Positions 1 through 37,207 of a stretch of 37,207 nt of DNA are shown here, piece after piece. A model generated the notes under the pieces. That model had not been told where the DNA came from. It was given only the letters and a program-made list of their open reading frames with translations, and made no database searches. Positions within the stretch are counted from its first letter, which is position 1. The number at the start of each line of letters is the position of its first letter. The stretch covers positions 157,075-194,281 of the forward strand of contig NZ_JACJSC010000008.1 in NCBI RefSeq assembly GCF_014697575.1. Reading direction: 5' to 3'. Origin of the DNA: Planktothrix sp. FACHB-1365 (GTDB lineage Bacteria > Cyanobacteriota > Cyanobacteriia > Cyanobacteriales > Microcoleaceae). The translations under genes were made by a program, and so were the position numbers.

Positions 1-318
1 ATTACTCATATTTTATCCTGGAATAATTCTCAAGATGAGTCTTTGATTAATGAATTAATCAAGTTTCATATTTGGAATGAAACCTTTGTGCGCGATCGCA
101 TCCAATTTAAACCTCAACAGCCGCTTTATATTCTATTATTAAAAACCTATAAACTTTCTCAAGTTCATGAAATTCCTTATCATCCTAGTTATGGCGGATG
201 TCGTTCTTGGATTGATTTACAGCAACCAATTTCATTAGACAATAAAGTGCCTATTTTAACTCAAGAAGACTACGACCAAAAAGTATCAAAGATTCATCAA
301 ATTCTTCAACCCTCGTAG
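1..318 (+). CDS. Hypothetical protein, C-terminal part; frame 1 is open from the window edge, so the gene is probably 5'-truncated by the window
   Basis: No stop codon in frame 1 from position 1 to the TAG at 316-318. The listed ORF 43-318 is the ATG-initiated part. No recognisable motifs. Confidence 0.3.
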   Translation: MTHILSWNNSQDESLINELIKFHIWNETFVRDRIQFKPQQPLYILLLKTYKLSQVHEIPYHPSYGGCRSWIDLQQPISLDNKVPILTQEDYDQKVSKIHQILQPS

Positions 319-376
319 TGAGGGCTTCAGCCCTCATCCCTGATTAAGAAAGCCCTGAAGGGCTTACTACGGGATA
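313..376. repeat. Pair of short hairpins (GAGGGC-TTCA-GCCCTC and AAGCCC-TGAA-GGGCTT). Members of a dispersed CGTAGTNAGCCCTTCAGGGCT family also seen at 20105-20133. Possible bidirectional terminator
   Basis: Direct reading: tcgtagtgagggcttcagccctca and, on the reverse complement, cccgtagtaagcccttcagggctttc. The latter is near-identical to ccccgtagtcagcccttcagggctgtc at 20107-20133. It lies immediately after the stop of the 1-318 ORF. Confidence 0.5.
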
Positions 377-1083
377 TAGTTTTGAAGCCTGGGTATCAAC
401 TTCAGAAAAATTTCTGAAGGTTTTATTACAGTAAGTAATAATTAGCCTACAATTAAAAGAAGTTGTTTTTCCACTCCCACTTCGTCCTAATAAAACTAAA
501 GATTCATATTCAATCGATAGAATTTCCCAATCAAACCCTCTGTATAAAAGCATACCATAAATCAAGAATTTTGATCAAAAATCCGATCTGGGTTGAGGAT
601 AATCCTCATGGTTATTTCAGATTATTCATACTGTTGAAGAATAAGAATCAAAGGATTAATCCTTGTATTTTTAACAACTTTTAATCGTGAAATTGATGAG
701 TTTATATAGCTATAAAACCGTTTATTTTCGAGGATATGATGCTAGAATTGACTCCTAGCAGAGTGAGTTTTTCAATGCTATCTTGATTATAGGACTGCTA
801 CTCGTTGGGTGTAAGGAGGTGAGACAATTCAGGAAATCAAACCTAAGACAGCCAAACAAGTGTAAGAAAACGATTTTTAAAACCAATCTCATCTAAAACT
901 ATCACATCAGGAAACCAGACTATAAATTTCTGGAAGAATTATCTATTTTAGATTTTATCTTCTTAAAAATTTATCGGCTGGAATTTTCCCAAAATTTCAT
1001 CTGTGTATTACCCTTGTTTTGAATTTCAGTTGTTTGACTTTTATTCCTGATGGTAATGGATATCGCATCTACCCCCGTTTAAC

Positions 1084-2151
1084 ATGAAAAATTCTCGATC
1101 GCCTTCCAGAACCGATACCTGGGTGGGAAAAGTAATAGATCAATTTCCCACTTTTATTATCGGATTTTTTACGGGCTCACTGATCACAGTTTATGGAACT
1201 TTGACTCAGATTGATTTATTAAGCCATCTAAATGCTGATCCTAATATCCTAAATTTTTATCAACAATTATTGGGATTATCTCATGATAAATCAGAACAAA
1301 AAAAACAATATAGAGGATATATTGAAAAGCTTAATATTAGTGTAAATCCCACTACATTAATCATTCATGTTTTGCCGAATTCTATTTGTGAATCTGCTAT
1401 TTATGAAGGAGATCGTGTACAAGTTTTACCTCCTGTTGAGGTAATTGGTCAACAAAATTCTGCTCAAGATACAGAATTTAATTTATTGAAACAGAGGGTC
1501 AATCAAATTATTAGTGATGGGTTTGGGTCTATTGAAGTTGTCACTCCTGAAAATCAATTAGCACTGATTGAAATTAATCTACTCAATGAAGAACAAAATT
1601 GTGTGAGGAAACCTAAATATATTCAAGAGTTAGAAAAGCTCCTAGAGCAGAAAAACTGGAAAGCAGCCGATCAAAAAACAAATCAGGTTTTACTGAAAAT
1701 TACAAATCGAGAAAGTGTTGGTTATTTGGATGAAGATGCTATTCAAAAAATGTCTTGCTCCTATTTAAGAACGATTGATCAGTTATGGAAAAAATACTCA
1801 GGAGGATTATTTGGATTTAGTGTTCAAAAGCGAATTTTTGTAGAAACAAAAAATCAATTAAAAGATGATGCTTTAAACCGATATGATCCTAATGCTTATA
1901 TTCATTTTACGGATTTAGTACGCTGGATTGAATCGGGAAAAAATGGTAAGGAGAAATGGAAAAATTATAATGAATTAACTTTTTCTTTAGAAGCACCGGA
2001 AGGTCATCTTCCTCGTTTAAATCAACTTGAGAAAGGAATGAAAATGGAATTCAATTATCAGCTTTTTTCTCCCAATGCGCTTCCCTTGTCTTCTCAAGAA
2101 ATTAAAGCCAGAACTTTATTTTTTACACGAGTTGATACTTGTAAACTTTAA
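1084..2151 (+). CDS. GUN4-like domain protein with N-terminal hydrophobic segment
   Basis: C-terminal region WKAADQKTNQVLL...DEDAIQKMSCSYLRTIDQLWKKYSGGLFGFSVQKRIF matches the conserved GUN4 domain signature (W..AD..T....L, DL.tID.LW.kyS.G.FGFSVQk.Iw). ATG start at 1084. Confidence 0.55.
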   Translation: MKNSRSPSRTDTWVGKVIDQFPTFIIGFFTGSLITVYGTLTQIDLLSHLNADPNILNFYQQLLGLSHDKSEQKKQYRGYIEKLNISVNPTTLIIHVLPNSICESAIYEGDRVQVLPPVEVIGQQNSAQDTEFNLLKQRVNQIISDGFGSIEVVTPENQLALIEINLLNEEQNCVRKPKYIQELEKLLEQKNWKAADQKTNQVLLKITNRESVGYLDEDAIQKMSCSYLRTIDQLWKKYSGGLFGFSVQKRIFVETKNQLKDDALNRYDPNAYIHFTDLVRWIESGKNGKEKWKNYNELTFSLEAPEGHLPRLNQLEKGMKMEFNYQLFSPNALPLSSQEIKARTLFFTRVDTCKL

Positions 2152-2270
2152 ATTAATCTCAGACTGTAAGGAAGTAGGGGAACTTAGGGGGGATGAATTT
2201 ATCTCCTGAGTTAGTTACTATAGAAAGAGATCTATAAAATTAGTTCATTTGAGGTTAAAGTGATCGCAGT

Positions 2271-3890
2271 ATGCCTATTTCTCGCTATTTACTATTAATT
2301 TTTGGAATTTGCTTGCTTTTAGGGTTAATGATTTGGCTGATTAGTTCCCTATCGGCTCTTTATACTCAGGTGATTTGGTCAGCGAATCCGCTTTTAGCAA
2401 ATTTGCTGCTCTTATTATTAATTGTATTATTAGGATTAGCCGTTTTTGCCTTTTTTTATTATACTCGATTATTCCAAAAATCAGGAAAATCTCGGAAAAA
2501 ACGGCGACCCTTAAAAATTCCTTTAGATAAAACCGAAGCGGCAGAAGAATCCCTTAAATCTTTGAGACAACAGGTAACTCAAATTCAAGATGAAGTAGCT
2601 AAACAAGCGTTATTAAGTCGTTCTCAAGATATTGCGTCCGAATTAGCCAAAGGGAATATTCAAGTGGTTGTATTTGGCACAGGTTCGGCGGGAAAAACTT
2701 CTTTAGTCAATGCTTTAATGGGTCGCATGGTGGGAAAAGTTAACGCACCGATGGGAACCACAGAAGTTGGAGAAACCTATCATTTACAATTAGAAGGAAT
2801 TGAACGGGAAATTTTAATAACAGATACCCCAGGCATTTTAGAAGCGGGAATGGGGGGTTCTGAGCGGGGAACATTAGCACGGTCTTTAGCAACGGATGCC
2901 AATTTATTAATCTTTGTTGTGGATAATGATTTAAGACAATCAGAATATAATGCCTTACAAGCATTAGTTGAAATTGGCAAGCGATCGCTGATTCTTTTAA
3001 ATAAAATTGATTTATATCCTGAAAGCGATAAAACCCTAATTTTAGCTAAACTTCGAGAGCGAGTCAAAGCATTTTTAGATCCCAGTGATATCATTGCTGT
3101 AGCTGCAAATCCGCAATCCATTCGATTAGAAACGGGAGAAATCATACAACCTGAACCGGATATTATGCCCTTAATTCGACGGATGGCAATGATTTTAAGA
3201 GCAGAAGGAGAAGAATTAATTGCTGATAATATTTTACTACAATCTCAGCGATTAGGAGAAGAAGCACGACGATTAATTGATAGCCAAAGAAAACGGGAAG
3301 CCGAAAAAATTGTGGAGCGGTTTCAATGGATTGGTGCAGGAGTCATTGCGGTAACGCCTTTACCTGTAATTGATTTAATTGCAACAGCGGCTGTTAATAC
3401 ACAAATGGTAATCGAAATTGGTAAAATATATGGGTGTGAATTGAATATAGATCGGGGTCGAGAATTAGCATTATCCTTAGCCAAAACTTTAGGCAGTTTA
3501 GGAGTGGTTAAAGGGGTGATTCAGTTAGTGTCAACGGCGTTACAATTAAATATTGCAACCTTGGTAGTCGGACGTGCGATTCAAGCGGTGAGTGCCGCTT
3601 ATTTAACGCGGATTGCTGGTAAAAGTTTTATTGAATATTTCCGCCATGATCAAGATTGGGGAGATGGAGGAATGACCGAAGTTGTACAACGACAATTTCA
3701 GTTAACTCGCCGGGATGAATTTGTAAAACAATTTGTTCAAGATGCCTTTGCTAAAATTATTGAACCTTTGAATTTAAAGCCAGAAGAAGAAGAGGAAGAA
3801 TTTGAGCCCGAAGTGAATCCCGAACCTTTATTAAAGCGTTATATAGAAGATTGGGATGAGGGGAATAGTGCTGATCGTCCTGATTGGTAA
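2271..3890 (+). CDS. Membrane-associated GTP-binding protein, P-loop GTPase with C-terminal DUF697/YcjF-like region
   Basis: N-terminal TM helix. Walker A VVVFGTGSAGKTSLVNAL; DTPG (ITDTPGILE) G3 motif; NKID (LLNKIDL) G4 motif. C-terminal acidic tail. Confidence 0.6.
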   Translation: MPISRYLLLIFGICLLLGLMIWLISSLSALYTQVIWSANPLLANLLLLLLIVLLGLAVFAFFYYTRLFQKSGKSRKKRRPLKIPLDKTEAAEESLKSLRQQVTQIQDEVAKQALLSRSQDIASELAKGNIQVVVFGTGSAGKTSLVNALMGRMVGKVNAPMGTTEVGETYHLQLEGIEREILITDTPGILEAGMGGSERGTLARSLATDANLLIFVVDNDLRQSEYNALQALVEIGKRSLILLNKIDLYPESDKTLILAKLRERVKAFLDPSDIIAVAANPQSIRLETGEIIQPEPDIMPLIRRMAMILRAEGEELIADNILLQSQRLGEEARRLIDSQRKREAEKIVERFQWIGAGVIAVTPLPVIDLIATAAVNTQMVIEIGKIYGCELNIDRGRELALSLAKTLGSLGVVKGVIQLVSTALQLNIATLVVGRAIQAVSAAYLTRIAGKSFIEYFRHDQDWGDGGMTEVVQRQFQLTRRDEFVKQFVQDAFAKIIEPLNLKPEEEEEEFEPEVNPEPLLKRYIEDWDEGNSADRPDW

Positions 3891-3915
3891 TAGGTAGATG
3901 AAATTTAATTCATTA

Positions 3916-5103
3916 TCAGGGCAAATCTCCCCAAATATTTTGATAGCGTTCTACCATTTGGCAAGCGGCTTGATACTGTTTTTGGGCGAGTTCGGGTGGA
4001 GATAAAACCTGTGCTAAGTTTAAATATTTATTGACCCAAATCATAAATTCATTGAGAGATCGAGAAGGTAAATTAATTTTATAATCAACAGATAAGAGTT
4101 TTCCCTGTTTATCTTTAATCACCTTAATTTGTTGACGAATATGGCGACGATCCCCTTCTAAAATAAAATTAGTAGCGGGAGGAAAAAAGCGAACATGAAC
4201 CAATTCTAAAGGCAGTTCTCCAGCCAGTTCCTGTTGTTGTTCGACTAAATTACCTAAATTTAATCCCCATCCTTGGTTTAATAATTGATGCGCTTTCTGT
4301 AAATTATCATATTGTTCTTGGAGAGGGCGAGTTTGAGACAACAATTGGCAATAATTTCCATAGCGGTTCATTCGACCAATTGTGAGTTGACCGTTTTCGC
4401 AGGATTCATACAGCAAATACCAAGCAATATTAAAATGAATTAGTTGTAAGGGCCAAATTTTTACTAATCCAATTTGTCCCGAATTATAGGGGTCACTAAA
4501 CCGGGAAATTTCAATAGCTTTTCCAGTGAGAATTGCATTTTCAATCTGATCTAATTGATGAAAAAGAGTATGTTGCACATTGCCCATTTCCAACATTTCA
4601 TCCGGGTCAGTCCACACAATAGAACGGTTGAGTTGTTGTCGAACAGGATAGAAAAATTCTCCTTTTCGTTCTAAGTTAACCCCTCGCAATCGCTTTTCTA
4701 AAGTTTCACAAATTCGTCTAGTTTTGGAATCCGCTTGATATTGACTCAAGGAAACTAACAGTTGAAACGCAACTTGTAATTCCTCCCAACTCATCACACC
4801 CGTTCCGAGATAATAACCCCAACGGTACATTCGCTGTTCAAGAATGCTGTAACGCCGTAGGGTTTCGATATCTTTGCGAATTGTTGGTAAAGCTGGATAA
4901 CCCGCAGGAAGGTTAATTTTCAGTTCAGAGGCAAGCTGCTGTAAGTGATATTGGACATCTGATAGAGCATTCCGATGTTCTCCTTTCTGAGTTGGGGGAG
5001 TGTTACCAACCCCTGGATATTGAACCAAGGTGGCAATTAATAACATCAATCGCTCAAAGGCTTGTTGATCTGAATAGGGATGGAGTGTTGGCTTTTTAGC
5101 CAT
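3916..5103 (-). CDS. WYL-domain protein, putative transcriptional regulator of the adjacent cmr operon, divergently transcribed
   Basis: Central segment RFSDPYNSGQIGLVKIWPLQLIHFNIAWYLLYESCENGQLTIGRMNRY fits the WYL-domain pattern (W-Y-L followed by G..r.FrL.Ri). ATG at 5101-5103. It sits head-to-head with cas10/cmr2 across a 325-bp gap. Confidence 0.55.
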   Translation of the reverse strand: MAKKPTLHPYSDQQAFERLMLLIATLVQYPGVGNTPPTQKGEHRNALSDVQYHLQQLASELKINLPAGYPALPTIRKDIETLRRYSILEQRMYRWGYYLGTGVMSWEELQVAFQLLVSLSQYQADSKTRRICETLEKRLRGVNLERKGEFFYPVRQQLNRSIVWTDPDEMLEMGNVQHTLFHQLDQIENAILTGKAIEISRFSDPYNSGQIGLVKIWPLQLIHFNIAWYLLYESCENGQLTIGRMNRYGNYCQLLSQTRPLQEQYDNLQKAHQLLNQGWGLNLGNLVEQQQELAGELPLELVHVRFFPPATNFILEGDRRHIRQQIKVIKDKQGKLLSVDYKINLPSRSLNEFMIWVNKYLNLAQVLSPPELAQKQYQAACQMVERYQNIWGDLP

Positions 5104-5470
5104 ATTCCGTAGGATAATAGTCGTAATAAGCCAATATTGACATGAAGCTTGTGATTTCTTAAAAAATTTAGATTTTTCAAGGATTATTGAGTTTTGTAAC
5201 TTAAACGATAAATATTGTGAAATTCAAGACAGAACCTATCACAGGTTGGTAAAGTTAGTAAATAGTTAATTTGTGAGAACATCACATTTGTTGTCCCCCT
5301 AGATTTAACAAACTTGCAAATTCTGGCTAAGTCCAGTTAATTCACTCATCACACGCATTACCATCGACTGTAGAAGCACTGTTCTGCACAGCTACCCCCT
5401 GCGAATACTCTTAGATATTAAATTCAATTTGTCTTGTTTTAATGAGACAAAACTAACCAGCTATGAAATT
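5104..5470. promoter_or_regulatory. Divergent promoter/operator region between the WYL regulator gene and cas10/cmr2
   Basis: Non-coding AT-rich gap between two divergent genes. No specific -10/-35 boxes claimed. Confidence 0.3.
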
Positions 5471-7174
5471 ATGTCTATGACTGAAGGATATACAGCCATA
5501 AGTTTTGCACCTGTGCAGGGCTTCATCGAAAAATCCCGTAAACTGAGGGATTTATATGGAGCCTCGCTGATTCTATCTTACTTAAGTTCCCGAATAGTAC
5601 AAGAGGCATTATGTTCAGGATTAGAGGTGATTTCTCCGGGATTACCGACAATTCAAAAAGGAATGCCCAACCGAATTTTAATTAAAGGAAAATTTGAGCG
5701 CAATGATGTGCAGAATATCCTATTAAACGAATGGCAAAAGATTTTGATAATTTGCCGGGAGTGGATAGAAGACAATATCGGTATCCCAAAAACTGAGTAT
5801 TATTGGTCACAACCAGAAGACCAAATTGGCAAACATAAAGGAGAATGGGAACGCTGGGGAAGCCATACCTGGGAAATATTTTGGGGATATGGTGCATCAA
5901 TCCCAGATGCAATGGAAGACTTAGAAACTCGTAAATTAAAACGAGATTGGATTGGGATTAATTGGATGGGTGAAAGTTCAAGTTTAACTGGAACCGATGC
6001 GATTGCTTGGCATCAATTAGGAAAGGAATCTAACCAACCCGGACAAGCACTAACCCCAGACCAAAAAGACCAACTTGAACTATTTTATAGGCGCTTATCT
6101 TGGTTATTAGATAATCCAGAGGATAGACTTCAAAAATCTAGTTTATCTTTGCAGGCGTTAAGGGAGTACGAAGAAAAAAACCCTGACACCAGTGGTAAAT
6201 ATCTTGCTCCGAATGAACGGTTGAGTATTCCCGAACTGGTGAAACGTTTAGTCACTTATGACAAAATTGCTGATCAGATTGGGATGGCAAAAATTAAACA
6301 AAAATCCTCCGATCCAGAGTTTAAGGAAATTAACCGAAACGCAGGATACTGGACAGGATGGTTTATGGGTGATGGTGATGAAGTTGGGGATAAACTTCAG
6401 CTACTCGCCACTCAATCTGAAGATCAGATGAAGAAGTTCACCCTTAAAATGAGAGAATGGGGGAAAGAATTTGAAGCAAAAACAGACTTATTTCCCCCCG
6501 GAAAAGGACGGGTTATTTATGCCGGGGGTGATGATTTTTTAGGGGTGCTTTACAGTGAGCAAACCGATAAAAATTCCAATTCCAATAAACTCAAACTGAC
6601 GGAAGTATTAAATTGGTTGTTACATTTACAGGAGCATTGGGAGGAACTGCAAGCCAGTATTAAAGAAGATCTCAACTTTGACTTTACCTTTAGTGTGGGT
6701 TTTGTTTGGGCAGGTCATCAAGTTCCCCAACGGGATATTTTACAACACTGTCGAGAAGCGGAAAAACGTTCAAAAAGTTTAGAACGCGATCGCTTAACCA
6801 TTCGAGTAGTTTTTAATAGCGGTCAGTTTGTACAGTGGACTTGCCCTTGGAAAGATTTAGACATTTTGAAGAAATATCGCGATCGCGATGGCAAAACCTG
6901 GGGAGAAAATCCCAATTGGACTCACATTTACAATGATTGGGCACAATTAAAAGCCCGTCATGGGATTTGCTTAGAGGAAACGGTTAAACGTTCTGTGAAG
7001 AAAGACATTCCTTTAGCGTTATTTAATTTGTATTTCGATCAAATCGGAGAAAGATTTAATGAGGAAAATAGATGGGATGAAATAGCAGGAGAGAACAAAA
7101 ATTTAGCAATTGTAAATTGGCTTAATGATCTGGTACAAGTAGGTTGGCAATTATGTCACAATTCCAATATGTAA
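5471..7174 (+). CDS. cmr2: Cas10/Cmr2, type III-B large subunit; HD nuclease domain absent, cyclase GGDD motif present
   Basis: N-terminus ISFAPVQGFIEKSRKLRDLYGASLILSYL matches the start of the first Palm/cyclase-like domain of Cas10 (lfsigPVQeFIa.aRkt.DLwagS.lLSyL). GGDD motif in IYAGGDDFLGVL. No H-D dipeptide region precedes it. Only about 570-580 aa. The ORF is open from a TTG at 5429; first ATG at 5471. Confidence 0.85.
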   Translation: MSMTEGYTAISFAPVQGFIEKSRKLRDLYGASLILSYLSSRIVQEALCSGLEVISPGLPTIQKGMPNRILIKGKFERNDVQNILLNEWQKILIICREWIEDNIGIPKTEYYWSQPEDQIGKHKGEWERWGSHTWEIFWGYGASIPDAMEDLETRKLKRDWIGINWMGESSSLTGTDAIAWHQLGKESNQPGQALTPDQKDQLELFYRRLSWLLDNPEDRLQKSSLSLQALREYEEKNPDTSGKYLAPNERLSIPELVKRLVTYDKIADQIGMAKIKQKSSDPEFKEINRNAGYWTGWFMGDGDEVGDKLQLLATQSEDQMKKFTLKMREWGKEFEAKTDLFPPGKGRVIYAGGDDFLGVLYSEQTDKNSNSNKLKLTEVLNWLLHLQEHWEELQASIKEDLNFDFTFSVGFVWAGHQVPQRDILQHCREAEKRSKSLERDRLTIRVVFNSGQFVQWTCPWKDLDILKKYRDRDGKTWGENPNWTHIYNDWAQLKARHGICLEETVKRSVKKDIPLALFNLYFDQIGERFNEENRWDEIAGENKNLAIVNWLNDLVQVGWQLCHNSNM

Positions 7175-8229
7175 TTACTGTTTCCCCCTTGGGGTTTATG
7201 TATGGCAGTGCCGGAGGGTTTCTGTCTCCAGAAAACCTAGTGGGACGCTCAGGTGCTAAATTCCCACCTGATACAGGAGCAATCGCAGGACTATTTTTTA
7301 ATGCGAATCAAAGTGATCGGGAAACCTTGAGAAATAATCTGATTGTTGCTGGCCCCTTTTGGGCAAAACAAGATAGTCCTGATAATTTCTATGTTCCCAT
7401 TCCTTGGACTAAGGTAATGGCAGAGAAAGATAATGATGAATGGCAATTTGTCAAAAAACAAAATTCATCAGAATCGATTGAATCTAATGGTGATCAATGG
7501 TGTCTGGGTCAACATCAATGGGAACGTCAAAAGAAAGAGGTAAAACCGCAGTATAGTTGGCAGTTAATTAAGGATTGGAATTTACCTGCGGATGAACTCA
7601 AAGCCAGAAATGCGATCGCAAAAGTTCCTTGGCATTTTGTTCCGATGTTACATCCCAAAATGAAAGACAACGAGCGGCACGTTGTTGAAGAAGATGGACT
7701 ATTTTTAGAAAATGCCGTGCAGTTAGATCAAGACTATTGCCTCGTTTATCTATCTAACTATGAACTAGCCAATGGATGGTATCGGTTTGGTGGTGAAGGA
7801 CATTTAGTAGAAGTTGAAACCCATAAGCTCTCAGATAACCCTAAAATCAACCAACTTCTAGGGCAAAAAATTAACCATGCTTTTGCGCTCATTACCCCTG
7901 GTGTTTGGGGGTCAAATAAACTTTCCTACCGTTACCCTCGTCACCCCGATTTTCCCCGCCAAGGGATGAAAATGCTCACCGATAAAGCCGTTGCTTACCG
8001 TTATCGTTTGGGTCATTCCAGAACGAATCAACAACCCCAAGCGGAAAGCGGACGACTCAGCCGAGGACGTTATGCTGTCCCCGCCGGAAGCGTTTACGTC
8101 TTGAAACATCCTTTGAATTTAACGTGGTGGGAGTTTCCTGACGAATGGTTTCCCAAAGAAGGATTTTCCCTCAAACACTTGGGATCTGCTTTATGTTTAC
8201 CCATTAGTATTCAAGGAGTACCCGAATAA
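7153..8229 (+). CDS. cmr3: Cmr3 (Cas5-group RAMP)
   Basis: Second gene of the operon. N-terminus VITVSPLGFMYGSAGGFLSPE...FPPDTGAIAGLF matches the Cmr3 N-terminal signature (sPl.frdGrPF ... FPPsPstlaGAl). Overlaps cmr2 by about 22 nt and ends in TAATG with cmr4. The listed ORF starts at a TTG at 7144; first ATG at 7153. Confidence 0.7.
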   Translation: MSQFQYVITVSPLGFMYGSAGGFLSPENLVGRSGAKFPPDTGAIAGLFFNANQSDRETLRNNLIVAGPFWAKQDSPDNFYVPIPWTKVMAEKDNDEWQFVKKQNSSESIESNGDQWCLGQHQWERQKKEVKPQYSWQLIKDWNLPADELKARNAIAKVPWHFVPMLHPKMKDNERHVVEEDGLFLENAVQLDQDYCLVYLSNYELANGWYRFGGEGHLVEVETHKLSDNPKINQLLGQKINHAFALITPGVWGSNKLSYRYPRHPDFPRQGMKMLTDKAVAYRYRLGHSRTNQQPQAESGRLSRGRYAVPAGSVYVLKHPLNLTWWEFPDEWFPKEGFSLKHLGSALCLPISIQGVPE

Positions 8230-9047
8230 TGTACAGCAAAGCCTACGGAATTATTGAAGCACTGGCCCCTCTCCATGTCGGGGCAACGGCTGGAGAAGAA
8301 ACTGGAAATCTTAATCTGATTTTTCGTGACCAATTTACCCAGACGGGAATCATCCCTGGTAGTTCGATTCGGGGACGGTTTCGCGCCGATATGCGAGATC
8401 GAGAAGCCGGGGAAGAACAACGTTGGTATGGACATGAATCCGTTGATGGTCGTCCTGATGGGGGGACAACCGAAGCCTTAGTTAAGTTTGAATACGCTTC
8501 TCTGGTTTGGTTTCCGGTCTTTTGTCCAGGTCAACCAGTGGTTTGGGTTAGTTGTCCTTTCCTCTTAAAGCGGTTTAAACGGATTGCAGGAATTACGGCG
8601 GATACTCCTGCTCCTTATACTGCCCAGAGTGGTTTACAAGGTCGCCAAATTGAAACCGGAGGGAAAATTCTATTTTTTAACTTAGGGTTTCTCAAAATTG
8701 AACATAACCAGAACTTATCCGATTGGATTCCCAAAGGAACAAGTTTAGAGGGGAATAAATTAGTCGTAGTTGATGATAACGATATTGCTATGTTACATGA
8801 TATGGCACTCTATCGCCAAAGCCGGGTTAAACTGTTGGATGAAATGAAAAAAGTGGATACAGAAAAGGGCGCGTTTTTCAATACAGAAGCGTTACCTGAA
8901 GGCAGTATTTTAGTGTTTCCGATTGCTTTAAAAGAAACAGGTTGGAAACCGTTTGGCGAAGCAGAAAATTCAGCAGATTTATATTTTGGCGGTTTAGAAT
9001 CCATTGGTTTTGGTCATTGTCGGGTTTCACTCCAAGGAGATTATTAA
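8229..9047 (+). CDS. cmr4: Cmr4 (Cas7 backbone RAMP)
   Basis: LAPLHVGATAG...GIIPGSSIRGRFR is the canonical Cmr4/Csm3 RAMP N-terminal motif with G-rich loop. About 272 aa. Confidence 0.85.
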   Translation: MYSKAYGIIEALAPLHVGATAGEETGNLNLIFRDQFTQTGIIPGSSIRGRFRADMRDREAGEEQRWYGHESVDGRPDGGTTEALVKFEYASLVWFPVFCPGQPVVWVSCPFLLKRFKRIAGITADTPAPYTAQSGLQGRQIETGGKILFFNLGFLKIEHNQNLSDWIPKGTSLEGNKLVVVDDNDIAMLHDMALYRQSRVKLLDEMKKVDTEKGAFFNTEALPEGSILVFPIALKETGWKPFGEAENSADLYFGGLESIGFGHCRVSLQGDY

Positions 9048-9049
9048 TT

Positions 9050-9457
9050 ATGAGTTGGGAATCTTATGAATTGGATCGGATTGCTCAAAAACTGGTTCTG
9101 CAAGCACGGAAACGGGAACCCCAATCCCTAAATCAATCCTATAAAATGCGAATGGCTGTCGCTTATGGGTTAGAACGATTTTGGGGTGAACATTTACGGT
9201 TAAAAGGCAGAGAGGAAACCAAATCAATTTTTTGGAAAGAAACTTGGGATGCTTTGCAAACCATTATGGGAAAAGCTGGGGTAAAAATTCCGAATGATGC
9301 CGTTAATCCCACTAATACCCAACAAATTCAAACCATGTCTGAAAAGCTTTGGGCTTTATCCGTGGAAGATCAACGAATTGCGATCGCAGTTTTAACGCAA
9401 CTTTGTGATTGTATTGTTTGGTGGACACAACGTTATAAAACAGGGCGGAGAGATTAA
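9050..9457 (+). CDS. cmr5: Cmr5 (Cas11 small subunit), about 135 aa
   Basis: Position between cmr4 and cmr6, size and helical composition. ATG at 9050 preceded by AAGGAGA. Upstream part of the listed ORF 8942-9457 overlaps cmr4 and is rejected. Confidence 0.55.
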   Translation: MSWESYELDRIAQKLVLQARKREPQSLNQSYKMRMAVAYGLERFWGEHLRLKGREETKSIFWKETWDALQTIMGKAGVKIPNDAVNPTNTQQIQTMSEKLWALSVEDQRIAIAVLTQLCDCIVWWTQRYKTGRRD

Positions 9458-9460
9458 CCC

Positions 9461-11200
9461 ATGACATCAATTCCTAGTGCTTATAAAAAAATCCCGATGA
9501 TGTTTCGCGCTCAAATTCCAGGGCGCAGTCAACTGCAATATTTAGATCCTCAGAAAAAAAGCCAAGGCGAAGATCAGGACGTGGAACGTTGGGTTGATGA
9601 ATGGATTGATCAAGCGGAGTTTATCTCTGAGGAAAACACTCAGGATATTGCAACCGCTACTTATCAAGCCAAGTCCTATGACATCTCTTGGCGGTTTGTC
9701 ACCAATGGCGGACAGGATGATGGAATGCTTCGCCCTGTAATTGGGGCTTCGGGGATTCCCTTTTATCCGGGTAGCAGTATGAAGGGGGCTTTTCGCCAAG
9801 CTTGTCAGCAAGCGGAAGATGCAGGTAAAGTCCCCCCAGGAACTTGTAATTATTATTGTGGGGATGAGTTAGACATCACCCCAGGGTTATTGCGGTTTCA
9901 GGGTGCTTACCCGATTAACGATTGGACAGAGGGTTTACTCGATTTAGTTCACCCGCAACAAGGTTGGCAGTTGATGACTCAGAACACCAATCAAAAACCG
10001 CAGGGGGAGAGTCCCTATGCCCAAATTTCCCTTTATAAGCCCAGGCTTCGGTTTGCCATTTCTAGCCCGAAATCGTTGTCAACCGATCAATGGGCGCAAA
10101 TTTGGGAAATTTGGCAACGAGCGCTGGCAATGGGTCTAGGATCAAAAGTTTCCACAGGCTACGGACAAATTAATCAAACGTCCCATCCGGTTCTGTTTCG
10201 GGCAAAACTCAAAGGTCAGGGACAAGCTGCCAAATTAATTGACGGGAGTGGCGAGTTTCGTCCTAATATTTTCCGCGCTGCTTTGCGAGGTCATGCGTTA
10301 AGAATTTTTGGAGGTTTAACGGATAGTAGAACCGCAGAACAATTAGTTGAGGATTTGTTGGGTGGTATTCAGCAAAGAGATGCAACCGTTGGGTTATTAG
10401 GGTTTCAGTTTCAGGAATCTAATTTAGAGATAAAATCCTTTGGTTCTGGAAATTATGCTCAACCTGCTTATAAGGTTGAAGGAGAATTAACTTGGTTTTT
10501 AGCGAAACCTTTAGCGGACTCAAATCAAGAAGCGATTTTGAAAAAATTAGTCGCAAAGTTAATGCAGTTTGCAATGATTTTTGGCGGATTTGGCAAATCT
10601 TGGCGACGGGCTGATCACCGCAAGTTTTTCCCAGACTATTATGAAAATGGCTACAAAGCTTTAATTGGTTGTCACTGGCAATGGTTAGGAGAAAATAGTC
10701 AACGTCGCTATGTCAAAGTCAGAAAATTAGATCAGGTGGGTAGCTTTTTAGATGGGGTGCGAGCAACTGCTAAAGAATGGATACAATCTCAAAATAAACC
10801 TTTACAAGAAAACCAATGGGCAAATAATTGGCGAGAGTCATGGCATCCGAGTAATGTTCAAGTTTGGGGTCGAATTGCTGAAGATGCTGACAATAGTATA
10901 GCGGTGCGTTGGTTTCATCAACCTTATCAAGAAAGAATCCAAAACTTTCAGCTAGAAAAAACAATTTACAACACTCATATTACAGGAAGAATGGGGCAAA
11001 TTAGTTTGATTTGTCATCGAATGTATCCTGCAATTAAACTTCTCAACAATCCAGAAGATCCTAACAAGCCGATTGTCAGACAAACTCCTAAATTTTTGGA
11101 ATTAATTACCATTTTTCCAGATAATTCACCAGAATGTAGAGATTTTTTGAATTTTTTAAAGCAAAATCCAGAAGACTTTCAACAACTTTGGGGGAACTAA
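9461..11200 (+). CDS. cmr6/cmr1: Cmr6-Cmr1 fusion protein (two Cas7-family RAMP modules in one 579-aa polypeptide)
   Basis: Residues 1-245 carry Cmr6 signatures: SWRFVTNGG...GIPFYPGSSMKGAFR, LRFQGAYP, and C-terminal LAMGLGSKVSTGYGQ. Residues 250-579 carry Cmr1-like signatures: RPNIFRAALRGHALRIFGG...EDLLGG and G-rich loop MIFGGFGKSWRR. No separate cmr1 gene in the window. Confidence 0.7.
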   Translation: MTSIPSAYKKIPMMFRAQIPGRSQLQYLDPQKKSQGEDQDVERWVDEWIDQAEFISEENTQDIATATYQAKSYDISWRFVTNGGQDDGMLRPVIGASGIPFYPGSSMKGAFRQACQQAEDAGKVPPGTCNYYCGDELDITPGLLRFQGAYPINDWTEGLLDLVHPQQGWQLMTQNTNQKPQGESPYAQISLYKPRLRFAISSPKSLSTDQWAQIWEIWQRALAMGLGSKVSTGYGQINQTSHPVLFRAKLKGQGQAAKLIDGSGEFRPNIFRAALRGHALRIFGGLTDSRTAEQLVEDLLGGIQQRDATVGLLGFQFQESNLEIKSFGSGNYAQPAYKVEGELTWFLAKPLADSNQEAILKKLVAKLMQFAMIFGGFGKSWRRADHRKFFPDYYENGYKALIGCHWQWLGENSQRRYVKVRKLDQVGSFLDGVRATAKEWIQSQNKPLQENQWANNWRESWHPSNVQVWGRIAEDADNSIAVRWFHQPYQERIQNFQLEKTIYNTHITGRMGQISLICHRMYPAIKLLNNPEDPNKPIVRQTPKFLELITIFPDNSPECRDFLNFLKQNPEDFQQLWGN

Positions 11201-11204
11201 AATT

Positions 11205-12845
11205 ATGATTTTATGGATAGTGACCATTGGTAGCAGTGATGTTCAGCTTGATAGTGATAAAGCGAATCGAGACAAGGGCAGAACTGAAAAACAACGCAGT
11301 AATATCGTTTGGCGAAATTGGTATAATGATGATATTCTATATGAATGTTATGATGTTTCGTTTGAGCCTCAACCTATTTTCCAAGATGTTAAAGAATCTT
11401 ATCGCATCGTGGCTCGAATTTTAGGGAAGGTTTATCAATTAAGTTCAGAAAAAGTTAAACAACAAATTGAAACCTATTTAACGTTTCCGTTGCTGAGTAA
11501 CTTTGTTGAAAAGTTGAAAACGATTGAAGTTCCTGATGCAATCGCCTTTATTTTAACGGATCAATCACAGATTTTTCAAGACAATGCTCAGAGACGACAA
11601 CCTAAATCTCCCTATTGGCAAGATACCTGTGAATTAAAACCGATTCTTGAGAGTTATTTTAAACAAGAATTCCCCGGAGTTGAACTGATTCCTCTACAAT
11701 TGTCTCCACCCGATAAACCGGGTTTAGATGATTGGGATCGGGTTTTGAATTTAGTTCAGAATGAATTCGCTAAAATTCAATTAGAGCCGGATATTGTTTA
11801 TGTGAGTCATCAAGCCAGTACCCCGGCAATTTCTTCAGCAGTTCAGTTTGAAAGTTTGACTTTATTCGGTCAACGAGTCAAATTTTTAATTAGTAATGAA
11901 CAAGATTCTAACTTAACTCGTTTTATTGATCGGTCATCTTATCTCAAAAGAATTCGCCGACAAGAGGCTTTGGCATTACTCAAAAATTATGATTATTCAG
12001 GGGTTTACCAATTACTTAAAGAGGATATACAGCAATCTCAAAAAGCCATAGAACAACAAACTTTAGAGAAATTAGAGATGGCGATGCTCTGGAATTATGC
12101 TAAGTTTAAAGAGTTTTTGGAGCGTCGATTAAATTTATCTCAAGAAGCGACAGAAATCTGGTGGGATGAAAATTGGTGGCAACCTGTGTATGAAGCTGCT
12201 TATTTAGCAAAAATTCGATTTAAACAGAGTAATATGGTTGAGGCATTTTTTCACGGGTTTCGAGCCGTTGAAGCCGCATTTTTAGAATGGGGGAAACATG
12301 AATTTAAAGCTCATATCAAACTCGACCTCGACAATGAACGTTCTTATTTACAACCTTCGATCCTTGATGATCCTAAAAATTATTTTAAGGGGGCAAAAAT
12401 CAACCTAGAAAATCCTAAAAAAACGAATAGCCTTGGAAAATTAAAGATTAAATTTCAAGAGCTTGCAGTCAAACTAGAAACACTGGGAGAAAACGACCAA
12501 AAACCTAAAGGAATACTCCTTGCTGGCGAAGATTTATACACGCTATTTAGAATTGAAAAACCAAACTGCCAAAACATAGTTGATTTTAAACGTTTTTGGG
12601 CGCAAGACGGTATTTGTGACAAGCGAAATAAAAATTTTCATCAATTACAAGGTTTGTCAGAAGTTGAAGTTTTTAAAGACTGGGAAGTAGAAAATTTAGA
12701 GCAATGGGAAAAACGAGTTTTAGTTTATCTAAACTTTATTGCTAAAGACAATCTACCTCAAGAATTTACATCTCTTGAAGAAGCGAGTTTAATGGCAAAA
12801 CTTCACCAAGAGATTGAAGAAGCGATCGCATCTTATCAACCTTAA
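11205..12845 (+). CDS. csx1: Csx1-like CARF-HEPN ribonuclease (cOA-activated effector), 546 aa
   Basis: N-terminal CARF-like beta strand plus loop MILWIVTIGSSD; later IAFILTDQS and VYVSHQASTPAISSA. C-terminal HEPN R-X4-H motif in CDKRNKNFHQLQG. Only 4 nt after cmr6/1. Confidence 0.65.
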   Translation: MILWIVTIGSSDVQLDSDKANRDKGRTEKQRSNIVWRNWYNDDILYECYDVSFEPQPIFQDVKESYRIVARILGKVYQLSSEKVKQQIETYLTFPLLSNFVEKLKTIEVPDAIAFILTDQSQIFQDNAQRRQPKSPYWQDTCELKPILESYFKQEFPGVELIPLQLSPPDKPGLDDWDRVLNLVQNEFAKIQLEPDIVYVSHQASTPAISSAVQFESLTLFGQRVKFLISNEQDSNLTRFIDRSSYLKRIRRQEALALLKNYDYSGVYQLLKEDIQQSQKAIEQQTLEKLEMAMLWNYAKFKEFLERRLNLSQEATEIWWDENWWQPVYEAAYLAKIRFKQSNMVEAFFHGFRAVEAAFLEWGKHEFKAHIKLDLDNERSYLQPSILDDPKNYFKGAKINLENPKKTNSLGKLKIKFQELAVKLETLGENDQKPKGILLAGEDLYTLFRIEKPNCQNIVDFKRFWAQDGICDKRNKNFHQLQGLSEVEVFKDWEVENLEQWEKRVLVYLNFIAKDNLPQEFTSLEEASLMAKLHQEIEEAIASYQP

Positions 12846-12858
12846 CCATTCATTAACT

Positions 12859-12886
12859 GTAGGGGTGAGGCGCGCCTCACCCCTAC
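12859..12886. repeat. Perfect 28-bp palindrome GTAGGGGTGAGGCGCGCCTCACCCCTAC between the two CARF genes; candidate attenuator, terminator or operator
   Basis: Direct reading: 14-bp arms with no loop. Shares the GAGGCG/CGCCTC core with the tandem repeats at 20144-20206. Confidence 0.6.
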
Positions 12887-12949
12887 GAAATTCTAAGGAA
12901 ATCGAAATATTTTTAGGTTTAATTGTTGAATTAATTGAATTAAATCATT

Positions 12950-14224
12950 ATGACAAGTATTGTTTTATCCTTTGTTGGCAACCAAGATCCCTTTTCTGAC
13001 CAGACCACAGAAGAAGGTTCTATTGTTACTTTAATTCGGTATTTAATGGCAGAAAAAAATACAATTAATCGGGTTATCCTATTACATACAGCCGAAACCC
13101 AAGAACGAGCAGAAGCGACTAAGGATTGGTTAAAAGATGAACCTTTAAATTTATCTCTTGATCAGATTGATATTATTCCGGTTGAAGATATTCTTTCCCA
13201 AGATCCTGTTAATTTATTGGCGGCTGTTCAAGAAGCTAGAAAAGGATTAGATTTAGCGAAACAATATCTACAAAAAGGTGATCATTTAGAGTTTAATGCG
13301 TCATCGGGTACACCTGTAATGAAGTCAGCTTGGAGTATTTTACAAGCGGCTGGTTACGCGCCTCATAGTTCGGTTTGGCAAGTTAGAAACCCTAAACAAA
13401 TGCAGTCGGGACAACCGAGAGTTTTTTCGACAAATGTGGAGGTTTTAAAAAATGAATTTGATTTAAAAGTAATTCAACAACAAATTTTAGATTATAATTA
13501 TAGTGGAGCTTTAGCAACAGTCAAAGTTAGTAATTTATCGACAGAATTGATTGAAGCCTTGTTAAAATATGCTGATTATCGGATGGCGTTTGATTTTGAT
13601 TTAGCATTTACGGCGATTCAACCTTGGAAATCTGATTTAGAATCTCAGTGGATTTCGGAAATTTCTAGTTTACGTCAAAAAAATAAGCCTGCTTTATTAA
13701 AAGAAGTTTATTTTAAGGCGTTTATGAAACTTAAAAATCAACAATATGCTGATTTTTTGGTTGATGTGTTTAGATTTCAAGAAGGGTTTCTTAGATTTGT
13801 TGTAGAAGAAACCCTGAAAGTAAAACTTCCTAAAAAAAGGTCAGAAATTGATCAGTTCTGGGCAACTCTCAAGCGAATAGAAGGGGGTCGTTTTTATAAA
13901 AGCTTAGAAAATTATCGTTTACCTAATGGCAAAAGCTTAGATCTTAATGGTTTTATGAGTCGGTTAATTATGATGATTATTCTGGAAATATCGCCCCAAT
14001 TCTGCCCCCTCTATTCACAAATAGAAACGTTAAATGAATATTGTGAACAACGTAATCAATTTATTCATGATTTTGAGGGAATTTCGGAAATTGATGAACC
14101 GGAGAAAGTTAAAAAAAATATGCGAGAATTATTGCAAGTGATTACTCATGTTCCGAAAATAAATCCTTATGATATTCTCAACCAAAAGATATTTAATTTG
14201 TTAGAATCTAGGGTTAAAAATTAA
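12950..14224 (+). CDS. csm6: Csm6-like CARF-HEPN ribonuclease (second cOA-activated effector), 424 aa
   Basis: CARF signatures IVLSFVGNQDPF and EFNASSGTPVMKSAWSIL (N/D-x-S-x-GT-P-M motif). HEPN R-X4-H in CEQRNQFIHDFEG near the C-terminus. Size typical of Csm6. Confidence 0.65.
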   Translation: MTSIVLSFVGNQDPFSDQTTEEGSIVTLIRYLMAEKNTINRVILLHTAETQERAEATKDWLKDEPLNLSLDQIDIIPVEDILSQDPVNLLAAVQEARKGLDLAKQYLQKGDHLEFNASSGTPVMKSAWSILQAAGYAPHSSVWQVRNPKQMQSGQPRVFSTNVEVLKNEFDLKVIQQQILDYNYSGALATVKVSNLSTELIEALLKYADYRMAFDFDLAFTAIQPWKSDLESQWISEISSLRQKNKPALLKEVYFKAFMKLKNQQYADFLVDVFRFQEGFLRFVVEETLKVKLPKKRSEIDQFWATLKRIEGGRFYKSLENYRLPNGKSLDLNGFMSRLIMMIILEISPQFCPLYSQIETLNEYCEQRNQFIHDFEGISEIDEPEKVKKNMRELLQVITHVPKINPYDILNQKIFNLLESRVKN

Positions 14225-14315
14225 TATTTTACCTTTTGATTTTACTCAATAAGCTTAAAAATAGCCAAAACATTCAGTTATTTGTAGGACATTAAAACAT
14301 TATCAAGGAGCTATC

Positions 14316-14597
14316 ATGTATATTTCTAGTCGTGCCATTGTTGTTCGGAATTTTGCGATCGCTATTGTCAATGGAACAATTACCTTAATTATCCTGTTAA
14401 TTGCTCCAGTGGGATTAGCCGCCGTAATTAGTAATACTTTTTTAGTGACAATTGCCACTTTTTTTACCGCCACTATAGCTGATGGTATTATTCGATTTCT
14501 GCAACCTTCTCGCTCTATGGGTGAAATTCCTTTACATCAAAATACGACCTATTCTTCTGAATTAGATTCTCGTTCATCCCATGAGATTGATCGCTAA
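14316..14597 (+). CDS. Small hydrophobic protein (93 aa, about two TM helices) inside the cas operon
   Basis: Strong RBS AAGGAG 7 nt before the ATG. The body is a long hydrophobic stretch; the C-terminal roughly one-third is polar (PSRSMGEIPLHQNTTYSSELDSRSSHEIDR). Stop lies 3 nt before cas1. Confidence 0.45.
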   Translation: MYISSRAIVVRNFAIAIVNGTITLIILLIAPVGLAAVISNTFLVTIATFFTATIADGIIRFLQPSRSMGEIPLHQNTTYSSELDSRSSHEIDR

Positions 14598-14600
14598 ATT

Positions 14601-15593
14601 ATGTTAACATTGTATGTGTCTGAACAAGGATGTTATCTAACTTTAGAAGCCGAAAGTTTGTTAATCAAAAAGGGGAAGGAAGTCTTAGCAGAAGCTCAAA
14701 TTCCCCTGCTGGAACAAGTGTTAATTTTTGGTAAATCTCAAGTGACGACTCAAGCGATTCGAGCTTGTTTATTTCGTAATGTTCCGATAGCTTATTTATC
14801 TCGCATGGGATATTGTTATGGTCGAATTTTACCGGTTGAACGGGGATATCGGCATCTATCTCGCTATCAACAACAACTGACTAGAGTAGACCGTTTAATT
14901 GTAGCTCGTCGCATTGTACAAGCGAAACTGAAAAATAGTCGAGTGATTCTCCAACGCCAAGCTCGTCGTCAATCTTCTGAGGCGATTACTTTTGCAATTC
15001 AAAGTTTAAATCATTTGATGGAAAAGGTAATAGAAGCAGAAAGTTGGGAACGATTAATGGGGTTAGAAGGTGCAGCGGCTTCTCAATATTTTTCGGCTTT
15101 GGGTGACTGTTTAACTCATCCTAAGTTTGTGTTTACGGTGCGATCGCGTCGTCCCCCTGGAAATCCAGTCAATGCTTTATTGAGTTTTGGGTATCAAGTT
15201 CTGTGGAATCATCTTTTAAGTTTAATTGAACTTCAGGGACTTGACCCTTATTTCGGGTGTTTACATCAAGGAACTGAACGTCATGCTGCTTTGGCTTCGG
15301 ATTTAATTGAGGAGTTTAGAGCACCGATTGTGGATTCATTGGTGATGTATTTAATTAATCGCAATATGATTGATGCAAATACGGATTTTACTTACCATGA
15401 TGGCGGTTGTTTTCTGAATGATTCGGGTCGAGTTAAATTCTTAAAGGCGTTTCTGCAACGAATGGAGGAAAAGTTAACAACTGTGGCGGGAGAAAATCAA
15501 CCTCGATGGGATATTTTGACTCAACAGGTGAAGCTTTTTAAGCAATTTGTTTACAACCCGATTGAAGGATACCAACCTTATGAGTTGCGCTGA
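14601..15593 (+). CDS. cas1: Cas1 integrase
   Basis: LYVSEQGCYL...IPLLEQVLIFGKSQVTTQAIRACL...PIAYLSRMGY is a typical Cas1 N-terminus. 330 aa. ATGA overlap with cas2. Directly upstream of the CRISPR leader. Confidence 0.9.
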   Translation: MLTLYVSEQGCYLTLEAESLLIKKGKEVLAEAQIPLLEQVLIFGKSQVTTQAIRACLFRNVPIAYLSRMGYCYGRILPVERGYRHLSRYQQQLTRVDRLIVARRIVQAKLKNSRVILQRQARRQSSEAITFAIQSLNHLMEKVIEAESWERLMGLEGAAASQYFSALGDCLTHPKFVFTVRSRRPPGNPVNALLSFGYQVLWNHLLSLIELQGLDPYFGCLHQGTERHAALASDLIEEFRAPIVDSLVMYLINRNMIDANTDFTYHDGGCFLNDSGRVKFLKAFLQRMEEKLTTVAGENQPRWDILTQQVKLFKQFVYNPIEGYQPYELR

Positions 15594-15874
15594 TGTTATT
15601 TTATATTGTTGCCTATGATATTCCTTGTGATAAACGTCGTCGCAAAGTGGCGAATTTATTAGAGGGATATGGAAAGCGGGTTCAATATTCGGTGTTTGAG
15701 TGTGTTCTACCTGAATCAAAATATCTTGAGTTACAGAAACGCTTGAAAAAACAGGTGAATTTGGCGGAAGATAATCTGCGGTTTTATCCTCTTTCTCGCC
15801 ATACTTGGGGAAGTGTGGAAACTTGGGGTCAGGGGCCAAAGATTACTGAGTATCCGAGTTCGTTGATTGTTTAA
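15593..15874 (+). CDS. cas2: Cas2
   Basis: MLFYIVAYDIPCDKRRRKVANLLEGYGKRVQYSVFEC is the canonical Cas2 N-terminus (vYDi..d+rR.kv.k.L..yG.RvQySVF). 93 aa. Confidence 0.88.
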   Translation: MLFYIVAYDIPCDKRRRKVANLLEGYGKRVQYSVFECVLPESKYLELQKRLKKQVNLAEDNLRFYPLSRHTWGSVETWGQGPKITEYPSSLIV

Positions 15875-16190
15875 AGAGGTTGGGGAGGCTTAGGAAAGTT
15901 TGATGAGCCTCGCCAGCTTTCTGGGTAAGGGTTTCGTTTTTTTGCCCGGACATGAAACCAGGGGTTTGGATGGGGAAGTTTAGGAGGGATCATCAACGAA
16001 ATCATGGGCTTGCGAGGCTCAGGCAAAATGGCTGTAATACTGATTCTCTCATTGGGAGCCTCGATATTGCTCTGGGTAAGGATTCTGGCGATTTTGGCAG
16101 CAGGCAAAATCGGGTTTCAGCCAACGGTTTTCCTGAGCCTCGCAAATGCCTACTAGACAGCCGATGGTGTCTGGGTTTAAAATAGGGGGA
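15875..16190 (+). promoter_or_regulatory. CRISPR leader
   Basis: Lies between cas2 and the first repeat. Contains a 14-nt inverted repeat pair (TTGCGAGGCTCAGG at about 16008-16021 and CCTGAGCCTCGCAA at about 16132-16145). Further GAGCCTCG(C) copies at about 15903 and 16056. Two AGGCAAAAT motifs. Hairpin CGATTTTGGCAGCAGGCAAAATCG. The degenerate repeat at the far end of the array places the leader here. Confidence 0.6.
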
Positions 16191-18975
16191 CTCCCCACTC
16201 GCTGGGGAAATTAATTGATTGGAAACTTCAATGATCTCTGTTGTCTTGAAGAAGTCTATACTAGCTCCCCACTCGCTGGGGAAATTAATTGATTGGAAAC
16301 TGCACTAGAGAACACAGCGCCATCAGGGTACATACGTACCTCCCCACTCGCTGGGGAAATTAATTGATTGGAAACCTTGAGGTACCTAATTTAGTTAAGA
16401 GTGTATATACTCCCCACTCGCTGGGGAAATTAATTGATTGGAAACACAATCCCTCCTTATGAGATAGCAATTATAGGGAGGGAGATTAAGGACTCCCCAC
16501 TCGCTGGGGAAATTAATTGATTGGAAACACAGGAGGTAATAACTTCACTGCAATTGAAGTTATCTCCCCACTCGCTGGGGAAATTAATTGATTGGAAACG
16601 AAGGATAATGCGATTCAATAGATAGATATAAGAGAGGTCTCCCCACTCGCTGGGGAAATTAATTGATTGGAAACGGTAATATCAAATGACTATTCTTCTT
16701 ACTTACTCCCCACTCGCTGGGGAAATTAATTGATTGGAAACATCAAGAATCTGGCAGTCGGCTGCCTTTACGTGGTCTCCCCACTCGCTGGGGAAATTAA
16801 TTGATTGGAAACTTGTAGCGAGTTATATACATCAATAGCTTCTTGGACTCCCCACTCGCTGGGGAAATTAATTGATTGGAAACTAGGGTAAATCTGACAT
16901 ATCAATTCTCCTATACTCTCCCCACTCGCTGGGGAAATTAATTGATTGGAAACGAGGTCATTGCCATCGAACTTACCGAACTCCAAGTAGCTCCCCACTC
17001 GCTGGGGAAATTAATTGATTGGAAACTCGTATTCATCGTAAAGGTCTTCTGGTTCCCACCGCTCCCTCCCCACTCGCTGGGGAAATTAATTGATTGGAAA
17101 CGGTGAACTGCTTGACTCCAAAGTGGGTGAAACCTTCAACTCCCCACTCGCTGGGGAAATTAATTGATTGGAAACTAGGAACTTATGTAGTTCGGCTGTG
17201 TAAGTCTTTAGCTCCCCACTCGCTGGGGAAATTAATTGATTGGAAACAACCACTCAAGAATGGTTTCACTTGCACCAAGAGGCATCGTGACTCCCCACTC
17301 GCTGGGGAAATTAATTGATTGGAAACTCTCCCATTCAATGGGAAGACTTAGATATTTCCACCTCCCCACTCGCTGGGGAAATTAATTGATTGGAAACTTA
17401 ACTATCCCTTTATATTGTTAGGTCATTTCACATTCCCCTCCCCACTCGCTGGGGAAATTAATTGATTGGAAACTGGCACTCTTCTACATGACCTCCAATC
17501 TGAATCTGTTTCCACTCCCCACTCGCTGGGGAAATTAATTGATTGGAAACCTTGTTCAGTAATACCTTTAGTAGATGTTAAGTACTCCCCACTCGCTGGG
17601 GAAATTAATTGATTGGAAACCGGAGTTGTTGTCCTCAGTTAATTATTGAAAATGATCAACACTCCCCACTCGCTGGGGAAATTAATTGATTGGAAACGAG
17701 TGCCACAATTTCATCGTGGCTGATTTCTTGTGCATTAATCTCCCCACTCGCTGGGGAAATTAATTGATTGGAAACCTGAAATAGAGAGAGTTATCTCTCT
17801 AAGGAACTCATGTTCCATCTTGACTCCCCACTCGCTGGGGAAATTAATTGATTGGAAACCAGGACGAGCGAGAAGTTCAGCTGCACGTTTTTGTTGCCCT
17901 TCTCCCCACTCGCTGGGGAAATTAATTGATTGGAAACTGTGTAGGGATAACTAACTCCCTGAAGGATTGCCCCTCCCCACTCGCTGGGGAAATTAATTGA
18001 TTGGAAACAAAAGAGAGAAGGTTAGATTGGAACCCACCCCAACTCCCCACTCGCTGGGGAAATTAATTGATTGGAAACTCTTAAAGACAATTTGATTGTT
18101 GAGAGACTCACATTCGTCTGGGTCTCCCCACTCGCTGGGGAAATTAATTGATTGGAAACACTGCAGAAGCTGTACCTAACCACCACTCTAAGGTGGCATC
18201 ATATCTCCCCACTCGCTGGGGAAATTAATTGATTGGAAACTAGAAGTAGAGGGAAGAGGTGAAGAGTAGAAATAGTCTCCCCACTCGCTGGGGAAATTAA
18301 TTGATTGGAAACCAGTGAGTAGTCGGTAACAAGACATTAAGTTCTCAACTCCCCACTCGCTGGGGAAATTAATTGATTGGAAACAAGCATGATGGCCAAA
18401 GGCTTAAGCCTTAAAGCTGTACTCCCCACTCGCTGGGGAAATTAATTGATTGGAAACTTATAGCACCATAATGGTGAGTTGATCCTGGCATAGCTCCCCA
18501 CTCGCTGGGGAAATTAATTGATTGGAAACAAGGAGAAGAGATGTTTATTAGCACCACCACGACCCTCCCCACTCGCTGGGGAAATTAATTGATTGGAAAC
18601 ACTTCTTCTTCTGTTTGAAAGTACCAATTCCAGTCAACATCTCCCCACTCGCTGGGGAAATTAATTGATTGGAAACACCTCCCACTTGACCACTTCTGAG
18701 TGGCAAAGCAGGACTCCCCACTCGCTGGGGAAATTAATTGATTGGAAACAACGGATTCACATTACAAGTGTTGATTATTTTCATTCTCCCCACTCGCTGG
18801 GGAAATTAATTGATTGGAAACAGGGGATCTGACAGGTTTTTATAATGAATTTGTAACTCATTGACTCCCCACTCGCTGGGGAAATTAATTGATTGGAAAC
18901 AGGTTTGGGAAGCGATCGCGATATTCCGACCACTTCCCAGATCTCTCTACTTGCTAGGGAAATTCTATAAAATCC
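16191..18975 (+). CRISPR. CRISPR array with 37 identical 36-nt repeats (CTCCCCACTCGCTGGGGAAATTAATTGATTGGAAAC) plus one degenerate terminal repeat, and 37 spacers of about 34-47 nt
   Basis: Counted by eye: repeat starts at 16191, 16265, 16340 ... 18865. Degenerate copy CTCTCTACTTGCTAGGGAAATTCTATAAAATCC at about 18943-18975. Repeat has a CCCCA/TGGGG stem and ends in GAAAC (a type III/I-like 5' handle). Transcribed on the + strand away from cas2. Confidence 0.95.
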
Positions 18976-18995
18976 TAGTTTAAATGCACAATATC

Positions 18996-20102
18996 TTATT
19001 GCAATTGCAGTTGTCGTTGAACTTTAACTAAAGTGCGATCGCCTCTAATTAATTGATATTCAGCCTTCCAATTTCCGGGGGTTAAAGGGGATTGAGGATT
19101 ATTTTTTTTCCCCACATAACCAATCCAAGTTTTACTCGATTCATTCACAAAACTTTCATTATTAACAACTTTTATTCCCTGAGCATCATAAACATTAAAA
19201 ATCATTTTATCTCCCGTTAATACCCCATAAACCTGTACCCAAAATAACAATGCTGGACTATCTTGGGGTAAAATAGTTTCGTTAAATTTACCCTGCCATA
19301 ATTCATCCATTGTCGGGGGTTGGGTTGAAAATCCAGCCCGAATTAACCCCGTTGGAATATAGGCTAAGGATTGTTCCCAAATGGGGTTACGAGTCACATT
19401 ACATCCGGCCGTTGCTTCTGGCCCCACAAAGGGATCAATCACTTCCCCGTTATAACGAATGGTGAGATGAACATGGGGAAAGGAGGCTAACCCAGAAGCG
19501 CCAACTGATCCTAAAATTGTCCCTTTCTCAACGGTATCCCCCGGTTTAACCCGCAGGCTTCCCTGTCGCAAATGACAATATTGAGTTTCCCAGCCTGCGC
19601 CATTGGGCACAGAGCGATGGTCAATAACAACCCCATTACCGCATTCCGTCCCTTCTACCGCCGTTTTATCCGCTTCCTGTGCAATGCGTTTGTCAACCAC
19701 GCCATCTCGGACTCGTAACACCGTCCCCGCCGCCGACGCCACCACCGGAACCCCTCTGGCCATGGCTTGTTCGTCTGGTATGGCAAAATCTGTGCCTTGA
19801 TGACCATCATAGGTTTGCCGTCCACAGCCAAAATCAACAGCCTTGGGACTAGGATCTCGATCTGGGTATAACAAAATAAAGCAATCTTCACCCAGTTGAC
19901 AATCAATGGGTTGGGCAAAACGGGGGGTTTGGGGGGTTTGGGTAATCAGTTGTTGGGTCATCCCTTCCGCCAGGGTCTGAGCGTGTTGCAGAGAAGACTC
20001 AGCCGTTTGTGTGACATTCGGACTCCAACAACTGACTAATACCATTAACCCCAAAGTCAGGAAGAATGCAACCCCGTATTTTTTAGCGCTTGAACTCCTC
20101 AT
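18996..20102 (-). CDS. M23 family metallopeptidase (LytM-like) with signal peptide or lipobox
   Basis: HxxxD motif in YDGHQGTDFA and HxH motif in SFPHVHLTI. N-terminal hydrophobic signal ending in VSCWS. Confidence 0.8.
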   Translation of the reverse strand: MRSSSAKKYGVAFFLTLGLMVLVSCWSPNVTQTAESSLQHAQTLAEGMTQQLITQTPQTPRFAQPIDCQLGEDCFILLYPDRDPSPKAVDFGCGRQTYDGHQGTDFAIPDEQAMARGVPVVASAAGTVLRVRDGVVDKRIAQEADKTAVEGTECGNGVVIDHRSVPNGAGWETQYCHLRQGSLRVKPGDTVEKGTILGSVGASGLASFPHVHLTIRYNGEVIDPFVGPEATAGCNVTRNPIWEQSLAYIPTGLIRAGFSTQPPTMDELWQGKFNETILPQDSPALLFWVQVYGVLTGDKMIFNVYDAQGIKVVNNESFVNESSKTWIGYVGKKNNPQSPLTPGNWKAEYQLIRGDRTLVKVQRQLQLQ

Positions 20103-20104
20103 AT

Positions 20105-20206
20105 TTAGCCCCGTAGTCAGCCCTTCAGGGCTGTCTTTCCAGACAGAGGCGTGAACGCCTCACTACAATTTAATGGATAGAGGCGTGAACGCCTTACTAC
20201 AATTTA
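20105..20206. repeat. Hairpin CAGCCC-TTCA-GGGCTG followed by two tandem 28-nt copies of AGAGGCGTGAACGCCT(C/T)ACTACAATTTA, each with an AGGCG-TGAA-CGCCT hairpin
   Basis: Direct reading. First hairpin belongs to the same family as 313-376. Copies at 20144-20171 and 20179-20206 differ by 1 nt. Located between two minus-strand genes. Confidence 0.6.
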
Positions 20207-20857
20207 ACGGAAAAGGATATCCGATTGTAAGGTTAAATTCAGGTCCTGACTGGGACGAACCACCACAACATCGACTTTGCGACGTCCGACGAATACTCCG
20301 GTAATGGCACCGAGTCCCGCACCCCCTAACACTTCTTCGGTCGCGATCGCATTATCGCCAACAATAGCACCAATCGCCGTCGCTGCTGCTGCTCCAATGG
20401 CGGCTCCCCCTAGAATAGACCGGGCTGAAGCTCCTTTGCGAATGGTTTCTGTGCGAGTCACCACTTGAGAATTAGCATCTAAGCGAAATCGTTGTCCAGC
20501 ACTAATAATCACTTCATTAGCCACAAATTGAGATCCCCCGGAAGCGGGTTTTAATTGTCCGACAATTTCAGCCCCTGCGGGAATCCAGACCCGTCCTTGG
20601 CTGGTGACAACATTTTGTGCTACCGTCATCGTTAAAGGAACGGTTTCATTGGGCATCACCACAATTTTTTCAGCTTCTGGATATTCGACTGAAATTACAG
20701 TTCCTGCTAAGATTCTATCCCGTTGTAAGGTATTGGGAAAGGATTGAGCCGTGGCTGGAATTCTTGGCAGTAAAGGTATAGCCACGGCTGTTGTTAAACC
20801 GAATGCTAGGAAAATTGACAATCCTGAACGTGAAAATTGAGAACTGAACATAAACAC
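20204..20857 (-). CDS. Secreted or membrane protein with glycine-zipper region
   Basis: N-terminal signal-like hydrophobic segment. C-terminal GGAAIGAAAATAIGAIVGD...GGAGLGAITGVFVG glycine-zipper (GxxxG repeats). Confidence 0.45.
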   Translation of the reverse strand: MFMFSSQFSRSGLSIFLAFGLTTAVAIPLLPRIPATAQSFPNTLQRDRILAGTVISVEYPEAEKIVVMPNETVPLTMTVAQNVVTSQGRVWIPAGAEIVGQLKPASGGSQFVANEVIISAGQRFRLDANSQVVTRTETIRKGASARSILGGAAIGAAAATAIGAIVGDNAIATEEVLGGAGLGAITGVFVGRRKVDVVVVRPSQDLNLTLQSDILFR

Positions 20858-21032
20858 AACATCCTTATTTGTTCTTGAGATTAGGTTTAATCCTTATATA
20901 ACCTAAAGTCGATAGAATTGCTGTATTGTTCCTTTTGGAATCGAGTTTGACCCGAAAAACTAGGATCGTCAAGATTTATTATTGATATAGGGTACAGAGC
21001 AAAACTTAATGATATCAGCTTAGTGAAAACCT

Positions 21033-21776
21033 ATGATGATGCAAAGACTCAGGATCGCTACTTGGAATTTGGAGCATCCGAAACCAAAAAGCCCCAAAAA
21101 GACACCAGCAGTATTAGATCAAATTCAAACTATAAATGCTGATGTTTGGATCTTGACAGAGACCAATAATCTTGCTGTTGATTTATCAAAAAAGGGCTAC
21201 TTCAAGTTCTCATCAATTGAATATCAAGATAAGAGATTGGATCAAAATGCTTACACCACAATCTGGTCAAGAATACAGGCTCCTACTGAAATGCTCAAAA
21301 CATTTGATCCAATCCTCGCTGTCTGTATCAAAGTAAATTTACAAGGCTACAACCTGTTAATTTATGGGACAATTATCACCTGGCATGGCGATCGCGGAAT
21401 AGATGGAAAATCAAAAAGCTGGGAAGAACATTACCGATCAATTGAACAACATGGAAATGATTGGGAGCATCTAGCGAAAACCAACCCTGATTGCAAACTC
21501 ATAATTGCCGGAGATTTCAACCAAGCAAGAGATGGTTCACGTTGGTATGGAACTCAAAAAGGAATTGCTTTATTAACCCATGAGCTAAAACGTAACAATC
21601 TCGTTTGTTTAACTGATGAAGTTAAGCCCAAAGAACGACATAATATTGATCATATCTGTGTCAGTTATGAACTGCAACCCTATTTCCAAGTTGGCTTTTG
21701 GGAAAATATTTCTGATAGTAATGTAACCATGAGCGATCATAACGGCGTTTTTGTTGATGTGGAATTGCCAGCATAA
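21033..21776 (+). CDS. Endonuclease/exonuclease/phosphatase (EEP) family protein
   Basis: N-terminal RIATWNLE, internal IIAGDFN, C-terminal SDHNGVFVDVEL. These are the EEP catalytic motif order. Confidence 0.7.
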   Translation: MMMQRLRIATWNLEHPKPKSPKKTPAVLDQIQTINADVWILTETNNLAVDLSKKGYFKFSSIEYQDKRLDQNAYTTIWSRIQAPTEMLKTFDPILAVCIKVNLQGYNLLIYGTIITWHGDRGIDGKSKSWEEHYRSIEQHGNDWEHLAKTNPDCKLIIAGDFNQARDGSRWYGTQKGIALLTHELKRNNLVCLTDEVKPKERHNIDHICVSYELQPYFQVGFWENISDSNVTMSDHNGVFVDVELPA

Positions 21777-21880
21777 CTTGATATTGATTGATCAGTAAGT
21801 AAACAAATTAATTACACATTCAGGTTAGGAGATTTTTAAAGTCTAAAATATTGCCTATTCCCCTGATGCGTAGTGCCATA

Positions 21881-23359
21881 CTAATCTAATTCCTGTTCTA
21901 ATACATTAGCGATCGCTCGTTTTGTATTTTCGCTAAATTCTCGCACATTCACCCGATTTAATAGGACAATTGCCAGGATCATTCCGATAGCTTGAACTGT
22001 AAAAACCATTCCATAAGCTAAAACAGGAACCTGAAAGATCGCCCGTCCTAAATCTAAAACAGCACCGCCTAAAACCGTTGCTAATCCTCGCGCCATTGCC
22101 TGAGCTAAACCCCAAGCTCCAATAAAAGTTCCAGCCGTTTCAGCTAAGGTTAAATCTAACATTAAATTAATCGCTCCCGCCGTTAGAATTCCTGAACATA
22201 AACCAAAGCCTAATAATGACCCTTTTAAAAAGACAGGGTTCGCAGTAAACCCGGCGAAAATGAAGAATATTAAACAAATTGAAACTCCAATACAACCCAG
22301 TTTCACTGTATTTTTTTTACCGATACGGGGAACAATTAAAAATCCAGTTGAGGCGATACCCATTAAGGTTCCCATTCCAAAAAACGCATTTAATTGTGTA
22401 GTTTCAGACACACACATTCCAAAGACTTCACCCCCATAGGGTTCTAAAACCGCATCCTGCATAAATAAGCTAATCGTCATCACCAACAAAAAGGTAAAAA
22501 ATAATCCCGTTTGGGGACTAGCGGTTAAAATTTTAAGGGCGCGATTAAACGTAATTTGATCTTCGCGTTCCACAACAGTAGAGCGAAATTGGTAACGAGA
22601 AAACCGACGTTCAATACCGATGGTTGCAATTACAGATAATCCGATCACCATTAACGGTATTATGATAAATAACGGAGTAACAGAGGCTTGTAATTCCGGT
22701 AAATTTGTGGTTGTTGCTATGGGGTTCTCGGTCAAAATCGCAGCCCCACACAGTTCGGGACGATGAAGAATTTTAGAACTAATAATCGCTCCAATCACAA
22801 TTCCCACCATTAGCATTGACCAAACAATACTAATTAATTTAGAGCGATTATCTTCATCAGAAACATCAAATAAAAGGGCAGTAAAGGGGGTGGAACTTGC
22901 ACTTAAAGCCAAACCATATCCGGCAAAAATTAAGGCTAATAAACTCGCCCATAAATAAGCAATTCCATTAAATCCATTAACTTGAATACTCGCCCCTAAT
23001 TGCCAAACGATTTGTATTGCTAAAAATGAAGCACTGGTAAATAAAATTAACCCAATCCATACATAGCTACTGCGATGATATCCCCATAACGGTTTAGCAT
23101 CAGACATCTGACCAAACCACACCCTAGCGGGGGCAACAAATTGGTGCATTGCGATCGCCCCTGCTGCAATTAAAGCCGGAACTTTTAACTCATCAATCAT
23201 AATTCGGTTAATCACACCCAGGGTTAGTAAAGACATAATTCCTAACCCCATTTGATACAAACCTAACCGAAACATGGTAAATAGAGGAATGGGGGGCAAG
23301 GGTTTACCCTCTAGGGGATTAGAGGTTGAGGATTGCTCTGAGGAATCACCGATTTTCAT
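21881..23359 (-). CDS. PucC/BCD-family MFS-type membrane protein
   Basis: FRLGLYQMGLGIMSLLTLGVINRIMIDELKVPA closely resembles the conserved PucC N-terminal block (lrLglFQ...G...vl..GtLNRVMIvELgvPA). About 12 predicted TM segments. Confidence 0.55.
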   Translation of the reverse strand: MKIGDSSEQSSTSNPLEGKPLPPIPLFTMFRLGLYQMGLGIMSLLTLGVINRIMIDELKVPALIAAGAIAMHQFVAPARVWFGQMSDAKPLWGYHRSSYVWIGLILFTSASFLAIQIVWQLGASIQVNGFNGIAYLWASLLALIFAGYGLALSASSTPFTALLFDVSDEDNRSKLISIVWSMLMVGIVIGAIISSKILHRPELCGAAILTENPIATTTNLPELQASVTPLFIIIPLMVIGLSVIATIGIERRFSRYQFRSTVVEREDQITFNRALKILTASPQTGLFFTFLLVMTISLFMQDAVLEPYGGEVFGMCVSETTQLNAFFGMGTLMGIASTGFLIVPRIGKKNTVKLGCIGVSICLIFFIFAGFTANPVFLKGSLLGFGLCSGILTAGAINLMLDLTLAETAGTFIGAWGLAQAMARGLATVLGGAVLDLGRAIFQVPVLAYGMVFTVQAIGMILAIVLLNRVNVREFSENTKRAIANVLEQELD

Positions 23360-23504
23360 GGGTTGTAAGTTAAGACAGCAAGAAGGAAAAACAACTCATT
23401 TTTAACAATTTTATTAAAATTTAGGCTGAGTTGCATTTTCTGATTATAATAGAAGAGCTACTGAATTTCAAGTTAAACCAAATTCAAACTCTTTTTGAGC
23501 AAAA

Positions 23505-24110
23505 ATGACTAAAGTTTTATCACATTTTATTCAAATTAAAGAAGCAAAAATTCATTTCTTAGAAGTAGGAAACTCTCAAAATCCATCGGTTTTATTCCTT
23601 CATGGGGCTAGTTTTAAAGCCGAGACTTGGCAAGAGATTGGAACCCTAGAATTGATGGGTCAAAACCAATATCATGCTATTGCTGTGGATCTCCCTGGAT
23701 ATGGCAAATCTCAATCCTTGAGCGGAAATCGAGTTGAGCTTTTATTAGAGATCATTGATCATCTGAACTTATCAGGGTGCGTGTTAGTCTCTCCTTCCAT
23801 GAGTGGGAATTATAGCTTACCCTTTATCGTGCAACATTCAGATCGCTTAGGGGGATTTGTTGCTGTTGCTCCCGTGGGTATCCCTCAGATGGTAGAACAT
23901 TTACAAGGAATTTCACTGCCAACCTTAGCGATTTGGGGAAGTAATGATAGAATTGTTCCATTGGATCACGCAAAGTTACTTCAACAATTCATGCCCAATG
24001 TACAAATTGTGATTTTGGAACAAGCCGGTCATGCTTGTTACATGAAAGCAACTCCTAAGTTTCATGAACATCTCATGGAATTTGTGAACCGTATAAACTC
24101 TCATTCATAA
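23505..24110 (+). CDS. Alpha/beta hydrolase fold protein
   Basis: VLFLHGASFKAETW (HG oxyanion region), nucleophile elbow-like VLVSPSMSGNY, C-terminal GHACYME. Confidence 0.65.
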   Translation: MTKVLSHFIQIKEAKIHFLEVGNSQNPSVLFLHGASFKAETWQEIGTLELMGQNQYHAIAVDLPGYGKSQSLSGNRVELLLEIIDHLNLSGCVLVSPSMSGNYSLPFIVQHSDRLGGFVAVAPVGIPQMVEHLQGISLPTLAIWGSNDRIVPLDHAKLLQQFMPNVQIVILEQAGHACYMKATPKFHEHLMEFVNRINSHS

Positions 24111-24233
24111 CATTTTATTTATCGGTTTTTTTAGAGTTTATTATTCTTCTATTTTGTAACCGGATAAAATTATATCCTCAAGGTTAAATTCAACAATTTT
24201 TTTCTTAATTACTCCTAGGACGATTATTAAAAA

Positions 24234-24791
24234 ATGACTCACAAAACAGAAAAAGCACTTTTTCTTTTAGGCGGACTCAGCGATGATGATCTCAGCTGGA
24301 TTATCAATAAAGCAAAAATAGAAAAACTGCCCCCCGGCGAACGGTTAATTTATGAAGGACGCCCCATTAATGCCCTTTATTTTGTATTGAGTGGATTGTT
24401 AACGGTGGTGATAGGGTCGAAAGAAGATCGAGAATTAGCCCAAATTACCACAGGGGAAGTCGTTGGAGAAGTATCTTTTATTGATAGTCGCCCACCTTTA
24501 GCAACGGTTAAAGCGTTAGAAACCACTCAAGTTTTAGCCATTTCTCGTTTTGAACTCAATAGCAAACTTCACCATGATTCTAAATTTGCTGCCCGATTTT
24601 ATCATGGTTTATCCCTATGTTTAGCCAGTCGGATGCGAGGCACAATTCGACGTTTAGGTTATGATGATCTTACAGAATATGAAATAGATGTACTAGAACC
24701 TGAAGAATTTAGTGAACAGACCAAAGAATTTTTAGTTTTAGCGCAAGCTAAATTTAATTGGTTAGTTCAAAATCTCCGAGCTAGGGAATAA
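24234..24791 (+). CDS. Cyclic nucleotide-binding domain protein
   Basis: LPPGERLIYEGRPINALYFVLSGLLTV...GEVVGEVSFIDSRPPLATVKALETTQVL fits the cNMP-binding beta-roll (GE.A....R.ATV.A). Confidence 0.65.
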   Translation: MTHKTEKALFLLGGLSDDDLSWIINKAKIEKLPPGERLIYEGRPINALYFVLSGLLTVVIGSKEDRELAQITTGEVVGEVSFIDSRPPLATVKALETTQVLAISRFELNSKLHHDSKFAARFYHGLSLCLASRMRGTIRRLGYDDLTEYEIDVLEPEEFSEQTKEFLVLAQAKFNWLVQNLRARE

Positions 24792-24841
24792 AACATCAAC
24801 TATTTAGAGGTTCACGATAGCAGGAAACCGTTCATTGCTTA

Positions 24842-24869
24842 CTGTTCCCTGTTCCCTGTTCCCTGTTCC
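24842..24869. repeat. Heptanucleotide tandem repeat (CTGTTCC) x4, similar in kind to the heptamer STRR repeats described in filamentous cyanobacteria
   Basis: Direct reading: actgttccctgttccctgttccctgttccc between convergent genes. Confidence 0.7.
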
Positions 24870-24871
24870 CT

Positions 24872-25273
24872 TTACGAGTCATCCTGGGTTGAACTAATCC
24901 ACTTCCAAAAGGGATGAGTTGGCCCCTGTTTCAGAATTTTAAAGACTTGCTGTTCTAAACGGCGTTGATAGGCGGGAGAAACCCCGAATAAAATGTTGCG
25001 ACTATGCCAGACTAACGTTGCTGTTGTCATACCCATACACAACCCTAACCCCAAAGCAGCAAAACGATTATAAGCTAAACCATAACGAACCGCAGACCAA
25101 GTAAAATGGTTTTGCCAAAGGGCAATTTCTCCGCGCAAAGCCCACAGACTTAAAGGCGCTACGGTAATCCACAAAATTCCAATGACTAACCATCGGGTGT
25201 AAACCGTAAGTCGATGCAATTTTTGCACTTGAGCATTAAACATTGAATCATCTGGCGAAGGGTTTAATCCCAT
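24872..25273 (-). CDS. Hypothetical membrane protein (133 aa)
   Basis: ORF with three hydrophobic segments. No recognisable motifs. Confidence 0.35.
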   Translation of the reverse strand: MGLNPSPDDSMFNAQVQKLHRLTVYTRWLVIGILWITVAPLSLWALRGEIALWQNHFTWSAVRYGLAYNRFAALGLGLCMGMTTATLVWHSRNILFGVSPAYQRRLEQQVFKILKQGPTHPFWKWISSTQDDS

Positions 25274-25571
25274 TTGGCCTCCTGCTTTTTAACCCCTATC
25301 TGCTGTGGCATGAGGACTGCCCTCATGGGTCAATTTTAGAACAGCTTTCACTTATTACAATTTATTGATGACCTCAGTAAACTCCTTCTCCTGATTCATT
25401 GATCTTTACATAAGTAGGTAGGCGGGATTAAACTTGTCCATGTAACAATATGTAAAGGAGGCTTAGATCAGCCATTAGAGAGCGTTAGAACGATTTATAA
25501 TCGTTTACATAGGGAGTTTTTATAGAGCCTACCTACTTACTTTCGTTTTTTATACCTATTGACTTAAAACA

Positions 25572-27149
25572 ATGCCAACATTTGAACCGCAAACGCCGCG
25601 AATCCGATTTGTTTATCATCAATTACAATCCCCAGCATTTCGACAATGGGTTCCTTTGATTTTAATTGTAATATTAGGAACAATATTACGCCTTGATCAG
25701 ATCGGCACCGAAAGCATTTGGGCCGATGAACATTCTAGTATTCGAGATGCAGAAAGCTTAAAACTTAAACCTCGGCTTTTTTATTCTTTATTTCTGCGGT
25801 TTTGGATGGTGTTTGGAGAAAGTGATAGTTGGTTAAGATTATCTTCTGTTCCCTTCAGTTTGGGTGTGATTGTTCTTGTATATTTACTCACTTTAAAAGT
25901 GGCGAATCGTTGGACAGCTTTAATGGCTGCTTTGATGATGGCTGTTTCTCCTTTTTTTGTCGGTTACGCTCAAGAAATTCGGATGTATTCAATGAGTACA
26001 TTTTTCTCTTTATTGGGAACAGTTGCTTTAACCGATGCTTTAGAAAAGCCTACCAAACAATCAATCGTTGTCTGGATTATGGGTCGATTATTTTCGCTTT
26101 TAGCAACCCCCATTAATGTGTTATTAATCGTTCCTGATTTAATTTTGATTATTTGGAGATTTAAAAATCAAAAAGAAACTTTAATTAGGATAGGACAAGG
26201 ATTAATTGTTCTGGGATTAATTTGGCTTCCTTTTGCCTATACGTTAATTAAAGCCATCCCCAACTTTTTAAATGATTGGATTGCTAAAACTCCCAAGCCA
26301 AACCTTTTATTGATTCCCGGTAAATTAATTAACTTTACTGCTTTTTGGAACATAAAAGTAGTGCGAGCATGGTATGAATCTAGTCAGAATCTAACAGGGT
26401 TAGGATGGGAAAAATTGGTTTATTATTTTTATGTCTTTTACAATCTAATTTTAGTCTTTTTACTAATCCTTGCTTTACTCAAAGTCATTAAACAAGTTAG
26501 ACGAAAATCAACTCAACCGAAATTATTGTGGATTGCAACTTGGGCTATTGTCCCCTTTCTAATGTTGTTGTCAGGCTCCTATATTAGCGGTTCATTGATG
26601 GTTGATCGATATTTAGCCTTTATTGCACCCTATTACTTAATTCTAATAACGGTGGGATTTCAAACTATATTTCAAAAATATCGTTTAATTGCTTGGGGTC
26701 TTGCCGTGGTTTATTTAATCGCACTAACGGGAGGATTAACCCATTATTATACCCATTTATATCATGATGATTGGAAAGGAATTGTAGCGTTAATTGAAGC
26801 CGAGAAAAAACCAGGTGATGCGATTGGATTTTATGCTCTAGGATGGGAACCCCATCTAGCTTTACCCCGCTATTATCAAGGGTCATTGCCACTCCAATCT
26901 TTAGCTAATCCCCATATCGATTATCCTCAAAAACTAAATGAAGAATTCGCCTCTAAAATATTAGATTCATTACCGAAAAATCATTCTCGATATTGGTTGG
27001 TCTTGTATCCCGAAACCGATGTAGAAATGATTCAGAAAGTTATGAAAGAAAAATATGAGGTTTTACGTCATGAAGTTTATCCTAATCTCATGAATGGTTC
27101 TCCTCAAGTATTTTTAATCCAGCCTAAAGAGGCTAAAATTTTAAAATAA
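25572..27149 (+). CDS. GT-C superfamily glycosyltransferase, PMT_2/ArnT-like (family 39-like) integral membrane protein
   Basis: Multi-TM topology. Early periplasmic-loop DE motif (IWADEHSS). Conserved YAQEIRMYSM block typical of PMT_2/ArnT-like transferases. Soluble C-terminal domain. Confidence 0.55.
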   Translation: MPTFEPQTPRIRFVYHQLQSPAFRQWVPLILIVILGTILRLDQIGTESIWADEHSSIRDAESLKLKPRLFYSLFLRFWMVFGESDSWLRLSSVPFSLGVIVLVYLLTLKVANRWTALMAALMMAVSPFFVGYAQEIRMYSMSTFFSLLGTVALTDALEKPTKQSIVVWIMGRLFSLLATPINVLLIVPDLILIIWRFKNQKETLIRIGQGLIVLGLIWLPFAYTLIKAIPNFLNDWIAKTPKPNLLLIPGKLINFTAFWNIKVVRAWYESSQNLTGLGWEKLVYYFYVFYNLILVFLLILALLKVIKQVRRKSTQPKLLWIATWAIVPFLMLLSGSYISGSLMVDRYLAFIAPYYLILITVGFQTIFQKYRLIAWGLAVVYLIALTGGLTHYYTHLYHDDWKGIVALIEAEKKPGDAIGFYALGWEPHLALPRYYQGSLPLQSLANPHIDYPQKLNEEFASKILDSLPKNHSRYWLVLYPETDVEMIQKVMKEKYEVLRHEVYPNLMNGSPQVFLIQPKEAKILK

Positions 27150-27201
27150 TGATATAAAAGATATAAGAGGAGGTTTAATTAATCCTTTTTAAACTTAAGG
27201 T

Positions 27202-28962
27202 TTATGACTCAAATTGTTGAGCATAAAATAAAGCATAACGTTCGCCTTTTTCTAATAGTTCTTGATGGGTTCCTGATTCCACAATTTGACCTTGTTCTAA
27301 GACTAAAATTCGAGTAGCCCGTCTAACCGTTGCTAAACGATGAGCAATAATAAAAACAGTTCGATCCTGCATTAATCGTTCTAAGGCTTCTTGAACTAAC
27401 GCTTCTGACTCCGAATCTAAGGCTGATGTGGCTTCATCTAAAATTAAGATTCTAGGGTTTAATAAAACAGCCCTAGCAATGGCAATTCGTTGTCGTTGTC
27501 CCCCAGATAAATTCACTCCCCGTTCTCCAACCAGGGTTTGATAGCCATTGGGAAACTGCATAATAAACGAATCCGCATTGGCAATTTTTGCAGCGGCTTC
27601 CACATCTTTTAAGTCATAATAAGCTTGACCAAAGGCAATATTTTGAGCAATGGTTCCTGAAAATAAGGTAATATCTTGGGGAACAATCCCAATTTGTCGC
27701 CGCAGACTTTTTAAGGTGACATCTTGAATATCAATATCATCAATTTTAATAGTTCCTGACTGGCGATCATAAAATCGGGGTAATAAACTCACTAAGGTTG
27801 TTTTTCCGGCTCCCGACGGCCCCACTAAAGCCACCATTTCCCCTGGTTTAACACATAAATTGAGATTCTGTAAAACTGGTTGATTGTTATCTTGACTTTG
27901 AGAAAAATCCGTTTTAGGATAAGTAAAATTAACGTTATAATATTCGACTTTTCCGGTCACATGGGGTAAAATAAAAGCATCGGGTTTTTCAAGAACCGTT
28001 GGCTGCACGGCTAACAGTTCAAAAATGCGATCGCAAGAAGCTTGACCTTGTTTAAAATCACTATAATTACTCGTAGTTAAAGAGATGGGATCAATTAATA
28101 ACGCCACCGCCGCAATATAACTAATAAACCCACTTCCGGTTAAATTTCCTTGGGAGATTTGCCATCCTCCTAAAAAGAATAACAAAATCACACTCATGGC
28201 TTCTAAAAAGCCAACCACTACAAATTGTAAAGCTTTGACTTGTTCAGCTAAATATTTGGCTTTGCGATTTTGTTCCGCTTCTAAACTAAAGCGATTAATT
28301 TCATATTCTTCCGCCGCAAATGCTTGGACTAACCGAATTCCTCCAAACACTTCTGTTAATAACGCGGCTAAATTAGAAACTCGGTTTTGGCTATGGCGAG
28401 TAAAGGTTAATAATTTTTCGCCAAACCAACCAATTAACACCGCCATAAACGGGGCAATAATTAACGTGGCGAGGGTTAATTGCCAATTGAGATAAATCAT
28501 ATATCCCAAAACTACAATTAACTGTAAAATACAAGGAACAAATTGATGGAAAAATTTATTAATGACTTCCCCAATACGGTCAATATCTTCCGTGAGGCGA
28601 TAGGCGAGATCCCCGGTTTTTGTAGTTTCAAAATAGCCAATATTCAGCCGTTGTAAATGACGATAAACTTGTTTTCTTAATTCCAGAGAAATCGTTAAGG
28701 CAGCTTTTGCCATCAGGGTATCCTGACCATATTGTACCGTTCCCCGCACCAGGAAAACAACGGCCGCTACTCCCGCTAATTGAGCGATAGCAGAGACATT
28801 TCCGGCGCCAATATAACCTGCCATTTGTCCGGCTAACCAGGCTAATAACGGCCAAAATACGGTAAAGGCAAGGGTACAAACCAAGGCTTTAGCAATTGTT
28901 TGTCCTTGGGTGCGAATATAAGGAATTAATTCCCGGTAACTAGAAGGTTGTTTTTGTTTCAA
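27202..28962 (-). CDS. ABC transporter permease/ATP-binding fusion protein (type I exporter, MsbA-like)
   Basis: N-terminal six-TM domain. Walker A GPSGAGKTT, signature LSGGQRQRIAIARA, Walker B ILILDEATSALD, H-loop region. Confidence 0.9.
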   Translation of the reverse strand: MKQKQPSSYRELIPYIRTQGQTIAKALVCTLAFTVFWPLLAWLAGQMAGYIGAGNVSAIAQLAGVAAVVFLVRGTVQYGQDTLMAKAALTISLELRKQVYRHLQRLNIGYFETTKTGDLAYRLTEDIDRIGEVINKFFHQFVPCILQLIVVLGYMIYLNWQLTLATLIIAPFMAVLIGWFGEKLLTFTRHSQNRVSNLAALLTEVFGGIRLVQAFAAEEYEINRFSLEAEQNRKAKYLAEQVKALQFVVVGFLEAMSVILLFFLGGWQISQGNLTGSGFISYIAAVALLIDPISLTTSNYSDFKQGQASCDRIFELLAVQPTVLEKPDAFILPHVTGKVEYYNVNFTYPKTDFSQSQDNNQPVLQNLNLCVKPGEMVALVGPSGAGKTTLVSLLPRFYDRQSGTIKIDDIDIQDVTLKSLRRQIGIVPQDITLFSGTIAQNIAFGQAYYDLKDVEAAAKIANADSFIMQFPNGYQTLVGERGVNLSGGQRQRIAIARAVLLNPRILILDEATSALDSESEALVQEALERLMQDRTVFIIAHRLATVRRATRILVLEQGQIVESGTHQELLEKGERYALFYAQQFES

Positions 28963-29079
28963 GTTGCGATCGCCAAAACACCTTTTTTAACCTATCATAT
29001 TTTAGCCCAGAAACCGGGTTGATCAACAAAAGATCTTGTTTGAGCCGATAAATAACGATTATAAACCCGGTTTCTTGTA

Positions 29080-31494
29080 TTAGGTATTGTCTGAAGTTTT
29101 TAGCTCGCTTAATTGATAATAAATTGCCCAAATTGCCATCGCTCTTAAATAATGACTGGCGCGAAATGTGCCAACGGCGGTAATGGCTTCGGGTGTGCGA
29201 AATTGTAAACCATTTTCATAGATTTGTTTAACCACAACTTCCGTTAATTCTAACGCTTCAGCTTTCATTCCCATTTGTAAGAAAAACGCAGCCAACCCAA
29301 AATTAATTCCTGTCCAAACTTCTAAGGGGTGAGTATCTTGAGGATTAACTGCTTCTCCCGTCGGTCTAACACCATTGGCGGCACCAAATTGCCCATTATG
29401 AAACTTTTTAAAACAGGAATCATAAACCATTTTTAAAGCCGAAATTGTACAATCAGTAGGAACAATATCCGGTAATTCTAATAATCTAGCATAAAATTGA
29501 CCACACAATTGATCAGCCATGACCACATCAGAACCACTCTCACTATCCAAACGATAATATTGACCATTCCAAAGGGTTTTGTGATACAAAGGTTTAGCCG
29601 TTTCTAACCAAGCTTGATAGGTCGGAAGAACGCTTTTAGGAGACGGGGTAACGGTTTCCTTTTCTAGTGCTTTCCCCATGGCAATCATCGCTTCTAATGC
29701 TGCTAACCATAACCCCCCACAATAGGCACTAATTCCCTGTAATCTCCAATCATCAAAAGTTTGATCCGGTGCGCCACTATTTTCGGGAATTGAATCTTGA
29801 TCTAAATCAAAGGTTTTTAGATAATCCAGGGTTTCAACCATCGCTGGCCAGCAATCTTTTAAAAACTCGTAATCTGTTCCCCCCGTTAATAGGAAATCCC
29901 GATAAACTTGCAACACAAAATCACAGGGTAAATCCTTCCAAAGGTTACAATCTTGATAACTGGTATAATTGGTTTTTTCCCAAGGATGTTCGTTCGGCGC
30001 GCCTAAATCATGGGGGGTTGCACCAACGGCTTTCCGAATGGCAGAGGCTTGATTATAACCAATAATTCGTGGGGTATTATCGCCTTGAGAAATTGCACGG
30101 GAATAGGCAATTAATATCGATTTTTCTAACTCCGGCCATAACATTAATAAAGAAAATGACCCATATAATCGCACATCTAAACTTTCATACCAGCGATAAT
30201 CTAAACATTCTAAAACTGCAAATTGACCGACAGGATCACGTTCATCAGCAGCAGTCCAAAGCGCACCTCCATCCGTTAGTAAATATAGCTCATTAAAGAG
30301 TGCCATTTTAAACCAATTGGGTAAATCTTGACGCTGTAAAATTGGGTTTTGCCACAGTTCAATCTGTTCTCGCCAAGTATCAGAATGCTTCATCGCCGTG
30401 CGAATCATTGACCAAGCATTGTGACCATTTCGACCAAAAAAATCAGTATAACGACGATAATAATTAATTCCTGATGCAAATTCAGTAATGGGTAAATCCC
30501 AGGCTAAATAAAACGGAATTTTGCGTGTTTTTCCGGGTCGAATTGTAAATTTAACCGCTAAAGCAACGGCAATTCGCTCTCCTTCTTTAGCCGGATGTTC
30601 ACTTTCTTGATCTAATAATGTGCCATCTTCGGCAAAACAGTGCCAAATGTCTTCTCCGCTTCCTGTGGGGTTCCAACGGGTTTGATAATACACTTCAACC
30701 GCAGGGTTTATAATGGTGGCAATTGCCATTTGTCCTTCCCCTTCTCGCACTTCTTCATTAGTGCTGAGACGAGTCATTAAACAGCCAATGCGATGAAAAT
30801 CTTCAACTAATCGATTAACACTTCCGTCACTATTTCCCCACCGAGGTTGATATTCATAAACTGGGCTACCATCGTCTCTAACTTTCACTTCAGGACTGGC
30901 TAAACTATTGGTAAACCATCCAATTGTATTTTCCCAAGTTAATAAAATACTTAAGGTAATCGGTTCATCCGTTGGGTTGTGAGCAATCCATTCAAAAATT
31001 GCAATGGGATAACTACTTTCTTGATAGTTTTTAGCCCAAACCGGAGAAAATTGTTCACAAGTTAATTGTGCAGAAAAGACATTTTCATAAACAAACCAAC
31101 TGCGGGGATATAACGCATGATAAATTCCCGTTTGTTCAGGATAATTTGTAGGATTAGGATACCAATTCCACGCCGCTAAACTTCCATCTTCTGGGGGTTC
31201 TGTTGATAAAGCACAAGCTTTTTTTTGACCGTTGATTTCTTCAAAAACACTAAATTGACAAGCGGGAAGATTTCTAAAAATATGTTCTCCCCCGTCCAAA
31301 TGCCAGAGGTTAAAATCTCCTCGTGAAGACCGTCCAATACAACCTGCACCCAACCCCCCTAACGGCATTCCGTGCCAAGGGCCATCATCTAAATTACTGG
31401 CGTAGCGAACGGTATAAGGTTTTTCCCACCCTAAACCAATGGGACGACTCCAAGTAGACTCAGGAATATTGTTAATAGGGCTAGAATGGGTCAT
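29080..31494 (-). CDS. GH116-family glycoside hydrolase (GBA2-type non-lysosomal glucosylceramidase-like)
   Basis: N-terminal GBA2_N-like block MPLGGLGAGCIGRSSRGDFNLWHL. About 800 aa with C-terminal (alpha/alpha)6-like region. Confidence 0.7.
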   Translation of the reverse strand: MTHSSPINNIPESTWSRPIGLGWEKPYTVRYASNLDDGPWHGMPLGGLGAGCIGRSSRGDFNLWHLDGGEHIFRNLPACQFSVFEEINGQKKACALSTEPPEDGSLAAWNWYPNPTNYPEQTGIYHALYPRSWFVYENVFSAQLTCEQFSPVWAKNYQESSYPIAIFEWIAHNPTDEPITLSILLTWENTIGWFTNSLASPEVKVRDDGSPVYEYQPRWGNSDGSVNRLVEDFHRIGCLMTRLSTNEEVREGEGQMAIATIINPAVEVYYQTRWNPTGSGEDIWHCFAEDGTLLDQESEHPAKEGERIAVALAVKFTIRPGKTRKIPFYLAWDLPITEFASGINYYRRYTDFFGRNGHNAWSMIRTAMKHSDTWREQIELWQNPILQRQDLPNWFKMALFNELYLLTDGGALWTAADERDPVGQFAVLECLDYRWYESLDVRLYGSFSLLMLWPELEKSILIAYSRAISQGDNTPRIIGYNQASAIRKAVGATPHDLGAPNEHPWEKTNYTSYQDCNLWKDLPCDFVLQVYRDFLLTGGTDYEFLKDCWPAMVETLDYLKTFDLDQDSIPENSGAPDQTFDDWRLQGISAYCGGLWLAALEAMIAMGKALEKETVTPSPKSVLPTYQAWLETAKPLYHKTLWNGQYYRLDSESGSDVVMADQLCGQFYARLLELPDIVPTDCTISALKMVYDSCFKKFHNGQFGAANGVRPTGEAVNPQDTHPLEVWTGINFGLAAFFLQMGMKAEALELTEVVVKQIYENGLQFRTPEAITAVGTFRASHYLRAMAIWAIYYQLSELKTSDNT

Positions 31495-31589
31495 GCGGTT
31501 AAGGGATAATGCTATTTAAAAAAAACTAAATTCCCCATTTGGGATGTTTTGAATTTTCTCACAATTGAGTTAAATAAGCAAGAGCAATT

Positions 31590-31994
31590 TTATTTCCGCA
31601 GTCTGGTTTTATGATAAAAAATCCATAATTCTGCCAAATAATAAAATAGAATAATCCCGATTAAACTTGCACTCAAATCAATAATACTGAAGGTACGATT
31701 GGGTAAATAAATTTGTGAGATTTCTTCAGCAATAGTTATAAGGGTAAATAAAAACGGCCCCAGGGGAATAAAAATCTTATTAATTACAATCTTTTTTCCT
31801 CCCAAGGCTAAATGAGTTAAAAACGATGCAATTCCATATAAAATAAAATGTCCATAAACATCATAATGAGGGATTTTCCCTAATAAATCATAAGGTAAAT
31901 TTCCCCCATTGGCTGTAATTACAATTAACAATAACAACAGAAAATAGAGAAGAAAAGCAATTTGCCAAGGTTTTTGAGACGGTTTCATGATCAA
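31590..31994 (-). CDS. Small integral membrane protein (VanZ-like topology)
   Basis: 134 aa, four hydrophobic segments. No catalytic motifs. Confidence 0.35.
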   Translation of the reverse strand: MIMKPSQKPWQIAFLLYFLLLLLIVITANGGNLPYDLLGKIPHYDVYGHFILYGIASFLTHLALGGKKIVINKIFIPLGPFLFTLITIAEEISQIYLPNRTFSIIDLSASLIGIILFYYLAELWIFYHKTRLRK

Positions 31995-32133
31995 CGCATT
32001 AATTCAGGGTTTACCCTAAATCTACCACCGCTTCCTTGAGGATTTCGGATGATTAACAGTAGAAAGGCTTGACGACTTAAAAATGTAATTTGTGTTATAA
32101 ATAAATAGATGTTTTCTTATAGATAACTAAGTT

Positions 32134-35100
32134 ATGCCACCTCGCTTCATCAACGATCGCTATGCTTTATCCCCCAACCCGCGATCGGGTGGAATGGCTC
32201 ATGTCTACCGCGCCAGAGACTACAATCAAGAAGAACGGCTAGTTGCGGTAAAAGAATTCAATCGCGGGCAAATTGAAGCAGATATTCTAGCCGAATCTTT
32301 CAGACGTGAAACCCTAGCTCTCCAAGAGTTAAAACACCCTGGAATTGTGGAGCTCCTTGATTGTGGAAAGGATGAAACTACGGGTAACTATTTTCTAGTT
32401 CTGGAGTGGATGGACAAGGATTTGCTAACACTTCTAAAAGAATCTCCCCCGGAGGGTTGGGATTCTTTCTGGAAAGTGGTAGCACTACCCGTGTTGGAGG
32501 CTTTGGCATTTTCCCATAGTCGAGGCATAATACACCGGGATATTAAACCTAGCAATATTTTAGTAGGAAGTGACGGTAAACTCAAACTTGCTGATTTTGG
32601 CATATCTAAGCTTAAAAGCTATTTGCAACCTAGCATTACTCTTAAAGACTTTGTATCGCGTACATTCACACCGCCAGAATTTGATGATGGTTCCTATACC
32701 TACACCCGCGATGTTTTCAGTTTTGGTGTATTGGTTTTGAAGTGTTTAACTAATATTCAACTTATAGATCATAATAATATTTCCACCGCTCTAAAAGCGT
32801 TTAATGCACCCTCTGAAATCGTAGAAGTAATCGAGCGTGCTGTTTCCTTAGACCCCACAGAGCGTCAGCGTAATGCAGAGGTATTGTTAGCTGAAATTAA
32901 TGCTATTCAAGGGAAGATAAAAACAGGAGAAATTAAAAAACGTCCTTGCTTTATTGAGCTTATACCAAAGTGCTTAGACCGACTTAGGAATGAACTTGAA
33001 ATTTCTTCTGAAGTTGAAATTAAGAATCTTATCCTTGAGGATCTCAATAATGAATCTGGTTGTGGAATTCGTCCCTATAAATTTAAGGACGACGCCAACG
33101 ATGCTGCGTCCCGTGAAGATCACTACGAAATTTATGGTATTTCCTATCGATATCATATAAAAATAGATCAAAACCAACGACAGCACCTAGTTATTTTGAA
33201 TGCTTGGTCTACTTCTTACTCGCAATTAGAACAACGTCGAGAACGTTCTTGGATTCTTCCCTACGAGTTCAGATTTGGAAAGCCACGGAATTTATATGAA
33301 GCAGAAGATGTAATTCGGGATTTAGAGGATGCAGTTATAGAGCATGAAGATAACTTAAAAGAACAGGAAGATGAGAAAGAAAAGCAACGAATATTTCAAG
33401 TTTGGTGGGATATTCTTAGAGCTAAAACAGATTGGGAAAAAAATAGAGAGAAACCGATTAAATACAAAGGCTTTACTCGTGATGGAAACCGTGTTACTTT
33501 TGAATTATCAGAACTTCCAGAAGATGATCTAGGTGGACAACCACGCCATGTGACAAACCCCAAAGGAATTAGCATCTTGGGGGGAGATGTTGAGCAAGTT
33601 ATCGGTGACAAATTGACTCTTTATATTAAATATGGAGAATCAGAAAGACTCCCACAATCTGGAGAATTACGTTTTGATACTCGTGCTGCTAAAGTTGCCC
33701 TAAATCGACAAAAAAATGCCCTGGATGCGATTAGATTTGACAGGGGAGTACGTTCAGACATTCGCCAATTACTTGTTAATCCCCAAGAAGTTCGTGTTCC
33801 TGATTTAGAAATGGATGTGCAGTTTGTTCAATCTCTGAATCAATCGCAGGAAGAAGTTGTTAAGGCTGCACTTTCTACAGAAGATTTTCTAATTGTTCAA
33901 GGGCCACCAGGAACAGGAAAAACAACATTTATTACAGAAGTTGTTCTGCAAATTCTTAATCAAAAACCTGATACTAGAATTTTGCTGAGTTCACAAACTC
34001 ATGTTGCACTAGATAACGCCTTAGAACGAATTAAAGTGAAAGATCCTAACTTGAAATTGTTGCGAATTGGCAACCATGAAAGGGTATCAGAAAATGTTCA
34101 TTCCCTCTTACTCGAAGAACAGATGGAACAGTGGAGAGAGTCTGCGATCGCTAAAGGACAGGAATTTATTGATAATTGGTCAGCACAACGAGGTATTTCT
34201 GGGCATAACAGTGAAATAGCCACACTATTTCAAGAAATGAGAAATCTGGGAATAAAAATTGAAACTTTCAGGGAAGAAGTTAATGCCTGGAAACAGGATT
34301 TAGATGAAATTCTAGCAATAAATTACGACACAGAAAATCCAGATTCATTGTTAGAGGCTAATATTCCCAAAGATAAGCTAGAGGAATGTCAGAGTATTGA
34401 AGTGGAAATTAGCATCCTACGTCAGCATTTAAAAGAAGCGCGACAGCAACAGAAAGAAAAAGCCAAGCAGTTAAAAGAATTAACCGGAAGTAGTATCAAT
34501 CAACTTTTGAGATTATCGGTTGAGGAGATAGAAGAGCAAATCAATCAACTCATTGATCAAAATAATTCAGATTCAAAAATGCTCCAAAACTTGCTAAAAA
34601 TTCAAACAGAATGGTTTGAGAAGTTCGGTCGAAATGACAAATTCAATATACCTTTAATTAAGCGATCGCAATTAGTGGCAGGGACTTGTATCGGCATTCC
34701 TAGAGAGATTCAAGACATAGAATTTGACCTTTGTATTGTTGATGAAGCTTCAAAAGCTACGGCGACAGAAGTATTAGTTCCAATGGCGCGATCGCATCGC
34801 TGGATATTGGTTGGCGACCCTAAACAACTGCCACCCTTTAAAGATGAAGTTAGCAGAAATTCCGCCTTTCTGGAGGAATACGAACTAACTCAGGATGATA
34901 TTCGAGAAACCCTATTTGATCGACTTCTGAGAACACTCCCAGATGGGTGTCACAAGATGTTAACAATTCAACATCGGATGGTTGCACCAATTGGCAATTT
35001 AGTTAGTGAATGTTTTTATGAGGGTCAGCTAAAAAGTGCCAGGACTGATATAGATAAAGACCTTGTTAAAATTCTACCGCAACCGGTTACTTGGTTAACA

Positions 35101-35586
35101 ACAACAAAACTTAAAAATTCTCGTGAACAGTCTGTCAATTCTAGCTTTAACAATACCTGTGAAGTGAAAGTCATTGTTGACTTTCTCAAACAGCTAAATC
35201 AGACAGCAGTAAAAGCCGAAAAAAAATATAGTGTGGCTGTTTTGACTGGGTATGCAGCACAGCTAAAATTACTTAATCGTAGCCTTAATTCAGAAGGAAA
35301 CAATTGGCAAGCATTAACAGTTGAGTGTAATACAGTAGATGCGTTCCAAGGACGCGAAGCTGATATTGCATTGTATTCTGTAACTCGTTCTAACAGACAA
35401 GGTAAAGTAGGTTTTCTGCGCGATTCAGAACGATTAAATGTGGCTTTATCCAGAGGTAAAGTTGGTTTAGTTATCGTCGGAGATCACCACTTCTGTCGCA
35501 CCTCAGACGATAACCCGTTACACCGAGTTTTAGAGTATATTGAATGTCACCCTGAAAATTGCGCTTTAACCGAGCCTGGGTTATAA
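32134..35586 (+). CDS. Fusion protein: N-terminal Ser/Thr protein kinase domain + long linker + C-terminal Upf1-like SF1 helicase (AAA_11/AAA_12)
   Basis: Kinase: VAVKEF (beta3 Lys), HRDIKPSNIL, DFG (LADFGISK), TPPE. Helicase: Walker A QGPPGTGKTT, Walker B CIVDEASKA, motif III LVGDPKQLPP, motif V/VI VDAFQGREADIALYSVTRS. Confidence 0.85.
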   Translation: MPPRFINDRYALSPNPRSGGMAHVYRARDYNQEERLVAVKEFNRGQIEADILAESFRRETLALQELKHPGIVELLDCGKDETTGNYFLVLEWMDKDLLTLLKESPPEGWDSFWKVVALPVLEALAFSHSRGIIHRDIKPSNILVGSDGKLKLADFGISKLKSYLQPSITLKDFVSRTFTPPEFDDGSYTYTRDVFSFGVLVLKCLTNIQLIDHNNISTALKAFNAPSEIVEVIERAVSLDPTERQRNAEVLLAEINAIQGKIKTGEIKKRPCFIELIPKCLDRLRNELEISSEVEIKNLILEDLNNESGCGIRPYKFKDDANDAASREDHYEIYGISYRYHIKIDQNQRQHLVILNAWSTSYSQLEQRRERSWILPYEFRFGKPRNLYEAEDVIRDLEDAVIEHEDNLKEQEDEKEKQRIFQVWWDILRAKTDWEKNREKPIKYKGFTRDGNRVTFELSELPEDDLGGQPRHVTNPKGISILGGDVEQVIGDKLTLYIKYGESERLPQSGELRFDTRAAKVALNRQKNALDAIRFDRGVRSDIRQLLVNPQEVRVPDLEMDVQFVQSLNQSQEEVVKAALSTEDFLIVQGPPGTGKTTFITEVVLQILNQKPDTRILLSSQTHVALDNALERIKVKDPNLKLLRIGNHERVSENVHSLLLEEQMEQWRESAIAKGQEFIDNWSAQRGISGHNSEIATLFQEMRNLGIKIETFREEVNAWKQDLDEILAINYDTENPDSLLEANIPKDKLEECQSIEVEISILRQHLKEARQQQKEKAKQLKELTGSSINQLLRLSVEEIEEQINQLIDQNNSDSKMLQNLLKIQTEWFEKFGRNDKFNIPLIKRSQLVAGTCIGIPREIQDIEFDLCIVDEASKATATEVLVPMARSHRWILVGDPKQLPPFKDEVSRNSAFLEEYELTQDDIRETLFDRLLRTLPDGCHKMLTIQHRMVAPIGNLVSECFYEGQLKSARTDIDKDLVKILPQPVTWLTTTKLKNSREQSVNSSFNNTCEVKVIVDFLKQLNQTAVKAEKKYSVAVLTGYAAQLKLLNRSLNSEGNNWQALTVECNTVDAFQGREADIALYSVTRSNRQGKVGFLRDSERLNVALSRGKVGLVIVGDHHFCRTSDDNPLHRVLEYIECHPENCALTEPGL

Positions 35587-35668
35587 TTTTTGTATAGCCT
35601 TTATCGGGTAAATAGTCTGTATATTACTCATTTGATAACTGGTAAATTACGAAATAAGTAGGTGTTCA

Positions 35669-35878
35669 ATGAATAGCCACAAAGTAACATTAGAAATTTC
35701 GGAAACCCTTTTTGAGCAACTCTCTTTACTAGCTGACCTAAAAGAAGAATCAATAGAATATTTAGCAATTGAAATTATTGCTGCTAAATTACCTTGTTTA
35801 ATTCAAAGAGAGAGTCAATTGAAGCAATTATTAGAAGCAATCAAACCTGATAGCATTCATAGTGAAATTGGGTTATAA
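35669..35878 (+). CDS. Putative antitoxin of the downstream MazF/PemK toxin (69 aa)
   Basis: Small acidic protein immediately upstream of the toxin gene (6-nt gap). The position is characteristic of type II TA antitoxins. No fold-specific motif recognised. Confidence 0.45.
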   Translation: MNSHKVTLEISETLFEQLSLLADLKEESIEYLAIEIIAAKLPCLIQRESQLKQLLEAIKPDSIHSEIGL

Positions 35879-35884
35879 TAATAT

Positions 35885-36247
35885 ATGAATTCTGATAATC
35901 CTCAGTTGTATATTCCCCGTCAAGGTGATATCATTTGGATTGACTTTATTCCGCAAATCGGCAGAGAACAGGCAGGTCGCCGTCCAGCTATTGTTATCTC
36001 AAAAACAACATATAATCGCCGAGTTGGACTAGCTTTAGTCTGTCCAATTACTAGCCGAGTAAAAGGTTATCCTTTTGAAGTAGCAATTCCAGAAGGATTG
36101 GCAGTATCAGGAGTTGTTTTAGCCGATCAAATTAAATCCTTTGATTGGCAAGCAAGGCAAGCAGATTTTGCTTGTAAAATACCTCCAGAAGTCCTAATTG
36201 AAGTAGTTGCTAAATTAATGAACCTATTACCCGAAATAGAGATTTAG
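35885..36247 (+). CDS. mazF: MazF/PemK-family type II toxin (mRNA interferase)
   Basis: PRQGDIIWIDFIPQIGREQAGRRPAIVIS...RRVGLALVCPITSRVKGYPFEV...SGVVLADQIKSFDW matches the PemK/MazF consensus throughout. Confidence 0.8.
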   Translation: MNSDNPQLYIPRQGDIIWIDFIPQIGREQAGRRPAIVISKTTYNRRVGLALVCPITSRVKGYPFEVAIPEGLAVSGVVLADQIKSFDWQARQADFACKIPPEVLIEVVAKLMNLLPEIEI

Positions 36248-36257
36248 TTAAATAAAT

Positions 36258-37019
36258 ATGACTTTAGAAAATGTCGATCTTACTCCAGAAAAACTGCGTC
36301 GCTACGATAATCGTACAGGCTTCGATTTAGTGAGTTGTAAACAAGTCGGTTTACCTGTTTATAAAATTACTGTTCAAGCTCTAACTCAACTGCATAAACC
36401 AATTCCACCGATAGAAGAATATGTCTTGAAATCAATTAATGCTGGTTTATCCTCTGAAACAGATATTGCTGGATTTCTTGGCCTTGAATTGCCTATTGTC
36501 AGGGATGCAATGATCAATTTAAGGATGAGTGAGGATATAGACCTCATCGCTCCTGATGGCTCTCAGATACAGGTTTGGAAGTTGACGAAAAAAGGTGAAG
36601 GAACACTCCGCGAGGCTAAAATTATTGTTCCAGAAGAGCGAACATTTGATATCAATTTTGATGGACTTTTACGGTATCCTCGCTGGTACGGAAGGTTAGA
36701 GTCAGGTTTACTTAAGCAAAAAGACTTGCGTAATCAAGACATGATAGAAATTGATCCCTTTCCGAAAAAGTCCCCAGAAATTTCCGATCTTAAACTCAAA
36801 GATGTAGACAAAATTATTCGCCAGATTGACAAAACAAGCAAAGCGAGAGTTAAGCAAGAGCGAGACCTTTTAGCCTTGAAAGCTATTGAGCGCAGGTCGA
36901 TATTTTTTCAACCCGCTTTGATGCTGATTTATAAGGCGAAAGATAGTGATAATATTCATGTATCTTTTGCGATTGATGATGTTATTTCTAATGATCATGA
37001 AGAAATTTGGTTCTTCTAG
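36258..37019 (+). CDS. Hypothetical protein (253 aa) directly downstream of the TA pair
   Basis: ORF only. No recognisable motifs. 10-nt gap after mazF suggests co-transcription. Confidence 0.35.
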   Translation: MTLENVDLTPEKLRRYDNRTGFDLVSCKQVGLPVYKITVQALTQLHKPIPPIEEYVLKSINAGLSSETDIAGFLGLELPIVRDAMINLRMSEDIDLIAPDGSQIQVWKLTKKGEGTLREAKIIVPEERTFDINFDGLLRYPRWYGRLESGLLKQKDLRNQDMIEIDPFPKKSPEISDLKLKDVDKIIRQIDKTSKARVKQERDLLALKAIERRSIFFQPALMLIYKAKDSDNIHVSFAIDDVISNDHEEIWFF

Positions 37020-37207
37020 GCTGGTTATGATAACTTAATAATAAAGAAAAAATCAAGAAGGGAAAAATTTTTAAAGTTAAATTGAGTGAAACTGATGATG
37101 GAAGATTGACATAGACAGTATTTTATGGTATTAAATATTGACTAAATCACTAAGAAAAAAAATTTTTTTATAAAAATGCCATCTAACTCCCTACTTTATT
37201 TTATTAC

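Follow-up and report, generated by a model that had tools for sequence, protein, structure and literature searches.

A type III-B variant CRISPR-Cas locus with an HD-less Cas10 and two Csm6-like CARF-HEPN genes in a Planktothrix-like cyanobacterium

The window (the whole 37,207-nt stretch of DNA that was analyzed) probably carries an intact, chromosomal type III-B variant CRISPR-Cas system of a filamentous Planktothrix-like cyanobacterium, which would signal by cyclic oligoadenylate (cOA) to Csm6-like RNases; we assign this reading a probability of about 0.78. The repeat and the Csx18-Cas1-Cas2 module are placed by sequence in the lineage of Synechocystis 6803 CRISPR3 (type III-Bv), and the effector module (Cas10, Cmr3, Cmr4, Cmr5, and a long Cmr6) is placed in a sister clade of CRISPR3 III-Bv in which Cas10 is HD-less. 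As read from the genes, the departures from a usual III-B locus are the absence of cas6 from the 37-kb window and a Cmr4 without the usual slicer Asp. The features are as follows.

3916..5103, minus: HTH-WYL-WCX regulator, 395 aa (PADLOC WYL/Csx1, 9.4e-55; WYL, 4e-13)
5104..5470, no strand: divergent intergenic region, 367 nt, without an HD ORF or an in-frame Cas10 N-terminal extension
5471..7174, plus: Cas10/Cmr2, 567 aa, HD-less (PADLOC Cas10b PDLC02051, 2.5e-204, whole 479-position profile covered; Pfam Cmr2_N and palm2)
7144..8229, plus: Cmr3 (Cas5-like), start TTG 7144 or ATG 7153 (Pfam Cas_Cmr3, 5.7e-10; PADLOC Cmr3, 3.6e-16)
8229..9047, plus: Cmr4 backbone subunit, 272 aa, Asn29 at the slicer-Asp position (PADLOC Cmr4, 6e-24; TIGR02580, 2e-22)
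9050..9457, plus: Cmr5 small subunit, 135 aa (PADLOC Cmr5 PDLC01476, 2.5e-66, full length)
9461..11200, plus: long Cmr6, 579 aa, the "Cmr1-Cmr6 fusion" of III-Bv (PADLOC Cmr6 PDLC01212, 3.6e-208, full length)
11205..12845, plus: effector 1, Csm6-family CARF-HEPN, 546 aa (PADLOC CARF1--CARF_HEPN, 1.2e-130; Csx1, 6e-113)
12950..14224, plus: effector 2, Csm6-family CARF-HEPN, 424 aa (PADLOC CARF_HEPN PDLC01806, 9.5e-172; TIGR02672 Csm6, 2.7e-25)
14316..14597, plus: Csx18, small hydrophobic adaptation-associated protein, 93 aa (NCBIfam NF040558, 2.3e-28, above the curated cutoff; PADLOC Csx18, 7.6e-32)
14601..15593, plus: Cas1 (Pfam Cas_Cas1, 5.9e-90; 62% identical to Synechocystis CRISPR3 Cas1)
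15593..15874, plus: Cas2 (Pfam CRISPR_Cas2, 6.7e-25; 61% identical to Synechocystis CRISPR3 Cas2)
15875..16190, plus: leader, with a promoter-like site at 16154-16183 (promoter scan, consensus match only)
16191..18900, plus: CRISPR array, 37 identical 36-nt repeats CTCCCCACTCGCTGGGGAAATTAATTGATTGGAAAC and 36 spacers of 31-48 nt
ca. 18943..18978, plus: degenerate terminal (38th) repeat, CTCTCTACTTGCTAGGGAAATT..., 42 nt past the last full repeat

Organization and relatives of the locus

Profile matches were full-length for every gene, with E-values down to 1e-208 (PADLOC, Pfam, NCBIfam); the gene assignments are therefore far beyond chance. The initial annotation had described a complete type III-B (Cmr) locus. 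The type, the adaptation module, and the array stand, but profile searches of all window ORFs of at least 100 aa found no cas6. The gene order with tiny gaps in one orientation was also as claimed, with one exception: gene 3916-5103, the first of the interval, is on the minus strand. This WYL gene is divergent and upstream of cas10 in most related loci. Among 16 members of its family searched with Pfam, WYL was matched in 15, WCX in all 16, and HTH_DeoR weakly in 3; a CARF domain was found in none of them. The protein probably controls transcription of the operon.

The order WYL / Cas10-Cmr3-Cmr4-Cmr5-long Cmr6-effector 1 is conserved in about 17 cyanobacterial loci and in the annotated Leptolyngbya boryana locus, and profiles and annotations of the gene family already exist for many filamentous cyanobacteria. 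The orthologous loci (Microcoleus, Planktothrix, Capilliphycus, Coleofasciculus, L. boryana pLBX, and others) are unstudied. They share this order with a short Cas10 and a Csm6-like gene, often followed by Csx18-Cas1-Cas2, and have the same repeat family; their Cas10 proteins are 44-70% identical and are annotated "type III-B Cas10/Cmr2". Most lack the second CARF-HEPN gene, and the position of the array varies.

The closest studied system is Synechocystis CRISPR3 (pSYSA; Cas10/Sll7090), which likewise has a 36-nt repeat with a 5' stem-loop, a cas6-free locus, a long Cmr6, and a Csx18-Cas1-Cas2 module (42%, 62%, and 61% identity, respectively). However, the effector proteins are merely 22-32% identical, Cas10 has 567 aa and starts at Cmr2_N here versus 979 aa there, and the Synechocystis operon has neither a CARF-HEPN gene nor a divergent WYL gene at that position. 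The long Cmr6 shares 22% identity with the long RAMP protein of Synechocystis (E = 2e-11). It comprises an N-terminal Cmr6 RAMP domain and about 330 aa of additional C-terminal sequence; when its family profile was compared to Cmr6 chains in the PDB, only positions ca. 60-230 aligned. The Cmr complex would bind complementary transcripts.

The III-B clusters of Microcystis aeruginosa FACHB-524 are alike in gene content: they feature a fused or long Cmr6 (Cmr1-6 fusion), short and long versions of Cas10, Csx1, and CARF accessory genes. One of these clusters was reconstituted in E. coli (PMC11855584), where it was co-expressed with a Cas6, unlike the cas6-free locus in this window.

Array, repeat, and crRNA maturation

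The small ORF of the initial annotation is Csx18. The leader holds an internal repeated GAGCCTCG...CTGGGTAAGG motif (direct repeat D3), and the array would be transcribed from this cas2-proximal leader. All 36 spacers are unique. With every ORF intact and 37 identical repeats, the locus looks active.

The repeat is identical to that of Synechocystis CRISPR3 at 31 of 36 positions, including all of the 3' 19 nt, and the 13-nt handle AUUGAUUGGAAAC is common to both. In 12 repeat variants, changes on both sides were seen at 6/6 pairs of the 5' stem (positions 2-7/13-18). The crRNA of Synechocystis CRISPR3 is matured by host RNase E/J (PMC12464536). Since the repeat here is of the CRISPR3 type, with the same handle and a 5' stem that covaries, crRNA maturation probably falls to host RNase E. 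No Cas6 is encoded at the locus; we therefore propose, from repeat identity, that an enzyme of the host (RNase E, perhaps together with RNase J) cleaves the repeat within its single-stranded, AU-rich half, which would leave a 13-14-nt 5' handle.

Cas10 and the CARF-HEPN effectors

Cas10 had been described as a protein of about 570 aa without an HD domain, whose sequence opens with the Palm1 block; this description was borne out. The ORF is open from TTG 5429, and the likely start is ATG 5471, which yields 567 aa; an independent gene call (P0001) had the same length and sequence. Pfam Cmr2_N and NCBIfam TIGR02577 both start at profile position 2, near residue 8 of the protein, and palm2 was the other domain found. 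An upstream HD ORF or H-D extension was sought, and none was found: stop codons lie in frame about 55 codons 5' of the ATG, and the 367-nt gap holds no ORF longer than 44 aa. Profile searches revealed no nuclease gene inside the operon and no HD gene among window ORFs of at least 100 aa. The AF2 model of the 5471-7174 product (pLDDT 74.7) best matched HD-less Cmr2 or Cmr2dHD structures, with TM-scores (normalized to target length) of about 0.5, versus about 0.3 for full-length, HD-bearing chains. Homologues have ca. 510-617 aa and contain only Cmr2_N and palm2. The Synechocystis Cas10 has an N-terminal extension of about 220 aa, bearing an H-D dipeptide, ahead of Cmr2_N that has no counterpart here; this comparison places the loss of HD within the CRISPR3 (III-Bv) lineage. 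Because the HD domain is absent, Cas10 itself would be unable to cleave ssDNA.

The cyclase motif IYAGGDDFLGVL (G352 G353 D354 D355) is intact, as had been noted; DGD (301-303) and GGDD (352-355) are invariant in 32 homologues. Target binding would switch on the Palm/GGDD cyclase, with cOA as the product. The components of a locus "built for signalling only" (HD-less Cas10, cyclase motif, and two CARF-HEPN genes) are thus present, but this design is common among type III loci, and the locus is not unusual in that respect. In a set of 1113 type III loci, HD was present in only 39% and the cyclase in 92% (PMC11229360); the combination of a cyclase with no HD accounts for about 58% of catalogued type III loci.

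Two CARF-HEPN genes with R-X4-H motifs lie directly downstream, as claimed, and HMM searches matched both to CARF_HEPN profiles. They had been called csx1 and csm6-like; the second name holds, but the first gene is also Csm6-like, and neither is a Csx1 of the TIGR02221 type. In effector 1, the HEPN motif is R474-NKNF-H479, with R474, N475, and H479 invariant in 40 sequences. The protein has no Pfam match and appears in public databases only as "hypothetical protein", and its AF2 model (pLDDT 89.4) matches Csm6 of E. italicus, T. thermophilus, and S. thermophilus. In 17 of the clade's 19 informative loci, its gene comes after long cmr6; the protein is the clade's core in-operon effector. Effector 2 (R368-NQFI-H373; R368, N369, and H373 invariant), whose family profile matches PDB 8pcw Csm6' at 2e-5, is an accessory gene in a minority of related loci, found besides the window only in L014, L017, and L025. 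With E. italicus Csm6, S. thermophilus Csm6', and T. thermophilus Csm6, the effectors share a CARF, helical, HEPN architecture with R-N-x3-H; the match in fold extends over all of effector 1, and effector 2 matches Csm6' by profile. Identity is only 12-15%, however, and effector 1 is about 100-150 aa longer. The signal would activate both the in-operon RNase (11205-12845) and the accessory one (12950-14224), and non-specific RNA degradation would then lead to growth arrest or abortive infection.

Among characterized systems, Synechocystis type III-Dv (CRISPR2; SyCsx1, SyCsm6) also combines an HD-less Cas10 from a cyanobacterium with two CARF proteins. Of these, one is an RNase activated by cA4 and the other breaks down cOA (PMC9676260, PMC11026444), a precedent for an effector-plus-modulator pair. 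It differs in subtype, fused Cas7 subunits, Cas6-2a-dependent maturation, active slicer aspartates, and the families of its CARF proteins (TIGR02221 Csx1; CARF-RelE). VmeCmr (PMC8682760) and BfrCmr (PMC10600005) are III-B systems in which an HD-less Cas10 works with a nucleotide second messenger and an ancillary effector. Their effectors are different (NucC DNase with cA3; CorA membrane protein with SAM-AMP), and their repeats and gene order are unrelated to those here.

The Cmr4 slicer position and alternative readings

The initial annotation rested immunity in part on target RNA cleavage by Cmr4. This is doubtful, because Asn29 takes the place of the slicer Asp throughout the clade and corresponds to the D26N change that abolishes slicing in P. 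furiosus (PMC7192623). P. furiosus D26 aligned with N29 in phmmer, in a 95-sequence MAFFT alignment, and in hhalign; in the sister clade, that of Synechocystis CRISPR3 and the nearest outgroup, the alignments show a deletion at this position. Canonical slicing is thus likely to be weak or missing, and something else would have to end the signal: CARF-mediated degradation of cOA, decay of the target through the activated RNases, or the host's own RNases. Yet a nearby acidic residue (E23/E24 or D34) in a shortened catalytic loop could replace the Asp, such that Cmr4 still slices at 6-nt intervals; immunity would then draw on both slicing and the cOA-activated RNases, and the signal would be timed by slicing, as it is in canonical systems. 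We give this slightly less than even odds. The loop GEE[TS]GNLNLIFRDQ does not vary among about 34 sequences whose identity is otherwise 45-80% and is therefore still under strong constraint, and a Glu 3-5 residues upstream of the site (E23/E24) is kept by both III-Bv clades but missing from the canonical consensus. Engineered slicer-dead Cmr4 was toxic in S. islandicus and the mutant was unobtainable in P. furiosus (PMC9368842, PMC7192623), so a naturally dead slicer would need compensation. Against relocation, besides the concordance of the three independent alignments, cleavage by P. furiosus Cmr4 was lost with D26A and D26N but unaffected by E32A, the D34 equivalent (PMC4333402, PMC7192623), and all type III active sites studied to date rely on the Asp at this position (PMC11026444).

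Other alternatives are less probable than the cOA-signalling, host-RNase-matured system favored here. An ordinary III-B locus served in trans by a Cas6 encoded elsewhere in the genome (e.g. with another CRISPR system), not by RNase E, is unlikely. Type III loci often share a cas6, several CRISPR systems are usual per cyanobacterial genome (three in Synechocystis; PMC3575380), and our search covered 37 kb, so the gene could lie beyond it; but Synechocystis CRISPR3 crRNAs were unaffected by any of three Cas6 knock-outs (PMC3575380), the repeat here retains the whole 19-nt 3' part with the RNase E site and handle, and no cas6 is annotated in the 25-kb L. boryana locus. It is improbable that the Palm makes a non-cOA signal such as SAM-AMP, or that the main output is something other than the cyclase, with DNA cut by an undetected partner nuclease. 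The HD-less Cmr of B. fragilis does make SAM-AMP (PMC10600005), and GGED stands in place of GGDD in 9arw, the solved Cas10 closest in sequence; however, CorA, NrN, and other SAM-AMP-associated genes are absent, the operon has no nuclease gene, and both linked effectors belong to the Csm6 family, whose solved members bind cA4 or cA6. That the locus is a functionless, decaying remnant is more improbable still: the spacers had no match to sequenced phages, and cas10 is fragmented in related loci such as L012, L021, L028, L029, and L031, but all twelve genes here are intact with conserved catalytic motifs, the repeats are uniform and the spacers unique, and synteny is strong across genera.

Composition of the locus and its Cas10

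The interval at 3916-18975 held twelve genes and one CRISPR array. Gene assignments were each backed by NCBIfam, Pfam and PADLOC profiles taken together, and the features were as follows.

Features of the type III-B locus (window coordinates)
3916-5103 (-), HTH-WYL-WCX regulator (profile searches including Pfam)
5471-7174 (+), Cas10/Cmr2 (PADLOC Cas10b PDLC02051, a full-length short-Cas10 profile, 2.5e-204; Pfam Cmr2_N and palm2)
7144-8229 (+), Cmr3 (profile match)
8229-9047 (+), Cmr4 (profile match)
9050-9457 (+), Cmr5 (dedicated full-length PADLOC profile, 2.5e-66)
9461-11200 (+), long Cmr6 (dedicated full-length PADLOC profile, 3.6e-208)
11205-12845 (+), CARF-HEPN effector 1 (dedicated full-length PADLOC profile, 1.2e-130)
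12950-14224 (+), CARF-HEPN effector 2 (dedicated full-length PADLOC CARF_HEPN profile, 9.5e-172)
14316-14597 (+), Csx18, 93 aa (NF040558, 2.3e-28, above cutoff)
14601-15593 (+), Cas1 (profile match)
15593-15874 (+), Cas2 (profile match)
between Cas2 and the array, leader, 316 nt
16191-18900, array of 37 identical 36-nt repeats and 36 spacers of 31-48 nt
near 18943-18978, degenerate terminal repeat

The locus is of type III-B, with a Cas10/Cmr2 containing two Palm domains accompanied by Cmr3, Cmr4, Cmr5 and Cmr6. No separate cmr1 gene was present at the locus. The C-terminal ca. 330 aa of the long Cmr6 carry a RAMP-like G-rich motif (GGFGKSWRR); Cmr1 matches in the PDB and Pfam numbered zero, and a profile search of the PDB with this half returned no match. 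PADLOC labeled the upstream regulator “CARF+WYL”. Pfam found only HTH, WYL and WCX in this protein, and a cOA-sensing regulator is thus unsupported. A GUN4-domain protein is encoded at 1084-2151 (+), upstream of the WYL gene by a few kb, and another lies at 6031-6639 of the related Leptolyngbya boryana pLBX locus (L030); this shared proximity may be a coincidence. The G+C content was 0.34-0.35 over both CARF-HEPN genes and csx18 (11001-15000), 0.40-0.44 in the Cmr core genes (8001-11000) and 0.41-0.44 from cas1-cas2 through the array (15001-19000), a mosaic that suggests modules of different origin.

The initial annotation had described a signaling-only locus whose Cas10 begins at Palm1, lacks the HD domain and retains an intact GGDD motif; these features of the protein were borne out. 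An independent call of the 567-aa Cas10 (P0001) was 100% identical, and in the Cmr2_N and TIGR02577 matches profile position 2 fell at about residue 8. No in-frame N-terminal extension, with or without an H-D motif, was found, as the upstream frame contains stop codons; the 367-nt gap between Cas10 and the divergent gene held no ORF longer than 44 aa, and none of the window ORFs with at least 100 aa matched a Pfam HD domain. A total of 1708 Cas10 homologues were recovered at E ≤ 1e-5. The best 120 were nearly all ca. 510-617 aa in length (one was a 427-aa fragment), and their precomputed Pfam domains were confined to palm2, Cmr2_N and, in a few, mCpol. The AlphaFold model of the 5471-7174 product (pLDDT 74.7, pTM 0.78) best matched the 592-residue Cmr2 chain 9arw (“DtCmr”, the closest solved Cas10) and HD-deleted constructs of P. 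furiosus Cmr2, with TM-scores (normalized to target length) of ca. 0.5, compared to ca. 0.3 for full-length, HD-bearing chains. The GGDD motif (G352-G353-D354-D355) and the upstream metal-binding DGD motif (D301-G302-D303) showed no variation across 32 homologues, and the GGDD region aligned to Palm2 of 9arw. The Cas10 of this locus is without an HD domain and, as judged by its motifs, is predicted to be cyclase-competent. HIP1-like palindromes (GCGATCGC), which are typical of cyanobacterial genomes, occur inside cas10 (6876-6889) and just past the last repeat (ca. 18911-18922).

The signaling-only design is not in itself unusual. Among 1113 surveyed type III loci, an HD domain was present in 39%, a cyclase in 92% and both in 34% (PMC11229360); thus, ca. 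58% are cyclase-only, and an HD-less, cyclase-positive system with CARF effectors represents the majority state. The family has already been profiled, and homologues of this Cas10 are annotated as “type III-B Cas10/Cmr2”. VmeCmr (PMC8682760) and BfrCmr (PMC10600005) are characterized III-B systems that, like this one, lack the HD domain; the Synechocystis III-Dv system is HD-less, cyanobacterial and equipped with two CARF proteins (PMC9676260), and Microcystis is reported to harbor III-B clusters that combine Csx1 and CARF genes with a Cmr1-6 fusion (PMC11855584). What is distinctive here is, first and foremost, the missing slicer aspartate of Cmr4, together with a III-Bv repeat without Cas6 and the linkage of HD absence to a Csm6-like gene within the operon.

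CARF-HEPN effectors and kinship with Synechocystis CRISPR3

Both CARF-HEPN proteins contain the motif R-N-x3-H. In effector 1 (546 aa), R474 and H479 were invariant in 40 sequences; in effector 2 (424 aa), R368 and H373 were invariant in four. Effector 1 had no Pfam match, and single-sequence and profile searches of the PDB were both empty. Its Csm6 fold was therefore recognized only from the AlphaFold model (pLDDT 89.4), which matched full-length Csm6 from E. italicus (cA6-bound) and T. thermophilus (cA4-bound) and S. thermophilus Csm6', as well as isolated CARF domains. Effector 2 matched the TIGR02672 Csm6 profile at 2.7e-25, and its family profile matched Csm6' (8pcw) at 2e-5, with the Csm6' CARF region aligning. 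Given the HEPN motifs and these fold and profile matches, both effectors are predicted to be CARF-HEPN RNases of the Csm6 family; PADLOC, motif conservation and the Csm6 matches together uphold the two R-X4-H-bearing genes proposed initially. The ligands of the nearest solved relatives are cA6 (E. italicus Csm6 and S. thermophilus Csm6') and cA4 (T. thermophilus Csm6).

Twenty-nine related loci were found, all in cyanobacteria or unassigned metagenome bins. The conserved module comprises a minus-strand WYL gene followed by Cas10-Cmr3-Cmr4-Cmr5-long Cmr6-effector 1, and in 17 of the 19 loci that were informative, effector 1 comes after the long Cmr6. Effector 2 was present in only three of these loci, and Csx18-Cas1-Cas2 in about nine. 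The L. boryana pLBX locus, as annotated, has the same gene order and no cas6.

Subtype III-Bv, the type example of which is CRISPR3 of Synechocystis sp. PCC 6803, is defined by a Cmr1-Cmr6 fusion and the absence of Cas6 (PMC6546367). Like CRISPR3, the window locus is devoid of cas6, has a repeat with a 5' stem-loop and a 13-nt handle, and encodes a long Cmr6 (579 aa, compared to 649 aa for its Synechocystis homologue; E = 2e-11) whose RAMP/Cmr6 part occupies the N-terminal half in both. Identity to the CRISPR3 proteins was 62% for Cas1, 61% for Cas2 and 42% for Csx18, but merely 22-32% for the effector proteins. Unlike the window Cas10, the CRISPR3 Cas10 (Sll7090) is 979 aa long, and its Cmr2_N match begins at residue 222 rather than at about residue 8. 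Its extension of ca. 220 aa, which is missing from the window Cas10, carries an N-terminal H-D dipeptide; the Pfam HD profile left this extension unmatched, and the extension and dipeptide are the only features that would mark the Synechocystis protein as “HD-bearing”. On the strength of the differing Cmr2_N starts, the window locus is assigned by sequence to a separate sister clade of III-Bv that lacks the HD domain (hereafter, the window clade). A Csm6-like RNase is encoded inside the operon here, whereas the Synechocystis operon has none; in the III-Bv lineage, HD absence and an in-operon Csm6-like RNase occur together. In public databases, the homologues of this RNase are all labeled “hypothetical protein”.

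Three related loci (L012, 11517-11994; L026, 16751-16999; L031, 11024-11596) carry a second type of repeat, CCCTACCGATTGGGTTAAATCGGATTAGTTGGAAAC with variants, in arrays that adjoin cas10 and cmr genes in truncated or fragmented form. These arrays belong to a different family and lie beside decaying copies of the module.

Repeat structure and crRNA maturation

The repeat was identical to that of CRISPR3 at 31 of 36 positions, including all of the final 19 nt, which contain the 13-nt crRNA handle AUUGAUUGGAAAC mapped experimentally in CRISPR3. A 5' stem-loop (nt 2-18) is followed by a single-stranded, AU-rich 3' half; in the minimum-free-energy fold, nt 2-7 pair with nt 13-18. One of the differences from CRISPR3 is a compensatory change of U-A to C-G in the stem. 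Each of the six stem pairs varies on both sides among 12 family variants of the repeat, and 95.8% of stem cells were paired, compared to 26-65% in controls in which the partner columns were slid.

Among the ORFs of the 37-kb window that reach at least 100 aa, none matched cas6. In CRISPR3, RNase E acts with RNase J to mature the crRNAs (PMC12464536), which are unaffected by Cas6 knock-outs (PMC3575380). Because the repeat is so nearly that of this experimentally studied system, we infer that the same two host enzymes mature the crRNAs of the window locus. The CRISPR3-type repeat, Cas6-independent and of the RNase E type, is widespread in filamentous cyanobacteria and is coupled here to a different, HD-less effector module.

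The spacers had no match in 50,697 phage genomes. An Rfam scan of the leader and array did not detect the CRISPR-DR family and gave one sub-threshold, spurious match. The leader contains two to three copies of the motif GAGCCTCG...CTGGGTAAGG (15905-15933, 16056-16084 and ca. 16135), putatively a site that could bind integration or regulatory factors.

The Cmr4 slicer position and a proposed mechanism

The initial annotation had assigned target RNA cleavage to Cmr4. In a phmmer alignment, the slicer residue D26 of P. furiosus Cmr4 was paired with Asn29, and hhalign profile-profile comparison reproduced the Asp/Asn match (canonical G~IDLPI~RE against GNLNL-IFRD). The surrounding segment, GEE[TS]GNLNLIFRDQFTQTG, was invariant in ca. 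24 locus-derived sequences and in 10 Cmr4 representatives obtained by clustering at 50%. Among 95 full-length Cmr4 representatives aligned with MAFFT, 74 had Asp at the position of D26, 2 had Glu, 13 had Asn and 6 had a gap; of the Asn cases, ten were from the window clade, and the gaps were from the clade of the Synechocystis CRISPR3 type. The three remaining Asn-bearing proteins (P0289, P0367 and P0383, reading GNNNPIYR, GNRNPIFR and GAINLPTMRE) indicate that the change arose in more than one lineage. As aligned, the canonical catalytic aspartate is absent in both III-Bv clades, replaced by Asn here and deleted in the CRISPR3 clade, even though it is considered universal among type III systems. 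In the literature searched, nothing on Cmr4 catalytic residues in III-Bv was found.

In P. furiosus, D26A and D26N both abolish target cleavage, and E32A (equivalent to the D34 position here) has no effect (PMC4333402, PMC7192623). With Asn29 at the D26 position, the sequence therefore lends no support to target cleavage by Cmr4. A relocated catalytic acid in the Cmr4 loop may nevertheless preserve slicing: the loop around N29 is invariant, and a Glu a few residues upstream of the slicer position is conserved in both III-Bv clades. On the boldest reading, given a probability of about 0.4, the window clade may be a natural “pure sensor” III-B system that has lost the HD domain, has undergone the D-to-N change in Cmr4, and acts by target binding and signaling only.

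In the mechanism proposed, target RNA binding by complexes carrying host-matured crRNAs would switch on cOA synthesis, and cOA would turn on effector 1, the in-operon Csm6-like RNase, together with the accessory effector 2. Cas10 would not cleave DNA, and the WYL protein would govern transcription. Slicing would be weak or absent; shut-off would thus depend on CARF-mediated cOA turnover or on other RNases. Were the “pure sensor” reading true, Csm6-type RNases would do all of the killing, and the canonical slicing timer would give way to breakdown of cOA or to decay of the target through other RNases. Engineered slicer-dead Cmr4 is toxic in S. islandicus, where it leads to autoimmunity (PMC9368842), and the corresponding strain was unobtainable in P. 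furiosus (PMC7192623). If slicing is truly absent, these loci would represent natural experiments in keeping type III signaling from autoimmunity.

Elsewhere in the window, a Ser/Thr protein kinase fused to an SF1 helicase (AAA_11/AAA_12, Upf1-like), 1150 aa in all, is encoded at 32134-35586 (+), followed by a PemK/MazF-like toxin (35885-36247, +) and a 253-aa protein with no Pfam match (36258-37019, +); these genes may form a second defense or toxin-antitoxin cluster. A GC-rich hairpin (GAGGCGTGAACGCCTC) lies within a 34-nt unit that is present twice in tandem at 20145-20211, between two minus-strand genes, and a perfect heptanucleotide repeat (CTGTTCC, 4.3 copies) lies at 24842-24871, directly past the stop codon of the minus-strand gene at 24872-25273.

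Follow-up and report, generated by a model that had tools for sequence, protein, structure and literature searches.

The run of cmr genes in Planktothrix sp. FACHB-1365 ends with a reading frame that is long enough for two RAMP proteins, and no ordinary cmr6 or cmr1 lies beside it. The question raised by this locus is whether the frame is a genuine fusion of the two genes and, if so, what the fused product does in the effector complex. The first-pass annotation had proposed that Cmr6 and Cmr1 are fused here in one polypeptide of 579 amino acids and that a separate cmr1 is missing. The frame occupies positions 9461..11200 of the forward strand of the window, by which the whole stretch of 37,207 nucleotides analysed is meant. 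It starts with ATG and consists of 579 codons and a stop codon, without an internal stop. The product is 100% identical to a protein of the same organism that is named "RAMP superfamily protein" by NCBI. The gene begins 3 nt past the stop codon of cmr5, the following gene begins 4 nt past its own stop codon, and the operon around it is tightly packed. When both halves of the protein and both halves of Sll7085, its counterpart in Synechocystis, were compared with the window by tblastn in six frames, the fusion gene was the only coding region recovered. Nothing else resembling Cmr1 or Cmr6 was found, and the claim that a separate cmr1 is missing holds for the window.

In canonical Cmr complexes, Cmr4 and Cmr5 build the backbone, with Cmr2-Cmr3 closing off one end and Cmr6 together with Cmr1 the other (PMC4333402), which agrees with the earlier statement that Cmr1 and Cmr6 are neighbours at one end of the complex. 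Cmr1 is described as binding both the target RNA and the crRNA (PMC5737701). In the canonical III-B systems of P. furiosus, A. fulgidus and S. islandicus (3x1l, 4w8v, 4l6u, 4w8z, 6s6b), Cmr6 and Cmr1 are two polypeptides encoded by two genes, whereas in the window both would lie in a single chain, joined through about 7 residues, and the sequence similarity to the canonical proteins is near or below detection.

A fusion of this kind has a precedent. The term Cmr6-Cmr1 (or Cmr1-Cmr6) fusion is applied in the literature to Sll7085, a protein of the CRISPR3 system on the plasmid pSYSA of Synechocystis PCC 6803; such a fusion is regarded as typical of subtype III-Bv, a subtype presented as being without Cas6 and using RNase E (PMC10243305; PMC6546367). 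In Sll7085 itself, Cmr6 profiles match residues 151-297 and Cmr1 profiles match residues 343-606. The window protein and Sll7085 are collinear in BLASTP across the junction, with residues 55-406 of the former aligned to residues 112-468 of the latter at 22% identity and an E value of 3e-12. In both proteins the Cmr6 domain precedes the Cmr1 domain in one polypeptide, both genes come after cmr2-cmr3-cmr4-cmr5, and both products match the PADLOC profile PDLC01212. The window locus and the pSYSA locus are both without cas6, and both have csx18-cas1-cas2 adjoining the array in the same order. The two proteins differ in length (579 amino acids in the window, 649 in Sll7085); at the N terminus the window protein has a shorter extension with no relation to that of Sll7085, and its final ~170 residues cannot be aligned. 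The Cas10 proteins differ as well, that of the window having 581 amino acids and Sll7090 979. The accessory genes of pSYSA are other ones, whereas in the window the fusion is followed directly by two CARF-HEPN genes.

The features of the locus are collected in Table 1. Cas10/Cmr2, Cmr3, Cmr4 and Cmr5, the companions expected of a III-Bv fusion, are all encoded beside it. The true start of cas10 is probably an ATG located about 14-16 codons downstream of the TTG. The cyclase motif GGDD is kept in the window Cas10, and its match to Sll7090 starts at about residue 218 of the latter; the ~200 N-terminal residues of Sll7090, which are taken to be the HD region, are without a counterpart. The putative regulator at 3916..5103 has no match in Pfam or NCBIfam, and many related loci have an orthologue in the corresponding place. 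Scans with Pfam, NCBIfam and PADLOC revealed no match to Cas6 among the ORFs of the 37-kb window.

Table 1. Coordinates of the genes, protein domains and CRISPR array of the locus (positions in the window).
Feature	Position	Strand	Evidence
Putative regulator, divergent, PADLOC "WYL/Csx1 (CARF+WYL C)"	3916..5103	-	PDLC01036 E 1.1e-54
cas10/cmr2, short form, 581 aa from TTG	5429..7174	+	Pfam Cas10-Cmr2_palm2, Cmr2_N; PADLOC Cas10b PDLC02051 E 2.7e-204
cmr3	7144..8229	+	Pfam Cas_Cmr3 E 5.7e-10
cmr4, backbone Cas7	8229..9047	+	TIGR02580 E 2.3e-22; profile match to PfCmr4 E 1.4e-22
cmr5, 135 aa from ATG	9050..9457	+	PADLOC Cmr5 PDLC01476 E 2.5e-66
cmr6-cmr1 fusion gene	9461..11200	+	ORF; PADLOC PDLC01212; collinear BLASTP with Sll7085
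N-terminal extension, residues 1-60	9461..9640	+	
Cmr6-like RAMP domain, residues ~61-240	9641..10180	+	PGSSMKGAFR 9767-9796; G-rich loop GLGSKVSTGYGQ 10133-10168
Junction INQTSHP, residues 237-243	10169..10189	+	between Cmr6 G-rich loop and first Cmr1 strand
Cmr1 part, ferredoxin-like domain 1, residues ~244-404	10190..10672	+	RPNIFRAALRGHALRIFGG 10259-10315; G-rich loop GGFGKSWRR 10583-10609
Cmr1 part, domain 2, residues ~405-579	10673..11197	+	AF2 elements
CARF-HEPN effector, Csx1-like	11205..12845	+	PADLOC CARF_HEPN PDLC01795 E 1.2e-130; Csx1 E 6.1e-113
Second CARF-HEPN effector, Csm6-like	12950..14224	+	PADLOC PDLC01806 E 9.5e-172; TIGR02672 Csm6 E 2.7e-25
csx18	14316-14597	+	PADLOC Csx18 E 7.6e-32
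cas1	14601-15593	+	Pfam Cas1 E 5.9e-90
cas2	15593-15874	+	Pfam Cas2 E 6.7e-25
CRISPR array, 37 identical 36-nt repeats CTCCCCACTCGCTGGGGAAATTAATTGATTGGAAAC, spacers 31-48 nt	16191..18900	+	

The motifs that had been quoted as hallmarks of Cmr6 and Cmr1 are all present. The N-terminal half contains WRFVTNGG (residues 77-84), IPFYPGSSMKGAFR (99-112), FQGAYP (146-151) and GLGSKVSTGYGQ (225-236), and the C-terminal half contains RPNIFRAALRGHALRIFGG (267-285) and FGGFGKSWRR (374-383). In an alignment of 73 sequences, the residues of these motifs are mostly invariant or at least 90% conserved, among them G104, S105, S106, K108, G109, F111 and R112, then G225, G227, G233 and Y234, and in the second half R267, R272, R276, R281 and the stretch G375-R383. 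P12, R16, R22 and Q24 of the N-terminal extension are invariant in the same alignment. The extension has a pLDDT below 50 at residues 1-23 of the AF2 model and cannot be aligned to Sll7085, in which the match begins at residue 112.

PDLC01212, which PADLOC labels "Cmr6", covers residues 7-577 with an E value of 3.6e-208, so a profile of the whole fused family already exists in PADLOC. A comparison of the separate halves with family profiles, suggested in the first-pass annotation, gave the expected result for the N-terminal half only: residues 97-238 are matched by four generic PADLOC Cmr6 profiles (E 4e-7 to 2e-4), and the C-terminal half alone matches no NCBIfam family and no Cmr1 profile, its sole PADLOC match being PDLC01212. 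The cut-off of the Cmr6 family TIGR01898 is not reached in the NCBIfam scan (23.7 bits vs 51.1, over residues 97-121 only), nor is that of Pfam RAMPs PF03787 (21.7 bits vs 22.1). In the predicted model, the N-terminal domain has a RAMP fold with the PGSSxKG start of the helix and the C-terminal G-rich loop, and solved Cmr6 is the closest structure.

These data bear on the identity of the first domain, which might be a generic or backbone Cas7 of the Cmr4/Csm3 kind, so that the protein would be a Cas7-Cmr1 fusion nearer to the logic of III-D and III-E. Such an identity is improbable. The four Cmr6 profiles span residues 97-238, whereas Csm3 and Cmr4 profiles reach the PGSSxKG stretch only. Both the C-terminal GxGxxxxxGYG loop and the location of the gene behind cmr5 are as in cmr6, and a separate, bona fide cmr4 is found upstream. 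Furthermore, in a Nostoc relative (C052) that is 51% identical to Sll7085, the homologous part clears the TIGR01898 cut-off with 54.5 bits vs 51.1.

The assignment of the C-terminal half to Cmr1 is supported by the fold. The AF2 model of the fusion protein has a pLDDT of 80.8 and a pTM of 0.82, and Foldseek matches it to Cmr1 (4l6u_B, E 5.9e-7) and to Cmr6 (3x1l_H, E 6.6e-6). The C-terminal part of the model displays an RRM/RAMP fold, as had been anticipated when a structure prediction was proposed as a check. No secondary structure element is present in the junction region, from the helix at 208-223 to the strand at 244-255. Domain 2 of the Cmr1 part comprises strands at 405-408, 467-473, 517-551 and 574-578 and helices at 423-443 and 557-567, with a pLDDT mostly above 85. 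An alignment of 251 residues to the 298-residue Cmr1 AF1868 was obtained, a length for which both C-terminal domains are required. We read residues ~244-404 and ~405-579 of the model as two ferredoxin-like domains arranged as in Cmr1; the domain boundaries in Table 1 are likewise our reading of the predicted structure. Two ferredoxin-like (RRM) domains, a G-rich loop and superposition on solved Cmr1 are all found in the model. Cas6, like Cmr1, is a two-domain ferredoxin-like RAMP that has G-rich loops, and cas6 is missing from the locus. For these reasons the double RRM might be thought a Cas6-derived domain that processes crRNA or binds the repeat and replaces the missing cas6, an origin that we consider very improbable next to Cmr1. 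At the level of sequence, the link of the C-terminal half to Cmr1 is transitive and passes through Sll7085 (TIGR01894 24.7 bits, cut-off 28.65; PADLOC Cmr1 E 4.5e-10). Sequence searches of the PDB with the single protein and with a profile of 73 sequences gave nothing significant, and no solved structure was found in this way for either fusion clade.

An ordinary cmr6 and an ordinary cmr1 could also have been merged into one long ORF by a frameshift of sequencing or assembly. The ORF is far from what chance would produce. Its product has 1177 homologues in the database at E<=1e-3, and of the best 120 nearly all measure 556-595 amino acids. Related loci were collected from one genome per GTDB species, which gave 408 loci, and the best 80 of the 408 were kept. 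In these 80 the match spans residues ~1-577 of the query, with the N- and C-terminal halves contiguous. The order cmr2-cmr3-cmr4-cmr5-fusion, established by tblastn with the Cas proteins of the window, is preserved almost everywhere among them. A search of related cyanobacterial genomes for the same fusion had been suggested, and 79 of the best 80 loci are titled cyanobacteria; the remaining one (L058), labelled Acetobacteraceae, is probably a mis-binned contig.

For the C-terminal 339 amino acids only, 172 relatives were found in a search of 1.84 billion representative proteins. The long ones are nearly all of 530-750 amino acids and carry the match in their C-terminal part, and these relatives are therefore fused as well. 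Five short or oddly placed hits were inspected as possible standalone Cmr1 relatives, and none proved to be one. P0133 starts within the Cmr6 G-rich loop (VSAGYGQ) and is therefore a truncated call, P0125 and P0206 are without a Met start, and the start of P0126 falls inside the Cmr6 domain. The fifth, P0151 (348 amino acids), appeared to stand alone and prompted a check of the frameshift explanation; it is an artefact of gene calling at a scaffold gap, a stretch of N in the contig, and the ORF is fused when read across this gap. No support for a frameshift was found. The halves are contiguous and in frame in all of the best 80 of 408 loci, which come from independent genomes, and dozens of full-length proteins of 556-595 amino acids are present in the database. 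An artefact of this sort is exceedingly improbable, and the claim of a single ORF stands.

The intact ORF, the fold matches and the collinearity with Sll7085 together uphold the reading of the 579-residue protein as Cmr6 and Cmr1 in one chain. We consider it very likely that the product serves as the fused head subunit (Cmr6-Cmr1) of a cyanobacterial Cmr effector complex of the III-Bv kind. The fused architecture is already published for III-Bv; the window protein is a divergent member, and its identification is a correct annotation and not a discovery. A tblastn search of a plasmid collection with the window protein at E 1e-5 did not recover pSYSA, and for this reason the window type and the Sll7085 type appear, as judged by sequence, to be separate clades. 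The fusion is ~640-650 amino acids long and Cas10 ~980-1000 in the Sll7085-type clade; the corresponding values in the window-type clade are ~560-590 and 581, the latter with GGDD.

Multi-Cas7 proteins of III-Dv and III-E systems fuse repeating, Csm3-like Cas7 domains of the backbone, some of which are catalytic, and the III-E fusion replaces the whole complex. Compared with Cas7-2x (Synechocystis III-Dv, 8s9t/8s9x chain D) and Cas7-11/gRAMP (III-E), the window protein fuses only the two non-repeating subunits of the cap, and a separate, multi-copy Cmr4 is retained.

The repeats also connect the locus to that of Synechocystis. The window repeat CTCCCCACTCGCTGGGGAAATTAATTGATTGGAAAC is identical at 31 of the 36 positions to the CRISPR3 repeat GTCTCCACTCGTAGGAGAAATTAATTGATTGGAAAC (Table 1 of PMC3575380). 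Common to both are the last 20 nt, within which lies an unusual handle of 13 nt, AUUGAUUGGAAAC. Positions 4 and 16 covary, from T-A in CRISPR3 to C-G in the window, and the hairpin is kept. Both repeats are predicted to fold into a 5' hairpin followed by an unpaired AU-rich tail. The 5' stem-loop, the single-stranded AU-rich 3' part and the 13/14-nt AUUGAUUGGAAAC of a III-Bv repeat are all found in the sequence and predicted fold of the window repeat. The exact tail was absent from the 84 related loci searched, in some of which the array may lie beyond the flanks that were covered. The sole array inspected among them, that of the Alkalinema locus, has the same hairpin and a slightly different tail, CCCAATTGAATGGAAAC. 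In Synechocystis sp. B12, the CRISPR3 repeat of strain 6803 together with a window-type effector was considered as a case of module swapping; this was dropped, the plasmid carrying both types of module.

Cmr6 and Cmr1 cap canonical complexes, and Cmr1 binds target RNA and crRNA there; by analogy, the 579-residue protein is most likely the single-chain cap at the 3' end of the complex, where it would sit as one copy beside the last Cmr4. [quoted passage not shown] Canonical complexes have the two subunits side by side; joining them in one chain therefore sets their ratio at 1:1. The packed operon would ensure that the fusion is co-expressed with the short GGDD Cas10, Cmr3, Cmr4 and Cmr5. Judging from the gene content, Cas10 would produce cyclic oligoadenylate once target RNA is bound, and this product would in turn activate the two CARF-HEPN RNases whose genes directly follow the fusion. 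The CRISPR3-type repeat of Synechocystis is processed by RNase E and RNase J (PMC12464536). The window has no cas6, and the 3' 20 nt of its repeat are the same as in CRISPR3; the crRNA of the window array may likewise be matured by the host RNase E, together with RNase J.

The Cmr4 subunit of the locus was compared with its relatives by HMMER alignment of the window protein and of a two-clade profile to solved Cmr4 structures. The loop reads GNLNLIFRD in the window and GVVD26QPIQRE in P. furiosus. Between the Gly and the Arg-acid pair, the residues are NLNLIF in the window, NLLGIA in Sll7087 and VVD26QPIQ in P. furiosus, and no acidic residue falls at the D26 position under either placement of the one-residue gap. 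Asn occupies the aligned D26 position in 69 of the 70 orthologues of the window clade, and Tyr takes the place of D86 in the window Cmr4. The canonical slicer aspartate of Cmr4 is absent in both clades. In P. furiosus, target RNA cleavage is abolished by D26A and D26N and is reduced by D86A (PMC4333402; PMC4762429). Slicer-dead Cmr4 is described as inducing autoimmunity in S. islandicus (PMC9368842). The alignment suggests that slicing of target RNA by the window Cmr4 may be altered or absent. The invariant GGQDDG loop of the Cmr6 domain (residues 83-88) was considered as a relocated slicer site and was rejected; an acidic residue is present in the same loop of Sll7085 and of DtCmr6 too.

A more far-reaching possibility is that the locus belongs to a streamlined branch of III-Bv, set apart from the prototype in Synechocystis and having a fused cap, a short GGDD Cas10 without the presumed HD region and a Cmr4 without the slicer aspartate. 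In that case the complex would sense RNA without cleaving it, and cyclic oligoadenylate signalling to the two CARF-HEPN RNases would be its sole output. This proposal is tentative and, on balance, unlikely. If it were true, shut-off could not depend on the cutting of target RNA. The missing slicer aspartate of both clades, if confirmed, would be of greater consequence, and the apparently slicer-less Cmr4 combined with a minimal Cas10 is the only lead of some interest here.

The main value of the analysis lies in the annotation. The protein, called "RAMP superfamily protein" by NCBI and "Cmr6" by JGI, becomes a fused Cmr6-Cmr1 cap, and by this reading the missing cmr1 is explained. The design known from CRISPR3, with a fused cap, no Cas6 and a repeat of the RNase E type, very likely reaches a second, widespread clade of cyanobacterial systems that has a minimal Cas10.

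Cmr4 of the window lacks the canonical slicer aspartate: when it is aligned to Cmr4 of P. furiosus (PfCmr4), the loop GVVD26QPIQRE of the latter corresponds to GNLNLIFRD, and asparagine occupies the position aligned to the aspartate in 69 of 70 Cmr4 orthologues. The aspartate is likewise absent from Sll7087, the Cmr4 of the III-Bv (CRISPR3) system on pSYSA of Synechocystis PCC 6803, in which the corresponding loop reads GNLLGIARE. Both the D26A and the D26N mutations of PfCmr4 abolish RNA cleavage (PMC4333402; PMC4762429). The position of PfCmr4 D86 is occupied by tyrosine in the window protein.

The Cas10 (Cmr2) subunit is short. It begins at the equivalent of residue ~218 of the 979-residue Synechocystis Cas10, Sll7090, whose ~200 N-terminal residues, taken to be a putative HD region, have no counterpart in it. 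The GGDD cyclase motif is retained, and the protein is matched by a dedicated PADLOC profile, PDLC02051. This match starts only at residue 20, so that the TTG start listed for the gene is probably too far upstream.

The N-terminal extension of the Cmr6-Cmr1 fusion protein is predicted to be disordered in spite of the invariant residues P12, R16, R22 and Q24. The Synechocystis fusion protein, Sll7085, has a longer extension, to which it bears no relation. Window-type and 6803-like regions are found together on a plasmid of Synechocystis sp. B12 (CP101712.1; loci L001 and L087 among the related loci fetched), where a second, window-type cmr module encodes a fusion protein with 47% identity to that of the window. 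The CRISPR3 region of this plasmid shares with pSYSA an identical repeat, csx18 and an aspartic-protease/peptidase gene. Many genes of CP101712.1 are split into pieces, probably by assembly frameshifts.

Features of the window and of the related locus L085
Feature	Coordinates	Strand	Remarks
GUN4-domain protein	1084-2151		C-terminal part also matches PADLOC PD-T4-6, E 6.5e-33
395-aa protein	3916-5103	-	PADLOC 'WYL/Csx1 (CARF+WYL C)', E 1e-54
cas10/cmr2	5429-7174		only 581 aa
cmr4	8229-9047
N-terminal extension of fusion protein	9461-9640		residues 1-60
First CARF-HEPN (Csx1/Csm6-like) gene	11205-12845		directly after fusion gene
Second CARF-HEPN (Csx1/Csm6-like) gene	12950-14224		in tandem with the first, differing from it
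Possible Mokosh-like cluster	32134-37019
MkoA-like kinase-helicase	within 32134-37019		1150 aa; PADLOC E 1.5e-272
PemK/MazF-like toxin gene	35885-36247		within possible cluster
ORF matching N-terminal part of MkoB	36258-37019		within possible cluster
sll7087 (Cmr4)	L085 10631-11410

Elsewhere in the window, three tabulated genes lie in a possible Mokosh-like defence cluster. The PD-T4-6 match of the GUN4-domain protein probably reflects a shared domain and not a defence gene. Two copies of a 34-nt unit, AGAGGCGTGAACGCCTCACTACAATTTAACGGAT, which includes a short GC-rich inverted repeat, are located between two minus-strand genes (20145-20211), and 4.3 copies of a CTGTTCC heptamer are found apart from it (24842-24871).

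Downstream of the fusion gene, the position of the first CARF-HEPN gene is kept in many related loci, and that of the second in few only. Upstream of cas10 and divergent from it is the gene of the 395-residue protein, which has no match in Pfam and NCBIfam scans and has the same placement in several related loci. The PADLOC match together with this conserved divergent placement indicates that the protein is likely a regulator responsive to cyclic oligoadenylate.
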